Shown: piece by piece, positions 1 through 64,000 of the stretch | Layout of the letters: each line of letters begins with the position of its first letter | Numbering within the stretch: position 1 is the first letter of the stretch | Assembly: GCA_041908585.1 (NCBI GenBank) | Contig: JAYRFB010000199.1 | Location: forward strand, 88-64,087 | Origin: Candidatus Krumholzibacteriia bacterium | GTDB taxonomy: Bacteria; Krumholzibacteriota; Krumholzibacteriia; LZORAL124-64-63 | Length of the DNA stretch: 64,000 nt | Reading direction: 5' to 3' | Program-made: the position numbers and the translations under genes | Notes under the pieces: generated by a model | Told to the model about the DNA's origin: nothing | Database searches by the model: none | Seen by the model: the letters and a program-made list of their open reading frames with translations, nothing else

Positions 1-246
1 CTGGGCGTGGCGTCGGGGCTCAACGCCACCATGCGGACCCTGGGCATGATGACCAGCATGATGGTGATCACGCTGGTCTTCGCCTTCCTGATGGACGGCC
101 AGGGCGTGACGGCCGAGACCGAGCCGCAGTTCCTGGCCAGCATGCGGCTGGCGTTGCTGGTGTTCTGCGCGTTCTGCGTCGTCGGCATCGGCTGCTCGGT
201 CGGCAGGGTCGGGCGGGGTGGACGCACAGGGCCTGCCACCGGGTAG
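1..246 (+). CDS. C-terminal end of a membrane transporter, probably MFS (5' end lies outside the window)
   Basis: The frame is open from base 1 (LGVASGLNATMRTLGMMTSMMVITLVFAF...LALLVFCAFCVVGIG). It shows two hydrophobic helices and ends at TAG 244-246. Confidence 0.5.
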   Translation: MGVASGLNATMRTLGMMTSMMVITLVFAFLMDGQGVTAETEPQFLASMRLALLVFCAFCVVGIGCSVGRVGRGGRTGPATG

Positions 247-343
247 CCCGGGCATTGCAGCCGCCGCCGAAGTGCACGGCGGCGCCCGCCGAATCCGGGG
301 GCGCCGCCTTCTGTCCGCGAACGTCGGGGTGCCGGCCGGCCGG

Positions 344-1549
344 CTACTCCGTGATCGTCAGCATGTACGTCTGGTTGACCACCTGTGCCTCGGGCTCGCA
401 CTGGTCGTACACCGTCACGCGCACCTCCCAGGTGCCGATCGCCTGCGCGGTCGGCGTGCCGGCGAGCGTGCCGCTGCCCAGGGTCTCCAGGCCGGGAATG
501 GCCACCGTCGGGATGGCCCACCGCGTGACCTGGCCCTGGCCGCCGCTGGTGGTCGGCGTGAAGGAGTAGGCCTGCCCGAAGCGGCCTGCCGGCGGCGCGC
601 CGCTCGTGATGACCAGTTGCGGGCAGCTGCCGAAGTCCTGGCGGGTGACCGTGTCGTAGCAGTCGCCGCCGCAGTACGGGGGTTCATGGCTGCGCCACGT
701 CGAGCGCTTGATGGCCGTGTTCGGGCCGGTCATCGTCAGCGTGCCGCGCTCGAAGTAGAGCTCGCCGTCGTACTCGAAGCGGAACATGTCGCCGCAGATC
801 ACGCCCACGTACGTGGCGCCGCCGTCGTCGGTGTAGCTCGCGTCGGTGCCGTCCTGCGTGACGACCAGCGTGATGTCGCCGCCCTCTCCCTCGCCGCAGT
901 TGTTGACGCACTCCCAGGTGCCGTTCCAGGTACCGGAGAAGTTCGCCGGCGCGTCGCAACGTCCCTCGGCGATGTCCATCGCCACGGCGTCGACGCTGAG
1001 GGTGGCGTCGATGTTCGCGGTCACCGTCAGGCAGATCGTGATCATGCCCAGGTTGATGATGTCCACGGTCGCCTCGTCGGCGGCCACCGTGGCGGGCTCG
1101 ACGACCAGCGCGGTGCCGTGGCTGACCGTGAATGGTCCGTAGGCGATGCCGGACTCGCAGACGGTCTCCGGGTTGCTGCCGACGCGGATCGTGGCGGTGG
1201 CGCCGATGTCATCGGCCTTGCCGAACAGGCGCGCCGCCTTGCGCGCGATCAGCTTCCACAGCGGGATGCCGTCGATGGTCACGTGATCCAGCGTGCCGGC
1301 CACGTCGATCACCGCCGACTCGACCCTGGGGATGTCCGGCGGCAGCTGCAGCGAGAGGTTGATGGTGGTCGGCTGGTTGGCGACCAGCGGCACGTCGACC
1401 ACCGCATTCTCGAGCGGGGCCACCAGGCGGTACGGATCGTTGGCCGAGGGGCCGGCGGGATCGTCGTCCGAGCAGCCGGGCAGGATGGCGAGCAGGAGCA
1501 GGGTGCAAAGCACGGTGCAGCGGAAGGACGGTTGGAAGGGACTCCGCAT
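344..1549 (-). CDS. Lipoprotein with a C-terminal Ig-like (He_PIG-type) domain; function unknown
   Basis: The N-terminus is MRSPFQ...LLLLAILPGCSDDD, a signal peptide with a lipobox. GAGGAGG lies 5 nt upstream of the ATG. The C-terminal motif GSGTLAGTPTAQAIGTWEVRVTVYD is typical of putative Ig domains. Confidence 0.7.
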   Translation of the reverse strand: MRSPFQPSFRCTVLCTLLLLAILPGCSDDDPAGPSANDPYRLVAPLENAVVDVPLVANQPTTINLSLQLPPDIPRVESAVIDVAGTLDHVTIDGIPLWKLIARKAARLFGKADDIGATATIRVGSNPETVCESGIAYGPFTVSHGTALVVEPATVAADEATVDIINLGMITICLTVTANIDATLSVDAVAMDIAEGRCDAPANFSGTWNGTWECVNNCGEGEGGDITLVVTQDGTDASYTDDGGATYVGVICGDMFRFEYDGELYFERGTLTMTGPNTAIKRSTWRSHEPPYCGGDCYDTVTRQDFGSCPQLVITSGAPPAGRFGQAYSFTPTTSGGQGQVTRWAIPTVAIPGLETLGSGTLAGTPTAQAIGTWEVRVTVYDQCEPEAQVVNQTYMLTITE

Positions 1550-1889
1550 CGCGGACCTCCTCGGGATGGGACGTAAACCGGTCCGTATCGCAAGACGGGG
1601 TTGGGCGAGCGAAAGCGGAGTATACTGGAGGGGTTGGAACTCCTACTATAAAGTGTGCTTTAGCTTGGGCTCCCTGAGCCACTTGCATGTCGAATAGTAA
1701 AATAATAGCGTATCAGAGCAAGAATAGCCGTCCACAGCCCTCCCAATCCGACGCTATTTCGTCCGTGTTCCGCCGCAAGGCGGGTGTTATCGTTCCGCCC
1801 GTGCCATGGCGGCCCCCGCGGCGGGGGGCCGGCCGACCCGCCCTGTGGTCGGCACGCGGACCGCCGCGCACACAGAAGGAGCCCCTTCG

Positions 1890-6527
<4,638 letters not shown>

Positions 6528-6553
6528 CCGCCGCAAGGGTGATATCGCGGACC

Positions 6554-6582
6554 GGGGCGCCGTCGGTGACGGCGCCCCTTTT
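6554..6582 (+). terminator. Rho-independent terminator after por
   Basis: GGGGCGCCGTC-ggt-GACGGCGCCCC forms an 11-bp perfect stem and is followed by TTTT. Confidence 0.6.
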
Positions 6583-6614
6583 CCATCGCGGCCGGCCAGG
6601 CCCCGATGCGGAGC

Positions 6615-6964
6615 CTACATCCAGCCGCGCCCGTGGGCGAACCGCACGCCGATCCAGACGAAGGCCGCCACCGGGACCAGCCCAGCGCGTATCGCCGCCA
6701 GTGGGCCAGGGTGGCCGGGTGCCCCTCGGAGGTCTGGCCGCCGAGCCGCGTGATGTCGACGAAGCGCACCACCAGCAGCAGCGCGACCAGGACGGCGTAC
6801 AGCCCGTCCAGGGCCGACGGCGGCTCGTGCCTTGCCGCGTAGATGGCGCAGACGAACAGGAGCACGTTGCCGACGGCCATCCAGTAGACGCGCGCGAGCG
6901 CGGCCAGGCAGCCGGTCTTCTGCTGGGGTTCGGACGTGGCATGCTGACGCGGGTTGCCGGACAT
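6615..6964 (-). pseudogene. Small multi-pass membrane protein whose reading frame switches near 6690-6700 (apparent 1-nt indel)
   Basis: GGAGG lies 7 nt upstream of ATG 6964. The protein starts MSGNPRQ...CLAALARVYWMAVGNVLLFVCAIY...LYAVLVALLLVVRF. The hydrophobic, high-GC3 continuation (GLVPVAAFVWIGVRFAHGRGWM*) is in another frame and ends at 6615. Confidence 0.35.
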
Positions 6965-7239
6965 GGCGACCTCCAGGAGCCCGTGCATGACGGGGCAGGC
7001 ACGCGACGATGCGTCGACCTCGACGCCCGTGGCGTGTCCTGGATGGCGGCCCGACCACCCGATCCGGTCCTGCGTCGGCCCCGGGATGGAGCCGCGCACC
7101 CTTGGCGCGGCGCCAGGCGGCGCCGCGGTCGTGCGGTCCCGGCAACGTACGTTCAATCGGCGCGGATGTCAGGTGGAAACTGCGCGCGGGCCGCGCATGG
7201 CCCGGGTTTGCCGCCCGGCGCGATTGCCGCCCGGCACGG

Positions 7240-10200
7240 TCACCGCCCGGCGCCGTCCCCATCCAGCGCCGCGCGCAGCGCGCGGGCCACGTCGTCGCCG
7301 GCGAACGGCTTGGGCAGCTTGGCGGCGAACCCGTAGCGGCGGTGGTCGGCCATCACCGGGTCGTGCGAGTACCCGCTGGTGACGATCGCGCACGCGCCCG
7401 GATCCAGCTCCCGCAGGCGCGCCATGGCCTCGCGTCCGCCCATGCCGCCGGGCACGGTCAGGTCCATGATCGCGGCCCGGAACGGCCGGTCGCCGCCGGC
7501 GGCCTCGGCCCAGGCGCGCAGCGCGGCCTCGCCGTCCGCGACGGCGGTGACCGCGTGGCCCTGGCGCGTGAGCAGCCGCACGAGCAGGTCGCGGATGGGC
7601 TCGTCGTCGTCCATCACCAGCAGCCGGAGTCCACCGTCTGCCGTCCGCGTGGCGTCCTCCCGCCGGGAGCGCGGCTGTTCGCGGCTGGCCGGCAGCAGCA
7701 ACGTGAACTCGCTGCCGCGACCGGGCTCCGAGGTGACGCGCAACGTGCCGCCGTGCCGCGCGACGACCGAGTGGGAGATCGCCAGGCCCAGCCCTGAACC
7801 CTCCTTCTTGGTCGTGAAGTACGGCTCGAAGATGCGATCCAGGTCCGCGGGGGGAATGCCGCAGCCCTCGTCCCGTACGCTGATCTCGACCTGGCGACCG
7901 GCGTCCGCGCGGCCGTCGGTCAGCGCGGCATTGCGCGCCGCGACCCGGACGTGCCCACCGTCGGGCATGGCCTGCCGCGCGTTGATGAGCAGGTTGCTGA
8001 TCACCTGCTCGACCTGGCCGGCGTCGACCTCGGCGAACCACAGGTCGTCGGCCAGCTCCAGCGAAGGGATGACGTTGGTGCCCGCCGTCGCCAGTTCCGC
8101 AGCCTCGCGCACCAGGTCGCGCAGGTCGACCAGGCGCTTCTGCGGCGCGCCGCCGCGCGCGAACGTGAGCAGCTGGGCCGTCAGGCGCCGGGCGCGCCCG
8201 GACGCGGCGACGATCTGCTCCAGCGGCAGCCGTTGCCGCTCGGTGCAGTCCAGGCCCAGCAGCGAGGCATTGCCCAGGATCACCGTCAGCAGGTTGTTGA
8301 AGTCGTGCGCGATCCCGCCGGCAAGCACGCCGAGCGACTCGAGCTTCTGCGTGCGCACGGCAGCCTGCTCCGCGCGCCGGCGCTCCGTCGTGTCGCGGAA
8401 GGCGACGACAAGGCCGTCGGCCCGGCCACCGGCGGCGAGCGGGGCCGCCGCGCACTCCAGGATTGCCTGGCCGTGCTCGCCGCCCCGCAGCAGGTACTCG
8501 AAGTGGGCCCGCGCCGTGCCGACGCCCGGCGGCGCGGCGGCGTCGAGCGCGCGGCGGGCTGCTTCGCCGAGCCCAGGCAGGCAGGCCTCGAGCGGCAGCC
8601 CGGCCAGTTCCGCGTCACTGCGACCGAGCACGGCGGCGGCAGCAGGGTTCGCCAGCCGGATCGTCGCGTCGCCGTCCAGCGCGACGACGCCGTCGGAGAT
8701 GCTGGCCAGCACCGCCGACAGCCGCTCCGACTCGGCGCGCACGGCAGCCTCGGACAGCGCCAGCTCCCGCGTGCGCTGCGCCACCTCGGCGGCCAGCCGC
8801 CGCGCGTAGCGCCGGCCCTGCGCGAACGAGACGACCAGCCAGACCAGGCCGGCCAGGGCGACGGACGCCACCACCGCGAACCACGGCCGCGCGTGGAGCG
8901 GCGGCACCACGACGATGCGGCCGGTGGAGGCCACCGCGCTCCGGCGGCCGTCGATGTCGACGGCCTGCACATGGAGGCGATAGTGACCCGGACGCAGGTG
9001 CGTGTAGCTGACCGAGCGGGCCGGGTTTTCGGCAGGCGTAGACCAGCCTGCATCGCCGCCCTCGAGGTGCGTGGAGAACCGCAGGCGCGCCTCGTCACGG
9101 TATGCGGGCGCGCAGAACCGCACGACCAGCTCGTGCGCCGAAGGCGGGATCTCGAGTTCCCCCGCGGGGTCGTGCCGCTCGCCGTCCAGCCGGATCTCCT
9201 CCAGCCAGAGCGGTAGCTCCCCCGCGCCGCGCGACTGCAGCCGCTCGTCGAACACCGTCACGCCGCGGTTCGTGCCGATCCACACGCGGCCCTCCGTGTC
9301 GCACAGCAGGGCATCGCGGTTGACCTCGGCGCCGGCCAGCCCGTCGGCCACGCCGTAGCGGCGCAGTTCGCGCCCGTCCCACACCAGCGCGCCGGCGCCG
9401 GTGCCGAACCAGAAGCGGCCCTTGCGGTCGCGCGCGATCGCGTAGACCGGGTCGTCGATCACGGGATCCGGGGCCGCCGTCGATTCCAGCCGGCCGTCGC
9501 GCACGAGGCAGAGACCGCTGGAGGTGCCGACCCAGACGCGGCCGTCATCCGTCTCGATCATCTCGAACGAACTGGCATTCCCGGCCGCCTCGTCGCCCGG
9601 CCAGTGTTCGATCCGGCCCTCCTTCACGCGGAAGACGCCCTCGGTCGTGGTCGCCACCAGCAGCGCGCCGTCGGCGGTCACGAGCAGGCGCCTGATCACG
9701 GGCTGGCGGCCCTGTCCGCGATCGTGGAGGTGGATCCGCTCGAACCGCCTGCCCTCGCGGCGATACAGGCCTTCGGAGGTGCCCGCCCACAGGCGGCCGT
9801 CGCGGTCGTGCACGACGGCGTAGACCGGGCCCTCCAGGCCATCGGCCTCGCCGGCCCAGGTTACCGCGCCGTCGGGATCCAGCCGCGCCAGGCCGCTGCG
9901 GTCCATGGCCGCCCAGAGGACGCCTGCCGGGTGCTCGTGCAGGTCCATCGCCCGGCTCCACTCCTTGCCGGGTCCGGTCAGGGGCAGTGCGGTGGTGTGC
10001 GTGCCCGGGAACGAGAGGCCGCCCTCGTGGCCCAGCACGATCGAGCCGTCGGCGCGCTGGAGGACGGCGCTGACCTCCTCCTTCAGCAGCCCGTCGGCGG
10101 TGCCGTAGCTGCGCAGGTGCCGGCTGGCCAGCTTGCTCGTGCCGCGGTAGTTCGCGATCCAGACGGAGCCTTCGCGATCGACCATGATGTCCGACAGGCC

Positions 10201-11124
10201 CAGCGAGACGAGCCCGCTCCTGTCCGTCAGCTCTTCCAGGCCCAGCAGGGGGTGCAGGTAGAGCAGTCGGCGCACGGGGCCCAGGTTGCGGCCGCCGCGG
10301 GGGTCGCGGGGGCCCTCGACGCCGAATTTCGGCTCGATCACGCGCAGCGAGTCGGCGCCCGCCTGGCGGCGCAACCCTTCCGGCGTCAGCTCGCCGAACC
10401 AGCCGGCACCGGCGATGTGCAGGGTTCCGCTTGTCGGGTGCCTGACCGCGGCGTAGGCGGGTCCCGGCGGCAGCCCCGCGACCGGCGCCGCCACGCCGGC
10501 GTCCGTCCGCCCGGGATCGGGCAGGCGCAGCAGCCCGGAATCCGTGGCGATCAGGAGGTCGCTGCCGTGCCAGGCCAGCGAGTAGACCTGCCCGGCGCCG
10601 GCCGGCAGCGCCACCGGCCACCAGCTGGCACGGGACCAGACGCCGATGCTGCCACCCTGCACCAGCACGGCCAGGGCGATACCTCCGTCGCCATCGCGAC
10701 CGGCGAGCAGCTCGAATGTCTCGTTGCCCGGGCCGACGGCCGACCAGTCCGGCAGCGGGTGCCAGCGCCCGCCTTCCAGGAACGAGACGCGCACCGGCGT
10801 CGACTGCGCCATGGCCCAGACGCGGCCGGCATCGTCCACCGCCACATCCCGCTGCCAGCTGACCGGCAGCCCGTGGTTCGTGTCGTGCAGGAGCCAGCTC
10901 GCGCCGTCGTAGCGCATCATCCCCGCGCGCGTGGAGAACCAGACACGGCCGCTGTCGTCCTGGGCCACGCCCATGACCACGCCGGTCGGCGCGCCATTGG
11001 CCTCGGTGTAGTGCGTGAAGGGCCAGATCGCCGCCCGACCGGCGCCGGCCAATGCGGTGAGGCCGAGCGTGACGAGCACGGCGGCCAGGGCTGCACGGCG
11101 GGGTGGGGCGATGACGGGAGGCAT
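7240..11124 (-). CDS. Hybrid sensor histidine kinase with a periplasmic two-component-regulator beta-propeller / Y_Y_Y domain, plus PAS, HisKA, HATPase and receiver domains
   Basis: Start chosen at MPPVIAPPRRAALAAVLVTLGL (signal/TM). Propeller repeats are present (GLxxxxVxAxxxDxxGxxW). A second TM is PWFAVVASVALAGLVWLVV. The H-box is GGIAHDFNNLL, the G-boxes are DEGCGIP...GSGLGLA, and the receiver motif is LLVMDDDEPIRDLL...DLTVPGGMGG. Confidence 0.85.
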   Translation of the reverse strand: MPPVIAPPRRAALAAVLVTLGLTALAGAGRAAIWPFTHYTEANGAPTGVVMGVAQDDSGRVWFSTRAGMMRYDGASWLLHDTNHGLPVSWQRDVAVDDAGRVWAMAQSTPVRVSFLEGGRWHPLPDWSAVGPGNETFELLAGRDGDGGIALAVLVQGGSIGVWSRASWWPVALPAGAGQVYSLAWHGSDLLIATDSGLLRLPDPGRTDAGVAAPVAGLPPGPAYAAVRHPTSGTLHIAGAGWFGELTPEGLRRQAGADSLRVIEPKFGVEGPRDPRGGRNLGPVRRLLYLHPLLGLEELTDRSGLVSLGLSDIMVDREGSVWIANYRGTSKLASRHLRSYGTADGLLKEEVSAVLQRADGSIVLGHEGGLSFPGTHTTALPLTGPGKEWSRAMDLHEHPAGVLWAAMDRSGLARLDPDGAVTWAGEADGLEGPVYAVVHDRDGRLWAGTSEGLYRREGRRFERIHLHDRGQGRQPVIRRLLVTADGALLVATTTEGVFRVKEGRIEHWPGDEAAGNASSFEMIETDDGRVWVGTSSGLCLVRDGRLESTAAPDPVIDDPVYAIARDRKGRFWFGTGAGALVWDGRELRRYGVADGLAGAEVNRDALLCDTEGRVWIGTNRGVTVFDERLQSRGAGELPLWLEEIRLDGERHDPAGELEIPPSAHELVVRFCAPAYRDEARLRFSTHLEGGDAGWSTPAENPARSVSYTHLRPGHYRLHVQAVDIDGRRSAVASTGRIVVVPPLHARPWFAVVASVALAGLVWLVVSFAQGRRYARRLAAEVAQRTRELALSEAAVRAESERLSAVLASISDGVVALDGDATIRLANPAAAAVLGRSDAELAGLPLEACLPGLGEAARRALDAAAPPGVGTARAHFEYLLRGGEHGQAILECAAAPLAAGGRADGLVVAFRDTTERRRAEQAAVRTQKLESLGVLAGGIAHDFNNLLTVILGNASLLGLDCTERQRLPLEQIVAASGRARRLTAQLLTFARGGAPQKRLVDLRDLVREAAELATAGTNVIPSLELADDLWFAEVDAGQVEQVISNLLINARQAMPDGGHVRVAARNAALTDGRADAGRQVEISVRDEGCGIPPADLDRIFEPYFTTKKEGSGLGLAISHSVVARHGGTLRVTSEPGRGSEFTLLLPASREQPRSRREDATRTADGGLRLLVMDDDEPIRDLLVRLLTRQGHAVTAVADGEAALRAWAEAAGGDRPFRAAIMDLTVPGGMGGREAMARLRELDPGACAIVTSGYSHDPVMADHRRYGFAAKLPKPFAGDDVARALRAALDGDGAGR

Positions 11125-11258
11125 CGTGGCTGCGCGGGGTGGGGGTGTTTGTCCTGTTCCCGCGACGTTGGCGCGGTTGAAAGTTGCCGACCAGGATACC
11201 ACATCCAGGCTTGCCTGCCCATGGCCATCGCGCCGGCGCGACTCCCAGCCACGAACAA

Positions 11259-11282
11259 GGGCCGCCCCCCGGGGGGCGGCCC
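11259..11282 (-). terminator. Perfect 24-nt GC palindrome downstream of the 11310 stop; possible terminator
   Basis: GGGCCGCCCCCC/GGGGGGCGGCCC. On the minus strand it is followed by cTTGTTCGT. Confidence 0.4.
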
Positions 11283-11309
11283 TCCTGGCTGCCGTTTGGC
11301 TGCGGGGAA

Positions 11310-12011
11310 CTAGCGGAACAGCCCCTTGACCGCGCCCCACGACGAGGTCTCCTCGGAGACCGTGCAGTTGATGTGCATCGTCATGGTCATGACGTTGCCC
11401 CAGGTCCCGAACTGCGCCGAGGCCGAGGCCGGGCCGCAGCTGCCGTCCAGGAACGCGGGATAGGTGGCCGGGATGCTCGCGAACGGCGTCTCACCGACAC
11501 CGCTGCCGTTGGCGATGGCGAAGGTCAGCAGGCACCCGTTGGTGAACTCGCCCGAGGTGTTGCCGTTGACCACCGAGGCGACCGGCGTGCTGACGCCGCT
11601 GATCATCAGGTGCTGCACCGTCGAGATCAGCGTGGTCGTGCCCAGCGTGGCGGTGCCGTCACCCCACGGCCAGCCGCCGGCGAAGAAGGTCAGCGTGCCG
11701 CCGTTGAACGTGGAGGTGTAGACCACGGTGCCGTTGCCGCCGACGCGGTTGTCGACGACGCTGAACGCGCTGTTCTCGGTGGCGCAGCTCAGCTCCCACT
11801 GCGTTCCCAGCGCGGAGCCGTCCCAGGACTGGGCGTGCAGGACGTGGGGCAGGCCGCTGTTGACGCCGGAGCGCCAGGTCGAGGCGCGGCCGGTCAGGAG
11901 CTGGCCGCCCAGGTCGGTGGATGTGTAGGTGCCGGTGATGGGGTCCGCCTGCGCCGTGAGGGGCAGCAGGGCGAGCGAGGCCACGGTGGCGATCGTCAGC
12001 AACTTCTTCAT
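11310..12011 (-). CDS. Secreted protein of unknown function (233 aa)
   Basis: GGAGG RBS precedes ATG 12011. The signal peptide is MKKLLTIATVASLALLPLTAQA. GC3 is strong and the protein ends ...TVSEETSSWGAVKGLFR. Confidence 0.7.
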   Translation of the reverse strand: MKKLLTIATVASLALLPLTAQADPITGTYTSTDLGGQLLTGRASTWRSGVNSGLPHVLHAQSWDGSALGTQWELSCATENSAFSVVDNRVGGNGTVVYTSTFNGGTLTFFAGGWPWGDGTATLGTTTLISTVQHLMISGVSTPVASVVNGNTSGEFTNGCLLTFAIANGSGVGETPFASIPATYPAFLDGSCGPASASAQFGTWGNVMTMTMHINCTVSEETSSWGAVKGLFR

Positions 12012-12465
12012 GGGTCGTAAACCTCCGCGGATCAGGCCGGCGCCGTTGCGGTCGCCGTTCCGGGCGAACGGAGAAAGGCGGTGGCAGGACCACGCACGAT
12101 TGCCCGCCAACGTCCCCGGCCTTCTCGGGCAGTGGGGCGATGCTTGCTCAGATTCGACGCCTGGAGCGATTTGGCCATCCCCCGACGCCAAACATGACAA
12201 TGATACTCTTGTTCAATGTGCGCCGCCACGGGGGCCGATTTCCGGCCCGGCCCTCCCGCGGTTGCCGCAGCGGCTCCCGACGGCTACCTTATGGCCCGGG
12301 GTTTGCTCTGCCCGCGAGGCGAGGGCCTGACCCCGACGACGCGGCCCCCACGCCGGGGCGCCGCCCAGACGAACCGCGATGTCCAGTCTGCTTCTCGGCT
12401 TAGGCCCTCCTGAGCTCCCTCCGAGACAAGGCTGCTTGGCTCCCGGATCCAAGAGACAGGAACCT

Positions 12466-13719
12466 ATGATACCGATAGAAACCGTCAAATCGAAGACCTT
12501 CGCCGAGCTGGGCCTCAGCGAACCCGTCCTGCGCGCCCTCGACGACTGCGGCTACGTCGAACCGACCCCGATCCAGCTGGCTGCCATCCCTCTCGTGAGC
12601 GCGAAGCGCGACGTGCTGGCGACCGCGCAGACGGGCACGGGCAAGACCGCGGCGTTCATGCTGCCGGTGATCGACGACATCGCCACGCGGCCGAAATTTC
12701 CCGGCGACACGCCGCTGTGCCTGGTGCTGGCGCCGACGCGCGAGCTGGCGCTGCAGATCGACGAGAACGTCCGCGCCTACGGCAAGTACGTGCGCACGCG
12801 CACCGCGGTGCTGCTGGGCGGCGTCAACAGCGGCCCGCAGATCGACAAGCTCAAGCGCGGCGTCGACGTGGTCATCGCCACGCCCGGCCGGCTGATCGAC
12901 CTCGTGAAGCAGGGCGCGGTATCGCTGGCCGACGTCGAGTTCCTGGTCCTGGACGAGGCCGACCGCATGCTCGACCTCGGCTTCGTGCACGACGTGCGCT
13001 GGATCGCCGAGCGCGTGCCCCGCCCGCGCCAGACCCTGTGCTTCTCGGCCACGGTCTCGCCCGCGGTCAAGAGCCTGGCCTCGACGATGCAGGTCGACGC
13101 GCAGGTGGTCTCGGTGGCGCCGCCGGCGACGGTGGCCGACCACCTCGACCAGCAGGTGATGTTCGTGCAGCGCGCCCACAAGCTGGACCTGCTGATCGAC
13201 CTGCTGAGGGAGAACAAGGACGGCCGCACGCTCGTCTTCACGGCCACGAAGGTGGCGGCGATCACCGTGGCGCGGCAGCTCGAGCTGCGCGGCCTCAAGG
13301 TCGGCGCCATCCATGCCAACAAGACCCAGGGCCAGCGGCAGGCCGCGCTCGAGGCCTTCGTCAAGGGCAAGGTCGAGGTGCTGGTGGCCACCGACATCGT
13401 GGCGCGCGGCATCGACGTCGAGGACATCACGCACGTCATCAACTACGAGCTGCCGGAGACGGCCGAGAACTATGTCCACCGCATCGGCCGCACTGCGCGC
13501 GCCGGTCGCGACGGCATCGCGATCGCGCTCTGCGGCATCGAGGACGTGCCCCAGCTGCGCGGCATCGAACGCCTGCTGAAGGAGGAGCTGCCGGTCCGCA
13601 TGGACCATCGCTGGCACTCCGACGAGGTCATGGCCTGCCTGGCCGCCAGCGAGCGCGCGGCGCGCCAGCGCGCCAAGGCCGGGCGGATGCGCGGGTCGGG
13701 TTCCAAGTGGGCGCGGTGA
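12466..13719 (+). CDS. rhlE: DEAD-box ATP-dependent RNA helicase (RhlE-like)
   Basis: Q-motif region FAELGLSEPVLRAL...PTPIQ; motif I AQTGTGKTAAF; motif II VLDEADRMLD; motif III SAT; motif VI HRIGRTARAG. Confidence 0.9.
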   Translation: MIPIETVKSKTFAELGLSEPVLRALDDCGYVEPTPIQLAAIPLVSAKRDVLATAQTGTGKTAAFMLPVIDDIATRPKFPGDTPLCLVLAPTRELALQIDENVRAYGKYVRTRTAVLLGGVNSGPQIDKLKRGVDVVIATPGRLIDLVKQGAVSLADVEFLVLDEADRMLDLGFVHDVRWIAERVPRPRQTLCFSATVSPAVKSLASTMQVDAQVVSVAPPATVADHLDQQVMFVQRAHKLDLLIDLLRENKDGRTLVFTATKVAAITVARQLELRGLKVGAIHANKTQGQRQAALEAFVKGKVEVLVATDIVARGIDVEDITHVINYELPETAENYVHRIGRTARAGRDGIAIALCGIEDVPQLRGIERLLKEELPVRMDHRWHSDEVMACLAASERAARQRAKAGRMRGSGSKWAR

Positions 13720-13759
13720 GGCGACGGAGCCGGGCCGGCTGACCGGAAGGCAAGAGGAT

Positions 13760-13792
13760 GCGGGCGCCGCGATGGGGCGCCCGCTTTGTCTT
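13760..13792 (+). terminator. Rho-independent terminator after the helicase gene
   Basis: GCGGGCGCC-gcgatgg-GGCGCCCGC forms a 9-bp stem and is followed by TTTGTCTT. Confidence 0.6.
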
Positions 13793-13896
13793 GCCGGCTG
13801 GGCAAGTTGCGCCGGCGCAAGTCCGGGCGACCTTGCCGGAGTGCGCTTATCATCCTTCGCGGGCGAACGCGCCCCGCGTTCCCGGAGGATGAGCCC

Positions 13897-14841
13897 GTGT
13901 CCCGATCACGCCGATCCCGGACCGTCGACACCGCCTGCGCGCTGCTGCCGCTGCTGTTGGTGTCCGCCTGCGCCGACGACCCGCAATCCCCGCCCGCGGC
14001 CGCGCCGACGCACGACCTGGTCTTCGAGGGCGCGCTTGCGGGCGTGCCCGAGCTGCTGCGCCTGGACGCGGTGACCGGCGAGGTCATGCGCGTGCTGCCG
14101 CCGGGCACCGTCGCCATGGACCCGGCGCCGTCGCCTGACGGCGCGCGGATCGCCTTCGTCGTGGCGGACTACGTCGAGGGCACGGGCGACATCTTCGTCT
14201 GCGACCGCGACGGCGGCAATGTGCGGCAGCTGACCGACGACCCCGAGCTGGACGACCAGCCCGCGTGGTCGCCCGACGGCGCGCGGATCGCCTTCCGCAG
14301 CTACCGCACGCTGCGCGAAGGGGACATCTGGGTCATGGACGCCGACGGCGGCAACCCCGTGGACCTGACTCCGGACCCTTTGCCGGGCATCAACGACGAA
14401 CGCTCGCCATGCTGGTCGCCGGACGGCGCGCGGATCGCCTACATCAGCACGGCAGGCGGCAACCGTGACGTGTGGACGATGGCCGCCGACGGCTCGGCCC
14501 CGCTGCGGCTCGTGAGCACGATCGACCTCGAGGCCGAGCCGGCCTGGTCGCCCGACGGCTCGGTCATCGCGTACCGGCAAAGCTCGCAGGATGACGGCTC
14601 GGACATCTGGCTGGTGCCGGCGGCCGGCGGCGACGCGACCGGCCTCCTGATGCCCGGCGAGCAGCGATTGCCCGCGTGGTCGCCGGGCGGAACGCGGCTG
14701 GTGTTCGTCTCGCAGGCGACGATCGGCGACCGGCCCGACCTGTGGGAGATGCGCGCGGACGGTGCGGGGGCGCGGTTGCTGGTTGGTGACGCGGTGCCGG
14801 GCGGGTGCGTGAACCCGGCCTTCCTGCGCCGCGCTGACTGA
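13897..14841 (+). CDS. PD40 / TolB-like beta-propeller lipoprotein
   Basis: GTG start has GGAGGA 7 nt upstream. The lipoprotein signal is ALLPLLLVSACADD. The motif P(A/C)WSPDG(A/S)xIA(F/Y) is repeated five times. The longer ORF-track start at 13786 would overlap the helicase terminator. Confidence 0.8.
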   Translation: MSRSRRSRTVDTACALLPLLLVSACADDPQSPPAAAPTHDLVFEGALAGVPELLRLDAVTGEVMRVLPPGTVAMDPAPSPDGARIAFVVADYVEGTGDIFVCDRDGGNVRQLTDDPELDDQPAWSPDGARIAFRSYRTLREGDIWVMDADGGNPVDLTPDPLPGINDERSPCWSPDGARIAYISTAGGNRDVWTMAADGSAPLRLVSTIDLEAEPAWSPDGSVIAYRQSSQDDGSDIWLVPAAGGDATGLLMPGEQRLPAWSPGGTRLVFVSQATIGDRPDLWEMRADGAGARLLVGDAVPGGCVNPAFLRRAD

Positions 14842-14956
14842 AACCGTCGCGGGCAGCAGCGCGCCGGCGCAAGCACCGCCCGAGCGGCAGGACCTGCGCC
14901 GGCGCAACCCGGACGCAACTTGGACGCGGGAGTTGCGGGTGCTCCCGGCCTTTCGC

Positions 14957-15343
14957 CTACTTCTTCTTCCCGCAGGTCGCCTTGCTCGGGCAGGCGCCGC
15001 AGGCGCTGTGGTCGGCGGCCTTGCCGTCCGCGGGGGCCACGCCCTCGAGCTTCGCCTCGGGGGCGACCTTGGCGACGGCCTCCGTCAGCTTCCCGGGGTC
15101 GGTCTTGCCGGGCGTGAAGGTCACCAGGAACTTGCCGGCGGCCGCGTCGGCCTTCGCCGCGACGACGCCCTTGACCTTGGACAGGGCGACGGTCAGGTCC
15201 TTGACGACGGCCTCGTCACCCAGGTTCGGCACGGCGAATGTCGCCACCTCGGGCGCCTTGTCCTCGGCCAGGGCGGGCAGGGCGAAGGCCAGCAGCAGCA
15301 GGGCGGCCAGCGCGGCGGTCAGGGCTTGCTTGCGGTTGCGCAT
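14957..15343 (-). CDS. Secreted HMA-fold-like protein lacking the MxCxxC site, with a Cys-rich C-terminal tail
   Basis: Signal peptide MRNRKQALTAALAALLLLAFALPALA. The body looks like a ferredoxin-like beta-alpha-beta-beta-alpha-beta fold (ATFAVPNLGDEAVVKDLTVALSKVKGVV...KFLVTF). The tail is HSACGACPSKATCGKKK. Confidence 0.6.
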   Translation of the reverse strand: MRNRKQALTAALAALLLLAFALPALAEDKAPEVATFAVPNLGDEAVVKDLTVALSKVKGVVAAKADAAAGKFLVTFTPGKTDPGKLTEAVAKVAPEAKLEGVAPADGKAADHSACGACPSKATCGKKK

Positions 15344-15369
15344 CGACGACTCCTCGGTTCGGGGTTGGG

Positions 15370-15789
15370 TCACTCTTCCTCTGCGGACGCGATCTTCACG
15401 CCATCCATCTCGACGACCTCGTAGAGGCCGAACAGGTACTCGCCGGTCGCGGGCTCGTGCACGGGCGCCTCGAGGGCCTCGCGCAGCGTTGCTGCGTCGA
15501 CCAGCGTCGGGTCGAACGTGATCTCCAGGCGCGCGCGCGACGCGAACGCCTCCAGGCGCCTGACGCCGGCCAGCCCGTCGAGCTGCCGCGCGGCGCGCTC
15601 GGCGGTGTCGACGCACTTGACGCCCTTGACCACCAGCACCGACGTGCGCAGCGCTGCCGCACCGTCCGGCGCGCCCGCCGCCGCGTACTCCCGCACCAGG
15701 CTCGGCGCCACCAGCAGCCTGGAGCCGGCCACGCCGCCGGCCGAGAATACGACGACCAGCAGCGGGATGACCCAGGCCGGCGCCCTCAT
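15370..15789 (-). CDS. Membrane-anchored HMA-fold-like protein with a degenerate metal site
   Basis: N-terminal TM MRAPAWVIPLLVVVFSAGGV. The HMA-like core VLVVKGVKCVDTAERAARQLDGLAGVRRLE has only the first Cys of the usual CxxC. Its ATG overlaps the upstream stop by 4 nt. Confidence 0.6.
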   Translation of the reverse strand: MRAPAWVIPLLVVVFSAGGVAGSRLLVAPSLVREYAAAGAPDGAAALRTSVLVVKGVKCVDTAERAARQLDGLAGVRRLEAFASRARLEITFDPTLVDAATLREALEAPVHEPATGEYLFGLYEVVEMDGVKIASAEEE

Positions 15790-16676
15790 GTCCGGGCCTC
15801 CGCGCGGGCACAGTCGGACCCAACGCGCGGCAGGGCCAGCTCCAGCGCCTGGGGCGACGGGCAGGCGGCCGTGCACTCGAGGCACAGCGTGCACTCGCCC
15901 GAGCGCACCTCGTCCACGTTGGATACCTGCAGCGCCTGCGGGCAGGCGCGGTCGCAGGCGCCGCAGCCGGTGCAGTGGCGCGGGCTGCGGGCCAGCCTCA
16001 GCGCGCCCGCGCGCGACAGCGGCCACATCACGATGCCGAGGGGGCACAGGTACTTGCACCAGGCCAGCGGCAGGGCCAGGCCCAGCAGCAGCAGGCCGCC
16101 CAGCACGGCGTAGCTCCAGGGCTGCACGTCGTGCCCGTGGGCGCTGAACAGGATGTAGTAGGGGTCGTAGCCGCGGAAGACGAGCTCGCCCGTCTTCCAG
16201 GTGGCCGCGAGGACCAGGGCCAGCACCGCCAGGCGCAGGCCGACCTTGAGGCCGCGATCGACACGCGCGGGCAGGTGCCACGGACCGGCGAAGTCGCGGC
16301 GGCCGGACAGGCGCCGGGCCAGCTTCGCCTCCCACTCGAGCACCGCGCCCACCGGGCACACCCAGCCGCAGAACGCCTTGCGCGCGACCAGCGTGAGCGC
16401 GACCAGGGCCGCGAAGAGCGCCAGGTTCGTCTCGCCCGCGGCGCAGGAGAACTGGCGCCGGGTGAAGAAGCTGTACGCGGTCTCGAGGCCGCCGAAGGGG
16501 CAGTACGTCTCGACGGAGACCAGCGAGCGGCCCAGCGCGAAGCGCACGCCGGCGGTGATCGCGGCGATCACGACGGCGAGCTGGAAGATCAGGCGCAGGC
16601 GCGGCACGTGGTGGTTCCCCCGGAGCGGGGGACCGGGCAGGCCCTCACCGCCGGGCGATAATACCACCCCGATCAT
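15786..16676 (-). CDS. NapH/MauN/CcoG-type membrane polyferredoxin (4Fe-4S binding protein)
   Basis: Membrane CxxCP-type motifs YCPFGGLE, CGWVCPVGAV and CKYLCPLG, plus two ferredoxin motifs CTGCGACDRACP and CTLCLECTAACP. The start is uncertain; an internal GTG before the first TM is possible. Confidence 0.8.
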   Translation of the reverse strand: MIGVVLSPGGEGLPGPPLRGNHHVPRLRLIFQLAVVIAAITAGVRFALGRSLVSVETYCPFGGLETAYSFFTRRQFSCAAGETNLALFAALVALTLVARKAFCGWVCPVGAVLEWEAKLARRLSGRRDFAGPWHLPARVDRGLKVGLRLAVLALVLAATWKTGELVFRGYDPYYILFSAHGHDVQPWSYAVLGGLLLLGLALPLAWCKYLCPLGIVMWPLSRAGALRLARSPRHCTGCGACDRACPQALQVSNVDEVRSGECTLCLECTAACPSPQALELALPRVGSDCARAEART

Positions 16677-16703
16677 GAATGGTCAAAATCAGGCGTGGCA
16701 GCC

Positions 16704-18446
16704 TCAGTAGCCCGCCACGCCCCCGTCGAACGACCGCGAGTCGGCCGCTCCCTGCCGCCAGCCCGTCTCGCGGTCGACGGTGATCGCCATGACGATGCCC
16801 TGCGGCAGGCGCCGCTTCACCGCGTGGCCCAGCGCCGCGTACTCGCGCCGCACCTCGGGTGGGAAGCCGTGCGCCTCGAACTGCGTCACGTCCGGCAGCC
16901 ACTGGTGGTGGATGCGGGGCGCCTCCACGGCCTCGCGCACGTCCATCCCGAAATCGATGACATTGAGCACCACCTGCAGCACCGAGTTGATGATGGTGCG
17001 GCCGCCGGGGCTGCCGACGACCAGCACCGGCACGCCGCCGCGCGCGACGACCACCGGCGTCATGCTCGAGAGCATGCGCGCGCCGGGGCGGACCAGGTTG
17101 GGCGGCGTGCCGACGCCGCCGCGGCGGTCGGTGCGGCCGGGAATCGCGTTGAAGTCGCCCATCTCGTTGTTGAGCAGGAAGCCGGTGCCGGGTGCCATCA
17201 GCGTCGAGCCGTACGATTCCTCCAGGGTATAGGTCAGCGAGACGGCGCCGCCGGCGGCGTCGACAACGGAGAGATGGGTGGTCTGTTCGCTCTCGCCGGC
17301 CAGCCAGGCGCCGGCGAACGCGCTGCTGTCGCTGGGCGAGGCGCGATCGGGCGCGATGGTGGCGCGCAGCAGAGCCGCGCGCTCCTTCGACAGCAGCCTC
17401 GCCAGCGGCAGGCCGGGATTCGCCTCCGGGTCGCCCAGGTGGCGGGCGCGGTCGGCGTAGGCGCGGCGCATCGCCTCGGTCAGCAGGTGCAGGTACGCCG
17501 GCGAGTTGTGGCCGAGCGCCTGCAGGTCGTCGCCCTCCAGCAGGTTGAGCATGGCGATGAGCGCCACGCCGCCTGACGACGGCGGTCCCATCGAGACGAC
17601 GTCACAGCCGCGGTAGGTGCCGCGCACCGGCTCGCGCTCGATCGCACGATAGGCAGCCAGGTCGGACTCGGTGACCAGCCCGCCGTGCGCGCGCATGAAC
17701 GCCGCCAGCAGGCGCGCCGTCTCGCCCTCGTAGAAGCCCGCGGCTCCACGGTCGCGGATGCGCAACAGCGTCGCCGCCAGGTCGGGCTGGCGCAGCGTCT
17801 CGCCCGGGCGCAGGGGGCGGCGGCCGTCGGCCAGGAAGGCCGCGCGCGTGGCCGCGTGCAACGTGTCGGTTGTGGTCGCCAGCCAGTCGCACCAGTCGCG
17901 CATGCCCTGGGAGAAGGTGAAGCCGTCCTGCGCCAGCTCGATCGCCGGTTGCACCAGCTCGGCCCAGGGCCGCGTGCCGTGTCGCTGGTGCGCCAGCCAC
18001 AGGCCGGCCACGGTGCCGGGCACGCCCACCGAGAGCGGCCCGCGATGGTTGCTGGTGTCGCGCACCGCGCCATGCTCGTCCAGGAACATGCGCTCGTGCG
18101 CGGCGGCGGGCGCCGTCTCGCGGAAGTCGTAGCTCGTGGCGCGGCTCTGGGCGTCGTGGTAGAGGAGGAAGCCGCCGCCGCCCAGGTTGCCGGCCTGAGG
18201 GTAGACGACCGCCAGCGCGAACGCGGTGGCGATGGCGGCATCGACCGCGTTGCCGCCGTCGCGCAGGATCCGCGCGCCGACGTCGGCCGCCAGGTGGTGG
18301 TCGCAGGCGACCAGGCCGTGGCGGGCCGCGACCGGCGGCGTGCCTGCGTGTGCCGTGGCGGGCAGGCACGCCGCCAGCGCGGCGGCCAGCGCGAGCGCGG
18401 TCGCGATTCGGGCAGGGCGGCAGCGGGACGCTGGGGGCGTTCGCAT
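16704..18446 (-). CDS. ggt: Gamma-glutamyltransferase
   Basis: Start chosen at MRTPPASR...ALALAAALAACLPATAHA (signal peptide). The autoprocessing/catalytic region is GESEQTTHLSVVDAAGGAVSLTYTLEESYGS, and GSPGGRTIINSVLQ is also present. Confidence 0.9.
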   Translation of the reverse strand: MRTPPASRCRPARIATALALAAALAACLPATAHAGTPPVAARHGLVACDHHLAADVGARILRDGGNAVDAAIATAFALAVVYPQAGNLGGGGFLLYHDAQSRATSYDFRETAPAAAHERMFLDEHGAVRDTSNHRGPLSVGVPGTVAGLWLAHQRHGTRPWAELVQPAIELAQDGFTFSQGMRDWCDWLATTTDTLHAATRAAFLADGRRPLRPGETLRQPDLAATLLRIRDRGAAGFYEGETARLLAAFMRAHGGLVTESDLAAYRAIEREPVRGTYRGCDVVSMGPPSSGGVALIAMLNLLEGDDLQALGHNSPAYLHLLTEAMRRAYADRARHLGDPEANPGLPLARLLSKERAALLRATIAPDRASPSDSSAFAGAWLAGESEQTTHLSVVDAAGGAVSLTYTLEESYGSTLMAPGTGFLLNNEMGDFNAIPGRTDRRGGVGTPPNLVRPGARMLSSMTPVVVARGGVPVLVVGSPGGRTIINSVLQVVLNVIDFGMDVREAVEAPRIHHQWLPDVTQFEAHGFPPEVRREYAALGHAVKRRLPQGIVMAITVDRETGWRQGAADSRSFDGGVAGY

Positions 18447-18631
18447 AGGCTGGCCTTTCGGGCGGCGGTCGGGACGGCGCCGGCGCCGTCGATCCTGATC
18501 CGGACCATTCATGAAGGACCGGCCGCGGCGGGTCAACCGCCCATCTGCGGCGGCGGGCCCGGCTCCGGCACGGCCCCGGCGCCGTAACAGGCTAAAGAAA
18601 CTCCGATTTGCCGAGCGGGGCGCGAACGGCG

Positions 18632-19309
18632 ATGCTGCCGCGCATGGACCAACGCTCCCGCCTGCTCGCCGGCCTGGCCGCCCCGCTGCTCGTGGCGTTC
18701 GGCCTTGTGGTCCTGCGCAGCGCGCCCTTCGTGTTCGTGGCCTACCACCTCGGGCTCTGCCTGCTGGTGCCCTCCTGGCTGGCGCGGCGCTCGGGCCGCG
18801 GGCTTGGCGAACATGCGCGGACCCTCGGCCTCGGACGCCGCGGGTTGCAATCCGGGCTCTTGCTCGGGCTGGCCTCGGCGCTGGTTCCGCCGGTGGCGTT
18901 CGCGCTGGCGCCCTCGCTGTTTCCCGACGCGACGCACCTGCGCGGCACGCTGGCCGCCTGGGGCCTGCCGCCGCAGGCGCCGGCCTTCTTCCTGTTCTTC
19001 CTGGCCGTCTTCAACGGCCCGGCGGAGGAGCTCTACTGGCGCGGCTGGCTGCTGCGCGAGCCGACTCCCCGCTGGCCGCTGCGCGCGGCGCTGGTGCTGC
19101 TGTTCACCTCGTACCACGTGCTGACGATCGGGCGGCTGGCGCCGACCGCCGGCGCCGCCGCGCCGCTGACCGTCGTCACGCTGCTGGGCGCGCTCGCCTG
19201 GACGTGGATGCGGGCGCGATGGGAATCGGTGTGGCCGCCGCTCTGTTCGCACGCGGGCGCAACCTGCGGCTACCTGTACGTCTGCGCGCGCCTGCTGGCC
19301 GAGGGCTGA
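18632..19309 (+). CDS. CPBP-family intramembrane glutamic endopeptidase (CAAX protease-like)
   Basis: Multi-TM protein with the EELYWRGWLL and FTSYH motifs. The start could be TTG 18608, ATG 18632 or ATG 18644. Confidence 0.75.
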   Translation: MLPRMDQRSRLLAGLAAPLLVAFGLVVLRSAPFVFVAYHLGLCLLVPSWLARRSGRGLGEHARTLGLGRRGLQSGLLLGLASALVPPVAFALAPSLFPDATHLRGTLAAWGLPPQAPAFFLFFLAVFNGPAEELYWRGWLLREPTPRWPLRAALVLLFTSYHVLTIGRLAPTAGAAAPLTVVTLLGALAWTWMRARWESVWPPLCSHAGATCGYLYVCARLLAEG

Positions 19310-19397
19310 TCGCGGCGACGCGCGATAATTTCTGGTGCAGGCGCCCGCCGGTGCGCTACCTTGCGCGGGTCCTATCGTGGCCCTATCCGTCCCTGCC

Positions 19398-20918
19398 ATG
19401 GAGTCGGTCTTGACCTCGACCCGCACGGTCGCCCGCAACACTCTCTACCTCTCGATCGGTCTGTTCAGCGGGCGGATCCTCACGGTCTTCGTCTACCAGA
19501 AGATGGCCGGCATCCTCGGGCCGGCCGGCGTGGGCATCGCCAACCTGGCGATCGATGTCTCGTCGATCCTCCTGATCGTCGCCAACTACGGGCTCGGCAC
19601 GCTGATCACGCGCGAGGTGGCGCGCGACCGCAACCTGACTCTGTCGGTGATGTGGGCGGCGCTCAGGATCCGCCTGGCGCTGGCCATCGGCTGCTTCGCC
19701 GCGCTGTATGCCTATGCCGCGGCATCCGGCTTCGGCGACCTGCAGCGCCACGCCCTCTACGTGATGGGGCTGGGCATCTTCCTCGAGGCCACGGCCATGG
19801 CCTGCGACGCGGTGCTGCAGGCGCACGATCGCGTCATCTCGCAGATGTGGGGGCAGATCGCCTCGGCCGTCGCCTACTTCGTCCTGGCCTGGTGGTGGCT
19901 GGACGCGGGATACGGCGTGATGGGGATCATGTGGGCGAACGTGGCCAGCCGCGCCGTCCGCCTGCTCATCATGGCGCCGCTGATGTTCGTCGGCACCGGC
20001 CCCTGGCTGCGGAACCCGCCGGGCCGCGCGGATTCGGGCGCCACCACGTCCCGCGGCCTGCTGGTGATGGCCTGGCCGATCTTCCTGGCCTCGACCTTCG
20101 GCATCCTGCACTTCAAGATCGACACGCCGCTGGTGCGCTACTTCATGGGCAGCGACGACGCCGTCGGCATCTACACGCAGGGCCACCGCGCGCTGGACTA
20201 CCTGGCCTACCTGCCGGGCCTGTTCGCCACCGCGCTGTTCCCGACGCTCATCCGGGCCGCGAAGGACGAGGGCGGGCTCGAGCGCGTCAGCGAGCGCGCC
20301 CTTCGTTACCTGCACCTGCTGGTGATGCCGCTGACGTTGCTGTTCGCCCTGACCGCCGAGCCGGTGACGATGTGGCTGGTCCAGGGACGCGAGGGCTTCG
20401 CCGACTCGGTGATCGTCTTCCGCATCGTCGTCTGGGGCATGCCGTTCCTGGCCGCGACGAACGTGCTGAACCGCATGCTGTACACGGCCGGCCGCGAGCG
20501 CTCGTTCGTCGTCATCGCCGTCGCCACGCTGGCGTTCAACCTCGGGGTGAACTCGCTGGCCATCCCGCGCTGGGGCTACTTCGGGGCCAGCTGGGTGGTC
20601 GTGGCCAGCCAGGCGCTCAGCGCGCTGCTGCACTGGTACTACGTGCGGCGCGCGGGACTCGCGCTGCCGGTCGCGCGATCGCTCGTCAATGCGACGGGGG
20701 CGCTGCTCCTGTCGTGGCTGGCGGGCGCGGGGCTGTCGATGCTGGTCGGTCCGCACTGGGGCACGTCCTGGTGGGCGCTGCCCACGGGGGCGGGCTGGGG
20801 ACCGACGCTCGTCGTCATCGCCCTGTGGGCCGTCTGCTACATCCCGTCGCTGTGGGCCGCGCGCGCGGTCACCAGGGCGGACCTGCCCGTGCTGCGGTCG
20901 CTGGTTCGCCGCGGCTGA
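19398..20918 (+). CDS. MOP-superfamily oligosaccharide/polysaccharide flippase (Wzx-like)
   Basis: About 14 hydrophobic segments. The N-terminus TVARNTLYLSIGLFSGRILTVFVYQKMAGILGPAGVG is typical of Polysacc_synt proteins. Confidence 0.8.
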   Translation: MESVLTSTRTVARNTLYLSIGLFSGRILTVFVYQKMAGILGPAGVGIANLAIDVSSILLIVANYGLGTLITREVARDRNLTLSVMWAALRIRLALAIGCFAALYAYAAASGFGDLQRHALYVMGLGIFLEATAMACDAVLQAHDRVISQMWGQIASAVAYFVLAWWWLDAGYGVMGIMWANVASRAVRLLIMAPLMFVGTGPWLRNPPGRADSGATTSRGLLVMAWPIFLASTFGILHFKIDTPLVRYFMGSDDAVGIYTQGHRALDYLAYLPGLFATALFPTLIRAAKDEGGLERVSERALRYLHLLVMPLTLLFALTAEPVTMWLVQGREGFADSVIVFRIVVWGMPFLAATNVLNRMLYTAGRERSFVVIAVATLAFNLGVNSLAIPRWGYFGASWVVVASQALSALLHWYYVRRAGLALPVARSLVNATGALLLSWLAGAGLSMLVGPHWGTSWWALPTGAGWGPTLVVIALWAVCYIPSLWAARAVTRADLPVLRSLVRRG

Positions 20919-20967
20919 GCCGTCCACCGGCCGGGGTCCACCGCGGCGTGATCCCATGATTTAATTT

Positions 20968-20995
20968 TTGACAGCCCGGGGCGACTTGTTAGATT
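20968..20995 (+). promoter_or_regulatory. Sigma70-like promoter of the dtxR-feoB unit
   Basis: TTGACA (20968-20973), a 16-nt spacer, then TAGATT (20990-20995), all within an AT-rich island. Confidence 0.45.
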
Positions 20996-21006
20996 TGCCT
21001 AACAAG
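20985..21006. promoter_or_regulatory. Perfect inverted repeat CTTGTTAG-N6-CTAACAAG; candidate metalloregulator operator
   Basis: The 8-bp arms are exact reverse complements. The repeat overlaps the -10 element and lies 11 nt upstream of the repressor ATG. The TTAG...CTAA core recalls DtxR/IdeR boxes. Confidence 0.5.
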
Positions 21007-21016
21007 GAGCGAGCCC

Positions 21017-21757
21017 ATGGCGGAATTGAGCCAGAATCACCCCCTGACGCCGGCCCTCGAGGACTACCTGGAGTCCATCTACCAGCTGGTCCGCGAGGCG
21101 GGATTCGCGCGCGTGCGGGACATCGCCAAGGCCCGCAACGTGCGGGCCGCCTCGGTCACGCCGGCCATGCGGCGGCTGGATGAGCTCGGCCTGATCCGCT
21201 ACGAGCGGCGCGAGTACGTGGTCCTGACCCCGCAGGGCGAGGATGCGGCGCGTCGCGTCTTCGGCCGCCACCAGCTGCTGTCGCGGTTCTTCTCCACCTT
21301 CCTGGGCCTGGGCGACGCCGAGGCCGACGCCAATGCCTGCGCCGTGGAGCACGTCCTGACCCCCGCGGCGATCGACCGGCTGGCGCGCTACTTCGAGTTC
21401 GTGGCGCTGTGCCCGGACGCGGCGGGCCTCGTCCAGAAGTTCCGGGAGTGCTCACTGGTGCAGGGGGAGGCCCCGCCCTGCGCCGCACATTGCCAACTTC
21501 AGGGGCTGGCTCCGGCCGGAAAGGGTGCGCACATGAGCATCGCCGAACTGACGCCCGGACAGAGCGGGCGGATCCGGCACGTCGGCGGCGGCGGCCTGGT
21601 GCGTCAACGCCTGCTGGACATGGGACTGCTGCCGAATGCCGTCGTGGAGATGGCGCGGCGGGCGCCGACGGGCGACCCGCTGTGGATCCGCATGCAGGGT
21701 TTCGAGCTGGCGCTGCGGGCCTCCGAGGCCGCGGTGGTGCAGGTGGAGTCGCTGTGA
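21017..21757 (+). CDS. DtxR/IdeR/MntR-family metal-dependent repressor with a C-terminal SH3-like (FeoA-type) domain
   Basis: AAGGAG RBS. The N-terminal wHTH is LEDYLESIYQLVREAGFARVRDIAKARNVRAASVTPAMRRLDELGLI. The C-terminus is LTPGQSGRIRHVGGGGLVRQRLLDMGLLPNAVVEM. Confidence 0.85.
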   Translation: MAELSQNHPLTPALEDYLESIYQLVREAGFARVRDIAKARNVRAASVTPAMRRLDELGLIRYERREYVVLTPQGEDAARRVFGRHQLLSRFFSTFLGLGDAEADANACAVEHVLTPAAIDRLARYFEFVALCPDAAGLVQKFRECSLVQGEAPPCAAHCQLQGLAPAGKGAHMSIAELTPGQSGRIRHVGGGGLVRQRLLDMGLLPNAVVEMARRAPTGDPLWIRMQGFELALRASEAAVVQVESL

Positions 21758-21801
21758 ACCGGCGCCTTTTTTTTGCGCGTGAATGTAGAGGTGTCTAACA
21801 A

Positions 21802-23934
21802 ATGAAAAAGACTCTTCCAGATGCGCCGTCGCCGTCGGAGCGGCCCCTGCGCGTGGCGATCGCGGGCAACCCGAACAGCGGCAAGAGCTCCCTCTTCAAT
21901 GCCCTGACCGGCGGGCGCCAGCGCGTCGGGAACTACCCCGGGGTCACGGTCGAGAAGCGGGACGGCTGGTATGTGCAGGCCGGTCGCGAGGTGCGGGTGC
22001 GGGACCTGCCCGGCACCTACAGCCTGGCCTCGCAGTCGGCAGAGGAGAGGCTGGCCCGTGAGGACCTGATCCACGGTCGCCATGACGTGGTGGTCGTGGT
22101 CGTCGACACGCTGGTGCTGCAGCGCGGGCTGCTGCTGCTGCTGCAGGTGGTCCAGCTGGGAGCGCGCACCGTGCTCTGCCTGAACATGGCCGACGAGGCG
22201 TTGCGGGCCGGGCTGCGGCTGGACCTCGAGCGGCTGGGCGGGCTGCTCGGCATGCCGGTGGTGACCACCGTCGCGCACCGCGGCGAGGGCATCGCCGAGC
22301 TGCGCGCCGCCCTCGAGGCGGCAGCCGGGGGCACCGCCGCCGACCCGACGATGGCGATCGGCGGCCCGGCGGCGCCGGCGCTGGCGGCGCTCGCGGCGCA
22401 GCTGGCGGCCGGCGGGCTCGGCGACGGCGGGCCCGCCTGGCTGGCGACGCGCCTGCTGGCGGGGGACCAGGCAGTCCAGGACCTGCTGCTGGGACGGGGC
22501 GAGGCGGGCGCGGCGGCCGTGGCCCGGGCGACGGACCTGCGGCGCGAGCTGGAGCGGGAGACCGGCCACGACATCGGGCTGGTCGTGAGCAACGGCTACG
22601 CCACGGCGGTGACCTCGCTGCTGCGCACGTGCGTGCTGGCGGGCGCGCGGCCGGACACCCATGCGACGACGCGCCGCATCGACCGCGTGCTGGCGCACCG
22701 GGCCTGGGGCCTGCCCCTGTTCCTGCTGGTGATGTACGCCATCTTCTGGGTGACCTTCACCGTCGGCGCCATCCCGATGGGCTGGGTCGAGGCGGGCGTG
22801 GGCGCGTTGACGGAGACGATCGGCGGCGCCTGGCCCGAGGCCTCGGCTCCCGTGCTGCGCTCGCTGGTGCTGGACGGGATCATCGCCGGCGTGGGCGGCG
22901 TCATCGTCTTCCTGCCCAACATCATCCTGCTGTTCCTGGGCCTCTCCTTCCTGGAGGACACGGGCTACCTGGCGCGGGCCGCGTTCCTGCTGGACCGCCT
23001 GCTGCACCGGTTCGGCCTGCACGGCAAGTCGTTCGTGCCGCTGCTGACCGGCTTCGGCTGTTCCATCCCCGGGGTGATGGCCACGCGCACGCTGGACAAC
23101 GAGCGCGACCGCCTGGCAACGATGCTCGTGCTGCCTCTGATGTCGTGCGGCGCCCGCCTGCCCATCTGGATGCTGCTGATCCCCGCCTTCTTCCCGCCGG
23201 CGTGGCACGCGCCGGTGCTGTGGCTGATCTACTTCGGCGGCGTCGCCCTGGCGCTGCTGCTGGCCTGGCTGCTGCGGCGCACGCTGCTGGCCGGTGAACC
23301 CACGCCGTTCGTGCTGGAGCTGCCGCCGTACCGGTTGCCGACATTGAAGGCCGTCGGGCAGCGCATGTGGGAGCGCTCGGCGGTCTACCTGCGCAAGGCC
23401 GGCACCGTCATCCTGGTCATTTCGATCCTGCTGTGGGCCCTAACGGTCTGGCCGCGACCTGCCGAATACAGGGTGGACCGGGAACTGGCCGCCGGCCACG
23501 TCTACACCGGGGAGCAGGTGGCGGGGCTGCGCGCCGCCGAGGACCTGCGGGCCTCGCTGGCCGGGCGGATCGGCGTGGCGCTGGAGCCCGTGTTCCGACC
23601 GCTGGGCTTCGACTGGCGCATCGTGACCGCCTCGCTGGGGGCGTTCGCCGCGAAGGAGGTCTTCGTCGCGCAGATGGGGATCGTCTACGCGCTGGGCGAG
23701 GTCGACGAGGGCAGCACCGCCCTGCGCGAGACGCTTCGCCGCGACTACCCGCCCCTGGTGGGCGTGTCGCTGATCCTGTTCCTGCTGATCGGGACGCCGT
23801 GCATGGCCACCGCCGCGGTGGTCAGGCGCGAGTCCGGGAGCTGGAAGTGGGCTGCCGTGCAGTTCGGCGGCCTGACCGCGATCGCCTGGCTGGCGGGGTT
23901 CGCGGTGCATTCGCTGGGGAGCCTGGTCGCCTGA
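21802..23934 (+). CDS. feoB: Ferrous iron transporter FeoB
   Basis: N-terminal G-domain VAIAGNPNSGKSSLFNALTG...GNYPGVTVEK, followed by the polytopic FeoB membrane domain (GIIAGVGGVIVFLPNIILLF). Confidence 0.92.
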   Translation: MKKTLPDAPSPSERPLRVAIAGNPNSGKSSLFNALTGGRQRVGNYPGVTVEKRDGWYVQAGREVRVRDLPGTYSLASQSAEERLAREDLIHGRHDVVVVVVDTLVLQRGLLLLLQVVQLGARTVLCLNMADEALRAGLRLDLERLGGLLGMPVVTTVAHRGEGIAELRAALEAAAGGTAADPTMAIGGPAAPALAALAAQLAAGGLGDGGPAWLATRLLAGDQAVQDLLLGRGEAGAAAVARATDLRRELERETGHDIGLVVSNGYATAVTSLLRTCVLAGARPDTHATTRRIDRVLAHRAWGLPLFLLVMYAIFWVTFTVGAIPMGWVEAGVGALTETIGGAWPEASAPVLRSLVLDGIIAGVGGVIVFLPNIILLFLGLSFLEDTGYLARAAFLLDRLLHRFGLHGKSFVPLLTGFGCSIPGVMATRTLDNERDRLATMLVLPLMSCGARLPIWMLLIPAFFPPAWHAPVLWLIYFGGVALALLLAWLLRRTLLAGEPTPFVLELPPYRLPTLKAVGQRMWERSAVYLRKAGTVILVISILLWALTVWPRPAEYRVDRELAAGHVYTGEQVAGLRAAEDLRASLAGRIGVALEPVFRPLGFDWRIVTASLGAFAAKEVFVAQMGIVYALGEVDEGSTALRETLRRDYPPLVGVSLILFLLIGTPCMATAAVVRRESGSWKWAAVQFGGLTAIAWLAGFAVHSLGSLVA

Positions 23935-23977
23935 GGGCCAGGGGACGTTCAACCGGTTCGACACGGGAGGGCTGGCA

Positions 23978-24787
23978 ATGTTCAAGCGCATGCGCATCAT
24001 CGTCGTGCTCGTGGTGGCGGTCACGTTCGGCGGTGCAGCAGCGACCGTGCGCGCCGCCGACACGCTCGAGACCTGGGACGCGGGCAGCGGCAACATCGAC
24101 TTCTACCTGACGATGGACGGCATGGGACGCAGCCTCGAGGAGCAGGGCGTGGCCGGCGACATGCTGCTGGGCTGGGGCGTGGCCGACCGCTTCTCCACGT
24201 ACCTGTCGGTGGCGCTGGCGGCCGACGGCACGCTGGCCGACGGCGACGCGGCCCTGGGCGTCGGCCTGTTCGGGACGCCGCTCGACACCGACCACGTCGA
24301 CCTGGACCTGGTGCTGGACCTGTGCGCCGGCGGCAGCGGGCTGCACGACCTGTGCGTGGGGCCGGCGCTCGAGCTGAACCTCGACGCGTCGCCCGACCTG
24401 TCGACCTGGGGCGCGTACGCGCGCGCGGGCCTGGCCATCTCCGGGCGCGAGGTCGGACAGGAGGGCGCCAAGCTCGGCGGCTCGGGCGGGCGGGTTGCCG
24501 ACCGCGTGCTGACCGTCGGCGCGTACCGTGCGCTCGGCGCGCGCAGCCAGCTGCTGCTCGAGTACGACCTGACCTGGCTCGACGAACCGGAAGCCGGCGC
24601 CCCGACTGTCGAGCGCGGCGGCCTGGCGCTGGGTCTCAACCGGATGCTCGGCGAGAACCTCGAGCTGATCACGCAGGGCACGTGGGACGTGCCGCAGGCC
24701 GGCCAGGACGGTGCGCTCGGCTTCACGATCGGCTTCATCGCCGGGCTGCCCGGGGGTGGCGCAACGGCGCTGCGCGACTTACCTTGA
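23978..24787 (+). CDS. Secreted protein, putative outer-membrane beta-barrel
   Basis: GGGAGGG RBS. Signal peptide MFKRMRIIVVLVVAVTFGGAAATVRA. Repeated amphipathic beta-strand-like segments occur, e.g. LLLEYDLTWLD, GGLALGLNRML and GALGFTIGFIAGL. Confidence 0.55.
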   Translation: MFKRMRIIVVLVVAVTFGGAAATVRAADTLETWDAGSGNIDFYLTMDGMGRSLEEQGVAGDMLLGWGVADRFSTYLSVALAADGTLADGDAALGVGLFGTPLDTDHVDLDLVLDLCAGGSGLHDLCVGPALELNLDASPDLSTWGAYARAGLAISGREVGQEGAKLGGSGGRVADRVLTVGAYRALGARSQLLLEYDLTWLDEPEAGAPTVERGGLALGLNRMLGENLELITQGTWDVPQAGQDGALGFTIGFIAGLPGGGATALRDLP

Positions 24788-24861
24788 CCTCAAACAGGAC
24801 AAAGTTGTCCAGTTATTGAGCGGGGGTTTTCATCCCCCGGGGTCAGCCGGGAGGCCGCGCC

Positions 24862-26103
24862 ATGAGCGAGTTGATCCACGACCAGCAGCGCCGGATGGCC
24901 CTGCTCAAGCACATGATCCTGCAGCTGCACGGGGGCGAGGCGCCGGACGCCGTTCGCCCACAGTTGATCCGCCTGCTCGGCCGCGTGCCCTATGACGAGG
25001 TGGTGGCCGTCGAGCAGGAGCTCATCGGCGAGGGCATGCCCACCGAGGAGATCCTCAAGTTCTGCGACCTGCACAAACTGGCGTTGAACCCGAGCCTGCT
25101 GCCGGACGAGGAGCGGCCGGTGCCGGCGGGGCATCCCGTCGACGTCATGCGCGCCGAGAACCGGGCGCTGGGCTGGGAACTGGATGCGGTGCGCGCGTTG
25201 TTCGACCAGGTCGCGGCGCCGGACGCGGAGGCCGACGCCACCGAACTGCTTCACGACCTGCGCGTGCGCTTCAATGCGCTGATGGACGTGGAGAAGCACT
25301 ACCTGCGCAAGGAGCACCTGCTGTTCCCGTTCCTGGAGAAGCGCGGGATCACCGGGCCGCCGACCGTGATGTGGGGCAAGCACGACGAGGCGCGGGCGCT
25401 GCTCAAGGGCGCCGTCGAGACCCTGGCCGCGGCCGCGGGAGCGACGGCCGGCGAAGCGAGGGCGCTGGTCCCGCTCGTGCTCCAGCCGGCGGTCGAGGCC
25501 ATCGCCGGCATGATCGACAAGGAACAGCAGATCCTGCTGCCGATGTGCCTGGACGCGCTGGACGAGGCCGAGTGGGGCGCGATCGCCGACGGCAGCGGCG
25601 ACCTGGGTTATTGTCTGGTCGTGCCCGAGGCGAGCTGGCGACCGGCGGGCGCCGCGCCGGTGGCCGCGACCGGCGACGGCCGCGTGCGCCTGCCGTCCGG
25701 GTCGTTCACGCCGGCGCAGCTGCAGGCCGTGCTGAACACCATTCCCTTCGACATCACGTTCGTGGATGCGGACGACACCGTGCGCTACTTCAGCGAGGGA
25801 CGCGAGCGCATCTTCGCCCGCACGCGCGCGATCATCGGCCGCAAGGTCGAGTACTGCCACCCGCCCAAGAGCGTGGCCATCGTCCAGAAGATCCTCTCGG
25901 ACTTCCGCGAGGGCCGCGAGACGCACGCCCAGTTCTGGATCGAGCTGGGCGGGAAGTTCCTCTGCATCGAGTACTTCGCGCTGCACGACGAGGCCGGGGA
26001 GTTCCTGGGCACGCTCGAGGTCAGCCAGGACCTGACCGCCAAGCGCGCGCTGAGCGGCCAGCAGCGGCTGCTCAACTACGTCCAGGAGGGCGGCCATGAG
26101 TGA
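24862..26103 (+). CDS. DUF438 / hemerythrin-like / PAS domain protein
   Basis: The N-terminus KHMILQLHGGEAPDAVRPQLIRLLGRVPYDEVVAVEQELIGEGM is DUF438-like. HHE-type helices follow (HYLRKEHLLFPFLEK). The C-terminal PAS-like region is FVDADDTVRYFSEG...KVEYCHPPKS. Confidence 0.75.
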   Translation: MSELIHDQQRRMALLKHMILQLHGGEAPDAVRPQLIRLLGRVPYDEVVAVEQELIGEGMPTEEILKFCDLHKLALNPSLLPDEERPVPAGHPVDVMRAENRALGWELDAVRALFDQVAAPDAEADATELLHDLRVRFNALMDVEKHYLRKEHLLFPFLEKRGITGPPTVMWGKHDEARALLKGAVETLAAAAGATAGEARALVPLVLQPAVEAIAGMIDKEQQILLPMCLDALDEAEWGAIADGSGDLGYCLVVPEASWRPAGAAPVAATGDGRVRLPSGSFTPAQLQAVLNTIPFDITFVDADDTVRYFSEGRERIFARTRAIIGRKVEYCHPPKSVAIVQKILSDFREGRETHAQFWIELGGKFLCIEYFALHDEAGEFLGTLEVSQDLTAKRALSGQQRLLNYVQEGGHE

Positions 26104-26632
26104 GCGGCCGGCGATCACGCCGCAGATGAAGGTGGGCCAGCTCCTGGACGCGTACCCGGAGCTGGAGGAGGCGCTCATCGCCATCGCGCCGGAGTTCGCG
26201 CGCCTGCGCAACCCGGTGCTGCGCAGGACCGTGGCGCGGGTGACGTCGCTGCAGCAGGCGGCGCAGGTGGGGGGCGTCCCGCTGGGAGAGCTGATCACGC
26301 GCCTGCGGGAGACGGCCGGGGTCGAGGAGGCCTACGTCGCCGGTGGTGAGGCCGCGGAAGCGTCGGGAACCGGGACCGGCGAGCGCCCCGACTGGCTCCA
26401 CGGCGTGGCCGTCGTCTCGCGCGATGATGCGCGCGCCGATATCGCCGCCGGCGAGCACCCGCTGCCGCGGGTGATGGCGGCCGTGGGCGCGCTCAAGGCG
26501 GGCCAGGCGCACCTGCTGGTGACGCCGTTCGTGCCGGCGCCGCTGCTGGACAAGGCGAGGGCGATGGGCCTGCAGGTGTGGACCGAACAGGCCGGGCCGC
26601 AGGAGTTCCGCAACCTGATCGCGCGGGTCTAG
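26096..26632 (+). CDS. DUF1858-DUF2249 two-domain protein
   Basis: It overlaps the upstream gene by 8 nt. TPQMKVGQLLDAYPELEEALIAIAPEFARLRNPVLRRTVARVTSL is DUF1858-like. The C-terminus HPLPRVMAAVGALKAGQAHLLVTPFVPAPLL is DUF2249-like. Confidence 0.7.
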   Translation: MSERPAITPQMKVGQLLDAYPELEEALIAIAPEFARLRNPVLRRTVARVTSLQQAAQVGGVPLGELITRLRETAGVEEAYVAGGEAAEASGTGTGERPDWLHGVAVVSRDDARADIAAGEHPLPRVMAAVGALKAGQAHLLVTPFVPAPLLDKARAMGLQVWTEQAGPQEFRNLIARV

Positions 26633-26765
26633 CCTGGATCATTCGGGATGGACCGGCCGCACGGACGCGCGCGATTGGAACTACCTCGACAGCCCTTCCG
26701 TTGCTACCATTCCCTGCCGGGCGACTTTCGCGCCCCGGACGAACCGGACCGGCAGGTGGGACCGC

Positions 26766-28232
26766 ATGTCATCCCGAATCGCGACCTTCACTGCGCGCGG
26801 CAGCCTGCTGTTGCCGGCGCTCCTGCTCGCCGGCTGCGCCGCGGCCCCGCCGCGCGTCGGCGGCGTCGCCGGCGTGGCGCCCGGCCCGGGCCGGCCGTGG
26901 GAGCCGCCCGCCACTGCCGTCGCCCCGCCGGCGCCGGCGCCGGCGGGCCTGGACCCCGACACGATCCCCGGCCGCCTGGCCGCGCTGACCCTCGCCGAGG
27001 TTGTCGACATCGCCCTGGCCAACAGCCCGGCCACGCGCGCGGCCTGGGCCGACGCGAAGGCCGCCGCAGCCGGCTACGGCGCGGCGCGCGGCGACCGCCT
27101 GCCGGAGGTCGACGGGACCGCGGGCGTCTCGCGCGGCAACGGCAACGGATCCGGCGACTGGGAGACGACGTACGGTCCGGGCGCCAGCCTCTCGTGGCGC
27201 CTGCTCGACTTCGGCGGCCGCGGCGATCGCGTGGAGGCCGCGCGGCAGGTGCTGCTCGCGGCCGACTGGACGCACAACGCCGTGATCCAGGACGCGATCC
27301 TCGGGGCCGGGACGGCCTTCTACCGCCACGCCGGGGCGCGGGCCATCCTCGAGGCGAACCGCGCCTCGTACGCCGAGGCCGAGAGCAGCGTCGTTGCCGC
27401 CGAGACGCGCCACGAGGTGGGCCTGGCCACCATCGCCGACGTGCTGCAGGCGCGCACGGCGCGGGCGCAGGCGCGCCTCGCGGTGCACGACGTCGAGGGC
27501 CAGGTGCGCGTGACGAAGGGCGCGCTCGCGGTGGCGATGGGGCTGCCCGCCGACACGCCCTGCGACGTGGCGATCGGCGTGCCGGAGATCCCGCTCGACG
27601 ACGTGGCGCACGACGTCGAGGAGCTCATCGCGCGCGCGGTCGCCTCGCGGCCGGACCTGCAGGCGGCGCAGGCGCGCGCGCAGGCGGCGCTGGCGCGGGC
27701 CGACGCCGCGCGCTCGGACCTGCTGCCGTGGCTTTCGGTGTCGGGCTCGGCGGGCCGGACCTGGACCGGGGGCGAGGACGGCTACCGCGACCGCGGCACC
27801 GGCTCGCTCGTGTTGAACCTGCCGCTGTTCGGCGGCTTCTCCGGCCGGCATGACCTGGCGCGCGCGCGCGCCGAGGCCGAGGCCGCCGCCGAGCGCGCCC
27901 GCGGCCTGCGCCAGCAGGTCGTCTACGAGGTCTTCGTCTCGCACAGCGACTTCCTGACCGCCACCGAGCGCGTGCGCACGGTGGGAGAGCTGCTGGCCAG
28001 CGCCACCCGCTCGGGGGAAGTGGCCGCCGGCCGCTACCGCGAGGGCGTGGGCGACATCCTCGACCTGCTCTCGGCGCAGCGCGCGCTGGCCGAGGCGAGG
28101 GCGCAGGACGTGAACGCGCGGCTCGGCTGGTTCATCGCCCTGGCGCAGCTGGCGCGCGACGCCGGCGTGCTCGGGCTGCACGGCGACAATCCCCTGGCCC
28201 CCGGCAACCTGCACCCCGAGGTCGAACGATGA
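26766..28232 (+). CDS. TolC/OprM-family outer-membrane efflux lipoprotein
   Basis: Lipobox LLPALLLAGCAAAP. Two OEP repeats are present, with LTLAEVVDIALANSPATRAA and DILDLLSAQRALAEARAQ. Confidence 0.85.
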   Translation: MSSRIATFTARGSLLLPALLLAGCAAAPPRVGGVAGVAPGPGRPWEPPATAVAPPAPAPAGLDPDTIPGRLAALTLAEVVDIALANSPATRAAWADAKAAAAGYGAARGDRLPEVDGTAGVSRGNGNGSGDWETTYGPGASLSWRLLDFGGRGDRVEAARQVLLAADWTHNAVIQDAILGAGTAFYRHAGARAILEANRASYAEAESSVVAAETRHEVGLATIADVLQARTARAQARLAVHDVEGQVRVTKGALAVAMGLPADTPCDVAIGVPEIPLDDVAHDVEELIARAVASRPDLQAAQARAQAALARADAARSDLLPWLSVSGSAGRTWTGGEDGYRDRGTGSLVLNLPLFGGFSGRHDLARARAEAEAAAERARGLRQQVVYEVFVSHSDFLTATERVRTVGELLASATRSGEVAAGRYREGVGDILDLLSAQRALAEARAQDVNARLGWFIALAQLARDAGVLGLHGDNPLAPGNLHPEVER

Positions 28233-29509
28233 AGTGGCGCAAGCGTGGGCGCGTGATCACGGCGGCGGCGGCGGTGCTGGCGGTCGTCGTGGTGGTCGGT
28301 GCGGCGGGACCGGGTGGCGAGGCCGGCAAGGCGGGCGGGGCCGCCCAGCCGTCGGTCGGCGACAAGGGTGCAGCCGGCGACAAGCCCGCCGCCGCGGAGA
28401 AGCCCGGCACCGGGAAGCCCGCTGCCGGCGGTCGCGGCGGCCCGGCGCCGGTGGTCACCGCGCCGGTGAAGGTGCAGCCGATGCCGGTGCTGGCGGCGGC
28501 AGTCGGCACGGTCGAGCCCATCGAGTCGGTATCGGTGCGCCCGCAGGTCGGCGGCGTCGTCACCGAGGTCGCGTTCACCGAGGGCCAGGACGTGCGCGCG
28601 GGCCAGGTGCTGTACCGGCTCGACGCGCGGCCGCTGCAGGCGGCGCTCGACGCGGCGCAGGCGCAGCTGGCGCGCGACCAGGCGCAGGCGGCCAATGCGC
28701 GCGCGCAGGCCGAGCGCTACGCGCGGCTGGTGGAGAAGGACTACGTCACCCGAGAGCAGGCCGACGCCGCCGGCACGCAGGCGGCGGTCTACGCCGCGGC
28801 CGTCGCCGCCGACGAGGCGGCCGTGCGGCAGGCGAAGCTGAACCTGGCCTACGCGACCGTCACGTCGCCGGTCGCCGGGCGCGCGGGCGCCGCGCTCGTG
28901 AAGAAGGGCAACGTCGTGGCCGCGGGGGGCGGCCCGCTCGTGGTGGTCAACCAGCTGGACCCGATCCGCGTGGCCTTCGCGCTGCCGGGCGGGCGCCTGG
29001 GCGAACTGCGCCGGCACCACGCCACCGCGCCGCTGGTCGTGCGCGCGCGGCCGTCCGGCGCGGCGGCGGGAGAGTCGGCCACCGGGAAGCTCGTGTTCAT
29101 CGACAACGCCGTCGGCGCCTCGACCGGTACCGTGGCCCTGAAGGCCGAGTTCGCCAACGCGGACCTGCAGCTGTGGCCCGGGCAGTTCGTCGACGTCGAG
29201 GTCGAGCTGGCGATCGAGCCCGCGGCCGTGACCGTGCCGGCGGCCGCCGTCGTGACCGGGCAGGCCGGCGCCTTCGTCTTCGTCGTCGACGGCGAGGGCA
29301 AGGCGCAGCGGCGGCCGGTGACCGTGCGCCGTACCATCGGCGGGCAGTCCGTGGTCGAGGGCGAGCTGGCGGACGGCGAGCCCGTCATCGTCGACGGGCA
29401 GATCCGCGTCGTGCCCGGCGCGGCCGTGCAGGTCAAGGGGCCGGGGGCCGGCGACAAGGCCGGCGCCGCGGCCGCCGGCGGCCAGGCGCCCCAGGGCGGC
29501 GGCAAATGA
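28229..29509 (+). CDS. RND efflux periplasmic adaptor (MFP)
   Basis: ATGA overlap with the upstream gene. Motifs include QVGGVVTEVAFTEGQDVRAGQVLYRLD, a coiled-coil hairpin, and LAYATVTSPVAGRAG. Confidence 0.85.
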   Translation: MKWRKRGRVITAAAAVLAVVVVVGAAGPGGEAGKAGGAAQPSVGDKGAAGDKPAAAEKPGTGKPAAGGRGGPAPVVTAPVKVQPMPVLAAAVGTVEPIESVSVRPQVGGVVTEVAFTEGQDVRAGQVLYRLDARPLQAALDAAQAQLARDQAQAANARAQAERYARLVEKDYVTREQADAAGTQAAVYAAAVAADEAAVRQAKLNLAYATVTSPVAGRAGAALVKKGNVVAAGGGPLVVVNQLDPIRVAFALPGGRLGELRRHHATAPLVVRARPSGAAAGESATGKLVFIDNAVGASTGTVALKAEFANADLQLWPGQFVDVEVELAIEPAAVTVPAAAVVTGQAGAFVFVVDGEGKAQRRPVTVRRTIGGQSVVEGELADGEPVIVDGQIRVVPGAAVQVKGPGAGDKAGAAAAGGQAPQGGGK

Positions 29510-32500
29510 ACATCTTCATCACCCGGCCGGTGATGACCACGCTGGTGATGCTGGCCATCCTCGTGGCCGGCGTCATCGGCTACCGCCAGCTGCCGGTCAG
29601 CGACCTGCCGAACGTCGACTTCCCGACGATCTCCGTCTCGGCCAGCCTGCCCGGCGCCAGCCCGGAGACGATGGCCTCGGCCGTGGCCACGCCGCTGGAG
29701 AAGCAGTTCTCGACCATCGCCGGCATCGACAACATGACGTCCAGCAGCGCGCTGGGCTCGACGAGCATCACGATCCAGTTCGCACTCGACCGCGACATCG
29801 ACGCCGCCGCGCAGGACGTGCAGGCGGCGATCGCCGACGTGGCGCGCCAGCTGCCGCGCGACATGCCGTCTCCGCCCTCGTACCGCAAGGTGAACCCGGC
29901 CGACCAGCCCATCCTCTACATCGTGCTGCGCTCGCCGACGCTGCCGCTGTCGACCGTCGACGAGTATGCCCAGACGATGGTGGCGCGCCGCATCTCGATG
30001 GTCAGCGGCGTGGCGCAGGTGCAGGTGTATGGGTCGCAGAAGTACGCCGTGCGCATCCAGGTCGACCCGGGCGAGCTGGCCTCGCGCGGGCTGGGTCTCG
30101 ACCAGGTGGTGCAGTCGATCCAGGGCGCCAACGTCAACCTGCCGACCGGCACGCTGTATGGGACCGAGCGCAACCTGACCGTCCGCGCCACCGGCCAGCT
30201 GAACACCGCCGCCGAGTACCGCCCGATCGTCGTCGCGTACCGCGACGGCGCGCCGGTACGGCTGGAGGAGCTGGGCCGCGTCGTCGACAGCGTGCAGAAC
30301 GACAAGGCCGCCAGCTGGTTCAAGGGCGAGCGCGCCATCATGCTGGCCGTGCAGCGCCAGCCCGGCACCAACACCGACGCCGTCTCGCGCGCCGTGCGGG
30401 ACCTGCTGCCCACGTTCCGCGACCAGCTGCCGGCGGCGACCGAGCTCGAGGTGATGTTCGACCGCGCCGACCCCATCCGCGAGTCGGTGCACGACGTCAA
30501 GTTGACGCTCGGCCTGACGCTGGGACTCGTGATCCTGGTCATCTTCCTGTTCCTGCGCAACCTCTCGGCCACGGTCATCCCGAGCCTGGCGCTGCCGATG
30601 TCGATCGTCGGCACGTTCCCGCTCATGGCGGTGCTCGGCTACAACCTCGACAACCTGTCCCTGATGGCGCTGACGCTGTCGGTGGGCTTCGTCGTCGACG
30701 ACGCCATCGTCATGCTCGAGAACATCTACCGGCACCTGGAGATGGGCAAGCCGCCCCTGCAGGCGGCCAAGGACGGCGCGCGCGAGGTCCGCTTCACGAT
30801 CATCTCGATGACCCTGTCGCTGGCGGCCGTGTTCATCCCGATCCTCTTCATGGGCGGGATCATGGGTCGCCTGTTCCAGTCGTTCGCCGTGGTGATCATG
30901 GTCGCCATCCTGGTCTCGGGCTTCGTCTCGCTGTCGCTGACGCCGATGATGTGCAGCCGCTTCCTGAAACCGCACGACATGCGCCGCAACCGCTTCTACG
31001 ACGCCATCGAGCGCGCCTGGGCTGTCAGCCTGGGCTTCTACGAGCGCACGCTCTCCCTGGCGATGCGCCGCAAGGGCGCCACGCTGCTGCTGTCGGCGGC
31101 GATCATGGCCGGCACGCTGGTGCTGTTCCGCGTCGTGCCGAAGGGCTTCATCCCGACCGCCGACACCGGGTTCCTGAGCGGCACCACAGAGGCGGCCGAG
31201 GGCACGGGCTTCGAGTCGATGAAGGAGCACCAGCAGGCCGCCGCGGCCGTGCTGGCCCAGGACCCGAACGTGGACGTGTTCATGTCCAGCGTCGGGGCGG
31301 GCGGGCCGACCGCTTCGGGCAACGGCGGCCGCTTCTTCGTGCGGCTGAAGCCGCGCGACGAGCGCCCCCTGGGCGCGGACGACGTCGTTGTCGCGCTGCG
31401 GCGGGAGCTGTCGAAGGTGCCGGGCCTGCGGGTGTTCCTGAACAACCCGCCCGCGATCAACATCGGCGCGCGCTTCTCGTCCGGGCTCTACCAGTTCACC
31501 ATGCAGGCCTCCGACCTGGAGGCCCTCTACGCGGCGGCGCCGCTGCTGGAAGCTCGCCTGCGCCAGGAGCCGGCGCTGCGGGACGTGAACAGCGACCTGC
31601 GCGTGAGCAACCCCGAGATCAACGTCGTCATCGACCGCGACCGCGCCGCCTCCCTGGGCGTCACGCCGCAGGTGATCGAGGAGACGCTCTACTCGGCCTT
31701 CGGCACGCGGCAGGTCACGACGATCCTGGCGCCCGACAACCAGTACAACGTGCTGCTCGAGCTGCTGCCCGAGGCGCAGCGCGACCCGACCGCGCTGGAG
31801 AAGCTCTACGTGCGGGCGACCGGCGGACAGCTCGTGCCGCTGGGAGCCGTGGCCCGGCTCGAGCCCGGCGTCGGGCCCCTCACGGTGAACCACTCGGGCC
31901 AGCTGCCGGCCGTGACCATCTCGTTCAACCTGGGCGAGGGCATTGCCTTGAGCGAGGCGGTGGAGGTCGTCAACCGCGCGGCCGCCGAGACGCTGCCCGC
32001 GGGGATCACCACCAGCTTCGCCGGCACGGCGCAGGCCTTCGCCTCCTCGCAGGCGGGCCTGCTGGCGATGCTGGTCCTCGCGATCCTGGTCATCTACATG
32101 ATCCTGGGCATCCTCTACGAGAGCTTCGTGCACCCGGTGACGATCCTCACCGGCCTGCCGTTCGCGCTCTTCGGGGCCCTGCTGACGCTGCTCGTGTTCG
32201 GGGTGCAGCTGGACATCTTCAGCTTCGTCGGCCTGATCATGCTGATCGGCGTGGTGAAGAAGAACGCGATCATGATGATCGATTTCGCCCTGGACGCGCG
32301 GCGCGAGGGACTCGGCGCCGAGGAGGCCATCGTCAAGGCCTGCAGCATCCGTTTCCGGCCGATCATGATGACCACCATGGCGGCCCTGATGGGCACGCTG
32401 CCGATCGCGCTCGGCCTGGGCGCCGGCGCCGAGGCGCGGCAGCCGCTGGGCCTGTGCGTCGTGGGCGGGCTGCTGTTCTCGCAGGTGATCACGCTGTACG

Positions 32501-32574
32501 TGACGCCGGTGTTCTTCACGTACCTGGACCGGCTGCAGGGGTGGCTGGGGCGGGGACGGGGGGCGACGGCCTGA
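29506..32574 (+). CDS. RND (HAE1, AcrB/MdtB-like) efflux permease
   Basis: ATGA overlap with the MFP stop. The N-terminus is [42 protein letters not shown]. The protein is 1022 aa with the 12-TM RND layout. Confidence 0.92.
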   Translation: [1022 protein letters not shown]

Positions 32575-32773
32575 GCCGCGGCTTCCTGGTCCGCCTGCCG
32601 GTGTCCCGCGACCTCCGCCACGGCCACGACGGGTACCACCGGGGTGCCGCGCCGGGAGTCCGGTTTGCCCCGGCGCGGTTCGCTGACTATTCTGGTCGCC
32701 TTCCCGCTCGCAGAAGAGTGATCCGCGGTCGGCGCCCCCGGGGCGCGCCGCAGTGTGTCCCGGGGGTGTACCG

Positions 32774-33637
32774 ATGACGCGTTCCCGCCTGTCGATGTCC
32801 ATGATCCTGATCCTTGTGGCCGCCGCGGCGCCTGTGTCCGCGCAGACGGGCTGGACGCCGGCGGATTCCACGGCCGCGCCGGTCGACCTGCCGACGCGAC
32901 CGGTGGCCGCCCAGCCGGTGCCCGAGGAGATGCCCGCCCCGGCGCCGACGGTCCCGTCGCAGACGCCGGCGCCGGCCGCGCCGGCACGGGGCGTGCCCGG
33001 TCCGGAGGCGATCCCTTCGTTCAACGCCGTCGACGATTCGCTGACGGTCCTGGTGGACTACCGGGCGGAGTCCGAGATCCAGCGCGAGCTGCAGGGCGCG
33101 GTGGCGGAGAAGGCCATGGCCGACCGCGACGTCGAACGCGGCCGGCTGCTGGAGCGCCTGGCGTCGTCCCGCATCGAGATGAAGGCCAGCGAGATCAAGG
33201 CGCTGGAGGCGCAGGTGTCGTTCGCGAAGCAGGAGAAGAACGCCGGCCGTCAGGCGGAGCTGGAGGCGCGGCGCAAGTTCGCCGAGAGCGAGAAGCAGCT
33301 GCTCGAGCGTCGCCGCGACCTGCGCAAGCGCGAGATCGAGATGGCGCGCGCCGTCCGCGAGTACCACGAGGCCACCGAGAAGTCCTGCCGCCTGGAGCTG
33401 GACCTGGCCGTCTATCGCCGCGAGCGGTCCGAGATCCCCGGCACCACCGACCCCGGCGCCGCTGCCGAGTTCGCGCGCCTGCAGCGCGAGATCACCCGGC
33501 TGGAGGGAGCCGTGCTGGACGCGCGGATCAAGCAGGCCGACCGGCGCAAGGCCCTGGCGGACCAGGAGGTGCGCCTCGGCAAGGTGCGCCGCGCCGTCTA
33601 CGACTCGCAGCTGAAGATCCAGCAGGGCGGGCGCTGA
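32774..33637 (+). CDS. Secreted coiled-coil protein with a Pro/Ala-rich linker
   Basis: Signal peptide MTRSRLSMSMILILVAAAAPVSA, followed by a PAPAPT-rich linker and then about 180 aa of heptad-like charged sequence (EIKALEAQVSFAKQEKNAGRQAELEARRKFAESEKQLLERRR). Confidence 0.65.
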   Translation: MTRSRLSMSMILILVAAAAPVSAQTGWTPADSTAAPVDLPTRPVAAQPVPEEMPAPAPTVPSQTPAPAAPARGVPGPEAIPSFNAVDDSLTVLVDYRAESEIQRELQGAVAEKAMADRDVERGRLLERLASSRIEMKASEIKALEAQVSFAKQEKNAGRQAELEARRKFAESEKQLLERRRDLRKREIEMARAVREYHEATEKSCRLELDLAVYRRERSEIPGTTDPGAAAEFARLQREITRLEGAVLDARIKQADRRKALADQEVRLGKVRRAVYDSQLKIQQGGR

Positions 33638-33668
33638 GCGGTCCGCGTTCGATACCTGTGGCGGAAGC

Positions 33669-33701
33669 GGCGGCCGCCGGGTGAACCCCCCGGCGGCCGC
33701 C
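33669..33701. terminator. Strong hairpin between convergent genes (bidirectional terminator candidate)
   Basis: GGCGGCCGCCGGG-tgaaccc-CCCGGCGGCCGCC forms a 13-bp perfect stem. Confidence 0.55.
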
Positions 33702-33749
33702 CTCTTCACCGATGGGACCTTTGTCCCTTGCGGCGGTGCTGCCGCCCCT

Positions 33750-34304
33750 TCAGCGCGCGCCCGCCGCCGACTCCAGCATGGCCTTCAACTCGGCGTAGTT
33801 CGTGGCTTCCGAGAGCGGGTGCTCGGTCAGGTTGTAGACGCCGATCCGGCGGTTGGCTGCGTCCAGGATGACGACATCGCGCCAGGTCACCTCCCAGGTC
33901 GTCCAGACCGGCTGGGCGAGCGTCTCCTGCAGCAACGGGAGGTCGCGACCGGCGACCATCTGCGGGTTGCCCGATTCCTGGCCGACGGCATTGACGCCGA
34001 GGATGCGCACGCCGTCCACGCCGTCGGCGGCAAGATCGTCCTGCATGAGATCGAGATAGCCGAACTGGCTAACGCAGGTCCCTCAGGTCGAGTGGCCGAA
34101 GTACCAGGCCGACACCACGCCCTGGTAGTCGCGCGGCGAGACCGGGTCGGCGTACGTGGCCGACTGCGGGTTGACGTCCAGCAGCACGAAGTCCGGCATG
34201 GCCCCGGAGCCGGGGCCGGAAGCGTCGTCGTCGCTGCAGGCCGCCAGCGCCGCGGCCAGGGCAAGTGCCGCCAGCAGGCGCGTCGTGCGCAGGTTCCTGT
34301 TCAT
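33750..34304 (-). CDS. Thioredoxin-fold (TlpA/redoxin-like) lipoprotein with in-frame TGA; probable selenoprotein with a U-G-T-C redox motif
   Basis: ORFs 34083..34304 and 33750..34046 are in the same frame, separated only by TGA 34083-34085 and 12 sense codons. The joined product reads ...LAAALAACSDDD...VSAWYFGHST-U-GTCVSQFGYLDLMQDD...RILGVN...VVILDAANRRIGVY. There is no RBS before the 34046 ATG. Confidence 0.7.
34057..34071 (-). promoter_or_regulatory. Candidate bacterial SECIS apical hairpin
   Basis: The mRNA reads UAGCC-AGUUC-GGCUA, starting 11 nt after the UGA, with G-U in the loop. An outer CCUGC/GCAGG pairing (34078-34074 with 34044-34040) is possible. Confidence 0.4.
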
Positions 34305-35302
34305 GCCTTCTCCTTGTCACCGTTGCGGGCGGCCCGACGTCGGCGATGACGCCACAGTCCGGCCCGCACCAGGCGGCGGGTGAACCCCACGTGGCCCTCG
34401 GGATCCTGCGCCAGGCACATGTCGGCGCCGCCGAAGCCGTCGGGAGGGAAGTAGATGCCGCAGTTGGCGTTGATCTCGAGCATCCAGGGCGTGCCCTCGT
34501 GGTCGACGCGGACGTCGCAGCGCCCGAAGCCCGCGCCCTTGAGGGCGACGAACAGGCGGGCCGCCTCGGATCGCAGGCGCCGCGCCAGCTTGCGGTCGGT
34601 CACCGGCCCGGAGGACATGCGGTCGTAGTCGACCCACTTCATCTTCTCGTGCTTGAACGACTCGCCCGGCGGGAAGGCGTACTGCACCGGCGGGTAGGTG
34701 CGCGGCCGTTCGGGGCGGCCGGGAACCTCCGCCACCAGCACCGTGCATTCGGTGCCCTCGATGAACTCCTCGATCAGCGCGGCGCCGTGGCGCCGGATCA
34801 TCTTGCGCGCCTGGCGGCGCAGGCCGGCTTCGCTCACCACGCGCGAGGCGCGGCTGAGGTCGACGCTCGCGTAGCTGCTGTGGTGCTTGACGATCAGCGG
34901 GTAGCGCAGGCGCGCGGCGGCGCGATCAATGTCCTCTTCCCGCCGCGCGACCGCCCAGGCCGGCGTCGCGATGCCCAGCGCGCGGCAGGCGCGCTTCATC
35001 GTCACGCGCGAGGGCTCGTAGAACTCGGAGGTGGCGCCGGTGAAGGGCAGGTCCAGGCGCTCGAGCGCTCGCACGACCTCGATGCCCGGCACGTGGCACT
35101 CCGCCGTGCCGTCGCAGAGGTTGAAGAAGACGTCGAAACCCTCGCGGGCCAGGCGGCGGATGGTGCGGACCGACGTTCCCTTTTCCAGCGTCTCGACGTG
35201 CCAGCTGGCCTCCGGCAGGTAGGGCCGGGGGTCGCAGGGCCAGTCGTCGGCGGGGAAGGGCTGCGCGTCGAGGTCCTGGGGAGTCAGCAGGCAGATGCGC
35301 AC
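34301..35302 (-). CDS. ATP-grasp ligase (D-Ala-D-Ala ligase-like family)
   Basis: The GTG start gives VRICLLTPQDL, parallel to the (M/V)RIxL N-termini of the two other ATP-grasp paralogues. Other motifs are YPLIVKHHSSYASV, IEEFIEGTECTVLV and WMLEINANCG. The stop overlaps the selenoprotein ATG (ATGA). Confidence 0.75.
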   Translation of the reverse strand: MRICLLTPQDLDAQPFPADDWPCDPRPYLPEASWHVETLEKGTSVRTIRRLAREGFDVFFNLCDGTAECHVPGIEVVRALERLDLPFTGATSEFYEPSRVTMKRACRALGIATPAWAVARREEDIDRAAARLRYPLIVKHHSSYASVDLSRASRVVSEAGLRRQARKMIRRHGAALIEEFIEGTECTVLVAEVPGRPERPRTYPPVQYAFPPGESFKHEKMKWVDYDRMSSGPVTDRKLARRLRSEAARLFVALKGAGFGRCDVRVDHEGTPWMLEINANCGIYFPPDGFGGADMCLAQDPEGHVGFTRRLVRAGLWRHRRRRAARNGDKEKA

Positions 35303-35425
35303 GGGAGGGGCGGCCTTTCGGGTCCGGGCTGGTCGTCGGGCTGCGGCGCGCCCCGGTGTCCCGACCGGGAGGACGGCGCCGCGGGCGACCGCCGACCGGC
35401 CGCCCGCAGCCAAACATAGCACAGC

Positions 35426-38400
35426 CTACCGCACGAGCACGAGCTTGCGTGTCGCCGACCCGGCGCCGGCGCCCTCGGCGCGCAGGAAATACACGCCGCT
35501 CGCGGCGGCGCGACCGCCGTCATCCAGCCCGTCCCAGACCACGGTGCGCCAGCCCTCGGCCAGCTTCCCGTCGTAGAGGTTGCGCACGCGGCGGCCGCGC
35601 ACGTCGTGCACCGCCAGCTTCACCGCGCGCGTCGCATCCACGTACAGGCGGACGGATACCGAAGGGTTGAACGGGTTCGGCCACGGCAGGTCCAGCGCCA
35701 GCGGCGCCGCCGGCACCACCGTCCCATCGGCGGGCGCCACGCCCGGCGACGACAGCACGCCGTCGCGGCGCATGTTGCCCTTGTACGTGGGCCAGAACGC
35801 CTTGGCCTCGCTGTGCGCGAACGGCAGGTCCCAGACGTGGCAACGGAAGTCCCAGCCGGCGTAGACCAGGTCCACGTCGCCGTCCAGGTCCAGGTCCGTG
35901 ATCACCGGCGAGGTGCGTACCGGGCCGGTCAGCGTGACGGGGAACCCGCTCATCGGCTGCCCGTCCGCGTGGTACACGTACAGGTTGTAGGGCGCGCCGA
36001 CGTCGCCGCCGCCGATGCCCTGCACGATCTCGGGCGTGCCGTCGCCGTCCAGGTCGCCGACGACCGGGCTGGCCTCGCTGGAGCCCGGGAGGTCCACCGG
36101 CCAGCCCGGGCGCACCTGGCCGGAGGTGCCGTCGGACGTCTTCGTGCTGACGACGACCAGCTTGGAACTGAGTCCCGTGGCGTTGGGCGTGTAGACGATC
36201 TCCAGCCAGCCGTCGCCATCCAGGTCGGCCAGGGCGGGGCTGGTGACCCACTGGTTGCTGGCGGCGTAGGGCATCAGCCGCGGGAAGCCCGGATAGTCCG
36301 TCCCGTTGGCACGTACCGCGTAGAGGTAGCGCCAGTTGTCGAACAGCACGAGTTCGACCTGGCCGTCGCCGTCCAGGTCGCCGGCGGCGATATCGCAATC
36401 GACGGCACCGCTCACGGTGCGCGGGAAGCCGGGCACGTTGGTCCCGTCGTGGCGCAGGGCCATCAGGCGCCGGATGCCGGTCGCGTCGTTCTTCGTGCCG
36501 AACACGATGTCGCGCCGGTCGTCGCCGTCGAGGTCGACCAGCGTGGGGCCGCTGCGCGACCACTCGCCGCCGGCGCCGGCGCGCACGTAGAAGATGCCCT
36601 GCGTGGCCGGGTTGGCATCGCCGTCGCGCACCTCGGTGCCGTCGGCGTTCCAGGCCCAGACCATGCCGTTGACCGTGTTGACGACGATCTCGGGCAGGCC
36701 GTCGCCGTCGATGTCGCCCACCGCCGGGGCGGCCCAGTTGATGGTCGTGCCGGACGCCGTGTTCAGCGGGCGCGGCCAGCCCGGCAGCGCGCTGCCGTCG
36801 GCGCGGAACACGTGCACCTTCGAGCCCTGGTTGCGCTGGCAGGCGATGAACTCCTGGCCGGCCACGCCGTCGAGGTCGGCCATCGTCACCGCTGACAGCT
36901 CGAGCAGCGCGCCCGCGGCGAAATCGGTGAACTGGCCCAGCGTCAGCGCCTGCGCGTCGCCGTCGCGAACCTCCCTGCCGTCGTGGTGCCAGGCCCAGAC
37001 CTGGTTGCTGGACAGGACGATCTCGGGCCGGCCATTGCCGTCGATGTCGCCCACGGCGAGGGGACCGCTGGTCTCGCCGTCGAAGCCGGCGGGGAAGCCG
37101 ACCATCTCACCCGGTGCCGTCGACTGGCTGACCACCGCGGACAGGACGCTCGGCACGCGCGACGAGTCCACCGCCGCCACCCGGTAGTGGAACGGCGTCA
37201 GCTGGGGCAGCCCGGTGTCCGTGTAGGAACAGATGCGCTCGAGGATGTCGCGGTTGATCCGCGTCCACGGCCCGGCCACGGAGTCCGCGCGGTAGACGAC
37301 GTAGCCCAGGATGCCGTCGTGCGCCGGAGGATCCCAGGTCAGCAGGATCGAGTCGGGGCCCAGCTCCGTCGATGCCGCCAGACCCGACGGCGCGGGCGGG
37401 CGCCCCAGCGAGAAGTCGTGCCTGAGCTGCCGCCCCTGGGCGTCGGTCACCAGCACCCAGGCCGCGCCGCCGGCGCCGGCGCTCGTCAGCGACAGCGACA
37501 GCGGCGCCGCGTTGCCGGCGTGGCCGAGAAGGCCCAGCGGGCTCCAGGTGGCGACGGTGTCGTGCAGGACCACGTTGGGGTCCTGCGTGCGCAGCCGGCC
37601 CGTCAGCGCGCCGGTGGTCCCGACGCCGAAGTTGCGCAGGTCCACGGTCACGCCCACGCGCTCGCCGTCGTCCAGCGCGCCGTCGCCGTCGCCCCAGGTC
37701 GCGTCCTGCCAGTCGAGCGTGTCCACCTCGGGCTCGGGCGCGTTGAGCGCCGCCTCGATCTCCGAGTACCAGTGGGTGGTGCCGGACCGGACGTCAGAAC
37801 GGAACCGGATCGGTTGGCCATCGGGCAGTCCGGCGGAGAAGTCCACCAGGATGGGCGACTGGGCGCTGGTCGCGGCACCGGCGGCGGCGTTGGCCAGGAC
37901 CACCTCGCCGGTCACCACCGTGACGCCGGGCGTCGTCGAGACGAGCTTGCCGCGCAGCGTCGTCGCGTTGCTCGTCCCTGTGTTGAGGTAGGTCGGCGTG
38001 AAGGCGATGCGCTCGCCCGCGTCGATGACGCCGTTCCCGTTGCCGATGCTGCCCGAGGCGCCGTTGTCCAGCAGCGGAAGCCCGGTGACCTTCAGGTAGC
38101 GCCCCGAGGCGGCGACGGGGATCGATCCCGCGTGGGCTGCGAAGTTCGGCCCCGTCACCGTCAGCGTGGCACTGCCGGCGCTGGCCAGGATCACCGGCAG
38201 CGCGGCCTGGCCCGACGCATTCGTGGTGGCCCAGGCCAGCGCCTCGCCGGGCTTGGTCAGGCACACGACCGCGCCCGGCGCCGGACCGCCGCCCGAGGTG
38301 ACGGTCACGTTCACGACCTGCTCGCCGAGGGGCAGCGAGGCCGGGGCCGCCACGGCCAGCGCCTGCGGCACGGCACTCCACAGCATGAGCGCGGGATCGC

Positions 38401-40243
38401 CCAGCAGCGTGTAGTTCTCGAACGTCCAGCGATCCAGGTAGTTCTGCACCGTCGCGGCCAGGAACGGCAGGCGGCTGAGCGCCACCAGTCGTCCCACGCG
38501 GTGCTCGCCCTCGCAGTAGAGCTGGGCGAAGAACTCCTGCTGGTACGCGTTGACCGCCGAGGGGAACGCCTCCCGCGTCGAGCCCAGCGTCGCGACGGCG
38601 CCGCCGCCCGGGTTCTGCAGCAGTCGCTCCATCAGGCAGCTGTTGTCGAAGGCGGCCGAGGCGCAGTTCAGGCCGTAGAGGAGGAACGGGTGCGCGGCGT
38701 TGGCCAGGTTGTCGGCATCGACAGTCGTGAAGTTCCCGTCGCCGACCGACATGTTGAAGAAGTAGCCGTGGCCGATCTGGTTGACGATGCCGTAGTGGCC
38801 GGTGTTCAGCGTGTCGACCAGGCTGGCCCGGGTCAGCGGCAGGTCGCGGGGGAACAGGGCGTCCGTCTCGTACATGCGGAGCGCCTGCAGGTCCGTGCAG
38901 GTGCCGATCAGCGCGTTGTACTGCTGGTCGGCGAAGCTGGCGCCGTCCAGCGTGATCGTCGCGCCCGGCGTGTACGCCTCGGGGAACAGCACCTCGGCGG
39001 CGAACAGCACGCGGTTGGTCCAGCCGACATTCGCCGGCTGCGACTCGTACTGGATGACCTTCTGCACGAATAGTGTCGCGTCGGCCGGGGTGCTGACCGG
39101 CGCGCGCCCGATGTACACTTCCTCGGCGAAGTCCACCAGGTCGCCCGGCTCCTCGTAGCGCGCCGGCTGCCCGTAATTCTCGTCGCCGTCGGCGTTCCAG
39201 TTGCCGTCCAGGCAGGCGAAGTAGAGGTCGCAGGGGATGGCCGTGTAGCTGTTGGCCGGGTAGAGGCTGTTCAGGATCAGCCGCGGGGGCAGCACCTCCG
39301 AGTCGCCGCCCAGCAGCACGTACTCGACGCCCCACTTGGCGTAGGCATCCTGGATGTAGTAGCGGATCGTCTCCTGGATGTCGGCACCGCGGCGGTGGTT
39401 CGCCGCGATGTACTCGCGCGTGGCGACCACCGTCGGCATCCCTCGTGCGGTACGGTAGTCGGCCAGGGCCTGGAACGACGGGGCCAGCGCCTCGTTCGTG
39501 ATGATGAGGGCCGTCACGGGGCTGCCCGACAGGCTCGGTGTCTTGTCGGGGTTGAACCCGCCGGCGGTTGCCGCCACCGGCAGGCCGTCCTGACGCGCCG
39601 CCATGCCGAGCGCGGACGGATTGTCCACCAGCCGCTCCAGGAGGCGGCGCGTACCGGCCGCCTCGCCGGGCACCAGGCGCTCGCGGGCCAGGATGTCCGG
39701 GGCGCCGCCGGCGGCCTCCCATTGCACCCGAACCTCGTACGCATCCAGGAACTCGCACGCGCCGTCGCCGCGGTCCAGCAGGGGCTGCACGGCAACGGCC
39801 ACGAGCTGGTAGCCCCGCCACGCGTGCACCGACGATGCGGCCAGCCAGTCCTGTTCGCCCGTCGTGACGGGATGCGGCAGCGGCTGACCGGTGGAGGTGA
39901 GGAGTTCGCCACCCGTCGCCAGGCCGCCGGGCGCGCGCACGACGTGCGTGGCCAGCGGCTCGATGGTCACCGCTGCGACGCGGCGATCCGCCGGCACGAC
40001 CAGCAGGTGCTGGCGCGTGGGCACCTCGGGTGCGCCGGGACGGGGCAACAGACGCGTGCCGGGCAGCACGGGCGTGGCGCCGCCTGTCCCCTGGCGCCAG
40101 GCCAGGCTGGTCGCATCGAACATGTCCTGGTGGATGACCTCGCCTGCCCGCGCGGGCGCGCCCCCGGCGGCGGCTGCGTGGCACGGTACGGCCAGCAGCG
40201 ACAGGGACAGCAGGGCAATGACGCCGACGGCGTGGCGACGCAT
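35426..40243 (-). CDS. Secreted peptidase C25 (gingipain-like) with FG-GAP/VCBS beta-propeller repeats and a C-terminal FlgD-Ig/T9SS-type domain (1605 aa)
   Basis: Signal peptide MRRHAVGVIALLSLSLLAVPCHA. The C25 core is ALIITNEALAPSFQALADYRTARGMP...YVLLGGDSEVLP, with catalytic-type IGHG and LNCASAAFD. At least 7 DxDGDG-type FG-GAP repeats are present. The tail is PWPNPFNPSVSV...VVWDGLDDGGRAAASGVYF. Confidence 0.85.
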   Translation of the reverse strand: MRRHAVGVIALLSLSLLAVPCHAAAAGGAPARAGEVIHQDMFDATSLAWRQGTGGATPVLPGTRLLPRPGAPEVPTRQHLLVVPADRRVAAVTIEPLATHVVRAPGGLATGGELLTSTGQPLPHPVTTGEQDWLAASSVHAWRGYQLVAVAVQPLLDRGDGACEFLDAYEVRVQWEAAGGAPDILARERLVPGEAAGTRRLLERLVDNPSALGMAARQDGLPVAATAGGFNPDKTPSLSGSPVTALIITNEALAPSFQALADYRTARGMPTVVATREYIAANHRRGADIQETIRYYIQDAYAKWGVEYVLLGGDSEVLPPRLILNSLYPANSYTAIPCDLYFACLDGNWNADGDENYGQPARYEEPGDLVDFAEEVYIGRAPVSTPADATLFVQKVIQYESQPANVGWTNRVLFAAEVLFPEAYTPGATITLDGASFADQQYNALIGTCTDLQALRMYETDALFPRDLPLTRASLVDTLNTGHYGIVNQIGHGYFFNMSVGDGNFTTVDADNLANAAHPFLLYGLNCASAAFDNSCLMERLLQNPGGGAVATLGSTREAFPSAVNAYQQEFFAQLYCEGEHRVGRLVALSRLPFLAATVQNYLDRWTFENYTLLGDPALMLWSAVPQALAVAAPASLPLGEQVVNVTVTSGGGPAPGAVVCLTKPGEALAWATTNASGQAALPVILASAGSATLTVTGPNFAAHAGSIPVAASGRYLKVTGLPLLDNGASGSIGNGNGVIDAGERIAFTPTYLNTGTSNATTLRGKLVSTTPGVTVVTGEVVLANAAAGAATSAQSPILVDFSAGLPDGQPIRFRSDVRSGTTHWYSEIEAALNAPEPEVDTLDWQDATWGDGDGALDDGERVGVTVDLRNFGVGTTGALTGRLRTQDPNVVLHDTVATWSPLGLLGHAGNAAPLSLSLTSAGAGGAAWVLVTDAQGRQLRHDFSLGRPPAPSGLAASTELGPDSILLTWDPPAHDGILGYVVYRADSVAGPWTRINRDILERICSYTDTGLPQLTPFHYRVAAVDSSRVPSVLSAVVSQSTAPGEMVGFPAGFDGETSGPLAVGDIDGNGRPEIVLSSNQVWAWHHDGREVRDGDAQALTLGQFTDFAAGALLELSAVTMADLDGVAGQEFIACQRNQGSKVHVFRADGSALPGWPRPLNTASGTTINWAAPAVGDIDGDGLPEIVVNTVNGMVWAWNADGTEVRDGDANPATQGIFYVRAGAGGEWSRSGPTLVDLDGDDRRDIVFGTKNDATGIRRLMALRHDGTNVPGFPRTVSGAVDCDIAAGDLDGDGQVELVLFDNWRYLYAVRANGTDYPGFPRLMPYAASNQWVTSPALADLDGDGWLEIVYTPNATGLSSKLVVVSTKTSDGTSGQVRPGWPVDLPGSSEASPVVGDLDGDGTPEIVQGIGGGDVGAPYNLYVYHADGQPMSGFPVTLTGPVRTSPVITDLDLDGDVDLVYAGWDFRCHVWDLPFAHSEAKAFWPTYKGNMRRDGVLSSPGVAPADGTVVPAAPLALDLPWPNPFNPSVSVRLYVDATRAVKLAVHDVRGRRVRNLYDGKLAEGWRTVVWDGLDDGGRAAASGVYFLRAEGAGAGSATRKLVLVR

Positions 40244-40478
40244 GGATGGCCTCCGGTGCGGGATGGGTGATGCGCGGGCGGGCAGTGCCCGCCCCGGCGG
40301 GGCGCATCCATGCGCTCCGGGGTGCCTCGACAAGTGTACAACGGATCGGGGTCGTGCGGCAACGCGGTCGCGACCAGGTCGTCCCCCGCGACTGATAGCG
40401 CCCGTTCAGCCGCCCGGTCCGCGGGATGCGCTGCAGATTCCGGTTTCCACGGGGCGGGGGGCGCGTCATCTTGCGCCG

Positions 40479-43106
40479 ATGGAAACCCCGCTTCCCAGTC
40501 CTGGCATCGCGCCCGTCCCGGGACCGGTCGCACCCCCTGCGGCCTGGTCCGGCTGGTACGGACAGGCCTGGCCGCTCCTGAGTGCCGGCGGCGTCTGGTT
40601 ACGCGGGGGCGAGCTCAACACGGTGCCTCCCGCCGAGTGGGACCACCGGCCGTACCGCGTGCTGCTGGCGCGCCTGTCGACTTATCGCGATACCGCCGTC
40701 TCCACCTCGCACCTGCTGGTCCATGCCGTGCTTGCCGGGTTGGCCGGCGTCTACCCGGACCTGGCCTGGCTGCCGCCGCCGCGCGACGGCGAGCTGATGA
40801 CCGCCGCCGGAGTGCCGTGGCTGCTGGGGACGCAGACCAAGCGTGGCGTCCGCGAGTTCGACTGCCTGGGCGTGTCGCTCTCGGTGCCCCAGGAGACGAT
40901 CAACCTGGCGGCGATGCTCGTGCGCAGCGGCATTCCCGTGGATCGACGCGAGCGGCTGGCCGACGAGGGCTTGCCCCTGGTGATCGCCGGCGGTGCCAGC
41001 GTCGGCGCGGCCGCGGCGCTCTACGGTGACGACGCCGGTGTCGACGGGATCTTCATCGGCGGCGACCCGGGCGCGATCGCCACCCTGTTCGCGCGCTGCC
41101 GCGATGGCCGGGCCCGGGGGCTGGGCAAGCGCGAGGTGCTGGCGTCGCTGCGCGACCTCGAGGGCTTCGTGCTGCCCGGCGAGCCGTTGCCGGCCCCGGG
41201 CCGGCAGGCGCCGGGCTCATCGCCGCGCCGGACCGGCGGCGGGGAGGGCGCCGACGTCGCCGTTCCTGCAGCCGCGATGCCCGTCAGCTACGACCTGTCG
41301 CGCACCGGCATCGTCACGGTTCCGATCACCGAGGGCTGCCGCTGGAAGTGCAGCTTCTGCTACGAATCGTGGCTTCACCCGCGCTACCGCAGCGTGCCGG
41401 GCGACGACATCGACGCGCGCGCCCGCGAGCTGAAGGCCTGGTCCGGCGCGCACCGGGCCGAGCTGTTCAGCTTCAACTTCGACATGCACGAGGACATCCG
41501 CGGCATCATCGAGCGCCTCAGTTCGCGCTTCGACCGCCTGGGGCTCAAGAGCCAGCGGTTCGACCAGCTGGCCGGCGACCCGGGGCTGCTGCAGATCATG
41601 CACGCTGTCGGCAAGACCAGCCTCACCTGCGGCATGGAGGGCATCTCCGACCGCCTGCGCGCCTACCTCAACAAGCGGCTCGACGACGCGAAGCTGCGGC
41701 GCGCGCTGGCGGCGATCGCGGCGGCGCCGCTGCGCCAGGTCAAGGTGTTCCTCATCGCGACGGGGCGCGAGCGCGACGACGATTTCGCCGAGTTCGCGGC
41801 GCTCCTCGCCTGGTTCCGTTCCGAGCTGGATGGACAGGGGCGGCGGCCGCGCGTCATCTTCTCGATCACGCCGCTGGTGCACTTCCCGTCCACGCCGCTG
41901 GTCTACGAGGCGCCGCCGTCCCCGGACCGCACGGCGCGCGTGGTCCGGCGCCTGGCGGTGACGATCCGGCGCGCCGGCTTCCAGGTGCGGGCCGCCGCGC
42001 GCGATCCCGAGGCGGTGGTGTCGCAGGCGCTGGTCAGCGGCCGTCATCCGCAGGCGCCGGCGGCCGATCCCGGCGACCCGACCGCGACCTGGCGCGCGGT
42101 CGTCGCCGCCGTGCGCGAGCACGGGTTCGTCTACTACGACGCGATCACGGCGGCCTTCCAGGACGACTTCCTGGCGCGGTTCGCGGCCGGGCCGCGACCG
42201 GACGCCGCCACACCTCCGACGGCGTTGCCTGCCGTGGCGCCCGGCCTGGCGGAGGAGCCGGTGCGGCGCGTGCACGCGCTGAGCCTGCGCGGCCTGGACC
42301 TGCCTGCCGGGGCGCAGGCGCCGGCCTCGCGTGATCGCGTGCGGCCCGCGCGCCCGCCCCGGTCGGCCCGCGGCGCGGTCGACGGGACCGGCCCGGAAGA
42401 GGCGGCGCTGGCGATCCGCCGGCGCATCCTGGCGGCACGGCGCGACCGCCGCGAGGTCGTATTCAACGTGGACCTGGGGGCCGCGGCGGCGGGCCTGCCG
42501 CGCGGCTACGTCGCGGCAGCGCTGGGCCGCGCGTTCATGCTCGCCGACGCCGGCCTGGTCGACGCCTTCCGGGGTCCCGGCACCTCCGCCTGGGGCGCCA
42601 AGGACCAGCCCTGCCGCCTGGTCGGGCACGACCGCCTGGGCCTGCTGTGGACCGCCGCGGGGGCCGCGCGCGCGGAGGCGCGCTGGCGCGATGACGCCGG
42701 GTTCCTGGCGGCGGTCAACGCCGGGCTGGCGCCCTGGGGCCGGCTGCTGCCGGCAACCCTAGCCGCGGCGCCGCGGCCCAGCCTGGCCTTCGCGGCGCCC
42801 TTCCCGGCAGCGGGACCAGCCTGGCTGGCGGCGCAGCACCTGCGCTACGTGCAGAGGCGACTGCCCGACGGGCCGGGCTGCCGCTGCGAGATCGCTCGCG
42901 ACTCGCTGAGGAAGAAGCTCGTGCTCGACTACGCGCAGCGCGACCTGCCCGGCGGCGGCACCGAGGTTGAGGTGGTCCCGGGCGAGCGCTTCGCCGTGGA
43001 GGCGTTCTGCCGCGAGGCCTTCCTGCCGCCGCGCCCCGAGGACCAGGCCCGTGTCACCGTGCGGGCGACGCTGTTCGCCACGACCGCCGGCGCGGCAGAC
43101 CCCTGA
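40479..43106 (+). CDS. Large radical SAM protein, TIGR03960-like, with a long C-terminal extension (possibly DUF2344-like)
   Basis: The CX3CX2C motif lies in VPITEGCRWKCSFCYES. The N-terminal B12-binding-like region reads GGELN...YRVLLARLSTY...EFDCLGVSLS...PLVIAGG. The last 53 nt overlap the convergent desaturase. Confidence 0.72.
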   Translation: METPLPSPGIAPVPGPVAPPAAWSGWYGQAWPLLSAGGVWLRGGELNTVPPAEWDHRPYRVLLARLSTYRDTAVSTSHLLVHAVLAGLAGVYPDLAWLPPPRDGELMTAAGVPWLLGTQTKRGVREFDCLGVSLSVPQETINLAAMLVRSGIPVDRRERLADEGLPLVIAGGASVGAAAALYGDDAGVDGIFIGGDPGAIATLFARCRDGRARGLGKREVLASLRDLEGFVLPGEPLPAPGRQAPGSSPRRTGGGEGADVAVPAAAMPVSYDLSRTGIVTVPITEGCRWKCSFCYESWLHPRYRSVPGDDIDARARELKAWSGAHRAELFSFNFDMHEDIRGIIERLSSRFDRLGLKSQRFDQLAGDPGLLQIMHAVGKTSLTCGMEGISDRLRAYLNKRLDDAKLRRALAAIAAAPLRQVKVFLIATGRERDDDFAEFAALLAWFRSELDGQGRRPRVIFSITPLVHFPSTPLVYEAPPSPDRTARVVRRLAVTIRRAGFQVRAAARDPEAVVSQALVSGRHPQAPAADPGDPTATWRAVVAAVREHGFVYYDAITAAFQDDFLARFAAGPRPDAATPPTALPAVAPGLAEEPVRRVHALSLRGLDLPAGAQAPASRDRVRPARPPRSARGAVDGTGPEEAALAIRRRILAARRDRREVVFNVDLGAAAAGLPRGYVAAALGRAFMLADAGLVDAFRGPGTSAWGAKDQPCRLVGHDRLGLLWTAAGAARAEARWRDDAGFLAAVNAGLAPWGRLLPATLAAAPRPSLAFAAPFPAAGPAWLAAQHLRYVQRRLPDGPGCRCEIARDSLRKKLVLDYAQRDLPGGGTEVEVVPGERFAVEAFCREAFLPPRPEDQARVTVRATLFATTAGAADP

Positions 43107-44112
43107 TCGCGCGGAAGCTGACCAGCTTCTGCTGCTTCTCGTCCCAGAGGTTCATCGCCACCGAGCGCAGGCTCCGCCGCAGGGTCAGCGGCTTGATGTG
43201 CTGCAGCGCCGGGACCGCGTCCTGGCAGGCCTGCAGGTGGTAGTTCGGGATCCGCGGTCGCAGGTGGTGGATGTGGTGAAGGCCGATGTTGCCGGTGAAC
43301 CACTGCAGCACGCGCGGCAGCTTGTAGTAGGAACTGCCGGCCAGCGCCGCCTCCAGCGGTTCCCAGTCATCGTGGCGGCTCCAGTGCGTGCCCTCGAACT
43401 GGTGCTGCACGTAGAAGAGCCAGACGCCGCTGGTCCACGAGATGACGATCACCGGCAGCTGCACCAGCAGGTAGTTGCCCAGCCCGATCGTCCGGCTGGC
43501 AACCACCGCGATGGCCAGCAGGGCCAGGTCGGTCAGCAGCACGCTGGCGGCGGCGGCACGGCCGGCGCCCCGGCGCGGGATGCGATAGGCGATGAGCGAC
43601 AGGTAGAACGGCACCACCAGCAGCAGGAAGAACGGGTTGCGCACCAGCCGGTAGCCCAGCCGCTTCCGTCGCGAGGCCGCCAGGTACTCGTCCACGGTCA
43701 TCGTCCAGACGTCGCCCGTGCCCCGGTTGTCCAGGTCGCCGGCCGTCGTGTGGTGGCGCTGGTGCGACTGCTTCCAGTCGTCGAACGGCGTGAACGTGAG
43801 GATCCCCGTGACCCAGCCCGTGATGCGGTTGGCCGTGCGCGAGCCGAAGAACGAATCGTGGCAGCAGTCGTGGAAGAAGATGAAGATCCGGATCATCAGC
43901 GCCGCAGTCGGCAGCGCCAGCAGCAGCGTCCACGCCCAGTGCCAGCCGTGGAGGCGTCCGTACACCATCAGCGACAACAGGCCCAGGTACGGCACGATGG
44001 TGTTGACCAGCTGCCAGGCGCCCTTGCGCGCGTCCGACCGCCCGAAGGGTGCGATCTCGCGGGACAGGCGCGCACGGTCGATCAGCGCCCGCAGGCGCCG
44101 GGACTCGGACAT
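43054..44112 (-). CDS. Membrane fatty-acid (acyl-lipid) desaturase
   Basis: Three histidine boxes are present: HDCCH, HQRHH and HHIHH. The topology is four-TM. Confidence 0.88.
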   Translation of the reverse strand: MSESRRLRALIDRARLSREIAPFGRSDARKGAWQLVNTIVPYLGLLSLMVYGRLHGWHWAWTLLLALPTAALMIRIFIFFHDCCHDSFFGSRTANRITGWVTGILTFTPFDDWKQSHQRHHTTAGDLDNRGTGDVWTMTVDEYLAASRRKRLGYRLVRNPFFLLLVVPFYLSLIAYRIPRRGAGRAAAASVLLTDLALLAIAVVASRTIGLGNYLLVQLPVIVISWTSGVWLFYVQHQFEGTHWSRHDDWEPLEAALAGSSYYKLPRVLQWFTGNIGLHHIHHLRPRIPNYHLQACQDAVPALQHIKPLTLRRSLRSVAMNLWDEKQQKLVSFRAIRGLPRRRSWRTASPAR

Positions 44113-44182
44113 GGGTGGTCTCCTCGCGGACGTCCGCGCGGTTCGGGGAGCAGCATTCCGGGCAGCTTCGTCCCGGGTCGGA

Positions 44183-44386
44183 CTACTTCCTTCCGGGGCG
44201 ATGTCCCAGCAGGCGCGCCGGGAGCATGACGATGGCCTTGATCAGGGCCAGGACGGCCCCGACGGTGATCCCGACCAGCCGGAACGGGATCAACAGGAGC
44301 CAGACGACAGGATAAAGGAGCAGGCCCAGCACAGCCACCGGCCAGCAGAGCACGAACAGCACGCACCAGAGCAGGAACTTGACCAC
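44183..44386 (-). CDS. Small two-TM membrane protein upstream of the desaturase
   Basis: AAGGAGG lies 5 nt upstream of GTG 44386. The sequence is very hydrophobic (VKFLLWCVLFVLCWPVAVLGLLLYPVVWLLLIPF). Confidence 0.55.
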   Translation of the reverse strand: MVKFLLWCVLFVLCWPVAVLGLLLYPVVWLLLIPFRLVGITVGAVLALIKAIVMLPARLLGHRPGRK

Positions 44387-44535
44387 GACCCCCTCCTTCC
44401 GCCGGCGCCATCATAGACGGGGGCCGGCCCCATGCCAAGCCCTTGTTCGGCAATGAACTAGCCGTTTCATGGTGGCCTGCGGCGCCTGGCGACGGGGACG
44501 GCCTCGACGGTCGGCGCCGGGGGGGCGCAAAAAGC

Positions 44536-44564
44536 TTGAAATGGTCCGGAACTTGCGTTAACGT
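44536..44564 (+). promoter_or_regulatory. Candidate promoter of the RRM-protein gene, implying a leader of about 240 nt
   Basis: TTGAAA, a 17-nt spacer, then TAACGT. No credible ORF lies between it and GTG 44814. Confidence 0.35.
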
Positions 44565-44813
44565 CGAAGCGAGTTTTCGCCGCCTTCGCTCTTGCCGGTC
44601 TACCTTGGGATCTGCCAGCCGCGAAATGGAAGCGATACCGCCGCCCGGGCCGGCACATGATCGTGCGCGCGCCGGGGCGAGGGTTTCCCCGCCATGGCGG
44701 GGGATACGGTCCGGCACCGGCCGGGCCCGTTTGAAGTGCAAGGGGTCACGCCGGAAGTGGCCGGCGGCCCTGCGCGCTTGTAAGCCGGACAGCCGGCATC
44801 TGGAGAGACGACC

Positions 44814-45143
44814 GTGAAGAAACTGTACGTGGGCAACCTGCCCTTCAGCGCGACCGAGGACGAGATTTCCCAGCTTTTCGGCCAGCATGGCACCGTGCAT
44901 TCGGTGGCGCTGATCAATGACCGCGAGACGGGCCGTCCCCGCGGCTTCGGCTTCGTCGAGGTCGACGATGACGCCCTGCAGGCGATGATCCAGGCGCTCG
45001 ACGGCAAGGAGATGGGCGGCCGCGCCCTCCGCGTCAACGAGGCCCAGGACCGTCCGCGCGGCGGCGGCGGTGGTGGCGGCGGCGGCGGCGGCCGTGGCGG
45101 CTACGGCGGCGGCCGGGGTGGCGGCGGCGGCGGCCGCTGGTAG
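44814..45143 (+). CDS. RRM-type RNA-binding protein with a Gly/Arg-rich tail
   Basis: GGAGAG RBS with a GTG start. RNP2 is KLYVGNLPF and RNP1 is RGFGFVEV. The tail is RGGGGGGGGGGGRGGYGGGRGGGGGGRW. Confidence 0.9.
   Translation: MKKLYVGNLPFSATEDEISQLFGQHGTVHSVALINDRETGRPRGFGFVEVDDDALQAMIQALDGKEMGGRALRVNEAQDRPRGGGGGGGGGGGRGGYGGGRGGGGGGRW
45059..45137 (+). repeat. (GGN)n low-complexity coding repeat (Gly-rich tail)
   Basis: A run of GGC/GGT codons is visible directly in the sequence. Confidence 0.8.
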
Positions 45144-45169
45144 TTCCCAGCCCACGCACTCGAGCGATG

Positions 45170-45210
45170 GATCGCCCCGCTGCCGATGGTGGCGGGGCGA
45201 TCGCTTTGTC
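45170..45210 (+). terminator. Rho-independent terminator after the RRM gene
   Basis: GATCGCCCCGC-(11 nt)-GCGGGGCGATC forms an 11-bp stem and is followed by GCTTTGTCT. Confidence 0.65.
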
Positions 45211-45280
45211 TCCGCCTGGCGGAATCCGCAAGCACGGTATTGAGGTTGCGGCGCGCGGTGATGCGGCGGACCGGTTTCGA

Positions 45281-45289
45281 TGGTATGAT
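45281..45289 (+). promoter_or_regulatory. Extended -10 element TGgTATGAT upstream of the cupredoxin gene
   Basis: A TGnTATGAT match lies 74 nt before ATG 45363. The -35 element is poor. Confidence 0.35.
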
Positions 45290-45362
45290 GTTTCCTGCGG
45301 TCCCTTGAACCATTCCGTGCCGGCCGTGCCCGGCGCGGCCCAACCTGCCCTGGAGGGAGCGC

Positions 45363-46016
45363 ATGAACACCCGTCACATCGTCGCGAGTTTCCTGTTGCT
45401 CGCGCTTGCCACCGCCGGACCGGCCGTCGCGGCCACCCACATCGTGCAGCAATCCGCCTTCGCGTTCTCCCCGGACGTGATCACGATCAACGTCGGGGAC
45501 ACCGTCACCTGGCAGTGGAGCAGCTTCTCGCACACGGTCACCAGCGGGACCGGTGCTGCCGACCCGCAGGTCGGCCAGCTCTTCGACGGCCCGTTGAGCT
45601 CCTTCAATCCGACCTTCTCGCACACCTTCACGGCGGCCGGCGTGGTGGACTACTTCTGCCGCCCCCATGAGCTGATGGGGATGACGGGCGTCGTGGTCGT
45701 CCAGGATGCATCCGCGGTCGACGAGGTCCCGTCCCGCGGCGAGCTGGCGCTGGCCGGCGCGCCGAATCCGTTCAACCCGCGCACGATGATCAGTTTCGAG
45801 CTGCCGGAGGCGGCGTCCGTGACGTTGCGGGTGCACGATGCGGCCGGACGTCAGGTGCGGGTGCTGGCCGTCGGGAGCGCACGGGCGGCGGGTCGGCATC
45901 AGACTGCCTGGGACGGCCTGGATGATGGCGGTCGTGTGCTGCCGGCCGGCGTTTACGTGGCGAGCATCGAGGCGGGCGGTCGCCGCGAGTCGGTGAAGCT
46001 GACGCTGGCGAAGTAG
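45363..46016 (+). CDS. Secreted type-1 copper (cupredoxin/plastocyanin-like) protein with a C-terminal FlgD-Ig/T9SS-type domain
   Basis: Signal peptide LLLALATAGPAVAA. Copper ligands are SHTVT ... YFCRPHELMGM (His, Cys-x2-His-x4-Met). The tail is APNPFNPRTMISF...TAWDGLDDGGRVLPAGVY. Confidence 0.85.
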   Translation: MNTRHIVASFLLLALATAGPAVAATHIVQQSAFAFSPDVITINVGDTVTWQWSSFSHTVTSGTGAADPQVGQLFDGPLSSFNPTFSHTFTAAGVVDYFCRPHELMGMTGVVVVQDASAVDEVPSRGELALAGAPNPFNPRTMISFELPEAASVTLRVHDAAGRQVRVLAVGSARAAGRHQTAWDGLDDGGRVLPAGVYVASIEAGGRRESVKLTLAK

Positions 46017-46166
46017 GGGGGCGCTTGGGAGTGCGGTCGCGGCGGGCGCTTGCCGTGCCTTGCCGCGACCGCCACCCATCTGGTACCGTCCGGCCTGACG
46101 AGACGTCACGTCGGCACCGATTCGACCGGGCGTCGGCGTTGCGCCCAGGGCGCCCGGAGGTGGCCC

Positions 46167-46586
46167 ATGCTCGGAAAGCTCCACGACCACATCGTCGACG
46201 AGCTGCAGCAGAACGCCCGCACCGACACCGTCTTCGTCGTGGCGGCCGTGCTGTTCAACCTGGTGGTGCTCGGCATCAACTGGGCGGTTGCGTCCTCCGG
46301 GCGCGACGGTGACCGGGGGGCGGGCGACGTCATCTTCGCGCTGCTGGTCGTGGCCACCGTCGCGATCAACGGATTCTGCCTGCGCGCGCTGGCCTCGGGG
46401 CGTTCGACGCGTCTGAAGCTGGTGCGCGGCCTGCTGGAGATGTACCGCGACAACGATGTCGCCCGCTACTACGACGAGTCGCTGGTCGCGAACTACGGCG
46501 CGCGCTATTCCATGTTCATGGCGGTGACCGGCGTGCTGGCGGCGCTGGCGATCGTGGTTCCGTTCATCGCCCGGCTGGCCGACTGA
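46167..46586 (+). CDS. Membrane protein of unknown function (139 aa)
   Basis: GGAGGTG RBS precedes ATG 46167. There are three hydrophobic helices (VFVVAAVLFNLVVLGINWAV, VIFALLVVATVAINGFCL and MFMAVTGVLAALAIVVPFI). Confidence 0.6.
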   Translation: MLGKLHDHIVDELQQNARTDTVFVVAAVLFNLVVLGINWAVASSGRDGDRGAGDVIFALLVVATVAINGFCLRALASGRSTRLKLVRGLLEMYRDNDVARYYDESLVANYGARYSMFMAVTGVLAALAIVVPFIARLAD

Positions 46587-46624
46587 CGCGCCGCCACCGG
46601 GCGGCGATGACAAGGGAGGCGCCG

Positions 46625-46972
46625 ATGTCGCTGGGTGGTCCTTATCGGCGGGGCGGGAAGCGGCGGGGGCCGGCGAAGCCGCCGACGCCGGAGGAGATCG
46701 CGCGTGGGCTGAAGGAGCTCAAGGGGCTGGCGGCCCCGAACGCGAACTACCGCGAGCGGTCGCTGGCGATCCACGGCATGATCTGCGCCAAGTGCGCGCG
46801 CGAGTTCACCGCCCAGGACCGCCACCTGCTGACCGTCCACCACAAGGACGGGAACGACCGCAACAACCCCGCCGACGGCTCGAACTGGGAGAACCTCTGC
46901 GTCTACTGCCATGAGGACGAGCACAGCCGGCAGCGCCTGGCCGACTACCTGTCCGGCCGGGATGGCAACTGA
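46625..46972 (+). CDS. yajD: YajD-family HNH nuclease
   Basis: GGGAGG lies 5 nt upstream of ATG 46625. The motifs CAKCAREF...LTVHHKDGNDRNN...NLCVYCHEDEH are present. Confidence 0.8.
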   Translation: MSLGGPYRRGGKRRGPAKPPTPEEIARGLKELKGLAAPNANYRERSLAIHGMICAKCAREFTAQDRHLLTVHHKDGNDRNNPADGSNWENLCVYCHEDEHSRQRLADYLSGRDGN

Positions 46973-47010
46973 ACCCGTTTTCTGACAGCAGGTTAGCTTC
47001 GGCATGGGGT

Positions 47011-47038
47011 GGCGGCCGCCGTCAGCCGGGCGGCCGCC
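47011..47038 (+). terminator. GC hairpin after yajD
   Basis: GGCGGCCGCC-gtcagccg-GGCGGCCGCC forms a 10-bp stem. There is no clear T-tract. Confidence 0.45.
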
Positions 47039-47130
47039 CTCTCCCCGATACACCCTCAAACGCCGCCGCCCGCCGCCGATAACCCCAAGGATCGGCTGCT
47101 CAACCGTTTACGTGGCGGGGAAGGCGGGAA

Positions 47131-47691
47131 GTGGGTCCTCGGGTGGGAATCGGCGTGCCGGGCGTGCTGGCAGCGGTGATCGCGTACGCGATCGCCGCCG
47201 CGCCGCTGTCCGTGTCCGTCTGCGCGGCGTCGCCTCACGACGCGCAGATCAAGGCGGACATCCTGCACGGCCTGGCCCTGGCCGTCACCTGGCCCGACAG
47301 CGCGCTGGAGCCCGGCCCGTTCGTCATCGGCCTGGTCGGACACGATGAATCGGATCCGGAGCTGGCCAGCCTGGCGGGAAGGACGCTGCGGAAGCGATCG
47401 CTCTCGCTGGTCCCTCAGCTGACAGCGGGCGCCGCCCGCGAGGCCCAGATCGTCTTCATCTCGCGGTCGGAACAGGCACGCCTGACGGACCTCCTGGGTT
47501 CGCTGGCGCGCCGGCCGCTGCTGACCGTGAGCGAGATCGACGGCTTCTGCGAAGCCGGCGGGATGGTCCAGCTGCGTCGCGACCGCAACCGCTACCGTCT
47601 CCTGGTCAACCGCGCCGCCGCCGAACGGGCGGGACTCAGGCTGGACCCGCAGCTGCTGAAGGTGGCCGAGATCGTGGAAGGAGGCGACTGA
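47131..47691 (+). CDS. YfiR/DUF4154-family periplasmic protein
   Basis: A signal-like N-terminus is followed by IKADILHGLALAVTWPD...QIVFISRSEQARLTDLL...LLTVSEIDGFCEAGGMVQL...RLDPQLLKVAEIV. Confidence 0.7.
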   Translation: MGPRVGIGVPGVLAAVIAYAIAAAPLSVSVCAASPHDAQIKADILHGLALAVTWPDSALEPGPFVIGLVGHDESDPELASLAGRTLRKRSLSLVPQLTAGAAREAQIVFISRSEQARLTDLLGSLARRPLLTVSEIDGFCEAGGMVQLRRDRNRYRLLVNRAAAERAGLRLDPQLLKVAEIVEGGD

Positions 47692-49584
<1,893 letters not shown>

Positions 49585-49602
49585 CGAAGCGGCCGGACAG
49601 CG

Positions 49603-50112
49603 CTAGCGCGGCGCCTCCACGCTCAACATGTAATGCAGCAGGGCCGTGGCCTCGTCGTCGGTCACGTCCAGGTCGGACATGGGCACGCCGTACTGCTCGA
49701 CCATCGCGCGCGTCACCGGGTCGTGCTCCGCCATCCACTCGGGTGCCGTCAACTGCCGCCGCAGCCAGGCCTCGGTCCGCCGTTCGCCGACGCCGCGCAG
49801 GTCCGGCGCGCTGTCGGCCGAGCCCAGTTCGTGGCAGCCGGTACAGCCCTTGGTATCGAACAGCACCTGGCCCACCGCCGCCAGCGAATCGGACAGGGCC
49901 AACGCCTGCGCGGCGCGCGGGCCGTGATCCAGCGCGGAGGCGCTCTCGACGGCCCCGGCCGCCGGAGGCGGCGTGCCGGAGGCGGGCGTTCCCCCGGTGT
50001 CGGCGTTCCCGGCGCCGGTGCGGTCCCGGTCGCCGCAGCCGGCCAGGGATACGGCAAGGACGATGGCGGTCAAGGTCGGCAGCCAGGCGGCCGGCGCGTG
50101 GTATCGGGTCAT
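49603..50112 (-). CDS. Mono-haem c-type cytochrome lipoprotein
   Basis: GGGAG RBS. The lipobox is AVSLAGCGD and the haem-binding site is CTGCHELG. Confidence 0.75.
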   Translation of the reverse strand: MTRYHAPAAWLPTLTAIVLAVSLAGCGDRDRTGAGNADTGGTPASGTPPPAAGAVESASALDHGPRAAQALALSDSLAAVGQVLFDTKGCTGCHELGSADSAPDLRGVGERRTEAWLRRQLTAPEWMAEHDPVTRAMVEQYGVPMSDLDVTDDEATALLHYMLSVEAPR

Positions 50113-50204
50113 CGGGACACTCCCGGGACGGAAGGTGGGCCGCGACCGCCCCCGTGGCGGCCACGGCCCACATGATGGGCACGGTCGTCGCGATCCGCCG
50201 CCGT

Positions 50205-52268
50205 TCAGCGGCCCTGCATCTCCCTGAGCAGGTGGCCGGCCTCGTAGAGGTCGCGCAGCGCCAGCGCAATGGCGGCCGCGTGCACCGAGACCGCGCGGTT
50301 CGTGGTCTCGTCGTAGACGAAGTTCCCGGCCAGGCTCTCGAGGTTGCCGTCGAAGACCAGGCCGACCAGTCGGCCCTCGCGGTCCACCACCGGCGAGCCG
50401 GAATTGCCGCCGGTGATGTCGCAGGTGCTCACGAAGTTGAGCGGCGTGGAGAGGTCGAGCCCGTCCAGGCGGTCGCGGAAGCGCCGCGGCAGCTCGTAGG
50501 GGGGCTGCGACCCGAACGACTCGGCGCGGTCGACCAGGCCGTGGAAGGTCGTGAAGGCGGGCACGCGCGTGCCGCCCGACGGGTAGCCCAGCACGCGCCC
50601 GTACGACAGGCGCAGCGTGAACGTGGCGTCGGGCGCCGCCTTCCGGCCGAAGATCGCGAAGCGCGCGGCGCCGAGCAGTTCGCCCCCGGCCCGGGCCGGG
50701 CCCTCCACGTTCTCCCTCAGCCAGGCCTCCTGCTCGCGCAGCAGCGGATCCAGGTCCCGCGCCAGGACCACCAGCGGATCGGTGCTCGCCGCGACGGCGT
50801 CGGGGCCGCCGTCGATCAGTGCCTGGCGCGCGGCCGGATCGGCCAGGCCGGTGCCGGCGACCAGAGCGGCCGCGCGTTCGGCCGGATCCATCCCCGCCAG
50901 CGCAGCTTCCCGGAACGGGTCTCCCGGCTCCAGGTCGGTTGCCAGCCGACGGAGCGACCGCTCGAGGAGGTACTGCTCCAACTCGGGGAAGACCGGCGCC
51001 GGCGAAAGCAGCCGGAAGCGCTGGCGCCGCAGTTGCGCCTCATGGTAGCCCTCGAGGCGCTCGCCGTCGGGCTTCTGCACCTCGGCCACGTAGCGCACCA
51101 GCGCCTGCGCCGTGCGCGCGAGCCCGAATCGCGGCATCGTGCGGCCCTCCACTTCGCGCAGGCGCGACAGGCGGGCCTGCTCCGCCTGCTCGATGAGCGA
51201 CCATGCCCGGCCGAATCGCTCCTGCAGTCGCGGCTCGGCCGCCAGGCGCGCGCGGAAGTCTGCTTCCTCGGCTTCCTTGCGCGCCCAGATGGCAGGATCC
51301 AGCAGCCCCCGGTACTCGCCCTGCCGCGACTTGCGCCCGTTGCTCAGGCCCATCAGCAATCCGCCGGCCTGGCGCGCCTGTTCGGGACCGCGCGCCGCGT
51401 ACGCCTGCAGCGCGTCGATCGCCTCGTCGAGGAACTTCTCGGAGCGGGGGAACGTGTGGTCGCGCCGCACCTGGAGCTGGGCCAGTGTCAGCAGGCGCTC
51501 CGTGCTGCCGGGGTGCCCGGGGACGAAGACCAGGTCGCCTTCGCGGGCGCCCTCCACGTGCAGCGGGAGCCAGGCCGGGCTCGACAGCGGTCGTCCGTCC
51601 TCGTAGACACGGAACATCGCCAGGTCCAGGTCGTGCCGCGGGAACGTGAAGTTGTCGTCGTCGCCGCCGAAGTAGGCCGCCTGCGCCTCCGGGGCGAACA
51701 CGAGCCGCACGTCGGTGAAGCTGCGATAACGGTACAGCCAGTATTCGCCGCCGCCGTACAGCTTGACGATGTCCGACTGCAGCCCCGTCGCCTCCTGGCT
51801 GGCCCGCGCGATCTCGGCACAGGCCGCCTCGCGCGCCGCCACGGCCGCGGCCCCGGTCGCGTCGGCCGGCAGGGCGGCCAGCACCTGTGCCGTCACGTCC
51901 TCGTACGACTGGAGGATGACGACCTCCAGGTCCGGGCACTTCAGCTCCTGGGCGCGCGTGCGCGCGACGAAGCCGTCCTCCACGTAGTCGCGCTCCGGCG
52001 TCGACAGCTTCTGCTGCTGTCCCTGCGCGACATGGGCGTTGGTCAGCACCAGCCCGTCCGGGCTGACGAACGAGCCGGAGCCCCCGCCGATGCGCACGCA
52101 CGAGCGCTGCAGGTGCTCCAGCCACTGCGGTGTCACCGCGAAGCCGTACCGCTCCCGGAGCTGCGCCGCGGGCGGGTTGTCGAAGGTCCACATGCCCTCG
52201 TCGGCCAGGGCAGGACAGGCGAGCAGGGACAGCGCGGCCAGGGCGGCGCGCAGCGGGAAGCGAGACAT
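50205..52268 (-). CDS. Peptidase S46 (dipeptidyl-peptidase 7/11-like)
   Basis: The signal peptide is followed by ADEGMWTFDNPP. Other motifs are GSGSFVSPDGLVLTNAHVA and the catalytic Ser region TCDITGGNSGSPVV. Confidence 0.88.
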   Translation of the reverse strand: MSRFPLRAALAALSLLACPALADEGMWTFDNPPAAQLRERYGFAVTPQWLEHLQRSCVRIGGGSGSFVSPDGLVLTNAHVAQGQQQKLSTPERDYVEDGFVARTRAQELKCPDLEVVILQSYEDVTAQVLAALPADATGAAAVAAREAACAEIARASQEATGLQSDIVKLYGGGEYWLYRYRSFTDVRLVFAPEAQAAYFGGDDDNFTFPRHDLDLAMFRVYEDGRPLSSPAWLPLHVEGAREGDLVFVPGHPGSTERLLTLAQLQVRRDHTFPRSEKFLDEAIDALQAYAARGPEQARQAGGLLMGLSNGRKSRQGEYRGLLDPAIWARKEAEEADFRARLAAEPRLQERFGRAWSLIEQAEQARLSRLREVEGRTMPRFGLARTAQALVRYVAEVQKPDGERLEGYHEAQLRRQRFRLLSPAPVFPELEQYLLERSLRRLATDLEPGDPFREAALAGMDPAERAAALVAGTGLADPAARQALIDGGPDAVAASTDPLVVLARDLDPLLREQEAWLRENVEGPARAGGELLGAARFAIFGRKAAPDATFTLRLSYGRVLGYPSGGTRVPAFTTFHGLVDRAESFGSQPPYELPRRFRDRLDGLDLSTPLNFVSTCDITGGNSGSPVVDREGRLVGLVFDGNLESLAGNFVYDETTNRAVSVHAAAIALALRDLYEAGHLLREMQGR

Positions 52269-52376
52269 GAGGTCCGTCTCCGATCCGGCAGGGTGCGACC
52301 GGGCTCGGGCGTCCCTCGCGCCGCCCGGTCGCCGAAAACGATAGCTCACGGGTGGGCGCGGCGGTAGTCTGGGCCG

Positions 52377-52967
52377 ATGCCGATCACCCTGGCCACCCGG
52401 CTCGAACCGTTTCCCGCGATCGCCGGCGCTCCCGCCGGCTCGGTGGTCGCGCGCCTCGAGCGTGGTCGCGACGAGCTGCGATACCGCCTGGAGATGGCCG
52501 TTCCCGGCCTCCGGCTGCCGCCCGCGGCCGTGGGCGGCGGCGACCGCCGCGACGGGCTGTGGCGCCGCACCTGCGCCGAGCTGTTCGTCGGCATCCCGGG
52601 CCGCCGCGGCTACCTGGAGTGGAACCTCGCGCCTTCCGGCGACTGGAACCTCTACCGCTTCGACGACTACCGGGTGCGCGCGGGCGAGGCGCCGCCGTGG
52701 GCGACGCCGGACCTGAGGGTGGAGCACACCGGCGACGGTGCGATCATCGAGGCCACGCTGCCGCTGGCGCCGTTCGGCCTGGCAGCCGCGCCGCTCGAAC
52801 TTGCTGCCTGCGCCGTCGCCGAGGCGGCGGACGGCGTCCTGTCCTGGTGGGCCGCCCGCCATCCCGCGGAACGCCCCGATTTCCACGACCGGCGCGGCTT
52901 CGTCCTGCGCCTGCCGGTCGCACCGCCGTCGGGACCGCCGTCCCGCGAACCGGAGGAGACCCCGTGA
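52377..52967 (+). CDS. DOMON-like domain protein (function unknown)
   Basis: LWRRTCAELFVG...YLEWNLAPSGDWNLYRFDDYR resembles the cytoplasmic DOMON-like family. The assignment is from memory only. Confidence 0.55.
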   Translation: MPITLATRLEPFPAIAGAPAGSVVARLERGRDELRYRLEMAVPGLRLPPAAVGGGDRRDGLWRRTCAELFVGIPGRRGYLEWNLAPSGDWNLYRFDDYRVRAGEAPPWATPDLRVEHTGDGAIIEATLPLAPFGLAAAPLELAACAVAEAADGVLSWWAARHPAERPDFHDRRGFVLRLPVAPPSGPPSREPEETP

Positions 52968-53659
52968 GCCGACCGTATCCCACCCTGGCGGCCGCAGCCG
53001 CCGCGCTGACCCTGCTGGCAACCGCGCCGGCGCAGGCCGTCCTGCCGTCGGCCGACCAGCCGGTGCGCAATCTCTTCCTGGTCCGGCACGGCGAGTACGT
53101 GCACGACGATAACTGCGACGAGGAGGTCGGCTGCGGCCTGGATGCCCTGGGACGCGAGCAGGCCCGGCTGGTGGCGGCGCGGCTGGACGGCTTGCCGCTG
53201 GCGTTCACTTCGCTGCAGAGCAGCCCCATGACGCGGGCCCGGGAGACCGCGACGATCATCGCCGCGCAGTTCCCGGAACTGGCGCACCGGATCGAGGGCG
53301 ATATCCGCGAGTGCACGCCGACCACCCGCCGCCAGGACGTCATGGCCGGGCTGAAGCCGGGTGAAGCCGGGGAGTGCGACGCCCAGCTCGCGGCGGCGGC
53401 CGCGCGCCTGCTGGTGCCCGCCACCGAAGGCGCCGACCAGAACGACATCGTCGTCTGCCACGGCAACGTCATCCGCTGGCTGGTCTGCCGGGCGCTGGAC
53501 GTGGATCCGCAGGCCTGGCTGGGCATGAGCATCGCCAATTGCAGCCTGACCGTCATCCAGGTGAAGGCGGACGGCTCCTGCAAGCTGGTCGCGTTCGCCG
53601 ACAGCGGGCACATCCCGTGGTCGCAGACGACCTACCCCGGCGTGACCTGGAAGCCGTGA
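52964..53659 (+). CDS. Secreted histidine phosphatase (phosphoglycerate-mutase-like) family protein
   Basis: GTGA overlap with the upstream stop, with a GGAGGA RBS. The signal peptide is followed by LFLVRHGEY (RHG motif) and a C-terminal VVCHGNVIRWL. Confidence 0.8.
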   Translation: MSRPYPTLAAAAAALTLLATAPAQAVLPSADQPVRNLFLVRHGEYVHDDNCDEEVGCGLDALGREQARLVAARLDGLPLAFTSLQSSPMTRARETATIIAAQFPELAHRIEGDIRECTPTTRRQDVMAGLKPGEAGECDAQLAAAAARLLVPATEGADQNDIVVCHGNVIRWLVCRALDVDPQAWLGMSIANCSLTVIQVKADGSCKLVAFADSGHIPWSQTTYPGVTWKP

Positions 53660-53693
53660 CCGGAGGCCGGCCCCGGCGATCGCCCGCCGCGGC

Positions 53694-54761
53694 TCACCAG
53701 CCCCGCAGGTACTGCGGGGGCACCGGTGGCGTGGCGCCCAGCTCGCGGGCGGCCTGCAGCGGCCAATGCGGCTCGCGCAGCAGCGCGCGGCCCAGCAGGA
53801 CCAGGTCGGCGCGTCCCTCACGGACGATCTCCTCCGCCTGCGCCGGCGTCGTGACCAGCCCGACGGCGCCGGTCGCCACGCCCGCCTCGCGGCGGAGGCG
53901 TTCGGCGAAACGCACCTGGTAGCCGGGCCCCACCGGCACCACCGCGTCGGGCACCGCCCCGCCCGACGAGCAGTCGACCAGGTCGCAGCCCAGCGCGGCC
54001 AGCTCACGGGCCAGGGCCACGGACTGGTCCTCGTCCCAGCCGCCTTCGACCCAGTCGGTGCAGGAGAGGCGGACCCACATGGGCAACCGGTCGGGCCACT
54101 GTGCGCGGATGGCGGCCACCACCTCGCGCACCAGCCGCGTGCGGCCGGCGAAGTCGCCGCCCCAGCGGTCGTGGCGCCGGTTGGTCAAGGGCGAGAGGAA
54201 CTGGTGCAGAAGGTAGCCGTGGGCGGCGTGGACCTCGACCAGCTGCGCCCCGGCCTCGAGGGCGCGCCGGGCGGCCGCCCCGAAGGCGGAGATGACCGTG
54301 GCGATGCCGGCCTCGTCCAGCTCGCGGGGCACGGCATGGCCCGGCGCGAAGGGCAGCGCGCTCGGCGCCACTATCGCGTCCCAGCCACCCTCGTTCGCAC
54401 CCACCGGCCGGCCGCCCCGCCACGGCGGCAGCGTCGAGGCCTTGCGGCCGGCGTGCGCCAGCTGGATCCCGGGCACGCAGCCCTGCGCAGCCACGAAGGC
54501 GAACACGCGCCGCAGCGGCTCCACCTGTCCGTCGTCCCACAGGCCCAGGTCGTCCGGGCTGATGCGGCCCTCGGGCCGCACCGCCGTCGCCTCGGCGAGC
54601 AGGGCGCCCAGCCCGCCGGCGGCGCGGCTGCCCAGGTGCGCCAGGTGCCAGTCGGTGGCCCTTCCCTCGACGGCCGAATACTGGCACATCGGGGCCATGA
54701 CCAGGCGATTGCGCAGCGTCAGGCCGCGCTGGACCAGGGGCGTGAACAGGTGCGGGGTCAT
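53694..54761 (-). CDS. NADH:flavin oxidoreductase, Old Yellow Enzyme family (YqjM/NamA-like)
   Basis: Motifs present: LRNRLVMAPMCQYSA, HAGRK, VEVHAAHGYLLHQFLSPLTNRR, and GRALLREPHWP. Confidence 0.9.
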   Translation of the reverse strand: MTPHLFTPLVQRGLTLRNRLVMAPMCQYSAVEGRATDWHLAHLGSRAAGGLGALLAEATAVRPEGRISPDDLGLWDDGQVEPLRRVFAFVAAQGCVPGIQLAHAGRKASTLPPWRGGRPVGANEGGWDAIVAPSALPFAPGHAVPRELDEAGIATVISAFGAAARRALEAGAQLVEVHAAHGYLLHQFLSPLTNRRHDRWGGDFAGRTRLVREVVAAIRAQWPDRLPMWVRLSCTDWVEGGWDEDQSVALARELAALGCDLVDCSSGGAVPDAVVPVGPGYQVRFAERLRREAGVATGAVGLVTTPAQAEEIVREGRADLVLLGRALLREPHWPLQAARELGATPPVPPQYLRGW

Positions 54762-54859
54762 CGACGGTGTCCTTTCCGGGTTGCGGCGGCGCGGCGCCAG
54801 GTGCGGCCGGTCGGCGGACCTGCGGATTCCGGGGGCGCGCGGCGCCTCTGCATCCTATC

Positions 54860-55402
54860 ATGGCGCGAACGCCACGCCGACCCCTGACCGCGCCCGTGCG
54901 GGCGCCGCCGGAGGCCATCGCCTTGCTCCAGCAGATCCTGATCATCGTGGTTGCCCTTGGGGGCGTCACGCTCGGCGCCGAGCTCCTGGTGCGCGGCGCC
55001 TCGCGCCTGGCGCTGCGCGCGGGCGTCTCTTCGCTGTTCGTCGGGCTGACCATCGTCGGCTTCGGCACGTCTTCGCCCGAGCTGGGCGCCAGCCTGACCG
55101 CGACGCTGCGCCAGTCATCGGACGTGGCGCTGGGGAATGTCGTCGGGTCGAACATCTTCAACATCGGCGTGATCCTGGGGCTGACGGCGCTGCTGCAGCC
55201 GATCCGGGTGCAGCTGTCGGCCGTGCGCAGGGACCTGCTGGTGGCCACGGGCGCGGCCCTGGTGCCGTGGCTGGCGCTGCCGTTCGCCGGCTTCATCCCG
55301 CGACCGGCGGGCCTCGCGCTCGTGGCGCTGCTGGTCGCGTACCTCGTCGGCGCCTACCGCCAAGCGCGCCGGGCGGCCGCCGCCGAGGTGCAACTGGTCT
55401 AG
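54860..55402 (+). CDS. yrbG: CaCA (YrbG-like) cation/Ca2+ antiporter, N-terminal half (alpha-1 repeat), ending at an in-frame TAG
   Basis: Motifs GFGTSSPELGASL and GNVVGSNIFNIGVILG are present. The frame stops at TAG 55400-55402 within the expected central loop. Confidence 0.6.
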   Translation: MARTPRRPLTAPVRAPPEAIALLQQILIIVVALGGVTLGAELLVRGASRLALRAGVSSLFVGLTIVGFGTSSPELGASLTATLRQSSDVALGNVVGSNIFNIGVILGLTALLQPIRVQLSAVRRDLLVATGAALVPWLALPFAGFIPRPAGLALVALLVAYLVGAYRQARRAAAAEVQLV

Positions 55403-55408
55403 CAGGAG

Positions 55409-55891
55409 ATGCGTCCGGCGCACCGGGCAGCGCGCGGGGCCGTCATCAGGGACGTGGCGCTGGTCGTGGCCGGTCTGGCGCTGCTGGTGCTCGGCTCGCG
55501 CGGGTTCGTCGACGCGGCGATCGGTATCGCGCGGCAGATCGGCTGGTCGGAGCTGGTCATCGGGCTGACCCTGGTGTCGGCCGGCACGTCGCTGCCGGAG
55601 CTGGTGACCTCGCTCGTCGCGATGCGACGCGGCAACACCGACATCGCGGTGGGCAACGTCATCGGCTCGAACATCTTCAACGCGCTGGGCATTGTCGGCG
55701 TCTGCGCCACCGTGGCCCCGCAGGCCGTGGCATGGAGCCTGGTTATCCGCGACACGCCGATCATGCTGGCGGCGTCGCTCGCGCTCCTGCCGATCATGCG
55801 CTCGGGCGGGCGCATCTCGCGTCTCGAGGGAGGTTTGCTGCTGGGCGCGTACATCGCGTACGTCGCCTACCTGATCCTGACGGGCGGCTAG
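55409..55891 (+). CDS. yrbG: CaCA (YrbG-like) antiporter, C-terminal half (alpha-2 repeat), in the same frame as the N-terminal half
   Basis: This half starts at ATG 55409, two sense codons after the TAG. Motifs SAGTSLPELVTSL and GNVIGSNIFNALGIVG are present. AGGAG abuts the ATG with zero spacing. Confidence 0.6.
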   Translation: MRPAHRAARGAVIRDVALVVAGLALLVLGSRGFVDAAIGIARQIGWSELVIGLTLVSAGTSLPELVTSLVAMRRGNTDIAVGNVIGSNIFNALGIVGVCATVAPQAVAWSLVIRDTPIMLAASLALLPIMRSGGRISRLEGGLLLGAYIAYVAYLILTGG

Positions 55892-55925
55892 CTCCGGCGA
55901 CCCCGCCGGACCGGATGCGCGGCGC

Positions 55926-56420
55926 TCAGCCGTCCAGCCGCCGGCAGTACGTGTACTTGGCGTCGCCCGGCGCGTAGAAGTCCGCGAACACTCCCGCCGT
56001 CGCGTAGCCGCTCCGCTCGTAGAAGGCGCGCGTGGAGGCGTACTGCGCCTTGCCGCTGGTCTCGGCGTAGAGCGCCAGGCCGCCGTTCTCCCGCGCGCGA
56101 CGTTCTGTCTCCCGCAAGAGGCGCCGGCCCAGTCCGGCGCCCTGGCCGGATGGGTGCACCGCGATCCAGTACAGGTCCCAGCTCACCGTCGAGCACGGCA
56201 CCCGGCCGTAGCAGCTGTAGCCCGCCAGGCGGCCCTGTCCGTCGTCCGCGAAGAGGAACTCGTAGCCGGCCGCGGCGCCGCGCGCCAGCGCCTCGGCCAC
56301 GAGCTCGGCCGCGATGCCGACCTCCTCGTCGCTGAAGTAGCCGGTGTCGCGCACCAGCCCGCGCACGGCCTCGACATCCGTGGGCCGCACCTGGTCGCGG
56401 AAGAGGATGGTGTCGCTCAT
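55926..56420 (-). CDS. GNAT-family N-acetyltransferase
   Basis: The acetyl-CoA motif IAVHPSGQGAGLGRRLL is present, followed by YERSGY. Confidence 0.85.
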   Translation of the reverse strand: MSDTILFRDQVRPTDVEAVRGLVRDTGYFSDEEVGIAAELVAEALARGAAAGYEFLFADDGQGRLAGYSCYGRVPCSTVSWDLYWIAVHPSGQGAGLGRRLLRETERRARENGGLALYAETSGKAQYASTRAFYERSGYATAGVFADFYAPGDAKYTYCRRLDG

Positions 56421-56456
56421 GTCGGTCAGGCTCCGGTCCGTTTCCCGTGGTAATGC

Positions 56457-57446
56457 TCAGCGCCGTGCCGTGGCGACGATGCGCGCGATGGCCTCGGCGA
56501 ACGGGATCCCTGCCCGCTCCAGCGCCGCGGCGAAGCCCGCGTCGGGCGACAGGCAGGGATTCGCGTTCACTTCGAGGATGAAGGGGCGGCCCTGCGCGTC
56601 GACGCGGAAATCCACGCGCGCCCAGCCCCGCAGGCGGAACAGGCGCCAGCAGGCCAGGGCCAGGCGCGTCATCTCGGCGGCCAGCGCCTCGTCCCCGGCC
56701 GGCAGGTCGAAGCGGCGCACGGTGTGGCGGTACTCGAACGAGTCCTCGTGCCACTTGGCCGCGTAGCCGACGATGCGCGGCTTGCCTTCGGGGAAGCCGT
56801 CGAAGGTGATCTCGGCCGGGGGCAGCACCTCGGGACCGTCGGGGCCGTCGAGCAGGCCCAGGTTGAACTCGCGGCCCTCGACGAACGCCTCCGCGAACCA
56901 CGGCGAGCCGGGCCGGCCCTCGCGGCGGGCCAGTTCGGCGCGGGCGGCAGCCGCGCCGCCGTCGACCACGGCGCCGTCGTCCATGCCCAGCGAGGCGTCC
57001 TCCCAGACCGACTTCACGATCCAGCGCGAATCCTGCCCGGCGCCCGGGTCGGCGGCGGCGTCGGCCAGCCCGTCGCCCAGCCAGTCGGGCGTGGGCAGCC
57101 CGGCCCGCCGCAGCAGCCCCTTGGCCAGCACCTTGTGGGAGGTGAGGAAGATCGCCTCGGCCGGGCATCCGGCCATCGGCACGCGCAGGGCCTCAAGCAC
57201 GCCCGGCGCCAGGTGGATGAGGCGCCCGTGGCCCTCCAGCCCCTCCACGAGGCTGAAGACCAGGTCCGGCGTGGCGCCACTGAGCGAGAAGGCCAGCGAC
57301 TCGAGGTCCAGGTCGCAGCCCCACGGCTCGACCACATGGCCCAGGGCGATGAGCGCTTCGCCCACCGCCTCGACCTGCACCAGGACGTCCATCTCGTCCG
57401 GCGCGGCGTCCGCCGGCACGCGGTTGTGCAGGATCACGATCCGCAT
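56457..57446 (-). CDS. ATP-grasp ligase (Ddl-like), paralogue 2
   Basis: Motifs: MRIVILHN at the N-terminus, DLVFSLVEG, WIVKSVWEDASLG, AEAFVEGREFNLGLL and FILEVNANPCLS. Confidence 0.8.
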   Translation of the reverse strand: MRIVILHNRVPADAAPDEMDVLVQVEAVGEALIALGHVVEPWGCDLDLESLAFSLSGATPDLVFSLVEGLEGHGRLIHLAPGVLEALRVPMAGCPAEAIFLTSHKVLAKGLLRRAGLPTPDWLGDGLADAAADPGAGQDSRWIVKSVWEDASLGMDDGAVVDGGAAAARAELARREGRPGSPWFAEAFVEGREFNLGLLDGPDGPEVLPPAEITFDGFPEGKPRIVGYAAKWHEDSFEYRHTVRRFDLPAGDEALAAEMTRLALACWRLFRLRGWARVDFRVDAQGRPFILEVNANPCLSPDAGFAAALERAGIPFAEAIARIVATARR

Positions 57447-57473
57447 GCGGCGGCGCCTTCCGTCAGGGAGGAC

Positions 57474-58466
57474 TCAGCGATGGGCCGGCGCGACCCTCGC
57501 GGCGGCCGACTCGACGATGCGCCCGATCAGCTCGTCGTACGGCAGGCCCGCCATCCGGCAGATGATCGGCAGGTCCGAGTGCCCGGGATGCAGCCCGGCC
57601 AGCGGGTTGAGCTCCATGAGCTGCGGCTCGCCGTGCGCATCGCAGCGCAGGTCCAGCCGGCCACCGTCGCGACAGCCCAGCAGCCTCCAGGCGGCCAGCG
57701 CCACCGCTTCGGCCTTCGCCACCACGGGATCCTGCGCGGTGACCAGGCGGTACTGCACGCGGTCCTCCCACAGTTCCTTGTTGGCGTAGGTGTAGGCGCC
57801 CGGCTCGGCGCGCTCGCCCAGGATCACCTCCATGGTGCCGACCACGCGCGCCGCGTCGCCCGTTCCGGTGATGCCGGTGGTCAGCTCGCGCCCCGGCAGG
57901 TAGGTCTCCACCAGCACGGGCTGCCGGAACCGCGCCAACAGCTGTTCGCAGGTGGCGCGCAACGCATCCGGCGAGCGCACCAGCGAGGCGCCGTCGACGC
58001 CCTTGCCCGTGCCCTCGGCCAGCGGCTTGCAGAACAGCGGATACGGAAGGTCCACGGCCGCGATGTCCGCCGGCGCGTGCACCTCGCGGAAATCGGGTGT
58101 CGGCAGGCCGCCGTCGCGCAGCACGCGCTTGGTCAGGCCCTTGTGCAGCGTCAGCGCCAGCACCAACGCATCGCTGAACGTGCAAGGGATGGCGTACGCG
58201 TCCAGCAGCGCCGGCACCTGGGCCTCGCGGGCGACGCCGTGCAGGCCCTCGGCGATGTTGAAGACCAGGTCCCAGCGATCGCCGGCGACCAGTCGCCCGG
58301 CCAGCGCCTTGACGTGGCCGATGCGGTCGGTCTCGTGGCCCAGCCGGCGCAGCGCCCCCTCGATGGCCTCGACCGTGTCGGGCTGGTCGAACTCCGCGGT
58401 CTCCTCCGCCGTGAAGCCCATCGCCAGGTAGTCGTCGCGCAGGTCGTAGGTCAGGCCGATCCTCAC
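57474..58466 (-). CDS. ATP-grasp ligase (Ddl-like), paralogue 1
   Basis: The GTG start overlaps the kamA stop (GTGA), with GGAGG 9 nt upstream. Motifs: VRIGLTYDL, DLVFNIAEG, YPLFCKPLAEGTGKG, VETYLPGRELTTGI and QLMELNPLAGL. Confidence 0.8.
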   Translation of the reverse strand: MRIGLTYDLRDDYLAMGFTAEETAEFDQPDTVEAIEGALRRLGHETDRIGHVKALAGRLVAGDRWDLVFNIAEGLHGVAREAQVPALLDAYAIPCTFSDALVLALTLHKGLTKRVLRDGGLPTPDFREVHAPADIAAVDLPYPLFCKPLAEGTGKGVDGASLVRSPDALRATCEQLLARFRQPVLVETYLPGRELTTGITGTGDAARVVGTMEVILGERAEPGAYTYANKELWEDRVQYRLVTAQDPVVAKAEAVALAAWRLLGCRDGGRLDLRCDAHGEPQLMELNPLAGLHPGHSDLPIICRMAGLPYDELIGRIVESAAARVAPAHR

Positions 58467-59596
58467 CAGGTCGCCTCCAGCGCGGCCTGGCCGCCCGGGC
58501 CATCCGGGTAGCGGTGGACGTGTCCCTCGTAGTTGCGCAGCAGCACGTCCGTGCCGTCGCGGCCGACCAGGTAATCCGGCTGCAGCGGGATCTTGCCGCC
58601 GCCGCCGGGCGCGTCGATGACGTAGGTCGGCACTGCGTACCCGGTGGTGAAGCCGCGCAGCCCGCGGATGATCTCCAGCCCCTTCTGCACCGTGGTGCGG
58701 AAGTGGGCCGAGCCCGAGATCGGGTCGCACTGGTACAGGTAGTACGGCCGCACCCGCATCATGAGCAGCGAGTGGACCAGGGATTTCATCACCGCCACGT
58801 CGTCGTTCACGCCCTTGAGCAGCACGGTCTGGCTGCCGAGCGGGATCCCGGCATCGGCCAGGCGGCGGCAGGCGGCGGCCGCCTCGGGCGTGCACTCGGC
58901 CGGGTGCAGGAAGTGCAGGCTCAGCCACAGCGGGTGGTGCCTGCGCAGCACCTTGACCAGCGCCGGCGTGATGCGCTGCGGCAGCACGGCCGGGACCTTG
59001 GTGCCGATGCGCACGAACTGCACATGGGGGATCTTCCGCAGTTCGCCCAGCAGGTAGTCCAGGCGCTCGTCGCTGAGCGTCAGCGGGTCGCCGCCGGACA
59101 GCAGCACGTCGCGGATCTCCGGGTGGCTGCGGATGTAGTCCAGCGCCGTGTCCCAGCGCTCGCGGCCCGGGCGCAGCTCGTCCTGCCCGACCACGCGCGA
59201 GCGCGTGCAGTAGCGGCAGTACGTGGCGCAGCGGTCCAGCACCAGGAAGAGCACGCGGTCGGGATAGCGGTGCACCAGGCCGGGAACGGGGCTGTGCCCG
59301 TCCTCGTCCAGGGGATCATCCGCCTCGCCGGGCATGCGCAGGAACTCGTTCTGCACGGGCACCACCGTGCGCCGCAGCCCGCAGTCGGGCTCGAACGCGT
59401 CCAGCAGGCTCATGTAGTACGGCGTCACCGCGACCGGCAGCAGCGAGCCGCAGCGGTCGAGCGCCGCCCGCTCCTCGTCGGCCAGTTCGAGCACGCGGGC
59501 CAGCTGCTCCGTCGTCCTGAACGAATGCCGGAGCTGCCATTTCCAGTCGTGCCAGTCGGCGTCCTTCACGTCCGGGAAGTGCGCGCGACGGAACAT
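58463..59596 (-). CDS. kamA: KamA-family radical SAM lysine 2,3-aminomutase
   Basis: Motifs: WHDWKWQLRH, LPVAVTPYYMSLLD, the CX3CX2C motif in CATYCRYCTRS, LLSGGDPL, and YYLYQCDPISGSAHFRT. The start at MFRRAHF is chosen from the GC3 drop upstream; ATG 59833 is an alternative. Confidence 0.85.
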   Translation of the reverse strand: MFRRAHFPDVKDADWHDWKWQLRHSFRTTEQLARVLELADEERAALDRCGSLLPVAVTPYYMSLLDAFEPDCGLRRTVVPVQNEFLRMPGEADDPLDEDGHSPVPGLVHRYPDRVLFLVLDRCATYCRYCTRSRVVGQDELRPGRERWDTALDYIRSHPEIRDVLLSGGDPLTLSDERLDYLLGELRKIPHVQFVRIGTKVPAVLPQRITPALVKVLRRHHPLWLSLHFLHPAECTPEAAAACRRLADAGIPLGSQTVLLKGVNDDVAVMKSLVHSLLMMRVRPYYLYQCDPISGSAHFRTTVQKGLEIIRGLRGFTTGYAVPTYVIDAPGGGGKIPLQPDYLVGRDGTDVLLRNYEGHVHRYPDGPGGQAALEATW

Positions 59597-59925
59597 GCGC
59601 GTGCGCGGACCGGTGCGGGGCAGCCGCCTGGCCAGGAGGTGTTCGAGCTGGATCGGAAGTGCGGGGATATTGGCTGACGCCGCGGAGGGATCGGGTTCGG
59701 CAACAAGCGACGGAGGGTCGTCGGGAGAGGCTCCCGCATCGACCTCCTGCAGGTTCCGGCCCGGCCCGGCCAGGGAGTCCAGGCGAGCGCTGAGTCGTGT
59801 CAAGGTCCGCCTCCGTGAGGACTGACCGTGATGCATGACCGGAGGGGGCTGGCGCCGCCGCCGGAACGTCGCCTGCGCCGGCGGGAGCCGGGCGGTGCCC
59901 TCCAGGGTCACATGACGACGCGCAG

Positions 59926-59953
59926 AAAATATGGCAAGTGGAACAAGTGTCAA
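59926..59953 (-). promoter_or_regulatory. Near-consensus sigma70 promoter upstream of the kamA operon
   Basis: On the minus strand: TTGACA (59953-59948), a 16-nt spacer, then TATTTT (59931-59926). Confidence 0.45.
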
Positions 59954-60011
59954 CCGCAATCGCCCGGATTCGTCGAAAATTCCCTCGCCAGGCGGACGAC
60001 GGTCGCTCCGT

Positions 60012-61079
60012 TCAGACGTGATTGCGGAGCATCAACTCGCGCGGGTGGGGGTTCAGGTAGACCTGGTCGCGGACGTAGGGGACCTCCAGCAGCTCGACGT
60101 AGTGGCGCAGCAGGGTCACCGGCACCACCAGCGGCACCAGGCCGTGGGCGTAGTCCTCGATCACGGCCAGCACCCGCTTCTGCTCGGCGTCCGTGACCCG
60201 CCCGCGCAGGTGTCCGGCGACATGCTGCAGCGCGTTGGCGTGCCGCCGGGGGGTGGCCAGCACGCCCAGCGCCTCCATGTAGAGGCCCAGGTAGCGGTCG
60301 CGGAACGCCGCCGGCGGCTCCTGGGCGATGCGGGCCACCAGGCGGCCCAGCTCCTGGTAGTGGCGCGGGCTGTGGGCCATCAGCAGGTACTTCTCGCGGC
60401 TGTGGAAGGCGACGATGCCGCCCCGCGCCCAGCGACCGGCGAACGCGTCCTTCACCCGGCGCCAGGCGAACAGGCGCTCGACGAAGTTCTCGCGCAGGCG
60501 GGCGTCCTCCAGCCGGCCCTCCTCCTCGACCGGCACGAGCGGGCAGGCGGCGGCGAAGGCCGCCGCGAACAGGCCCCGCCCGCCGCGCGCAGGCATCCCC
60601 TTGTCCGGGTAGACCTTCACCCGGAAGAGCCCGCAGCTGGGCGAGTTCTTCTTGAAGACGAAGCCGTCGAGGTCCTCGGCCGCCAGTTCGCGGACGCGGC
60701 GCCGGGACCAGGCGTTCATCGGCGCCGTCCAGTCGACACCCGAGCGCGGGGCCACCATCCGCGGGCTGTCCGCGTCGCCCTCCAGGCGGACCGACTCGCG
60801 GGGGATCGACATGCCCACCTCGACCTCGGGGCAGACCGGGACCAGCTCGCAGTACTGGGCGAGCGTGCCGGTCAGCCAGCGGTCGTGCTTGTGGCCACCG
60901 TCGAAGCGGACCTCCTGGCCGAGCAGGCAGGCGCTCACGCCGATGCGCAGCGGCGGCAACGGGTCGCCCGGCGAACGGTCGCGGGGCGGGAGGGGCGGGA
61001 CGGCGGGCATGCCTGTGCGGGGCACGAGGCCTCCGGGGTCGGGATCGGGCGTGGATACGGACTGGCGTTCGCGCGTCAT
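60012..61079 (-). CDS. DUF523-DUF1722 (YbgA-like) two-domain protein
   Basis: RIGVSACLLGQEVRFDGGHK...FKKNSPSCG matches DUF523. FHSREKYLLMAHSPRHYQELGRLV...HVAGHLRG matches DUF1722. The start could be ATG 61079 or ATG 61010. Confidence 0.8.
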   Translation of the reverse strand: MTRERQSVSTPDPDPGGLVPRTGMPAVPPLPPRDRSPGDPLPPLRIGVSACLLGQEVRFDGGHKHDRWLTGTLAQYCELVPVCPEVEVGMSIPRESVRLEGDADSPRMVAPRSGVDWTAPMNAWSRRRVRELAAEDLDGFVFKKNSPSCGLFRVKVYPDKGMPARGGRGLFAAAFAAACPLVPVEEEGRLEDARLRENFVERLFAWRRVKDAFAGRWARGGIVAFHSREKYLLMAHSPRHYQELGRLVARIAQEPPAAFRDRYLGLYMEALGVLATPRRHANALQHVAGHLRGRVTDAEQKRVLAVIEDYAHGLVPLVVPVTLLRHYVELLEVPYVRDQVYLNPHPRELMLRNHV

Positions 61080-61130
61080 TGATAGCAGGATTGGGCCAAG
61101 CGATCCAGAGCCGACGAACGGGGAACCGCG

Positions 61131-61751
61131 ATGGCGCCGAAACCCAGATCCCAGCCCCCTGCCCGACGCCGACCGGGGGCCGCCCCGAAGCCGACTGTGC
61201 GGCCGGCCGGCGGGTCCGCGCCGTCGCGCCCTGCGTCGACGCCGCCTTCGGCACCGCCGTCGCCTCCTCCGAGGCCGGACCCGTCGCGCGAGGATTTCTC
61301 GATCACCAGCTGCGAGTGCGACGACTGCCGCGCCGCCTGCCGCACCGCGCCGGGCTGGTTCACGCCCCAGCAGATCCCCCGGCTGGCGCGGCACCTCGAC
61401 CTGTCGATCGACGAGACGTTCCGCCGCTACCTGGCGATCGGCGTCACGCACCTGGCCGACGGCACCCGGCGGCTGGGCGTGATGCCCCACAAGCTGCGGG
61501 ACGGCAAGAAGCCGGGCAGCCGCTGGACGCTGGCGGAGATCGCCGCGCCCGGCCGGTGCGTCTTCTACGACCGCGGCCGCTGTACGATCTACCCGGCCCG
61601 GCCCGACGAGTGCGCCCGGATGATGCATGACCGCGGCGATCGCACGTTGCGGATCCGGCGACGCATCGTCGAGAAGTGGACCGAGGCGGCGCTGGCGCCG
61701 TTCCTGGCGCTGGTCGCGGGCGCGGGGGGAAAGCGACCGCGGCGGCCCTGA
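61131..61751 (+). CDS. YkgJ-family (UPF0153) cysteine-cluster protein with a Pro-rich N-terminal region
   Basis: Motifs CECDDCRAACR and GRCVFYDRGRCTIYPARPDEC are present. The N-terminal roughly 55 aa are low-complexity, so the true start is uncertain. Confidence 0.6.
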   Translation: MAPKPRSQPPARRRPGAAPKPTVRPAGGSAPSRPASTPPSAPPSPPPRPDPSREDFSITSCECDDCRAACRTAPGWFTPQQIPRLARHLDLSIDETFRRYLAIGVTHLADGTRRLGVMPHKLRDGKKPGSRWTLAEIAAPGRCVFYDRGRCTIYPARPDECARMMHDRGDRTLRIRRRIVEKWTEAALAPFLALVAGAGGKRPRRP

Positions 61752-61791
61752 CAGCCCGGGGCGATTTCGGTATCAGAAAACAAGACTAACA

Positions 61792-61800
61792 TGCTATGAT
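61792..61800 (+). promoter_or_regulatory. Extended -10 element TGcTATGAT
   Basis: It lies in an AT-rich island 52 nt before ATG 61852. Confidence 0.3.
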
Positions 61801-61851
61801 TTCGTGTCCGTTCACCTTCCGGTCATTTCCCTGAACCGAGGAGTCCGGACC

Positions 61852-63132
61852 ATGCCCCGCACGACCCCTGATCCCCGTCGCCTCGCCCGCCTGCTGCCGG
61901 TACTCGCGGCGTTGTCCTGCGCCGGTCCGTCCGCGGCGCGGACCTTCACCTTCCCGCATATCATCGACCACCACGGTCGCGTCTCGAACACGCAGTTCAC
62001 CTTCGACACGTCGATGTTCATCACGTACACGGGTGCCGTGGCGTGCGTGGACGGAAGCCTCACCGACCAGCTGGTGCACGTGTACCTGTTCGATGACGAG
62101 GGCCGTCCCCTGACCAGCCTGACCGGCGACGACATCTGTGCTCCCTGTTCGGTCACCATCGGGGCCACCGATCGCTCGGCCAGCCTGAGCGTCGAGGCCG
62201 CGGCCGAGGCTGCCGGAGGCATGCCCAGCGTGCTCAGCGGCTTCGCGGTCGTGGTCGTCGAGGGCGACGATACGCCGAACGTCAACATCCAGGGCTACGT
62301 CGTCAATTCCCACACGAATGCCTTCGACCTGTCGGTGTTCGGATTCACGCCGGAGGAGGTCCGGGCGCCCGGCAACAAGACCGGCGCCTCCTTCCCCTGC
62401 GGCCGTGTGTTCAGCGTCGGGCGCATGCTGGCCACGCCCGGCGCCCCGTCCGACGCCCCGTACACCTTCGACACGACGATGTTCTTTTCCTACGCAGCCG
62501 GGCTGGCCGGCGAGCCCCCGGGGCCCGGCGCCACGGTCGAGACCTACCTCTTCGACGAGGCCACCGGCGAGTTGCTGGTCGATGCGATCGGCACGCCCGT
62601 CTGCAATCCCTGCGTGACCCCGCTGAGCCAGGCGGCGCCGAAGGCCTCCCTGCACCTGGGCGCCTTGCTGCCCGGCGGCGGCATCGTCTCGGCGGCGGTA
62701 TCGGCCGTCTGCGTGGTGAGCGGCGATGCGGGAAGCGTTGCGGCACAGGCATTCGTCGTGAACCGGCACACCTCGGCGCTGGATGTGAGCATCTTCGCGC
62801 CGGCATTCCGCGAGCTCAGCCCCGCGTTCGCCTCGTCGGTTCCCGGCGAGTCGGCCTCGCGCTTCGGCCTGCGCAACTTCCCGAACCCGTTCAACCCGCG
62901 CACCACGTTCGCCTATTCGCTGTCCGCTCCCGGCAATGTCCGGATCGATATTCACGATGCCGACGGCAACCTGGTCCGCACCCTCGTGCAGGAGGGCCAG
63001 GACACGGGTGCACACGAGGTGACCTGGGACGGGCGCGCCGATAATGGCCGCCGCCTGCCGTCGGGCGTCTACTTCGGCCGGATCGAGACGCGGGAAGGGA
63101 CCGAGACTCGCAAGGTCACGCTGGTCCAGTAG
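61852..63132 (+). CDS. Secreted protein with two tandem copies of an unrecognised CxPC domain plus a C-terminal FlgD-Ig/T9SS-type domain
   Basis: GAGGAG RBS. Signal peptide LARLLPVLAALSCAGPSAA. There is an internal duplication: FTFDTSMFITY/YTFDTTMFFSY, VYLFDDEGRPL/TYLFDEATGELL, ICAPC/VCNPC and YVVNSHTNAFDLSVF/FVVNRHTSALDVSIF. The tail is FPNPFNPRTTF...VTWDGRADNGRRLPSGVYF. Confidence 0.8.
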   Translation: MPRTTPDPRRLARLLPVLAALSCAGPSAARTFTFPHIIDHHGRVSNTQFTFDTSMFITYTGAVACVDGSLTDQLVHVYLFDDEGRPLTSLTGDDICAPCSVTIGATDRSASLSVEAAAEAAGGMPSVLSGFAVVVVEGDDTPNVNIQGYVVNSHTNAFDLSVFGFTPEEVRAPGNKTGASFPCGRVFSVGRMLATPGAPSDAPYTFDTTMFFSYAAGLAGEPPGPGATVETYLFDEATGELLVDAIGTPVCNPCVTPLSQAAPKASLHLGALLPGGGIVSAAVSAVCVVSGDAGSVAAQAFVVNRHTSALDVSIFAPAFRELSPAFASSVPGESASRFGLRNFPNPFNPRTTFAYSLSAPGNVRIDIHDADGNLVRTLVQEGQDTGAHEVTWDGRADNGRRLPSGVYFGRIETREGTETRKVTLVQ

Positions 63133-63183
63133 GTCGGCGTCCGGCGGGCAGCCTGCGCGCGGCCCACGGAGGGACCGGATAGC

Positions 63184-63226
63184 GAACCGCCGCGCCTCCT
63201 GCGGATGGCGCGGCGGTTCCGTCTTC
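63184..63226. terminator. Hairpin terminator between convergent genes
   Basis: GAACCGCCGCGCC-(10 nt)-GGCGCGGCGGTTC forms a 13-bp stem and is followed by CGTCTTC. Confidence 0.6.
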
Positions 63227-63238
63227 GCCGACCGGGCG

Positions 63239-63679
63239 CTACGCCTTGGCCACCAGCGCCCCGCCCGCCACGATCAACGCCGCCCCGGCCAGCAGTCGCG
63301 GGACATTGACCTCGCGGCTCTCGGCGAACAGGACCAGCGCCAGCAATACCACCACCAGGGTGTTGAGGTTGTAGAGCGGCGCCAGCTTCGCCAGCGGCGC
63401 CCCGAAGCGGTCGAGGCCCAGGATCACCGCGATCATCCCGAAGCCCCAGCTCACGCCGATGGCCAGGGCGACGGCACCCGCGCGCATCGTCAACGCGCGT
63501 TCACCCAGGTACGGCATCGCAACCAGGCCGGTGGCCGCCACTCCCAACCCGACCAGCGGCAGGTACCAGCCCGTGCCGCCGCCGGCGCGGCCGTAGAACT
63601 TCTGCAGCGTGCCGGTGATGCCGAACAGAAGGGCGGGCAGCACGCCGCCGACGAGCAGGCCTTTCCAGGCGGTGGGCAC
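63239..63679 (-). CDS. Small DMT-superfamily (EamA-like) membrane protein
   Basis: GGAGG lies 6 nt upstream of GTG 63679. There are five hydrophobic helices and the protein ends LLAGAALIVAGGALVAKA. Confidence 0.65.
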   Translation of the reverse strand: MPTAWKGLLVGGVLPALLFGITGTLQKFYGRAGGGTGWYLPLVGLGVAATGLVAMPYLGERALTMRAGAVALAIGVSWGFGMIAVILGLDRFGAPLAKLAPLYNLNTLVVVLLALVLFAESREVNVPRLLAGAALIVAGGALVAKA

Positions 63680-63846
63680 GGGCAGCCTCCGGGGTGGCGG
63701 GGAGCGGTGGCGGCTTGTCACTTGCCGCTTGCCGAAAGCGACTTGCACGCCGCAAAGGGCGCCGGCGCCGGTCGCGAGCTCCCAGCGTCACGACCAGCGC
63801 CGCTCCACGATCGCCCCGGAACGGCGGCCCGTCAATTGTCCGGCAG

Positions 63847-63881
63847 GACCGGCGTCGACCAGCCTCGACCGGCGTCGACCA
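63847..63881 (+). promoter_or_regulatory. Two exact 15-nt direct repeats (GACCGGCGTCGACCA) with 20-nt periodicity, overlapping the -35 region
   Basis: Copies lie at 63847-63861 and 63867-63881, directly upstream of the TGcTACAAT element. Confidence 0.4.
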
Positions 63882-63893
63882 AGGCGCGAACCG

Positions 63894-63902
63894 TGCTACA
63901 AT
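63894..63902 (+). promoter_or_regulatory. Extended -10 element TGcTACAAT
   Basis: It lies 46 nt before ATG 63948. A TCGACC -35-like hexamer sits 16 nt upstream. Confidence 0.4.
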
Positions 63903-63947
63903 GGGCGCCGATACAGGCTGCCGCCCGCCAACCCGGAGGGGATCCCC

Positions 63948-64000
63948 ATGACCCGCATGTCCCGCATCGTCCTGGTCGTCCTGCTGGCCCTGGTGCCCGT
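63948..64000 (+). CDS. 5' end of a gene encoding a secreted or membrane protein (runs off the window)
   Basis: A GGAGGGG RBS precedes MTRMSRIVLVVLLALVP..., which is signal-peptide-like. Confidence 0.4.
   Translation, partial: MTRMSRIVLVVLLALVP

Follow-up and report, generated by a model that had tools for sequence, protein, structure and literature searches.

Thioredoxin-fold proteins with a UxxC motif are the commonest kind of selenoprotein in bacteria (PMC1976440), and the UxxC families published in the surveys of Zhang and Gladyshev include a Prx-like thiol:disulfide oxidoreductase, a thiol:disulfide interchange protein and a DsbA-like protein (PMC1976440). In bacteria the SECIS element is a stem-loop that follows directly on the UGA and bears a conserved G in its apical loop (PMC1976440), and an example of that kind is given in PMC13326102. 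Compared by description only, the Zhang and Gladyshev families resemble the TUGYCR family in being homologous to thiol oxidoreductases, in holding Sec within a UxxC motif, and in having both Cys homologues and a SECIS element. The TUGYCR family and its selenoprotein nature are already curated by NCBI and are not new: the model, NF053656, bears the title "TUGYCR motif thioredoxin fold (seleno)protein" and has a curated cut-off of 100 bits. A search of a literature library under the family name found no publication on it. Here we set beside these systems a locus in a 64 kb window (the whole stretch of DNA that was analysed) from a Candidatus Krumholzibacteriia bacterium.

Two minus-strand ORFs are listed at the locus, 34083..34304 (73 aa, ATG) and 33750..34046 (98 aa, ATG). 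They lie in one reading frame and are split by a TGA and 12 sense codons, as an earlier reading made from the sequence alone (hereafter the sequence-only reading) had pointed out, and the ORF list and our own translation agree on this. Translated in that frame, 34304..33750 gives the single 184-codon read-through product which that reading had proposed, with the TGA at 34085..34083 as its sole internal stop. The elements of the gene, observed and predicted, are as follows.

33750..34304, minus strand: coding sequence of the probable selenoprotein, a TUGYCR-family thioredoxin-fold lipoprotein of 184 codons plus a terminal TGA at 33752..33750
34310..34315, minus strand: Shine-Dalgarno sequence AAGGAG, seen in the sequence 5 nt before the first ATG and within the end of the preceding gene
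34236..34304, minus strand: predicted lipoprotein signal peptide, residues 1-23, with lipobox L-A-A-C and Cys23 at 34238..34236, assigned from the motif
34083..34085, minus strand: in-frame UGA, predicted Sec residue 74 at the first position of U-G-T-C, in a column that is TGA in 80 of 82 copies
34074..34076, minus strand: Cys77 codon TGC, putative resolving partner of the UxxC motif, in a column that is Cys in 77 of 77 copies
34056..34072, minus strand: SECIS-like hairpin with arms 34072..34067 and 34061..34056 and the loop AGUUC at 34066..34062
33879..33881, minus strand: Arg142 codon CGC, invariant in alignment A2 and placed just before strand beta3 in the structural model

The N-terminus of the product, MNRNLRTTRLLAALALAAALAAC, is basic and then hydrophobic up to the lipobox; this leader, together with the LAAC motif and its Cys23, bears out the suggestion that the protein begins with a lipoprotein signal, and most full-length homologues carry an equivalent N-terminal hydrophobic stretch followed by a Cys in the alignment. 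The residues before the TGA read ...VSAWYFGHST, those directly after it are GTCVSQFGYLDLMQ, and in the one-frame translation FGHST* is followed by GTCVSQFGYLDLMQDDL. The 12 bridging codons (GGG ACC TGC GTT AGC CAG TTC GGC TAT CTC GAT CTC) contain no in-frame ATG, GTG or TTG and, on a recount that matches the richness in third-position G and C described earlier, have G or C at 9 of 12 third positions. Inspection also agrees with the statement that the ATG of the second ORF, at 34046, has no Shine-Dalgarno-like sequence before it. Across the public assembly collection, 55 blocks contain the identical 73-aa N-terminal half, always called as a separate ORF with the 98-aa ORF following it, both named "hypothetical protein". 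The same TGA is found in the separate assemblies L081-L084 of the source organism.

The window has a G+C content of 72%, and its 45 high-GC3 ORFs end in TGA (29), TAG (16) or TAA (none). TGA is thus a normal stop codon here and indeed the commonest one, as had been claimed. Because TGA is the usual stop in the window, an altered genetic code is excluded, and the sequence-only reading was right to speak of site-specific recoding and not of a variant code. In the 64 kb window no other gene convincingly split by an in-frame TGA was found.

Read with C in place of U, the product matches NCBIfam NF053656.1 (redoxin_TUGYCR) at E = 4e-63 and 211.7 bits, residues 36-179 aligning with positions 1-145 of the 146 in the profile. 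A search against family models had been suggested as a check on the read-through, and this curated profile spans the TGA site. By this match the window protein belongs to the NF053656 family. It shares with the family the full-length match, the domain size, the core T-U-G-x-C and the column of Sec, which Cys only rarely occupies. The family takes its name from the motif TUGYCR; in the window copy and the two relatives closest to it the motif is T-U-G-(T/V/I)-C-V. Set against T-U-G-Y-C-R, the window motif T-U-G-T-C-V keeps T, U, G and C and has T for Y and V for R, and these two positions vary in other family members too. Against Pfam, again with U as C, the window protein scores 15.5 bits with Redoxin (threshold 26.6) and 11.8 bits with SCO1-SenC (threshold 22.8), both sub-threshold, and shows no AhpC-TSA match. 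Among 30 family members there are weak matches to AhpC-TSA (seven), Redoxin (three) and SCO1 (one).

A homologue search of 5.8 billion proteins gave 79 relatives, which were aligned. Full-length relatives among them cross the site with Cys, in the forms CGYC, CQIC, CSYC, CHEC and CPIC; other aligned relatives have W or G at the Sec column, many of about 100 aa start just past the motif, and one group stops at "...YYFGAAT" before it. Both halves keep a coding-type conservation in this alignment. At the DNA level (L089) the site that reads as W in the relative P0001 is a TGA codon, and no table-11 translation leads to P0001. Because this codon is TGA, the W and G forms are, judged from the nucleotide sequence, gene-calling artefacts of the same in-frame TGA.

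We then turned to one genome per GTDB species, scanned with a 12-sequence alignment, the 31-sequence alignment A1 being too diverse. The scan found 149 relatives, and 80 loci were retrieved and compared; all are from MAGs except that of Plesiocystis pacifica SIR-1, and their labels are Eisenbacteria, Krumholzibacteria, Polyangiaceae and other Myxococcota, Pirellulaceae and other Planctomycetota, Gemmatimonadetes and Acidobacteriota. The nearest relatives of the window protein are those of L001 (77% identity) and L002 (72%). Among 77 motif-matched copies the site codon is TGA in 75, TGT in one and TGC in one. Five loci missed by the motif pattern have TGA as well when read by eye, which brings the total to 80 of 82 copies, and none of the 82 has TAA or TAG at the site. 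On the evidence of this column, the in-frame TGA is a feature far beyond chance.

A wider profile search, of 1.84 billion cluster representatives, returned 2396 matches at E <= 0.001, of which 1357 reach E <= 1e-10. Most of the top matches have their own residue 1 at profile position ~78-81 and would therefore be truncated Sec forms. The 224 family proteins that we collected include 29 with CxxC and eight with WxxC or GxxC; some 102 are C-terminal halves and 28 end directly before the Sec column. Sec/Cys exchange is a hallmark of selenoproteins, and the alignments place such a Sec/Cys column at the nucleophilic position of the UxxC motif. The sequence-only reading had put the TGA at the first Cys of a CxxC motif and had looked to Cys-containing homologues aligning across it. 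The Cys forms do run straight through the site with Cys in the column, and the first Cys of the ResA motif CEPC aligns there too. With 80 of 82 species copies carrying TGA, the use of Sec by this family may be almost obligatory.

Downstream of the TGA a hairpin is conserved at the RNA level. Alignment A3, which covers 72 nt around the TGA in 76 Sec-type genes and is gapless, contains a 6-bp helix (columns 20-25 with 31-36) closing a 5-nt loop AGUUY; RNAalifold predicts the same helix independently. The helix is paired in 97.8% of cells; shuffles give 83.5%, and controls in which the partner column was slid give 25-51%. Compensatory double changes occur at four of the six pairs, in 54 cells, and 0 of 500 shuffles reach the values of the real alignment. 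The silent third base of a Gly codon (GGC, GGG, GGA or GGU) changes in step with the second base of a variable codon that stands two residues before it, the pairings being AGC-GGC, GGC-GGC, GCC-GGG, GUC/AUC-GGA and GAC/AAC-GGU. Since it is the silent Gly third base that tracks the upstream codon, the covariation is not an effect at the protein level.

The UGA is followed at 10 nt by the start of the conserved helix and at 16 nt by that of its loop, which contains G-U, a geometry like that of bacterial SECIS elements, in which the loop starts ~16-20 nt after the UGA and holds a G. The window copy forms five of the six conserved pairs, contiguously, together with a U.U mismatch at the outermost pair that is also present in L001 and L002; extra outer pairs are G34073-C34055, G34075-C34053 and U34076-G34052. 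The helix is present in the MFE fold of the window sequence taken singly, the 71-nt region there folding no better than shuffles (z = 0.03), and Rfam gave no match at the gathering threshold and only noise around the gene at E up to 10. Six Cys-form genes keep 5, 4, 6, 2, 3 and 3 of the six pairs. The comparative evidence, on which the assignment rests, points to a SECIS-type element as expected, conserved with compensatory changes only in the TGA genes.

Genes for decoding Sec were sought as well. No selA, selB or selD was found among the ~35 ORFs scanned in the 64 kb window, ARAGORN detected no tRNA-Sec either in the window or in any of L001-L084 (84 loci), and no Sec-decoding genes were found within the related loci compared. 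The ARAGORN output for L066 included a 97-nt "tRNA-Trp", which we set aside as a false positive lying inside coding DNA and without Rfam support. The cultured carrier among these organisms, P. pacifica SIR-1 (L080), has a family copy with TGA. A planctomycete selenoprotein fdhA operon is well conserved in this strain, with 65% amino acid identity (PMC4807772), and this conservation of fdhA suggests that P. pacifica SIR-1 uses Sec.

Two readings of the TGA that do without Sec have to be weighed against these results. One takes the locus for a broken gene, in which a nonsense mutation of TGC to TGA or a sequencing error has left a pseudogene or two unrelated short ORFs. Such a lesion needs a single base change and the public pipelines do give separate 73- and 98-aa hypothetical proteins, but the same TGA is shared by 80 of the 82 copies, which come from different species, and recurs in independent assemblies, the stop is never TAA or TAG, both halves show coding-type conservation with a covarying hairpin after the TGA, and the second ORF has no Shine-Dalgarno sequence of its own; we regard a broken gene as extremely improbable. 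The other reading accepts translation through the TGA and ascribes it to something besides Sec, either an altered code with UGA as Trp or Gly, or a near-cognate tRNA-Trp or tRNA-Cys acting at a leaky stop. The W or G found at this column in some database translations speaks for it, as does the lack of visible Sec machinery within 64 kb. However, TGA ends 29 of the 45 window ORFs, so that no code change is seen, and the W and G come from gene callers that used another translation table, the codon in L089 being TGA. In addition, the column is that of the catalytic Cys of a CxxC motif, and the geometry of the hairpin fits a bacterial SECIS (PMC1976440). Read-through of this kind is very unlikely in our view. 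Taken together, the family model, the Cys homologues, the TGA in 80 of 82 copies, the covarying hairpin and the predicted fold described below uphold the proposal of a probable selenoprotein. We hold with high confidence that 34304..33750 forms one gene, which encodes an exported thioredoxin-fold lipoprotein of the NF053656 family and in which the UGA at 34085..34083 is decoded as Sec; that it is one reading frame is a matter of observation.

For the structure we modelled a Cys-form homologue, P0003, which is 52% identical to the window protein, using AlphaFold and a 30-sequence alignment (mean pLDDT 93.6, pTM 0.84). Its residues C63 and C66 correspond to U74 and C77 of the window protein and come after a strand (53-59), at the start of a helix (64-83), which is the canonical active-site position of the thioredoxin fold as predicted for this homologue. 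The best PDB match of the model in Foldseek is Bacillus subtilis ResA (E = 7.6e-10, target TM 0.81), followed by a Chlorobium DsbE, Geobacter thioredoxin-like proteins and the pneumococcal surface lipoproteins Etrx1/2, and then by CcmG, Sco1 and a Bcp. The top matches are without exception oxidoreductases of thioredoxin fold, and the target TM is ~0.8 for ResA, DsbE, Etrx and Sco. A sequence search of the PDB gave only a marginal DsbE match (E = 0.11), in which the motif is aligned with WCGPC. With provisional reference sequences, so that the results are to be read as leads, hhalign of the family gave a probability of 90.5 with ResA and 83.8 with Escherichia coli Bcp. In these same provisional alignments, U74 falls opposite the first Cys of the ResA CEPC and opposite the Thr of the Bcp TPGC.

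The model confidently predicts a fold like that of ResA, TlpA and DsbE, in which helix 1 carries the redox pair at its N-terminal end. The proteins ResA, TlpA, DsbE (CcmG) and Etrx share this fold with the P0003 model, at a TM of 0.8 and a Foldseek E of ~1e-9 for ResA, the redox pair of the ResA/TlpA group lies at the helix-1 N-terminus after a beta strand as it does in the TUGYCR model, and Etrx1/2 are exported and membrane- or lipid-anchored like the window protein, for which lipidation is predicted from the motif. In contrast to the ResA/TlpA group, the window family has Sec for the first Cys and Arg-Asp for the cis-Pro, and identity between the two is only 16-26%, with the Redoxin score sub-threshold. 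Arg142 is followed by a nearly invariant Asp143, and in hhalign, with its provisional references, Arg142 falls opposite the ResA cis-Pro and also opposite the catalytic Arg of Bcp. Protein-disulfide oxidoreductases use their cis-Pro for backbone binding, and peroxiredoxins use a catalytic Arg. The Bcp stretch aligned with Arg142 in hhalign (provisional Bcp sequence) is H-R-I-S-F-L-I-D, its catalytic Arg, in R-I-S-F-L-I-D, matching the Arg of R-D-V-V-I-L-D in the family. Likeness to the AhpC-TSA/BCP group extends to the weak Pfam matches in seven of 30 family members; the PxxxT/SxxC motif of that group is missing from the window protein, which reads G-H-S-T-U-G-T-C, and relative to this Bcp sequence the second Cys of the family stands at the position of the peroxidatic Cys and Sec at that of the Thr. 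The sequence-only reading had called the protein TlpA/ResA-type. This fits as a description of the fold, the model being ResA-like, and does not hold as family membership, which we do not assign because the Pfam Redoxin and SCO1 scores are sub-threshold and the cis-Pro is missing.

The selenoprotein gene is the last of three minus-strand genes, and its surroundings comprise the following.

34301..35422, minus strand: ATP-grasp, D-Ala-D-Ala-ligase-like enzyme of 373 aa (Pfam Dala_Dala_lig_C, E = 4.4e-15)
35426..40333, minus strand: secreted protein of 1635 aa with Peptidase_C25, FG-GAP repeats, fn3 and a T9SS C-terminal sorting domain
33669..33701, no strand assigned: perfect 13-bp GC-rich inverted repeat with a 7-nt loop, found by repeat search between the convergent gene ends at 33750 and 33637

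The Peptidase_C25 gene is the first of the same-strand run. The stop codon of the ATP-grasp gene overlaps the start of the selenoprotein gene (ATGA), which implies one transcript and translational coupling. The ATP-grasp protein scores under all NCBIfam Ddl cut-offs; public calls of its gene use a later start, giving 333 aa, and the exact 373-aa product is not on record. Adjacency of the ATP-grasp gene to the selenoprotein gene is confined to the closest relatives, L001 and L002, the gene being merely nearby in two Krumholzibacteria loci, and outside L001, L002 and the contigs L081, L083 and L084 of the same species no Peptidase_C25 gene adjoins the selenoprotein gene. When the ORFs of the 80 loci were clustered all against all, no gene emerged as a family-wide partner, and the context therefore gives no functional clue. 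The inverted repeat is possibly a bidirectional terminator, one without a T-run; the terminator and promoter scan, which for terminators requires a T-run, came back empty and left the repeat uncalled. The convergent gene beyond the repeat has no assigned family.

By analogy with bacterial Sec decoding and with thioredoxin-fold enzymes we infer how Sec may be inserted, the protein lipidated and the redox cycle run, and on what kind of substrate. SelB carrying Sec-tRNA(Sec) would bind the hairpin in the coding sequence while the ribosome stands at the UGA, and the hairpin would in this way direct decoding of 34085..34083 as U74 by the SelB/tRNA-Sec route. Once the pre-protein had been exported and its Cys23 lipidated, U74, capping helix 1 at the N-terminal end, would attack the substrate as a nucleophile, and Cys77 would then resolve the intermediate as a selenenylsulfide.

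As to the substrate, our first choice is a small oxidant, for example a hydroperoxide, which the protein would reduce; reduction of protein disulfides in the manner of ResA/TlpA comes next, and a Sco-like role last. The lean towards a small oxidant is due to the invariant Arg-Asp that replaces the cis-Pro in the comparison with provisional references and in the P0003 model, and it is a tentative one, small-oxidant reduction itself falling somewhat short of an even chance. A protein-disulfide reductase of the TlpA/ResA/CcmG type, fed by CcdA or DsbD and serving for example cytochrome c or Sco maturation, would agree with the best structural matches (ResA, DsbE, CcmG and Etrx), with the alignment of the motif to the DsbE WCGPC in the only PDB sequence match, with the hhalign scores, in which ResA stands slightly above Bcp (90.5 vs 83.8, provisional references), and with the lipoprotein nature shared with the pneumococcal Etrx proteins. 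Yet the substrate-binding cis-Pro of such enzymes is replaced here by the invariant Arg-Asp, genes for CcdA/DsbD, cytochrome maturation or Sco do not occur as conserved neighbours, and the weak Pfam matches favour AhpC-TSA over Redoxin by seven to three, so that this role seems to us possible at perhaps one chance in three. A Sco-like function in metal handling is unlikely, and we would give it about one chance in four. Beyond the lean to small-oxidant reduction, it is a speculative proposal, and on balance a doubtful one, that TUGYCR is an uncharacterised class of periplasmic selenoenzymes, shaped like TlpA/ResA, with the cis-Pro swapped for a peroxiredoxin-type Arg and with Sec almost obligatory.

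The locus is an ordinary one, since its family is already curated at NCBI as one of selenoproteins. It is a correctly called selenoprotein and a clean example of mis-splitting in public data. Its practical value is for annotation: every public copy of the locus that we examined is split into 73- and 98-aa "hypothetical proteins", about 130 of the 224 collected family proteins are truncated halves of the same kind, and some pipelines read the TGA as Trp or Gly. For the biology, the locus adds a lipoprotein that by inference uses Sec to a high-GC lineage with T9SS-type sorting domains, and, if the selenoprotein call is true, implies that the source organism decodes Sec. The exchange of Arg for the cis-Pro offers a concrete hypothesis on the chemistry of the family, and it is there that residual novelty lies. 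If the selenoenzyme proposal were true, TUGYCR would be a Sec-dependent extracytoplasmic peroxidase, or a reductase of another small oxidant, and such an enzyme would be widespread in Myxococcota, Planctomycetota, Eisenbacteria and Krumholzibacteria.

The family to which the selenoprotein belongs (NCBIfam NF053656, TUGYCR motif thioredoxin fold (seleno)protein) also includes multi-domain versions, among them a 612-aa protein (P0080) and a set of Planctomycetota-type proteins of about 215 aa (P0002, P0005-P0008 and P0011). The 612-aa protein starts directly past one presumed TGA and ends directly ahead of another, with no CxxC motif left in its inner domains. In the Planctomycetota-type proteins, domain 1 carries T-A-Y-A where UxxC would be expected and domain 2 stops at the Sec column, the first position of that motif.

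Tandem paralogues of the selenoprotein gene were found at three loci of relatives. At L085 (ENA ERZ27248703 k141_730334) one TGA copy adjoins one TGC copy, the latter keeping five of the six pairs of the SECIS-like hairpin. L019 (positions 6178 and 7017) and L029 (5353 and 6115) carry two TGA copies apiece. At a further locus, L066, ARAGORN called a 97-nt "tRNA-Trp (cca)" at 7167..7263 (+), with the selenoprotein gene roughly 700 nt upstream. We judged this call a false positive since the site is GC-rich, coding-like DNA for which Rfam gives no tRNA match.

Elsewhere in the window, there is an Rfam riboswitch match (45.5 bits vs a gathering score of 37), a set of two single-domain Na_Ca_ex ORFs and a second D-Ala-D-Ala-ligase-like ATP-grasp locus:

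7041..7101 (−), nhaA-I riboswitch match
54767..55402 (+), Na_Ca_ex ORF, 211 aa
55409..55891 (+), Na_Ca_ex ORF, 160 aa
55926..56420 (−), GNAT acetyltransferase, adjoining the ATP-grasp gene
56457..57446 (−), second ATP-grasp gene of the window
58463..59959 (−), KamA-type lysine 2,3-aminomutase, near the ATP-grasp gene

The Na_Ca_ex ORFs share a frame and are separated solely by TAG 55400..55402; they are either one CaCA-type exchanger with an in-frame TAG in its central loop or two half-size genes. The minus-strand genes spanning 55926..59959 may form a cluster for beta-amino-acid ligation.

Three ORFs encode FlgD_ig-like domains, and a radical SAM gene is transcribed divergently from the first of them, the C25-peptidase gene:

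35426..40333 (−), T9SS type-A C-terminal sorting domain and FlgD_ig-like domain
39891..43106 (+), radical SAM protein, B12-binding-type, 1071 aa
45363..46016 (+), FlgD_ig-like domain
61627..63132 (+), T9SS type-A C-terminal sorting domain and FlgD_ig-like domain

The radical SAM gene also neighbors the C25-peptidase gene in the two nearest relatives (L001 and L002) and in a same-species contig (L081). The genome is 72% G+C, and the nearest relatives are labeled as Eisenbacteria, Krumholzibacteria or "Fibrobacteraceae" MAGs. Taken together, these labels and the T9SS (two of the three ORFs) and FlgD_ig-like domains suggest an FCB-group origin.

Follow-up and report, generated by a model that had tools for sequence, protein, structure and literature searches.

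A conserved cassette of a lysine 2,3-aminomutase, two Ddl-fold ATP-grasp ligases and a GNAT acetyltransferase as a candidate pathway to an N-acetylated beta-lysine peptide

Several described systems resemble parts of the four-gene cassette analyzed here. N-epsilon-acetyl-beta-lysine is produced in methanogens and some bacteria by AblA/AblB, an aminomutase of the AblA/KamA clade followed, within one operon, by an acetyl-CoA-dependent GNAT. For the modification of EF-P, the C-terminally truncated KamA-family aminomutase EpmB supplies beta-lysine for an ATP-dependent amide ligation by EpmA. The solute NAGGN (Ngg/AsnO) is an acetylated dipeptide formed by GNAT and ATP-grasp ligase activities; Ngg is a single GNAT-RimK-type fusion (TIGR03103), which works with an amidotransferase. 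In polyamine acetylation, a SpeG-type GNAT is paired with an acetylpolyamine amidohydrolase, and microviridin-type clusters hold two ATP-grasp ligases and a GNAT in one operon, the same enzyme classes as the cassette. Finally, the Ddl/VanA ligases represent the fold of the two cassette ligases, referred to as AG1 and AG2.

The cassette is located within the window, i.e., the whole analyzed stretch of DNA of 64,000 nucleotides (64 kb), and comprises four open reading frames with the following features:

59926 to 59953, minus strand: putative sigma-70-like promoter upstream of kamA, TTGACA, a 16-nt spacer and TATTTT (consensus scan)
59810 to 59814, minus strand: Shine-Dalgarno sequence GGAGG, 6 nt 5' of the TTG start of kamA (read from the sequence)
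58463 to 59803, minus strand: kamA, lysine 2,3-aminomutase-type radical SAM/PLP enzyme, 446 aa (Pfam Radical_SAM and LAM_C, NCBIfam, alignment to 2A5H)
59708 to 59722, minus strand: motif D-D-P-P-S (GAC GAC CCT CCG TCG) in kamA (homologue alignment)
57474 to 58466, minus strand: AG1, Ddl-fold ATP-grasp ligase, 330 aa, GTG start (Pfam Dala_Dala_lig_C)
56457 to 57446, minus strand: AG2, second Ddl-fold ATP-grasp ligase, 329 aa (Pfam Dala_Dala_lig_C)
55926 to 56420, minus strand: GNAT N-acetyltransferase, 164 aa, orthologue of PDB 2R7H (Pfam Acetyltransf_1, _7 and _10)

The GTG start of AG1 (58466-58464) overlaps the TGA stop of kamA (58465-58463) in the tetranucleotide GTGA, the ATG of AG2 at 57446 follows the AG1 stop after 27 nt, and that of the GNAT gene at 56420 follows the AG2 stop after 36 nt. 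This layout of four minus-strand genes had already been read by the first-pass annotation, which also named the products as KamA, two Ddl-like ATP-grasp ligases and a GNAT; both the layout and, by Pfam and NCBIfam matches and residue alignment, the identities were confirmed. The putative promoter has 10 of 12 consensus matches, as compared to 0.1 expected in shuffles in the consensus scan, and is identical in sequence in the 94%-identical relative L081. With moderate confidence we regard the four genes as a single operon for a small-molecule pathway.

The start of kamA had to be revised. It had been placed at ATG 59596, which is off by 207 nt and leaves out a conserved N-terminal element. TTG 59803 is the start used by P0121, a gene model called independently (446 aa; identity and coverage both 100%), and the position of the Shine-Dalgarno sequence is consistent with it; in a 94%-identical relative, ATG 59596 is replaced by CTG, and the in-frame stretch 5' of this ATG holds a motif, [DE]-E-P-P-[SGD], that is kept near the KamA start in 65 of 68 cassette homologues. 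The gene was therefore assigned to 58463-59803.

The motif is constrained at the nucleotide level. In 56 of 66 genes (85%) CCT encodes its first Pro, whereas CCT makes up 11.9% of the Pro codons in the same kamA genes. The motif includes CCTCC (59716-59712), with an internal GGAGG at 59747-59743, and in 40 of 54 loci the CCUCC is predicted to pair with GGAGG. In addition, the spacing of the motif is constant relative to the start codon and not to the enzyme core, which, together with the codon constraint, suggests a role in the mRNA or in translation. A Glu-Pro-Pro/CCUCC motif close to the start and strongly constrained at the codon level is an additional feature of almost every cassette kamA gene.

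KamA, whose sequence includes CATYCRYCTRS and YQCDPISGSAHF, starts with a disordered tail of some 70 aa (residues 1-48 with a pLDDT below 50 in the AF2 model), continues with the LAM core and lacks the C-terminal Zn/multimerisation (tetramerisation) domain of clostridial LAM. In an ungapped alignment to 2A5H, C125/C129/C132, R134, D293, D330 and K337 are all kept, while Asp occupies the position of C268 and C375/377/380 are absent. Thus, the residues that define lysine 2,3-aminomutases are complete: the CxxxCxxC motif, R134 for the lysine carboxylate, D293 and D330 for the epsilon-ammonium group, and K337 for PLP binding. Against the AblA model (TIGR03820), KamA scored 495.9 bits, 30 below the cut-off of 525.4, with positions 3-360 of 417 covered, and, also lacking the Zn domain, it does not represent a full-length AblA equivalog. 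The score of 257 bits against the EpmB model lies well below its cut-off of 369.3. Judged from its sequence, KamA is of the lysine type, nearest to AblA by score and far from EpmB, in line with the initial assignment. Glutamate 2,3-aminomutase was considered and rejected: this enzyme, following Ruzicka and Frey, reportedly has Lys and Asn in place of Asp293 and Asp330, both of which are kept in KamA, and with 433.7 bits KamA stays below the cut-off of 650 of the corresponding model.

AG1, identical to the independently called 330-aa protein P0001, and its paralogue AG2 (31% identity) match only Dala_Dala_lig_C in Pfam. The AF2 model of AG1 (pLDDT 89) has its best Foldseek matches among Ddl structures (TM 0.75-0.8). 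K97, K144, E180, E187, K215, R255, D257, E270 and N272 (DdlB numbering) are invariant in all 80 AG1 and all 70 AG2 homologues, so that, by catalytic residues and fold, both proteins belong to the ATP-grasp superfamily and are predicted to be active ligases. As they share with Ddl/VanA the fold and the residues for ATP, Mg and phosphoryl transfer, both presumably proceed through an acyl-phosphate followed by amide formation. The substrate pockets are changed. AG1 has T150, E231 at the position of Y216 and D298 at that of L282, together with an N-terminal insert of 13 aa, and retains E15, which binds the donor amino group, and S281, which binds the acceptor carboxylate. Both acidic residues, E231 and D298, are near-invariant and would fit a cationic substrate. 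AG2 has A151, W232 (Y216), C298 (G276), A303 (S281) and G304 (L282), and E15 is present in just 50% of its homologues. Neither ligase therefore carries the intact E15-S150-Y216 triad together with the D-Ala-binding S281/L282 pair, and with 132 (AG1) and 93.5 bits (AG2) against the cut-off of 243 of the Ddl model NF002378, the scores are about half that required or less. True Ddl activity was rejected for both.

The GNAT aligns over its full length with 2R7H (146 bits, about 50% identity), an uncharacterised Desulfovibrio protein whose source gene occurs in the same cassette in Oleidesulfovibrio/Desulfovibrio. Among the NCBIfam models, neither AblB (TIGR03827, at E<=1e-3) nor Ngg was matched; the highest-scoring family was the protein acetyltransferase RimI (37.5 bits, cut-off 86.4). 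Weak matches were obtained to STAT and phosphinothricin acetyltransferases.

The conservation of the cassette was surveyed in 80 loci from about ten phyla, retrieved via AG1 alone. Of the 69 loci evaluable for KamA, 63 encode it upstream of AG1; downstream of AG1, 66 of 70 loci encode AG2 and 46 of 53 the GNAT. The full collinear arrangement KamA-AG1-AG2-GNAT was found in 50 of 80, far beyond chance, and substantiates the initial view of the four genes as a unit. AG1 relatives occur in at least 581 species, and the hosts are mostly anaerobic bacteria. AG1 is the most conserved gene of the cassette (58-70% identity across phyla; 58-75% for KamA and AG1). KamA-AG1, AG1-AG2 and CxxCxxCC-AG1 fusion proteins were found, though errors of assembly or gene calling where stop and start overlap might account for some of them. 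The 80 loci revealed no other recurrent neighbour of the collinear cassette, no consistently linked transporter, regulator or stress gene, and no recurrent amidotransferase. None of the four proteins matched a PADLOC anti-phage defence model. No published description of the cassette was found in the literature, in agreement with its earlier designation as uncharacterised.

The one accessory function is an acetylpolyamine-amidohydrolase-like deacetylase encoded in 26 of the 80 cassettes, about a third, and absent from the 64-kb window. It aligns with acetylpolyamine amidohydrolases at 222-256 bits and over a shorter stretch with HDAC6 (about 201 bits); whole-domain alignment was obtained with the amidohydrolases only. 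Some 260 aa at its N-terminus form an additional GNAT-like domain, and in some loci the enzyme is fused to the cassette GNAT. Its occurrence in the cassette suggests that the product is a small molecule whose alkyl-amine is acetylated.

Taken together, we lean towards an uncharacterised pathway leading to a di- or tripeptide that contains beta-lysine and is N-acetylated, or else to a short oligomer of beta-lysine. KamA would convert L-lysine to beta-lysine, AG1 would use ATP to phosphorylate a carboxylate and form an amide bond involving beta-lysine, and AG2 would extend the resulting larger intermediate by another amide bond. The GNAT would then acetylate an amine that is still free, with a terminal alkyl-amine, for instance the epsilon-amine of the beta-lysine unit, as the most plausible site, and in about a third of the genomes the deacetylase would take the acetyl group off again. 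If so, the charge or turnover of the compound could be adjusted. A role as cytoplasmic solute or polyamine-like cation in stress, osmotic or charge homeostasis is likely, a function as antibiotic less likely. Gene neighbourhoods and sample sources, which include freshwater, peat and soil, gave no sign of a link to salt or osmolytes. The order of steps, the partner substrates, the acetylation site and the physiological role are inferred. The proposal, put forward by the first-pass annotation, that the product is an acetylated amide or peptide of beta-lysine has been strengthened by the deacetylase and the KamA-AG1 and AG1-AG2 fusions, while the product itself still stands as an inference.

Alternatively, the ligases may build a beta-lysine dipeptide or side branch for peptidoglycan, by analogy to D-Ala-D-Lac ligases or the ATP-grasp D-Asp ligase that makes cross-bridges, with the GNAT and the deacetylase editing the exposed amine. 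Ddl is the closest family of the ligases by sequence and fold, and in the Krumholzibacteria lineage L083-L085 a MurC-like Mur-ligase gene (Mur_ligase, _M and _C domains; 462 aa) lies 4 nt after the GNAT gene and a YkuD L,D-transpeptidase gene upstream. However, no mur, ddl, pbp or other wall gene is recurrent in the 80 loci, the D-Ala-binding residues are replaced in both ligases, and the deacetylase resembles a cytoplasmic small-molecule enzyme, rendering a cell-envelope function improbable.

Similarly, we see little chance that the ligases put beta-lysine on a protein, or cross-link one, with the GNAT capping the adduct. The target could be a translation factor or the acidic Glu-Pro-Pro tail of KamA itself, acting as a LysW-like carrier or graspetide-like substrate; the near-invariant motif in a disordered tail could indicate that a protein instead of a small molecule is recognised. 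The RimI-like family matches of the GNAT, albeit far below cut-off, and the combination of two ATP-grasp ligases with a GNAT, as in microviridin synthesis, would also be in accordance. Yet the ligases are of the Ddl and not the RimK/graspetide type, the intergenic gaps are too small for a precursor gene, no efp is linked, and the deacetylase is of the small-molecule type. Moreover, the constraint on the motif acts on the nucleotide sequence and its distance to the start codon, and three loci without the motif still retain the cassette.

An antibiotic-like metabolite, such as a streptothricin-like beta-lysine oligomer or peptide that is acetylated for self-protection and activated by the deacetylase, would have precedents: streptothricin carries beta-lysine chains with GNAT self-resistance, and in bialaphos synthesis acetyl protection is followed by deprotection. 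The weak GNAT matches to STAT and phosphinothricin acetyltransferases would agree with this. We nevertheless consider it unlikely, as exporter, scaffold and tailoring genes are missing, no plasmid copy was found, and the same minimal set is kept at high identity in so many species and phyla, unlike patchy, fast-evolving clusters.

Chance adjacency of a KamA for lysine fermentation or EF-P modification and ordinary Ddl paralogues, to which only the generic database names (lysine 2,3-aminomutase, D-alanine--D-alanine ligase, GNAT) lend support, is exceedingly improbable and already contradicted by the conservation data, given the gene order kept across phyla, the kamA/AG1 overlap, the fusion proteins, the scores under the Ddl and EpmB cut-offs, the altered Ddl substrate residues and the lack of linked kamDE, kdd, efp or epmA genes (one locus has an EpmA-like gene, with a Lon gene between it and the cassette).

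The candidate beta-lysine peptide pathway thus differs from each of the described systems. Microviridin ligases are graspetide/RimK-like and act on a ribosomal precursor peptide, whereas the cassette has Ddl-like ligases and an aminomutase but no precursor gene and does not qualify as a graspetide cluster. The analogy to NAGGN drawn initially proved loose: none of the four proteins matched TIGR03103 or TIGR03104, the ligases are of the Ddl type, and NAGGN synthesis involves no aminomutase. The cassette deacetylase has the solved acetylpolyamine amidohydrolases as its nearest relatives and is likewise paired with a GNAT, but possesses the extra GNAT-like domain, and its substrate would be a beta-lysine derivative and not a classical polyamine. 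Unlike LysRS-like EpmA, the cassette ligases are ATP-grasp enzymes, and neither the window nor any of 88 related loci holds an efp, upholding the earlier argument against an EF-P role; some cassette hosts possess a separate EpmA. Compared to Ddl/VanA, both ligases have other residues at the positions of Y216, L282 and S150, and AG2 in addition at those of G276, S281 and E15; the genes are tied to kamA instead of mur genes. With AblA/AblB the cassette shares the order of aminomutase and GNAT; however, the AblB model is not matched by the GNAT, which is thus not AblB-like, and KamA has a motif-bearing N-terminal tail and no C-terminal Zn domain. Above all, two ATP-grasp ligases are inserted between the aminomutase and the GNAT.

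Reading of the open reading frames confirmed the positions of the four minus-strand genes proposed in the first-pass annotation, and Pfam and NCBIfam likewise supported the families it had named: a KamA-type aminomutase, two Ddl-like ATP-grasp ligases (AG1 and AG2) and a GNAT acetyltransferase. Only the 5' end of kamA, which had been set at ATG 59596, proved wrong, as an independent database gene call identical to the window KamA (P0121) begins at TTG 59803. GGAGG is located 6 nt upstream of this TTG, and in a 94%-identical relative (locus L081) ATG 59596 is replaced by CTG. Within the window, which has a G+C content of about 72%, the cassette is arranged as follows:

59803 (corrected TTG start) to 58463 (end), minus strand: kamA, 446 aa
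57474-58466, minus strand: AG1, its GTG start overlapping the kamA TGA as GTGA
56457-57446, minus strand: AG2, after a gap of 27 nt behind AG1
55926-56420, minus strand: GNAT, after a gap of 36 nt behind AG2
59953-59926, minus strand: sigma-70-like promoter match, the same match occurring in the 94%-identical relative

A DUF523 (2-thiouracil-desulfurase-like) plus DUF1722 gene on the same strand as kamA (60012 to about 60974, minus strand) ends 58 nt from the promoter-like site; this arrangement is shared by the close relatives L081 and L082 alone and does not extend to other phyla. Elsewhere in the window, an nhaA-I riboswitch match (Rfam RF03057; 7041-7101, minus strand; 45.5 bits, the gathering score being 37) precedes a small membrane-protein-like ORF far from the cassette, and a single tRNA-Leu(CAA) is present at 26455-26547 (plus strand). 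By eye only, a 1573-aa ORF (1806-6527, plus strand) has the look of a pyruvate:ferredoxin oxidoreductase, which would fit an anaerobic host, and the C-terminus of the ORF at 61627-63132 (plus strand) resembles a FlgD_ig/T9SS-type sorting domain. FlgD_ig proteins are encoded at the matching place in L081, upstream of its gene for a CxxCxxCC protein.

To determine how widely the cassette occurs, one genome per species was scanned with AG1-specific peptide patterns, and AG1 relatives were confirmed in at least 581 species. Neighbourhoods were counted by tblastn with the four window proteins in the best 80 of the at least 581 loci. KamA was located upstream of AG1 in 63 of the 69 loci that could be evaluated, AG2 downstream of AG1 in 66 of 70, and the GNAT downstream in 46 of 53. 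The complete collinear order KamA-AG1-AG2-GNAT was present in 50 of the 80 loci. By label, the carriers belong to Desulfobacterota, Planctomycetota (including Kuenenia), Bacteroidota, Krumholzibacteria, Acidobacteriota, Fibrobacterota, Lentisphaerae, Spirochaetes, KSB1, Marinimicrobia and Alphaproteobacteria; among those in culture are Desulfosarcina variabilis, Desulfatitalea alkaliphila, Virgifigura deserti and Desulfovibrio mangrovi. Clustering of the neighbouring ORFs of at least 90 aa in the 80 loci identified no further widely shared neighbour, indicating that the cassette is self-contained; the exceptions were a sigma-54 enhancer-binding protein (8 loci), a deacetylase fusion and the CxxCxxCC protein. 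No match was obtained with AG1 in a plasmid collection (tblastn) or with the cassette proteins in PADLOC.

When 1.84 billion representative proteins were searched with a profile, 1631 clusters were returned at E<=1e-30, many of which were proteins of about 650-730 aa with two ligase domains each. Pfam confirmed AG1-AG2, KamA-AG1 and CxxCxxCC-AG1 fusions, the last also in locus L012. Part of the fusion proteins may be calling artefacts at overlapping stop and start codons; together, the fusions support direct coupling of KamA with AG1 and of AG1 with AG2. One representative protein (P0443, 980 aa) combines leucine-rich repeats with a C-terminal AG1-like ATP-grasp domain.

KamA aligned without gaps to the lysine 2,3-aminomutase of Clostridium subterminale (PDB 2A5H; 468 bits). 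The radical-SAM cysteines, Arg134, the PLP lysine, Asp293 and Asp330 are all retained, the two aspartates being the ligands of the lysine epsilon-ammonium in this enzyme. In the HMM comparison suggested earlier, KamA scored 496 with the NCBIfam model for AblA, the aminomutase in N-epsilon-acetyl-beta-lysine synthesis, 434 for glutamate 2,3-aminomutase, 389 for arginine 2,3-aminomutase and 257 for EpmB of the EF-P beta-lysylation system; its placement relative to AblA and EpmB is based on these scores and the specificity residues. KamA lacks about 57 positions at the end of the AblA model, including the Zn-binding cysteines, and its score therefore stays just under the cut-off of 525.

Sequence identity is 31% between AG1 and AG2 and, for each of them, about 25% to Ddl. 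AG1 as modelled by AF2 (pLDDT 89) superimposed on Ddl structures with TM values of 0.75-0.8. When 80 AG1 and 70 AG2 homologues were mapped onto E. coli DdlB, the sequence of which was checked against 2DLN/1IOV, the residues for ATP, Mg and phosphoryl transfer were invariant in all of them, and the D-alanine-binding positions were systematically altered in both ligases. In AG1, Y216 is replaced by Glu, L282 by Asp and S150 by Thr, E15 and S281 (DdlB numbering) are retained, and the N-terminal region carries an insert of 13 residues. In AG2, Y216 is changed to Trp, G276 to Cys, S281 to Ala and L282 to Gly, and E15 is retained in only half of the 70 homologues. Judged by these residues, both proteins are therefore predicted to be active ligases, yet neither is predicted to be a D-Ala-D-Ala ligase. 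The possibility raised earlier that they might be true Ddl enzymes was not borne out either by their scores with the NCBIfam Ddl family, which reach about half of the cut-off; public annotation nevertheless names the cassette ligases 'D-alanine--D-alanine ligase'.

The GNAT did not match the NCBIfam models for AblB or for the NAGGN synthesis enzyme Ngg. Over its full length it is about 50% identical to PDB 2R7H, deposited under the title 'putative D-alanine N-acetyltransferase'. The source protein (P0241) stems from an Oleidesulfovibrio/Desulfovibrio relative, in which the gene order is sigma-54 activator, KamA, AG1, AG2, GNAT.

Three accessory genes recur near the cassette:

L002 8988-10745, L053 9022-11277, L088 10018-11760, L091 9629-11386: deacetylase-type protein of about 585 aa
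L014 6514-7035, L012 6500-8044, window 61131-61751 (plus strand), L086 11926-12282: CxxCxxCC proteins
L089 3874-5310, L091 3857-5293, and in L041, L048, L065-L067 and L080: sigma-54 enhancer-binding regulator

In 26 of 80 loci the deacetylase-type protein adjoins the GNAT, in some cases as a fusion of the two, e.g., in Desulfosarcina. It consists of an N-terminal GNAT-like domain, which was rejected as a copy of the cassette GNAT for want of significant similarity, and, at the C-terminus, a PF00850 domain. The closest matches of this PF00850 domain are acetylpolyamine amidohydrolases of solved structure (222-256 bits, against about 201 for HDAC6 over a shorter stretch), which were also the only proteins to align over the whole domain. 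As acetylpolyamine amidohydrolases deacetylate small aminoalkyl amides, this likeness provides the best single clue that the product may be a small molecule with an acetylated alkyl-amine.

In 13 of 80 loci, the gene for the CxxCxxCC protein (PF03692, YkgJ/FliB family; about 170 aa) separates kamA from AG1, and the orthologue of this protein is fused to AG1 in L012 and in the database protein P0372; the members near the cassette in the window and in L086 belong to the same family but are non-orthologous. The protein may serve the radical-SAM enzyme as a metal-cluster partner. Neither a deacetylase gene nor a CxxCxxCC gene lies within the window cassette. In several Desulfobacterota including Desulfovibrio, kamA is directly preceded, on its own strand, by the gene for the sigma-54 enhancer-binding response regulator; only 5 of 80 loci showed a strict sigma-54 (-24/-12) promoter pattern upstream of kamA. 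In a Desulfatibacillum MAG (L054), an EpmA-like gene of the class II LysRS type (679-1641; 39% identical to E. coli EpmA) is located 4 kb upstream of the cassette with lon between, and this host therefore probably possesses a separate EF-P beta-lysylation system.

All cassette KamA proteins are extended at the N-terminus by a variable, acidic stretch with predicted disorder, which contains the motif [DE]-[DE]-E-P-P-[S/G/D] in 65 of 68 cases:

59722-59708, minus strand: DDPPS motif of the window kamA (element region 59708-59747)

CCU encodes the first Pro of the motif in 56 of 66 loci, compared to 11.9% of 1966 Pro codons in the same genes, and in genomes of at least 60% G+C in 28 of 30 loci, compared to a background of 4%; the binomial probability of the CCU excess is about 1e-41, ignoring shared ancestry. 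The Glu codon is free to vary (GAA 35, GAG 28), as is the second Pro codon over all four codons. This pattern defines a conserved string, GAR-CCU-CCN, containing CCUCC, the complement of the Shine-Dalgarno (SD) sequence GGAGG. Of 43 loci, 41 have the motif 33-93 nt from the start codon, 10 of them at exactly 36 nt, and its distance from the enzyme core is 22 to more than 160 residues; its position is tied to the start codon, not to the core.

In the kamA 5' regions of the 80 loci and the window, GGAGG often occurs 5-26 nt upstream of the motif. In minimum-free-energy folds, 40 of 54 loci showed pairing between CCUCC and a GGAGG; the SD of the start codon was paired in only 16 of 54, an internal GGAGG in 25. 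Synonymous mutation in silico made the SD more accessible in no more than 8 of 43 loci, the window kamA showing no such gain, and a role of CCUCC as universal sequesterer of the start SD was rejected on both counts. The window kamA leader folded no more stably than shuffled sequences (z = -0.58), and no Rfam family was identified in it at gathering thresholds across the whole window or at E<=1 across 59550-60020. Docking of the Glu-Pro-Pro tail onto the KamA core was rejected based on the AF2 model, in which residues 1-48 have a predicted pLDDT below 50. The element is constrained at both the protein and the nucleotide level and could equally be an RNA element of the anti-SD type, a pause at decoding or at polyproline (EF-P-type), or a peptide docking motif.

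What follows on the order of steps, on partner substrates and on the product's role is inferred from these data. KamA would convert lysine to beta-lysine, AG1 and then AG2 would form two successive ATP-dependent amide bonds, and the GNAT would N-acetylate in the last step, with deacetylation being optional. AG1 is placed before AG2 because of the KamA-AG1 fusion and the acidic AG1 pocket, and because AG2 lacks a donor-amine ligand and has a roomier pocket. The balance tips slightly towards a small-molecule beta-lysine conjugate as the product. That it serves specifically as an osmolyte seems rather unlikely, and neither the gene neighbourhoods nor the habitats of the examined loci pointed to a link to salt.

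Among the alternatives, peptidoglycan editing draws only on the descent of the ligases from Ddl and on one Krumholzibacteria lineage (L083-L085), in which a MurC/Mpl-like Mur ligase gene (10547-11935) follows the GNAT after 4 nt; together with a YkuD L,D-transpeptidase gene upstream (2111-2623), this is the only cell-wall hint. Modification of a protein could be read from the tail motif of KamA, but is disfavoured by the types of ligase and deacetylase and by the absence of a link to efp in the 64-kb window and 88 related loci. An antibiotic role is disfavoured since the cassette is minimal, highly conserved and without an exporter. Chance adjacency of the four genes is excluded in practice.

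The beta-lysine conjugate pathway would, in its full form, produce an undescribed class of cytoplasmic, widespread metabolites, N-acetylated beta-lysyl peptides or short oligomers, that would be reversibly deacetylated by the dedicated amidohydrolase and might act as a solute or polyamine surrogate of anaerobes. Expression of kamA would be gated by GAR-CCU-CCN (Glu-Pro-Pro), either via the mRNA (anti-SD) or via decoding (polyproline, EF-P-type pause). Taken as a whole, we regard this proposal as tentative, its chances being somewhat short of even. In a bolder variant, the acidic KamA tail might be a covalent carrier for product assembly, as in the LysW system.

Beta-lysine is also found in lysine fermentation and in a few antibiotics. 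If the proposal is true, the cassette would represent a third route for beta-lysine, ATP-grasp-dependent and conserved in at least several hundred species, and a new metabolite for environmentally dominant anaerobes. The systematic mis-annotation of its ligases would be put right, and the crystal structure 2R7H, so far without a function, would gain one. The cassette is widespread, compact and experimentally accessible, and the proposal is directly testable in cultured Desulfovibrio mangrovi and in the Oleidesulfovibrio/Desulfovibrio source of 2R7H.

In membership tests, the cassette did not fall into the Ddl, EpmB, AblB, Ngg or graspetide systems. Full-text literature searches found no description of this gene set, in line with the earlier statement that no characterised pathway with it was known. 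The closest known system is AblA/AblB, with which the cassette has the aminomutase clade and an acetyltransferase step in common. It differs from AblA/AblB in having two ligases derived from Ddl, a GNAT that is not of the AblB type, a KamA that is both truncated and tailed, and an optional amidohydrolase.
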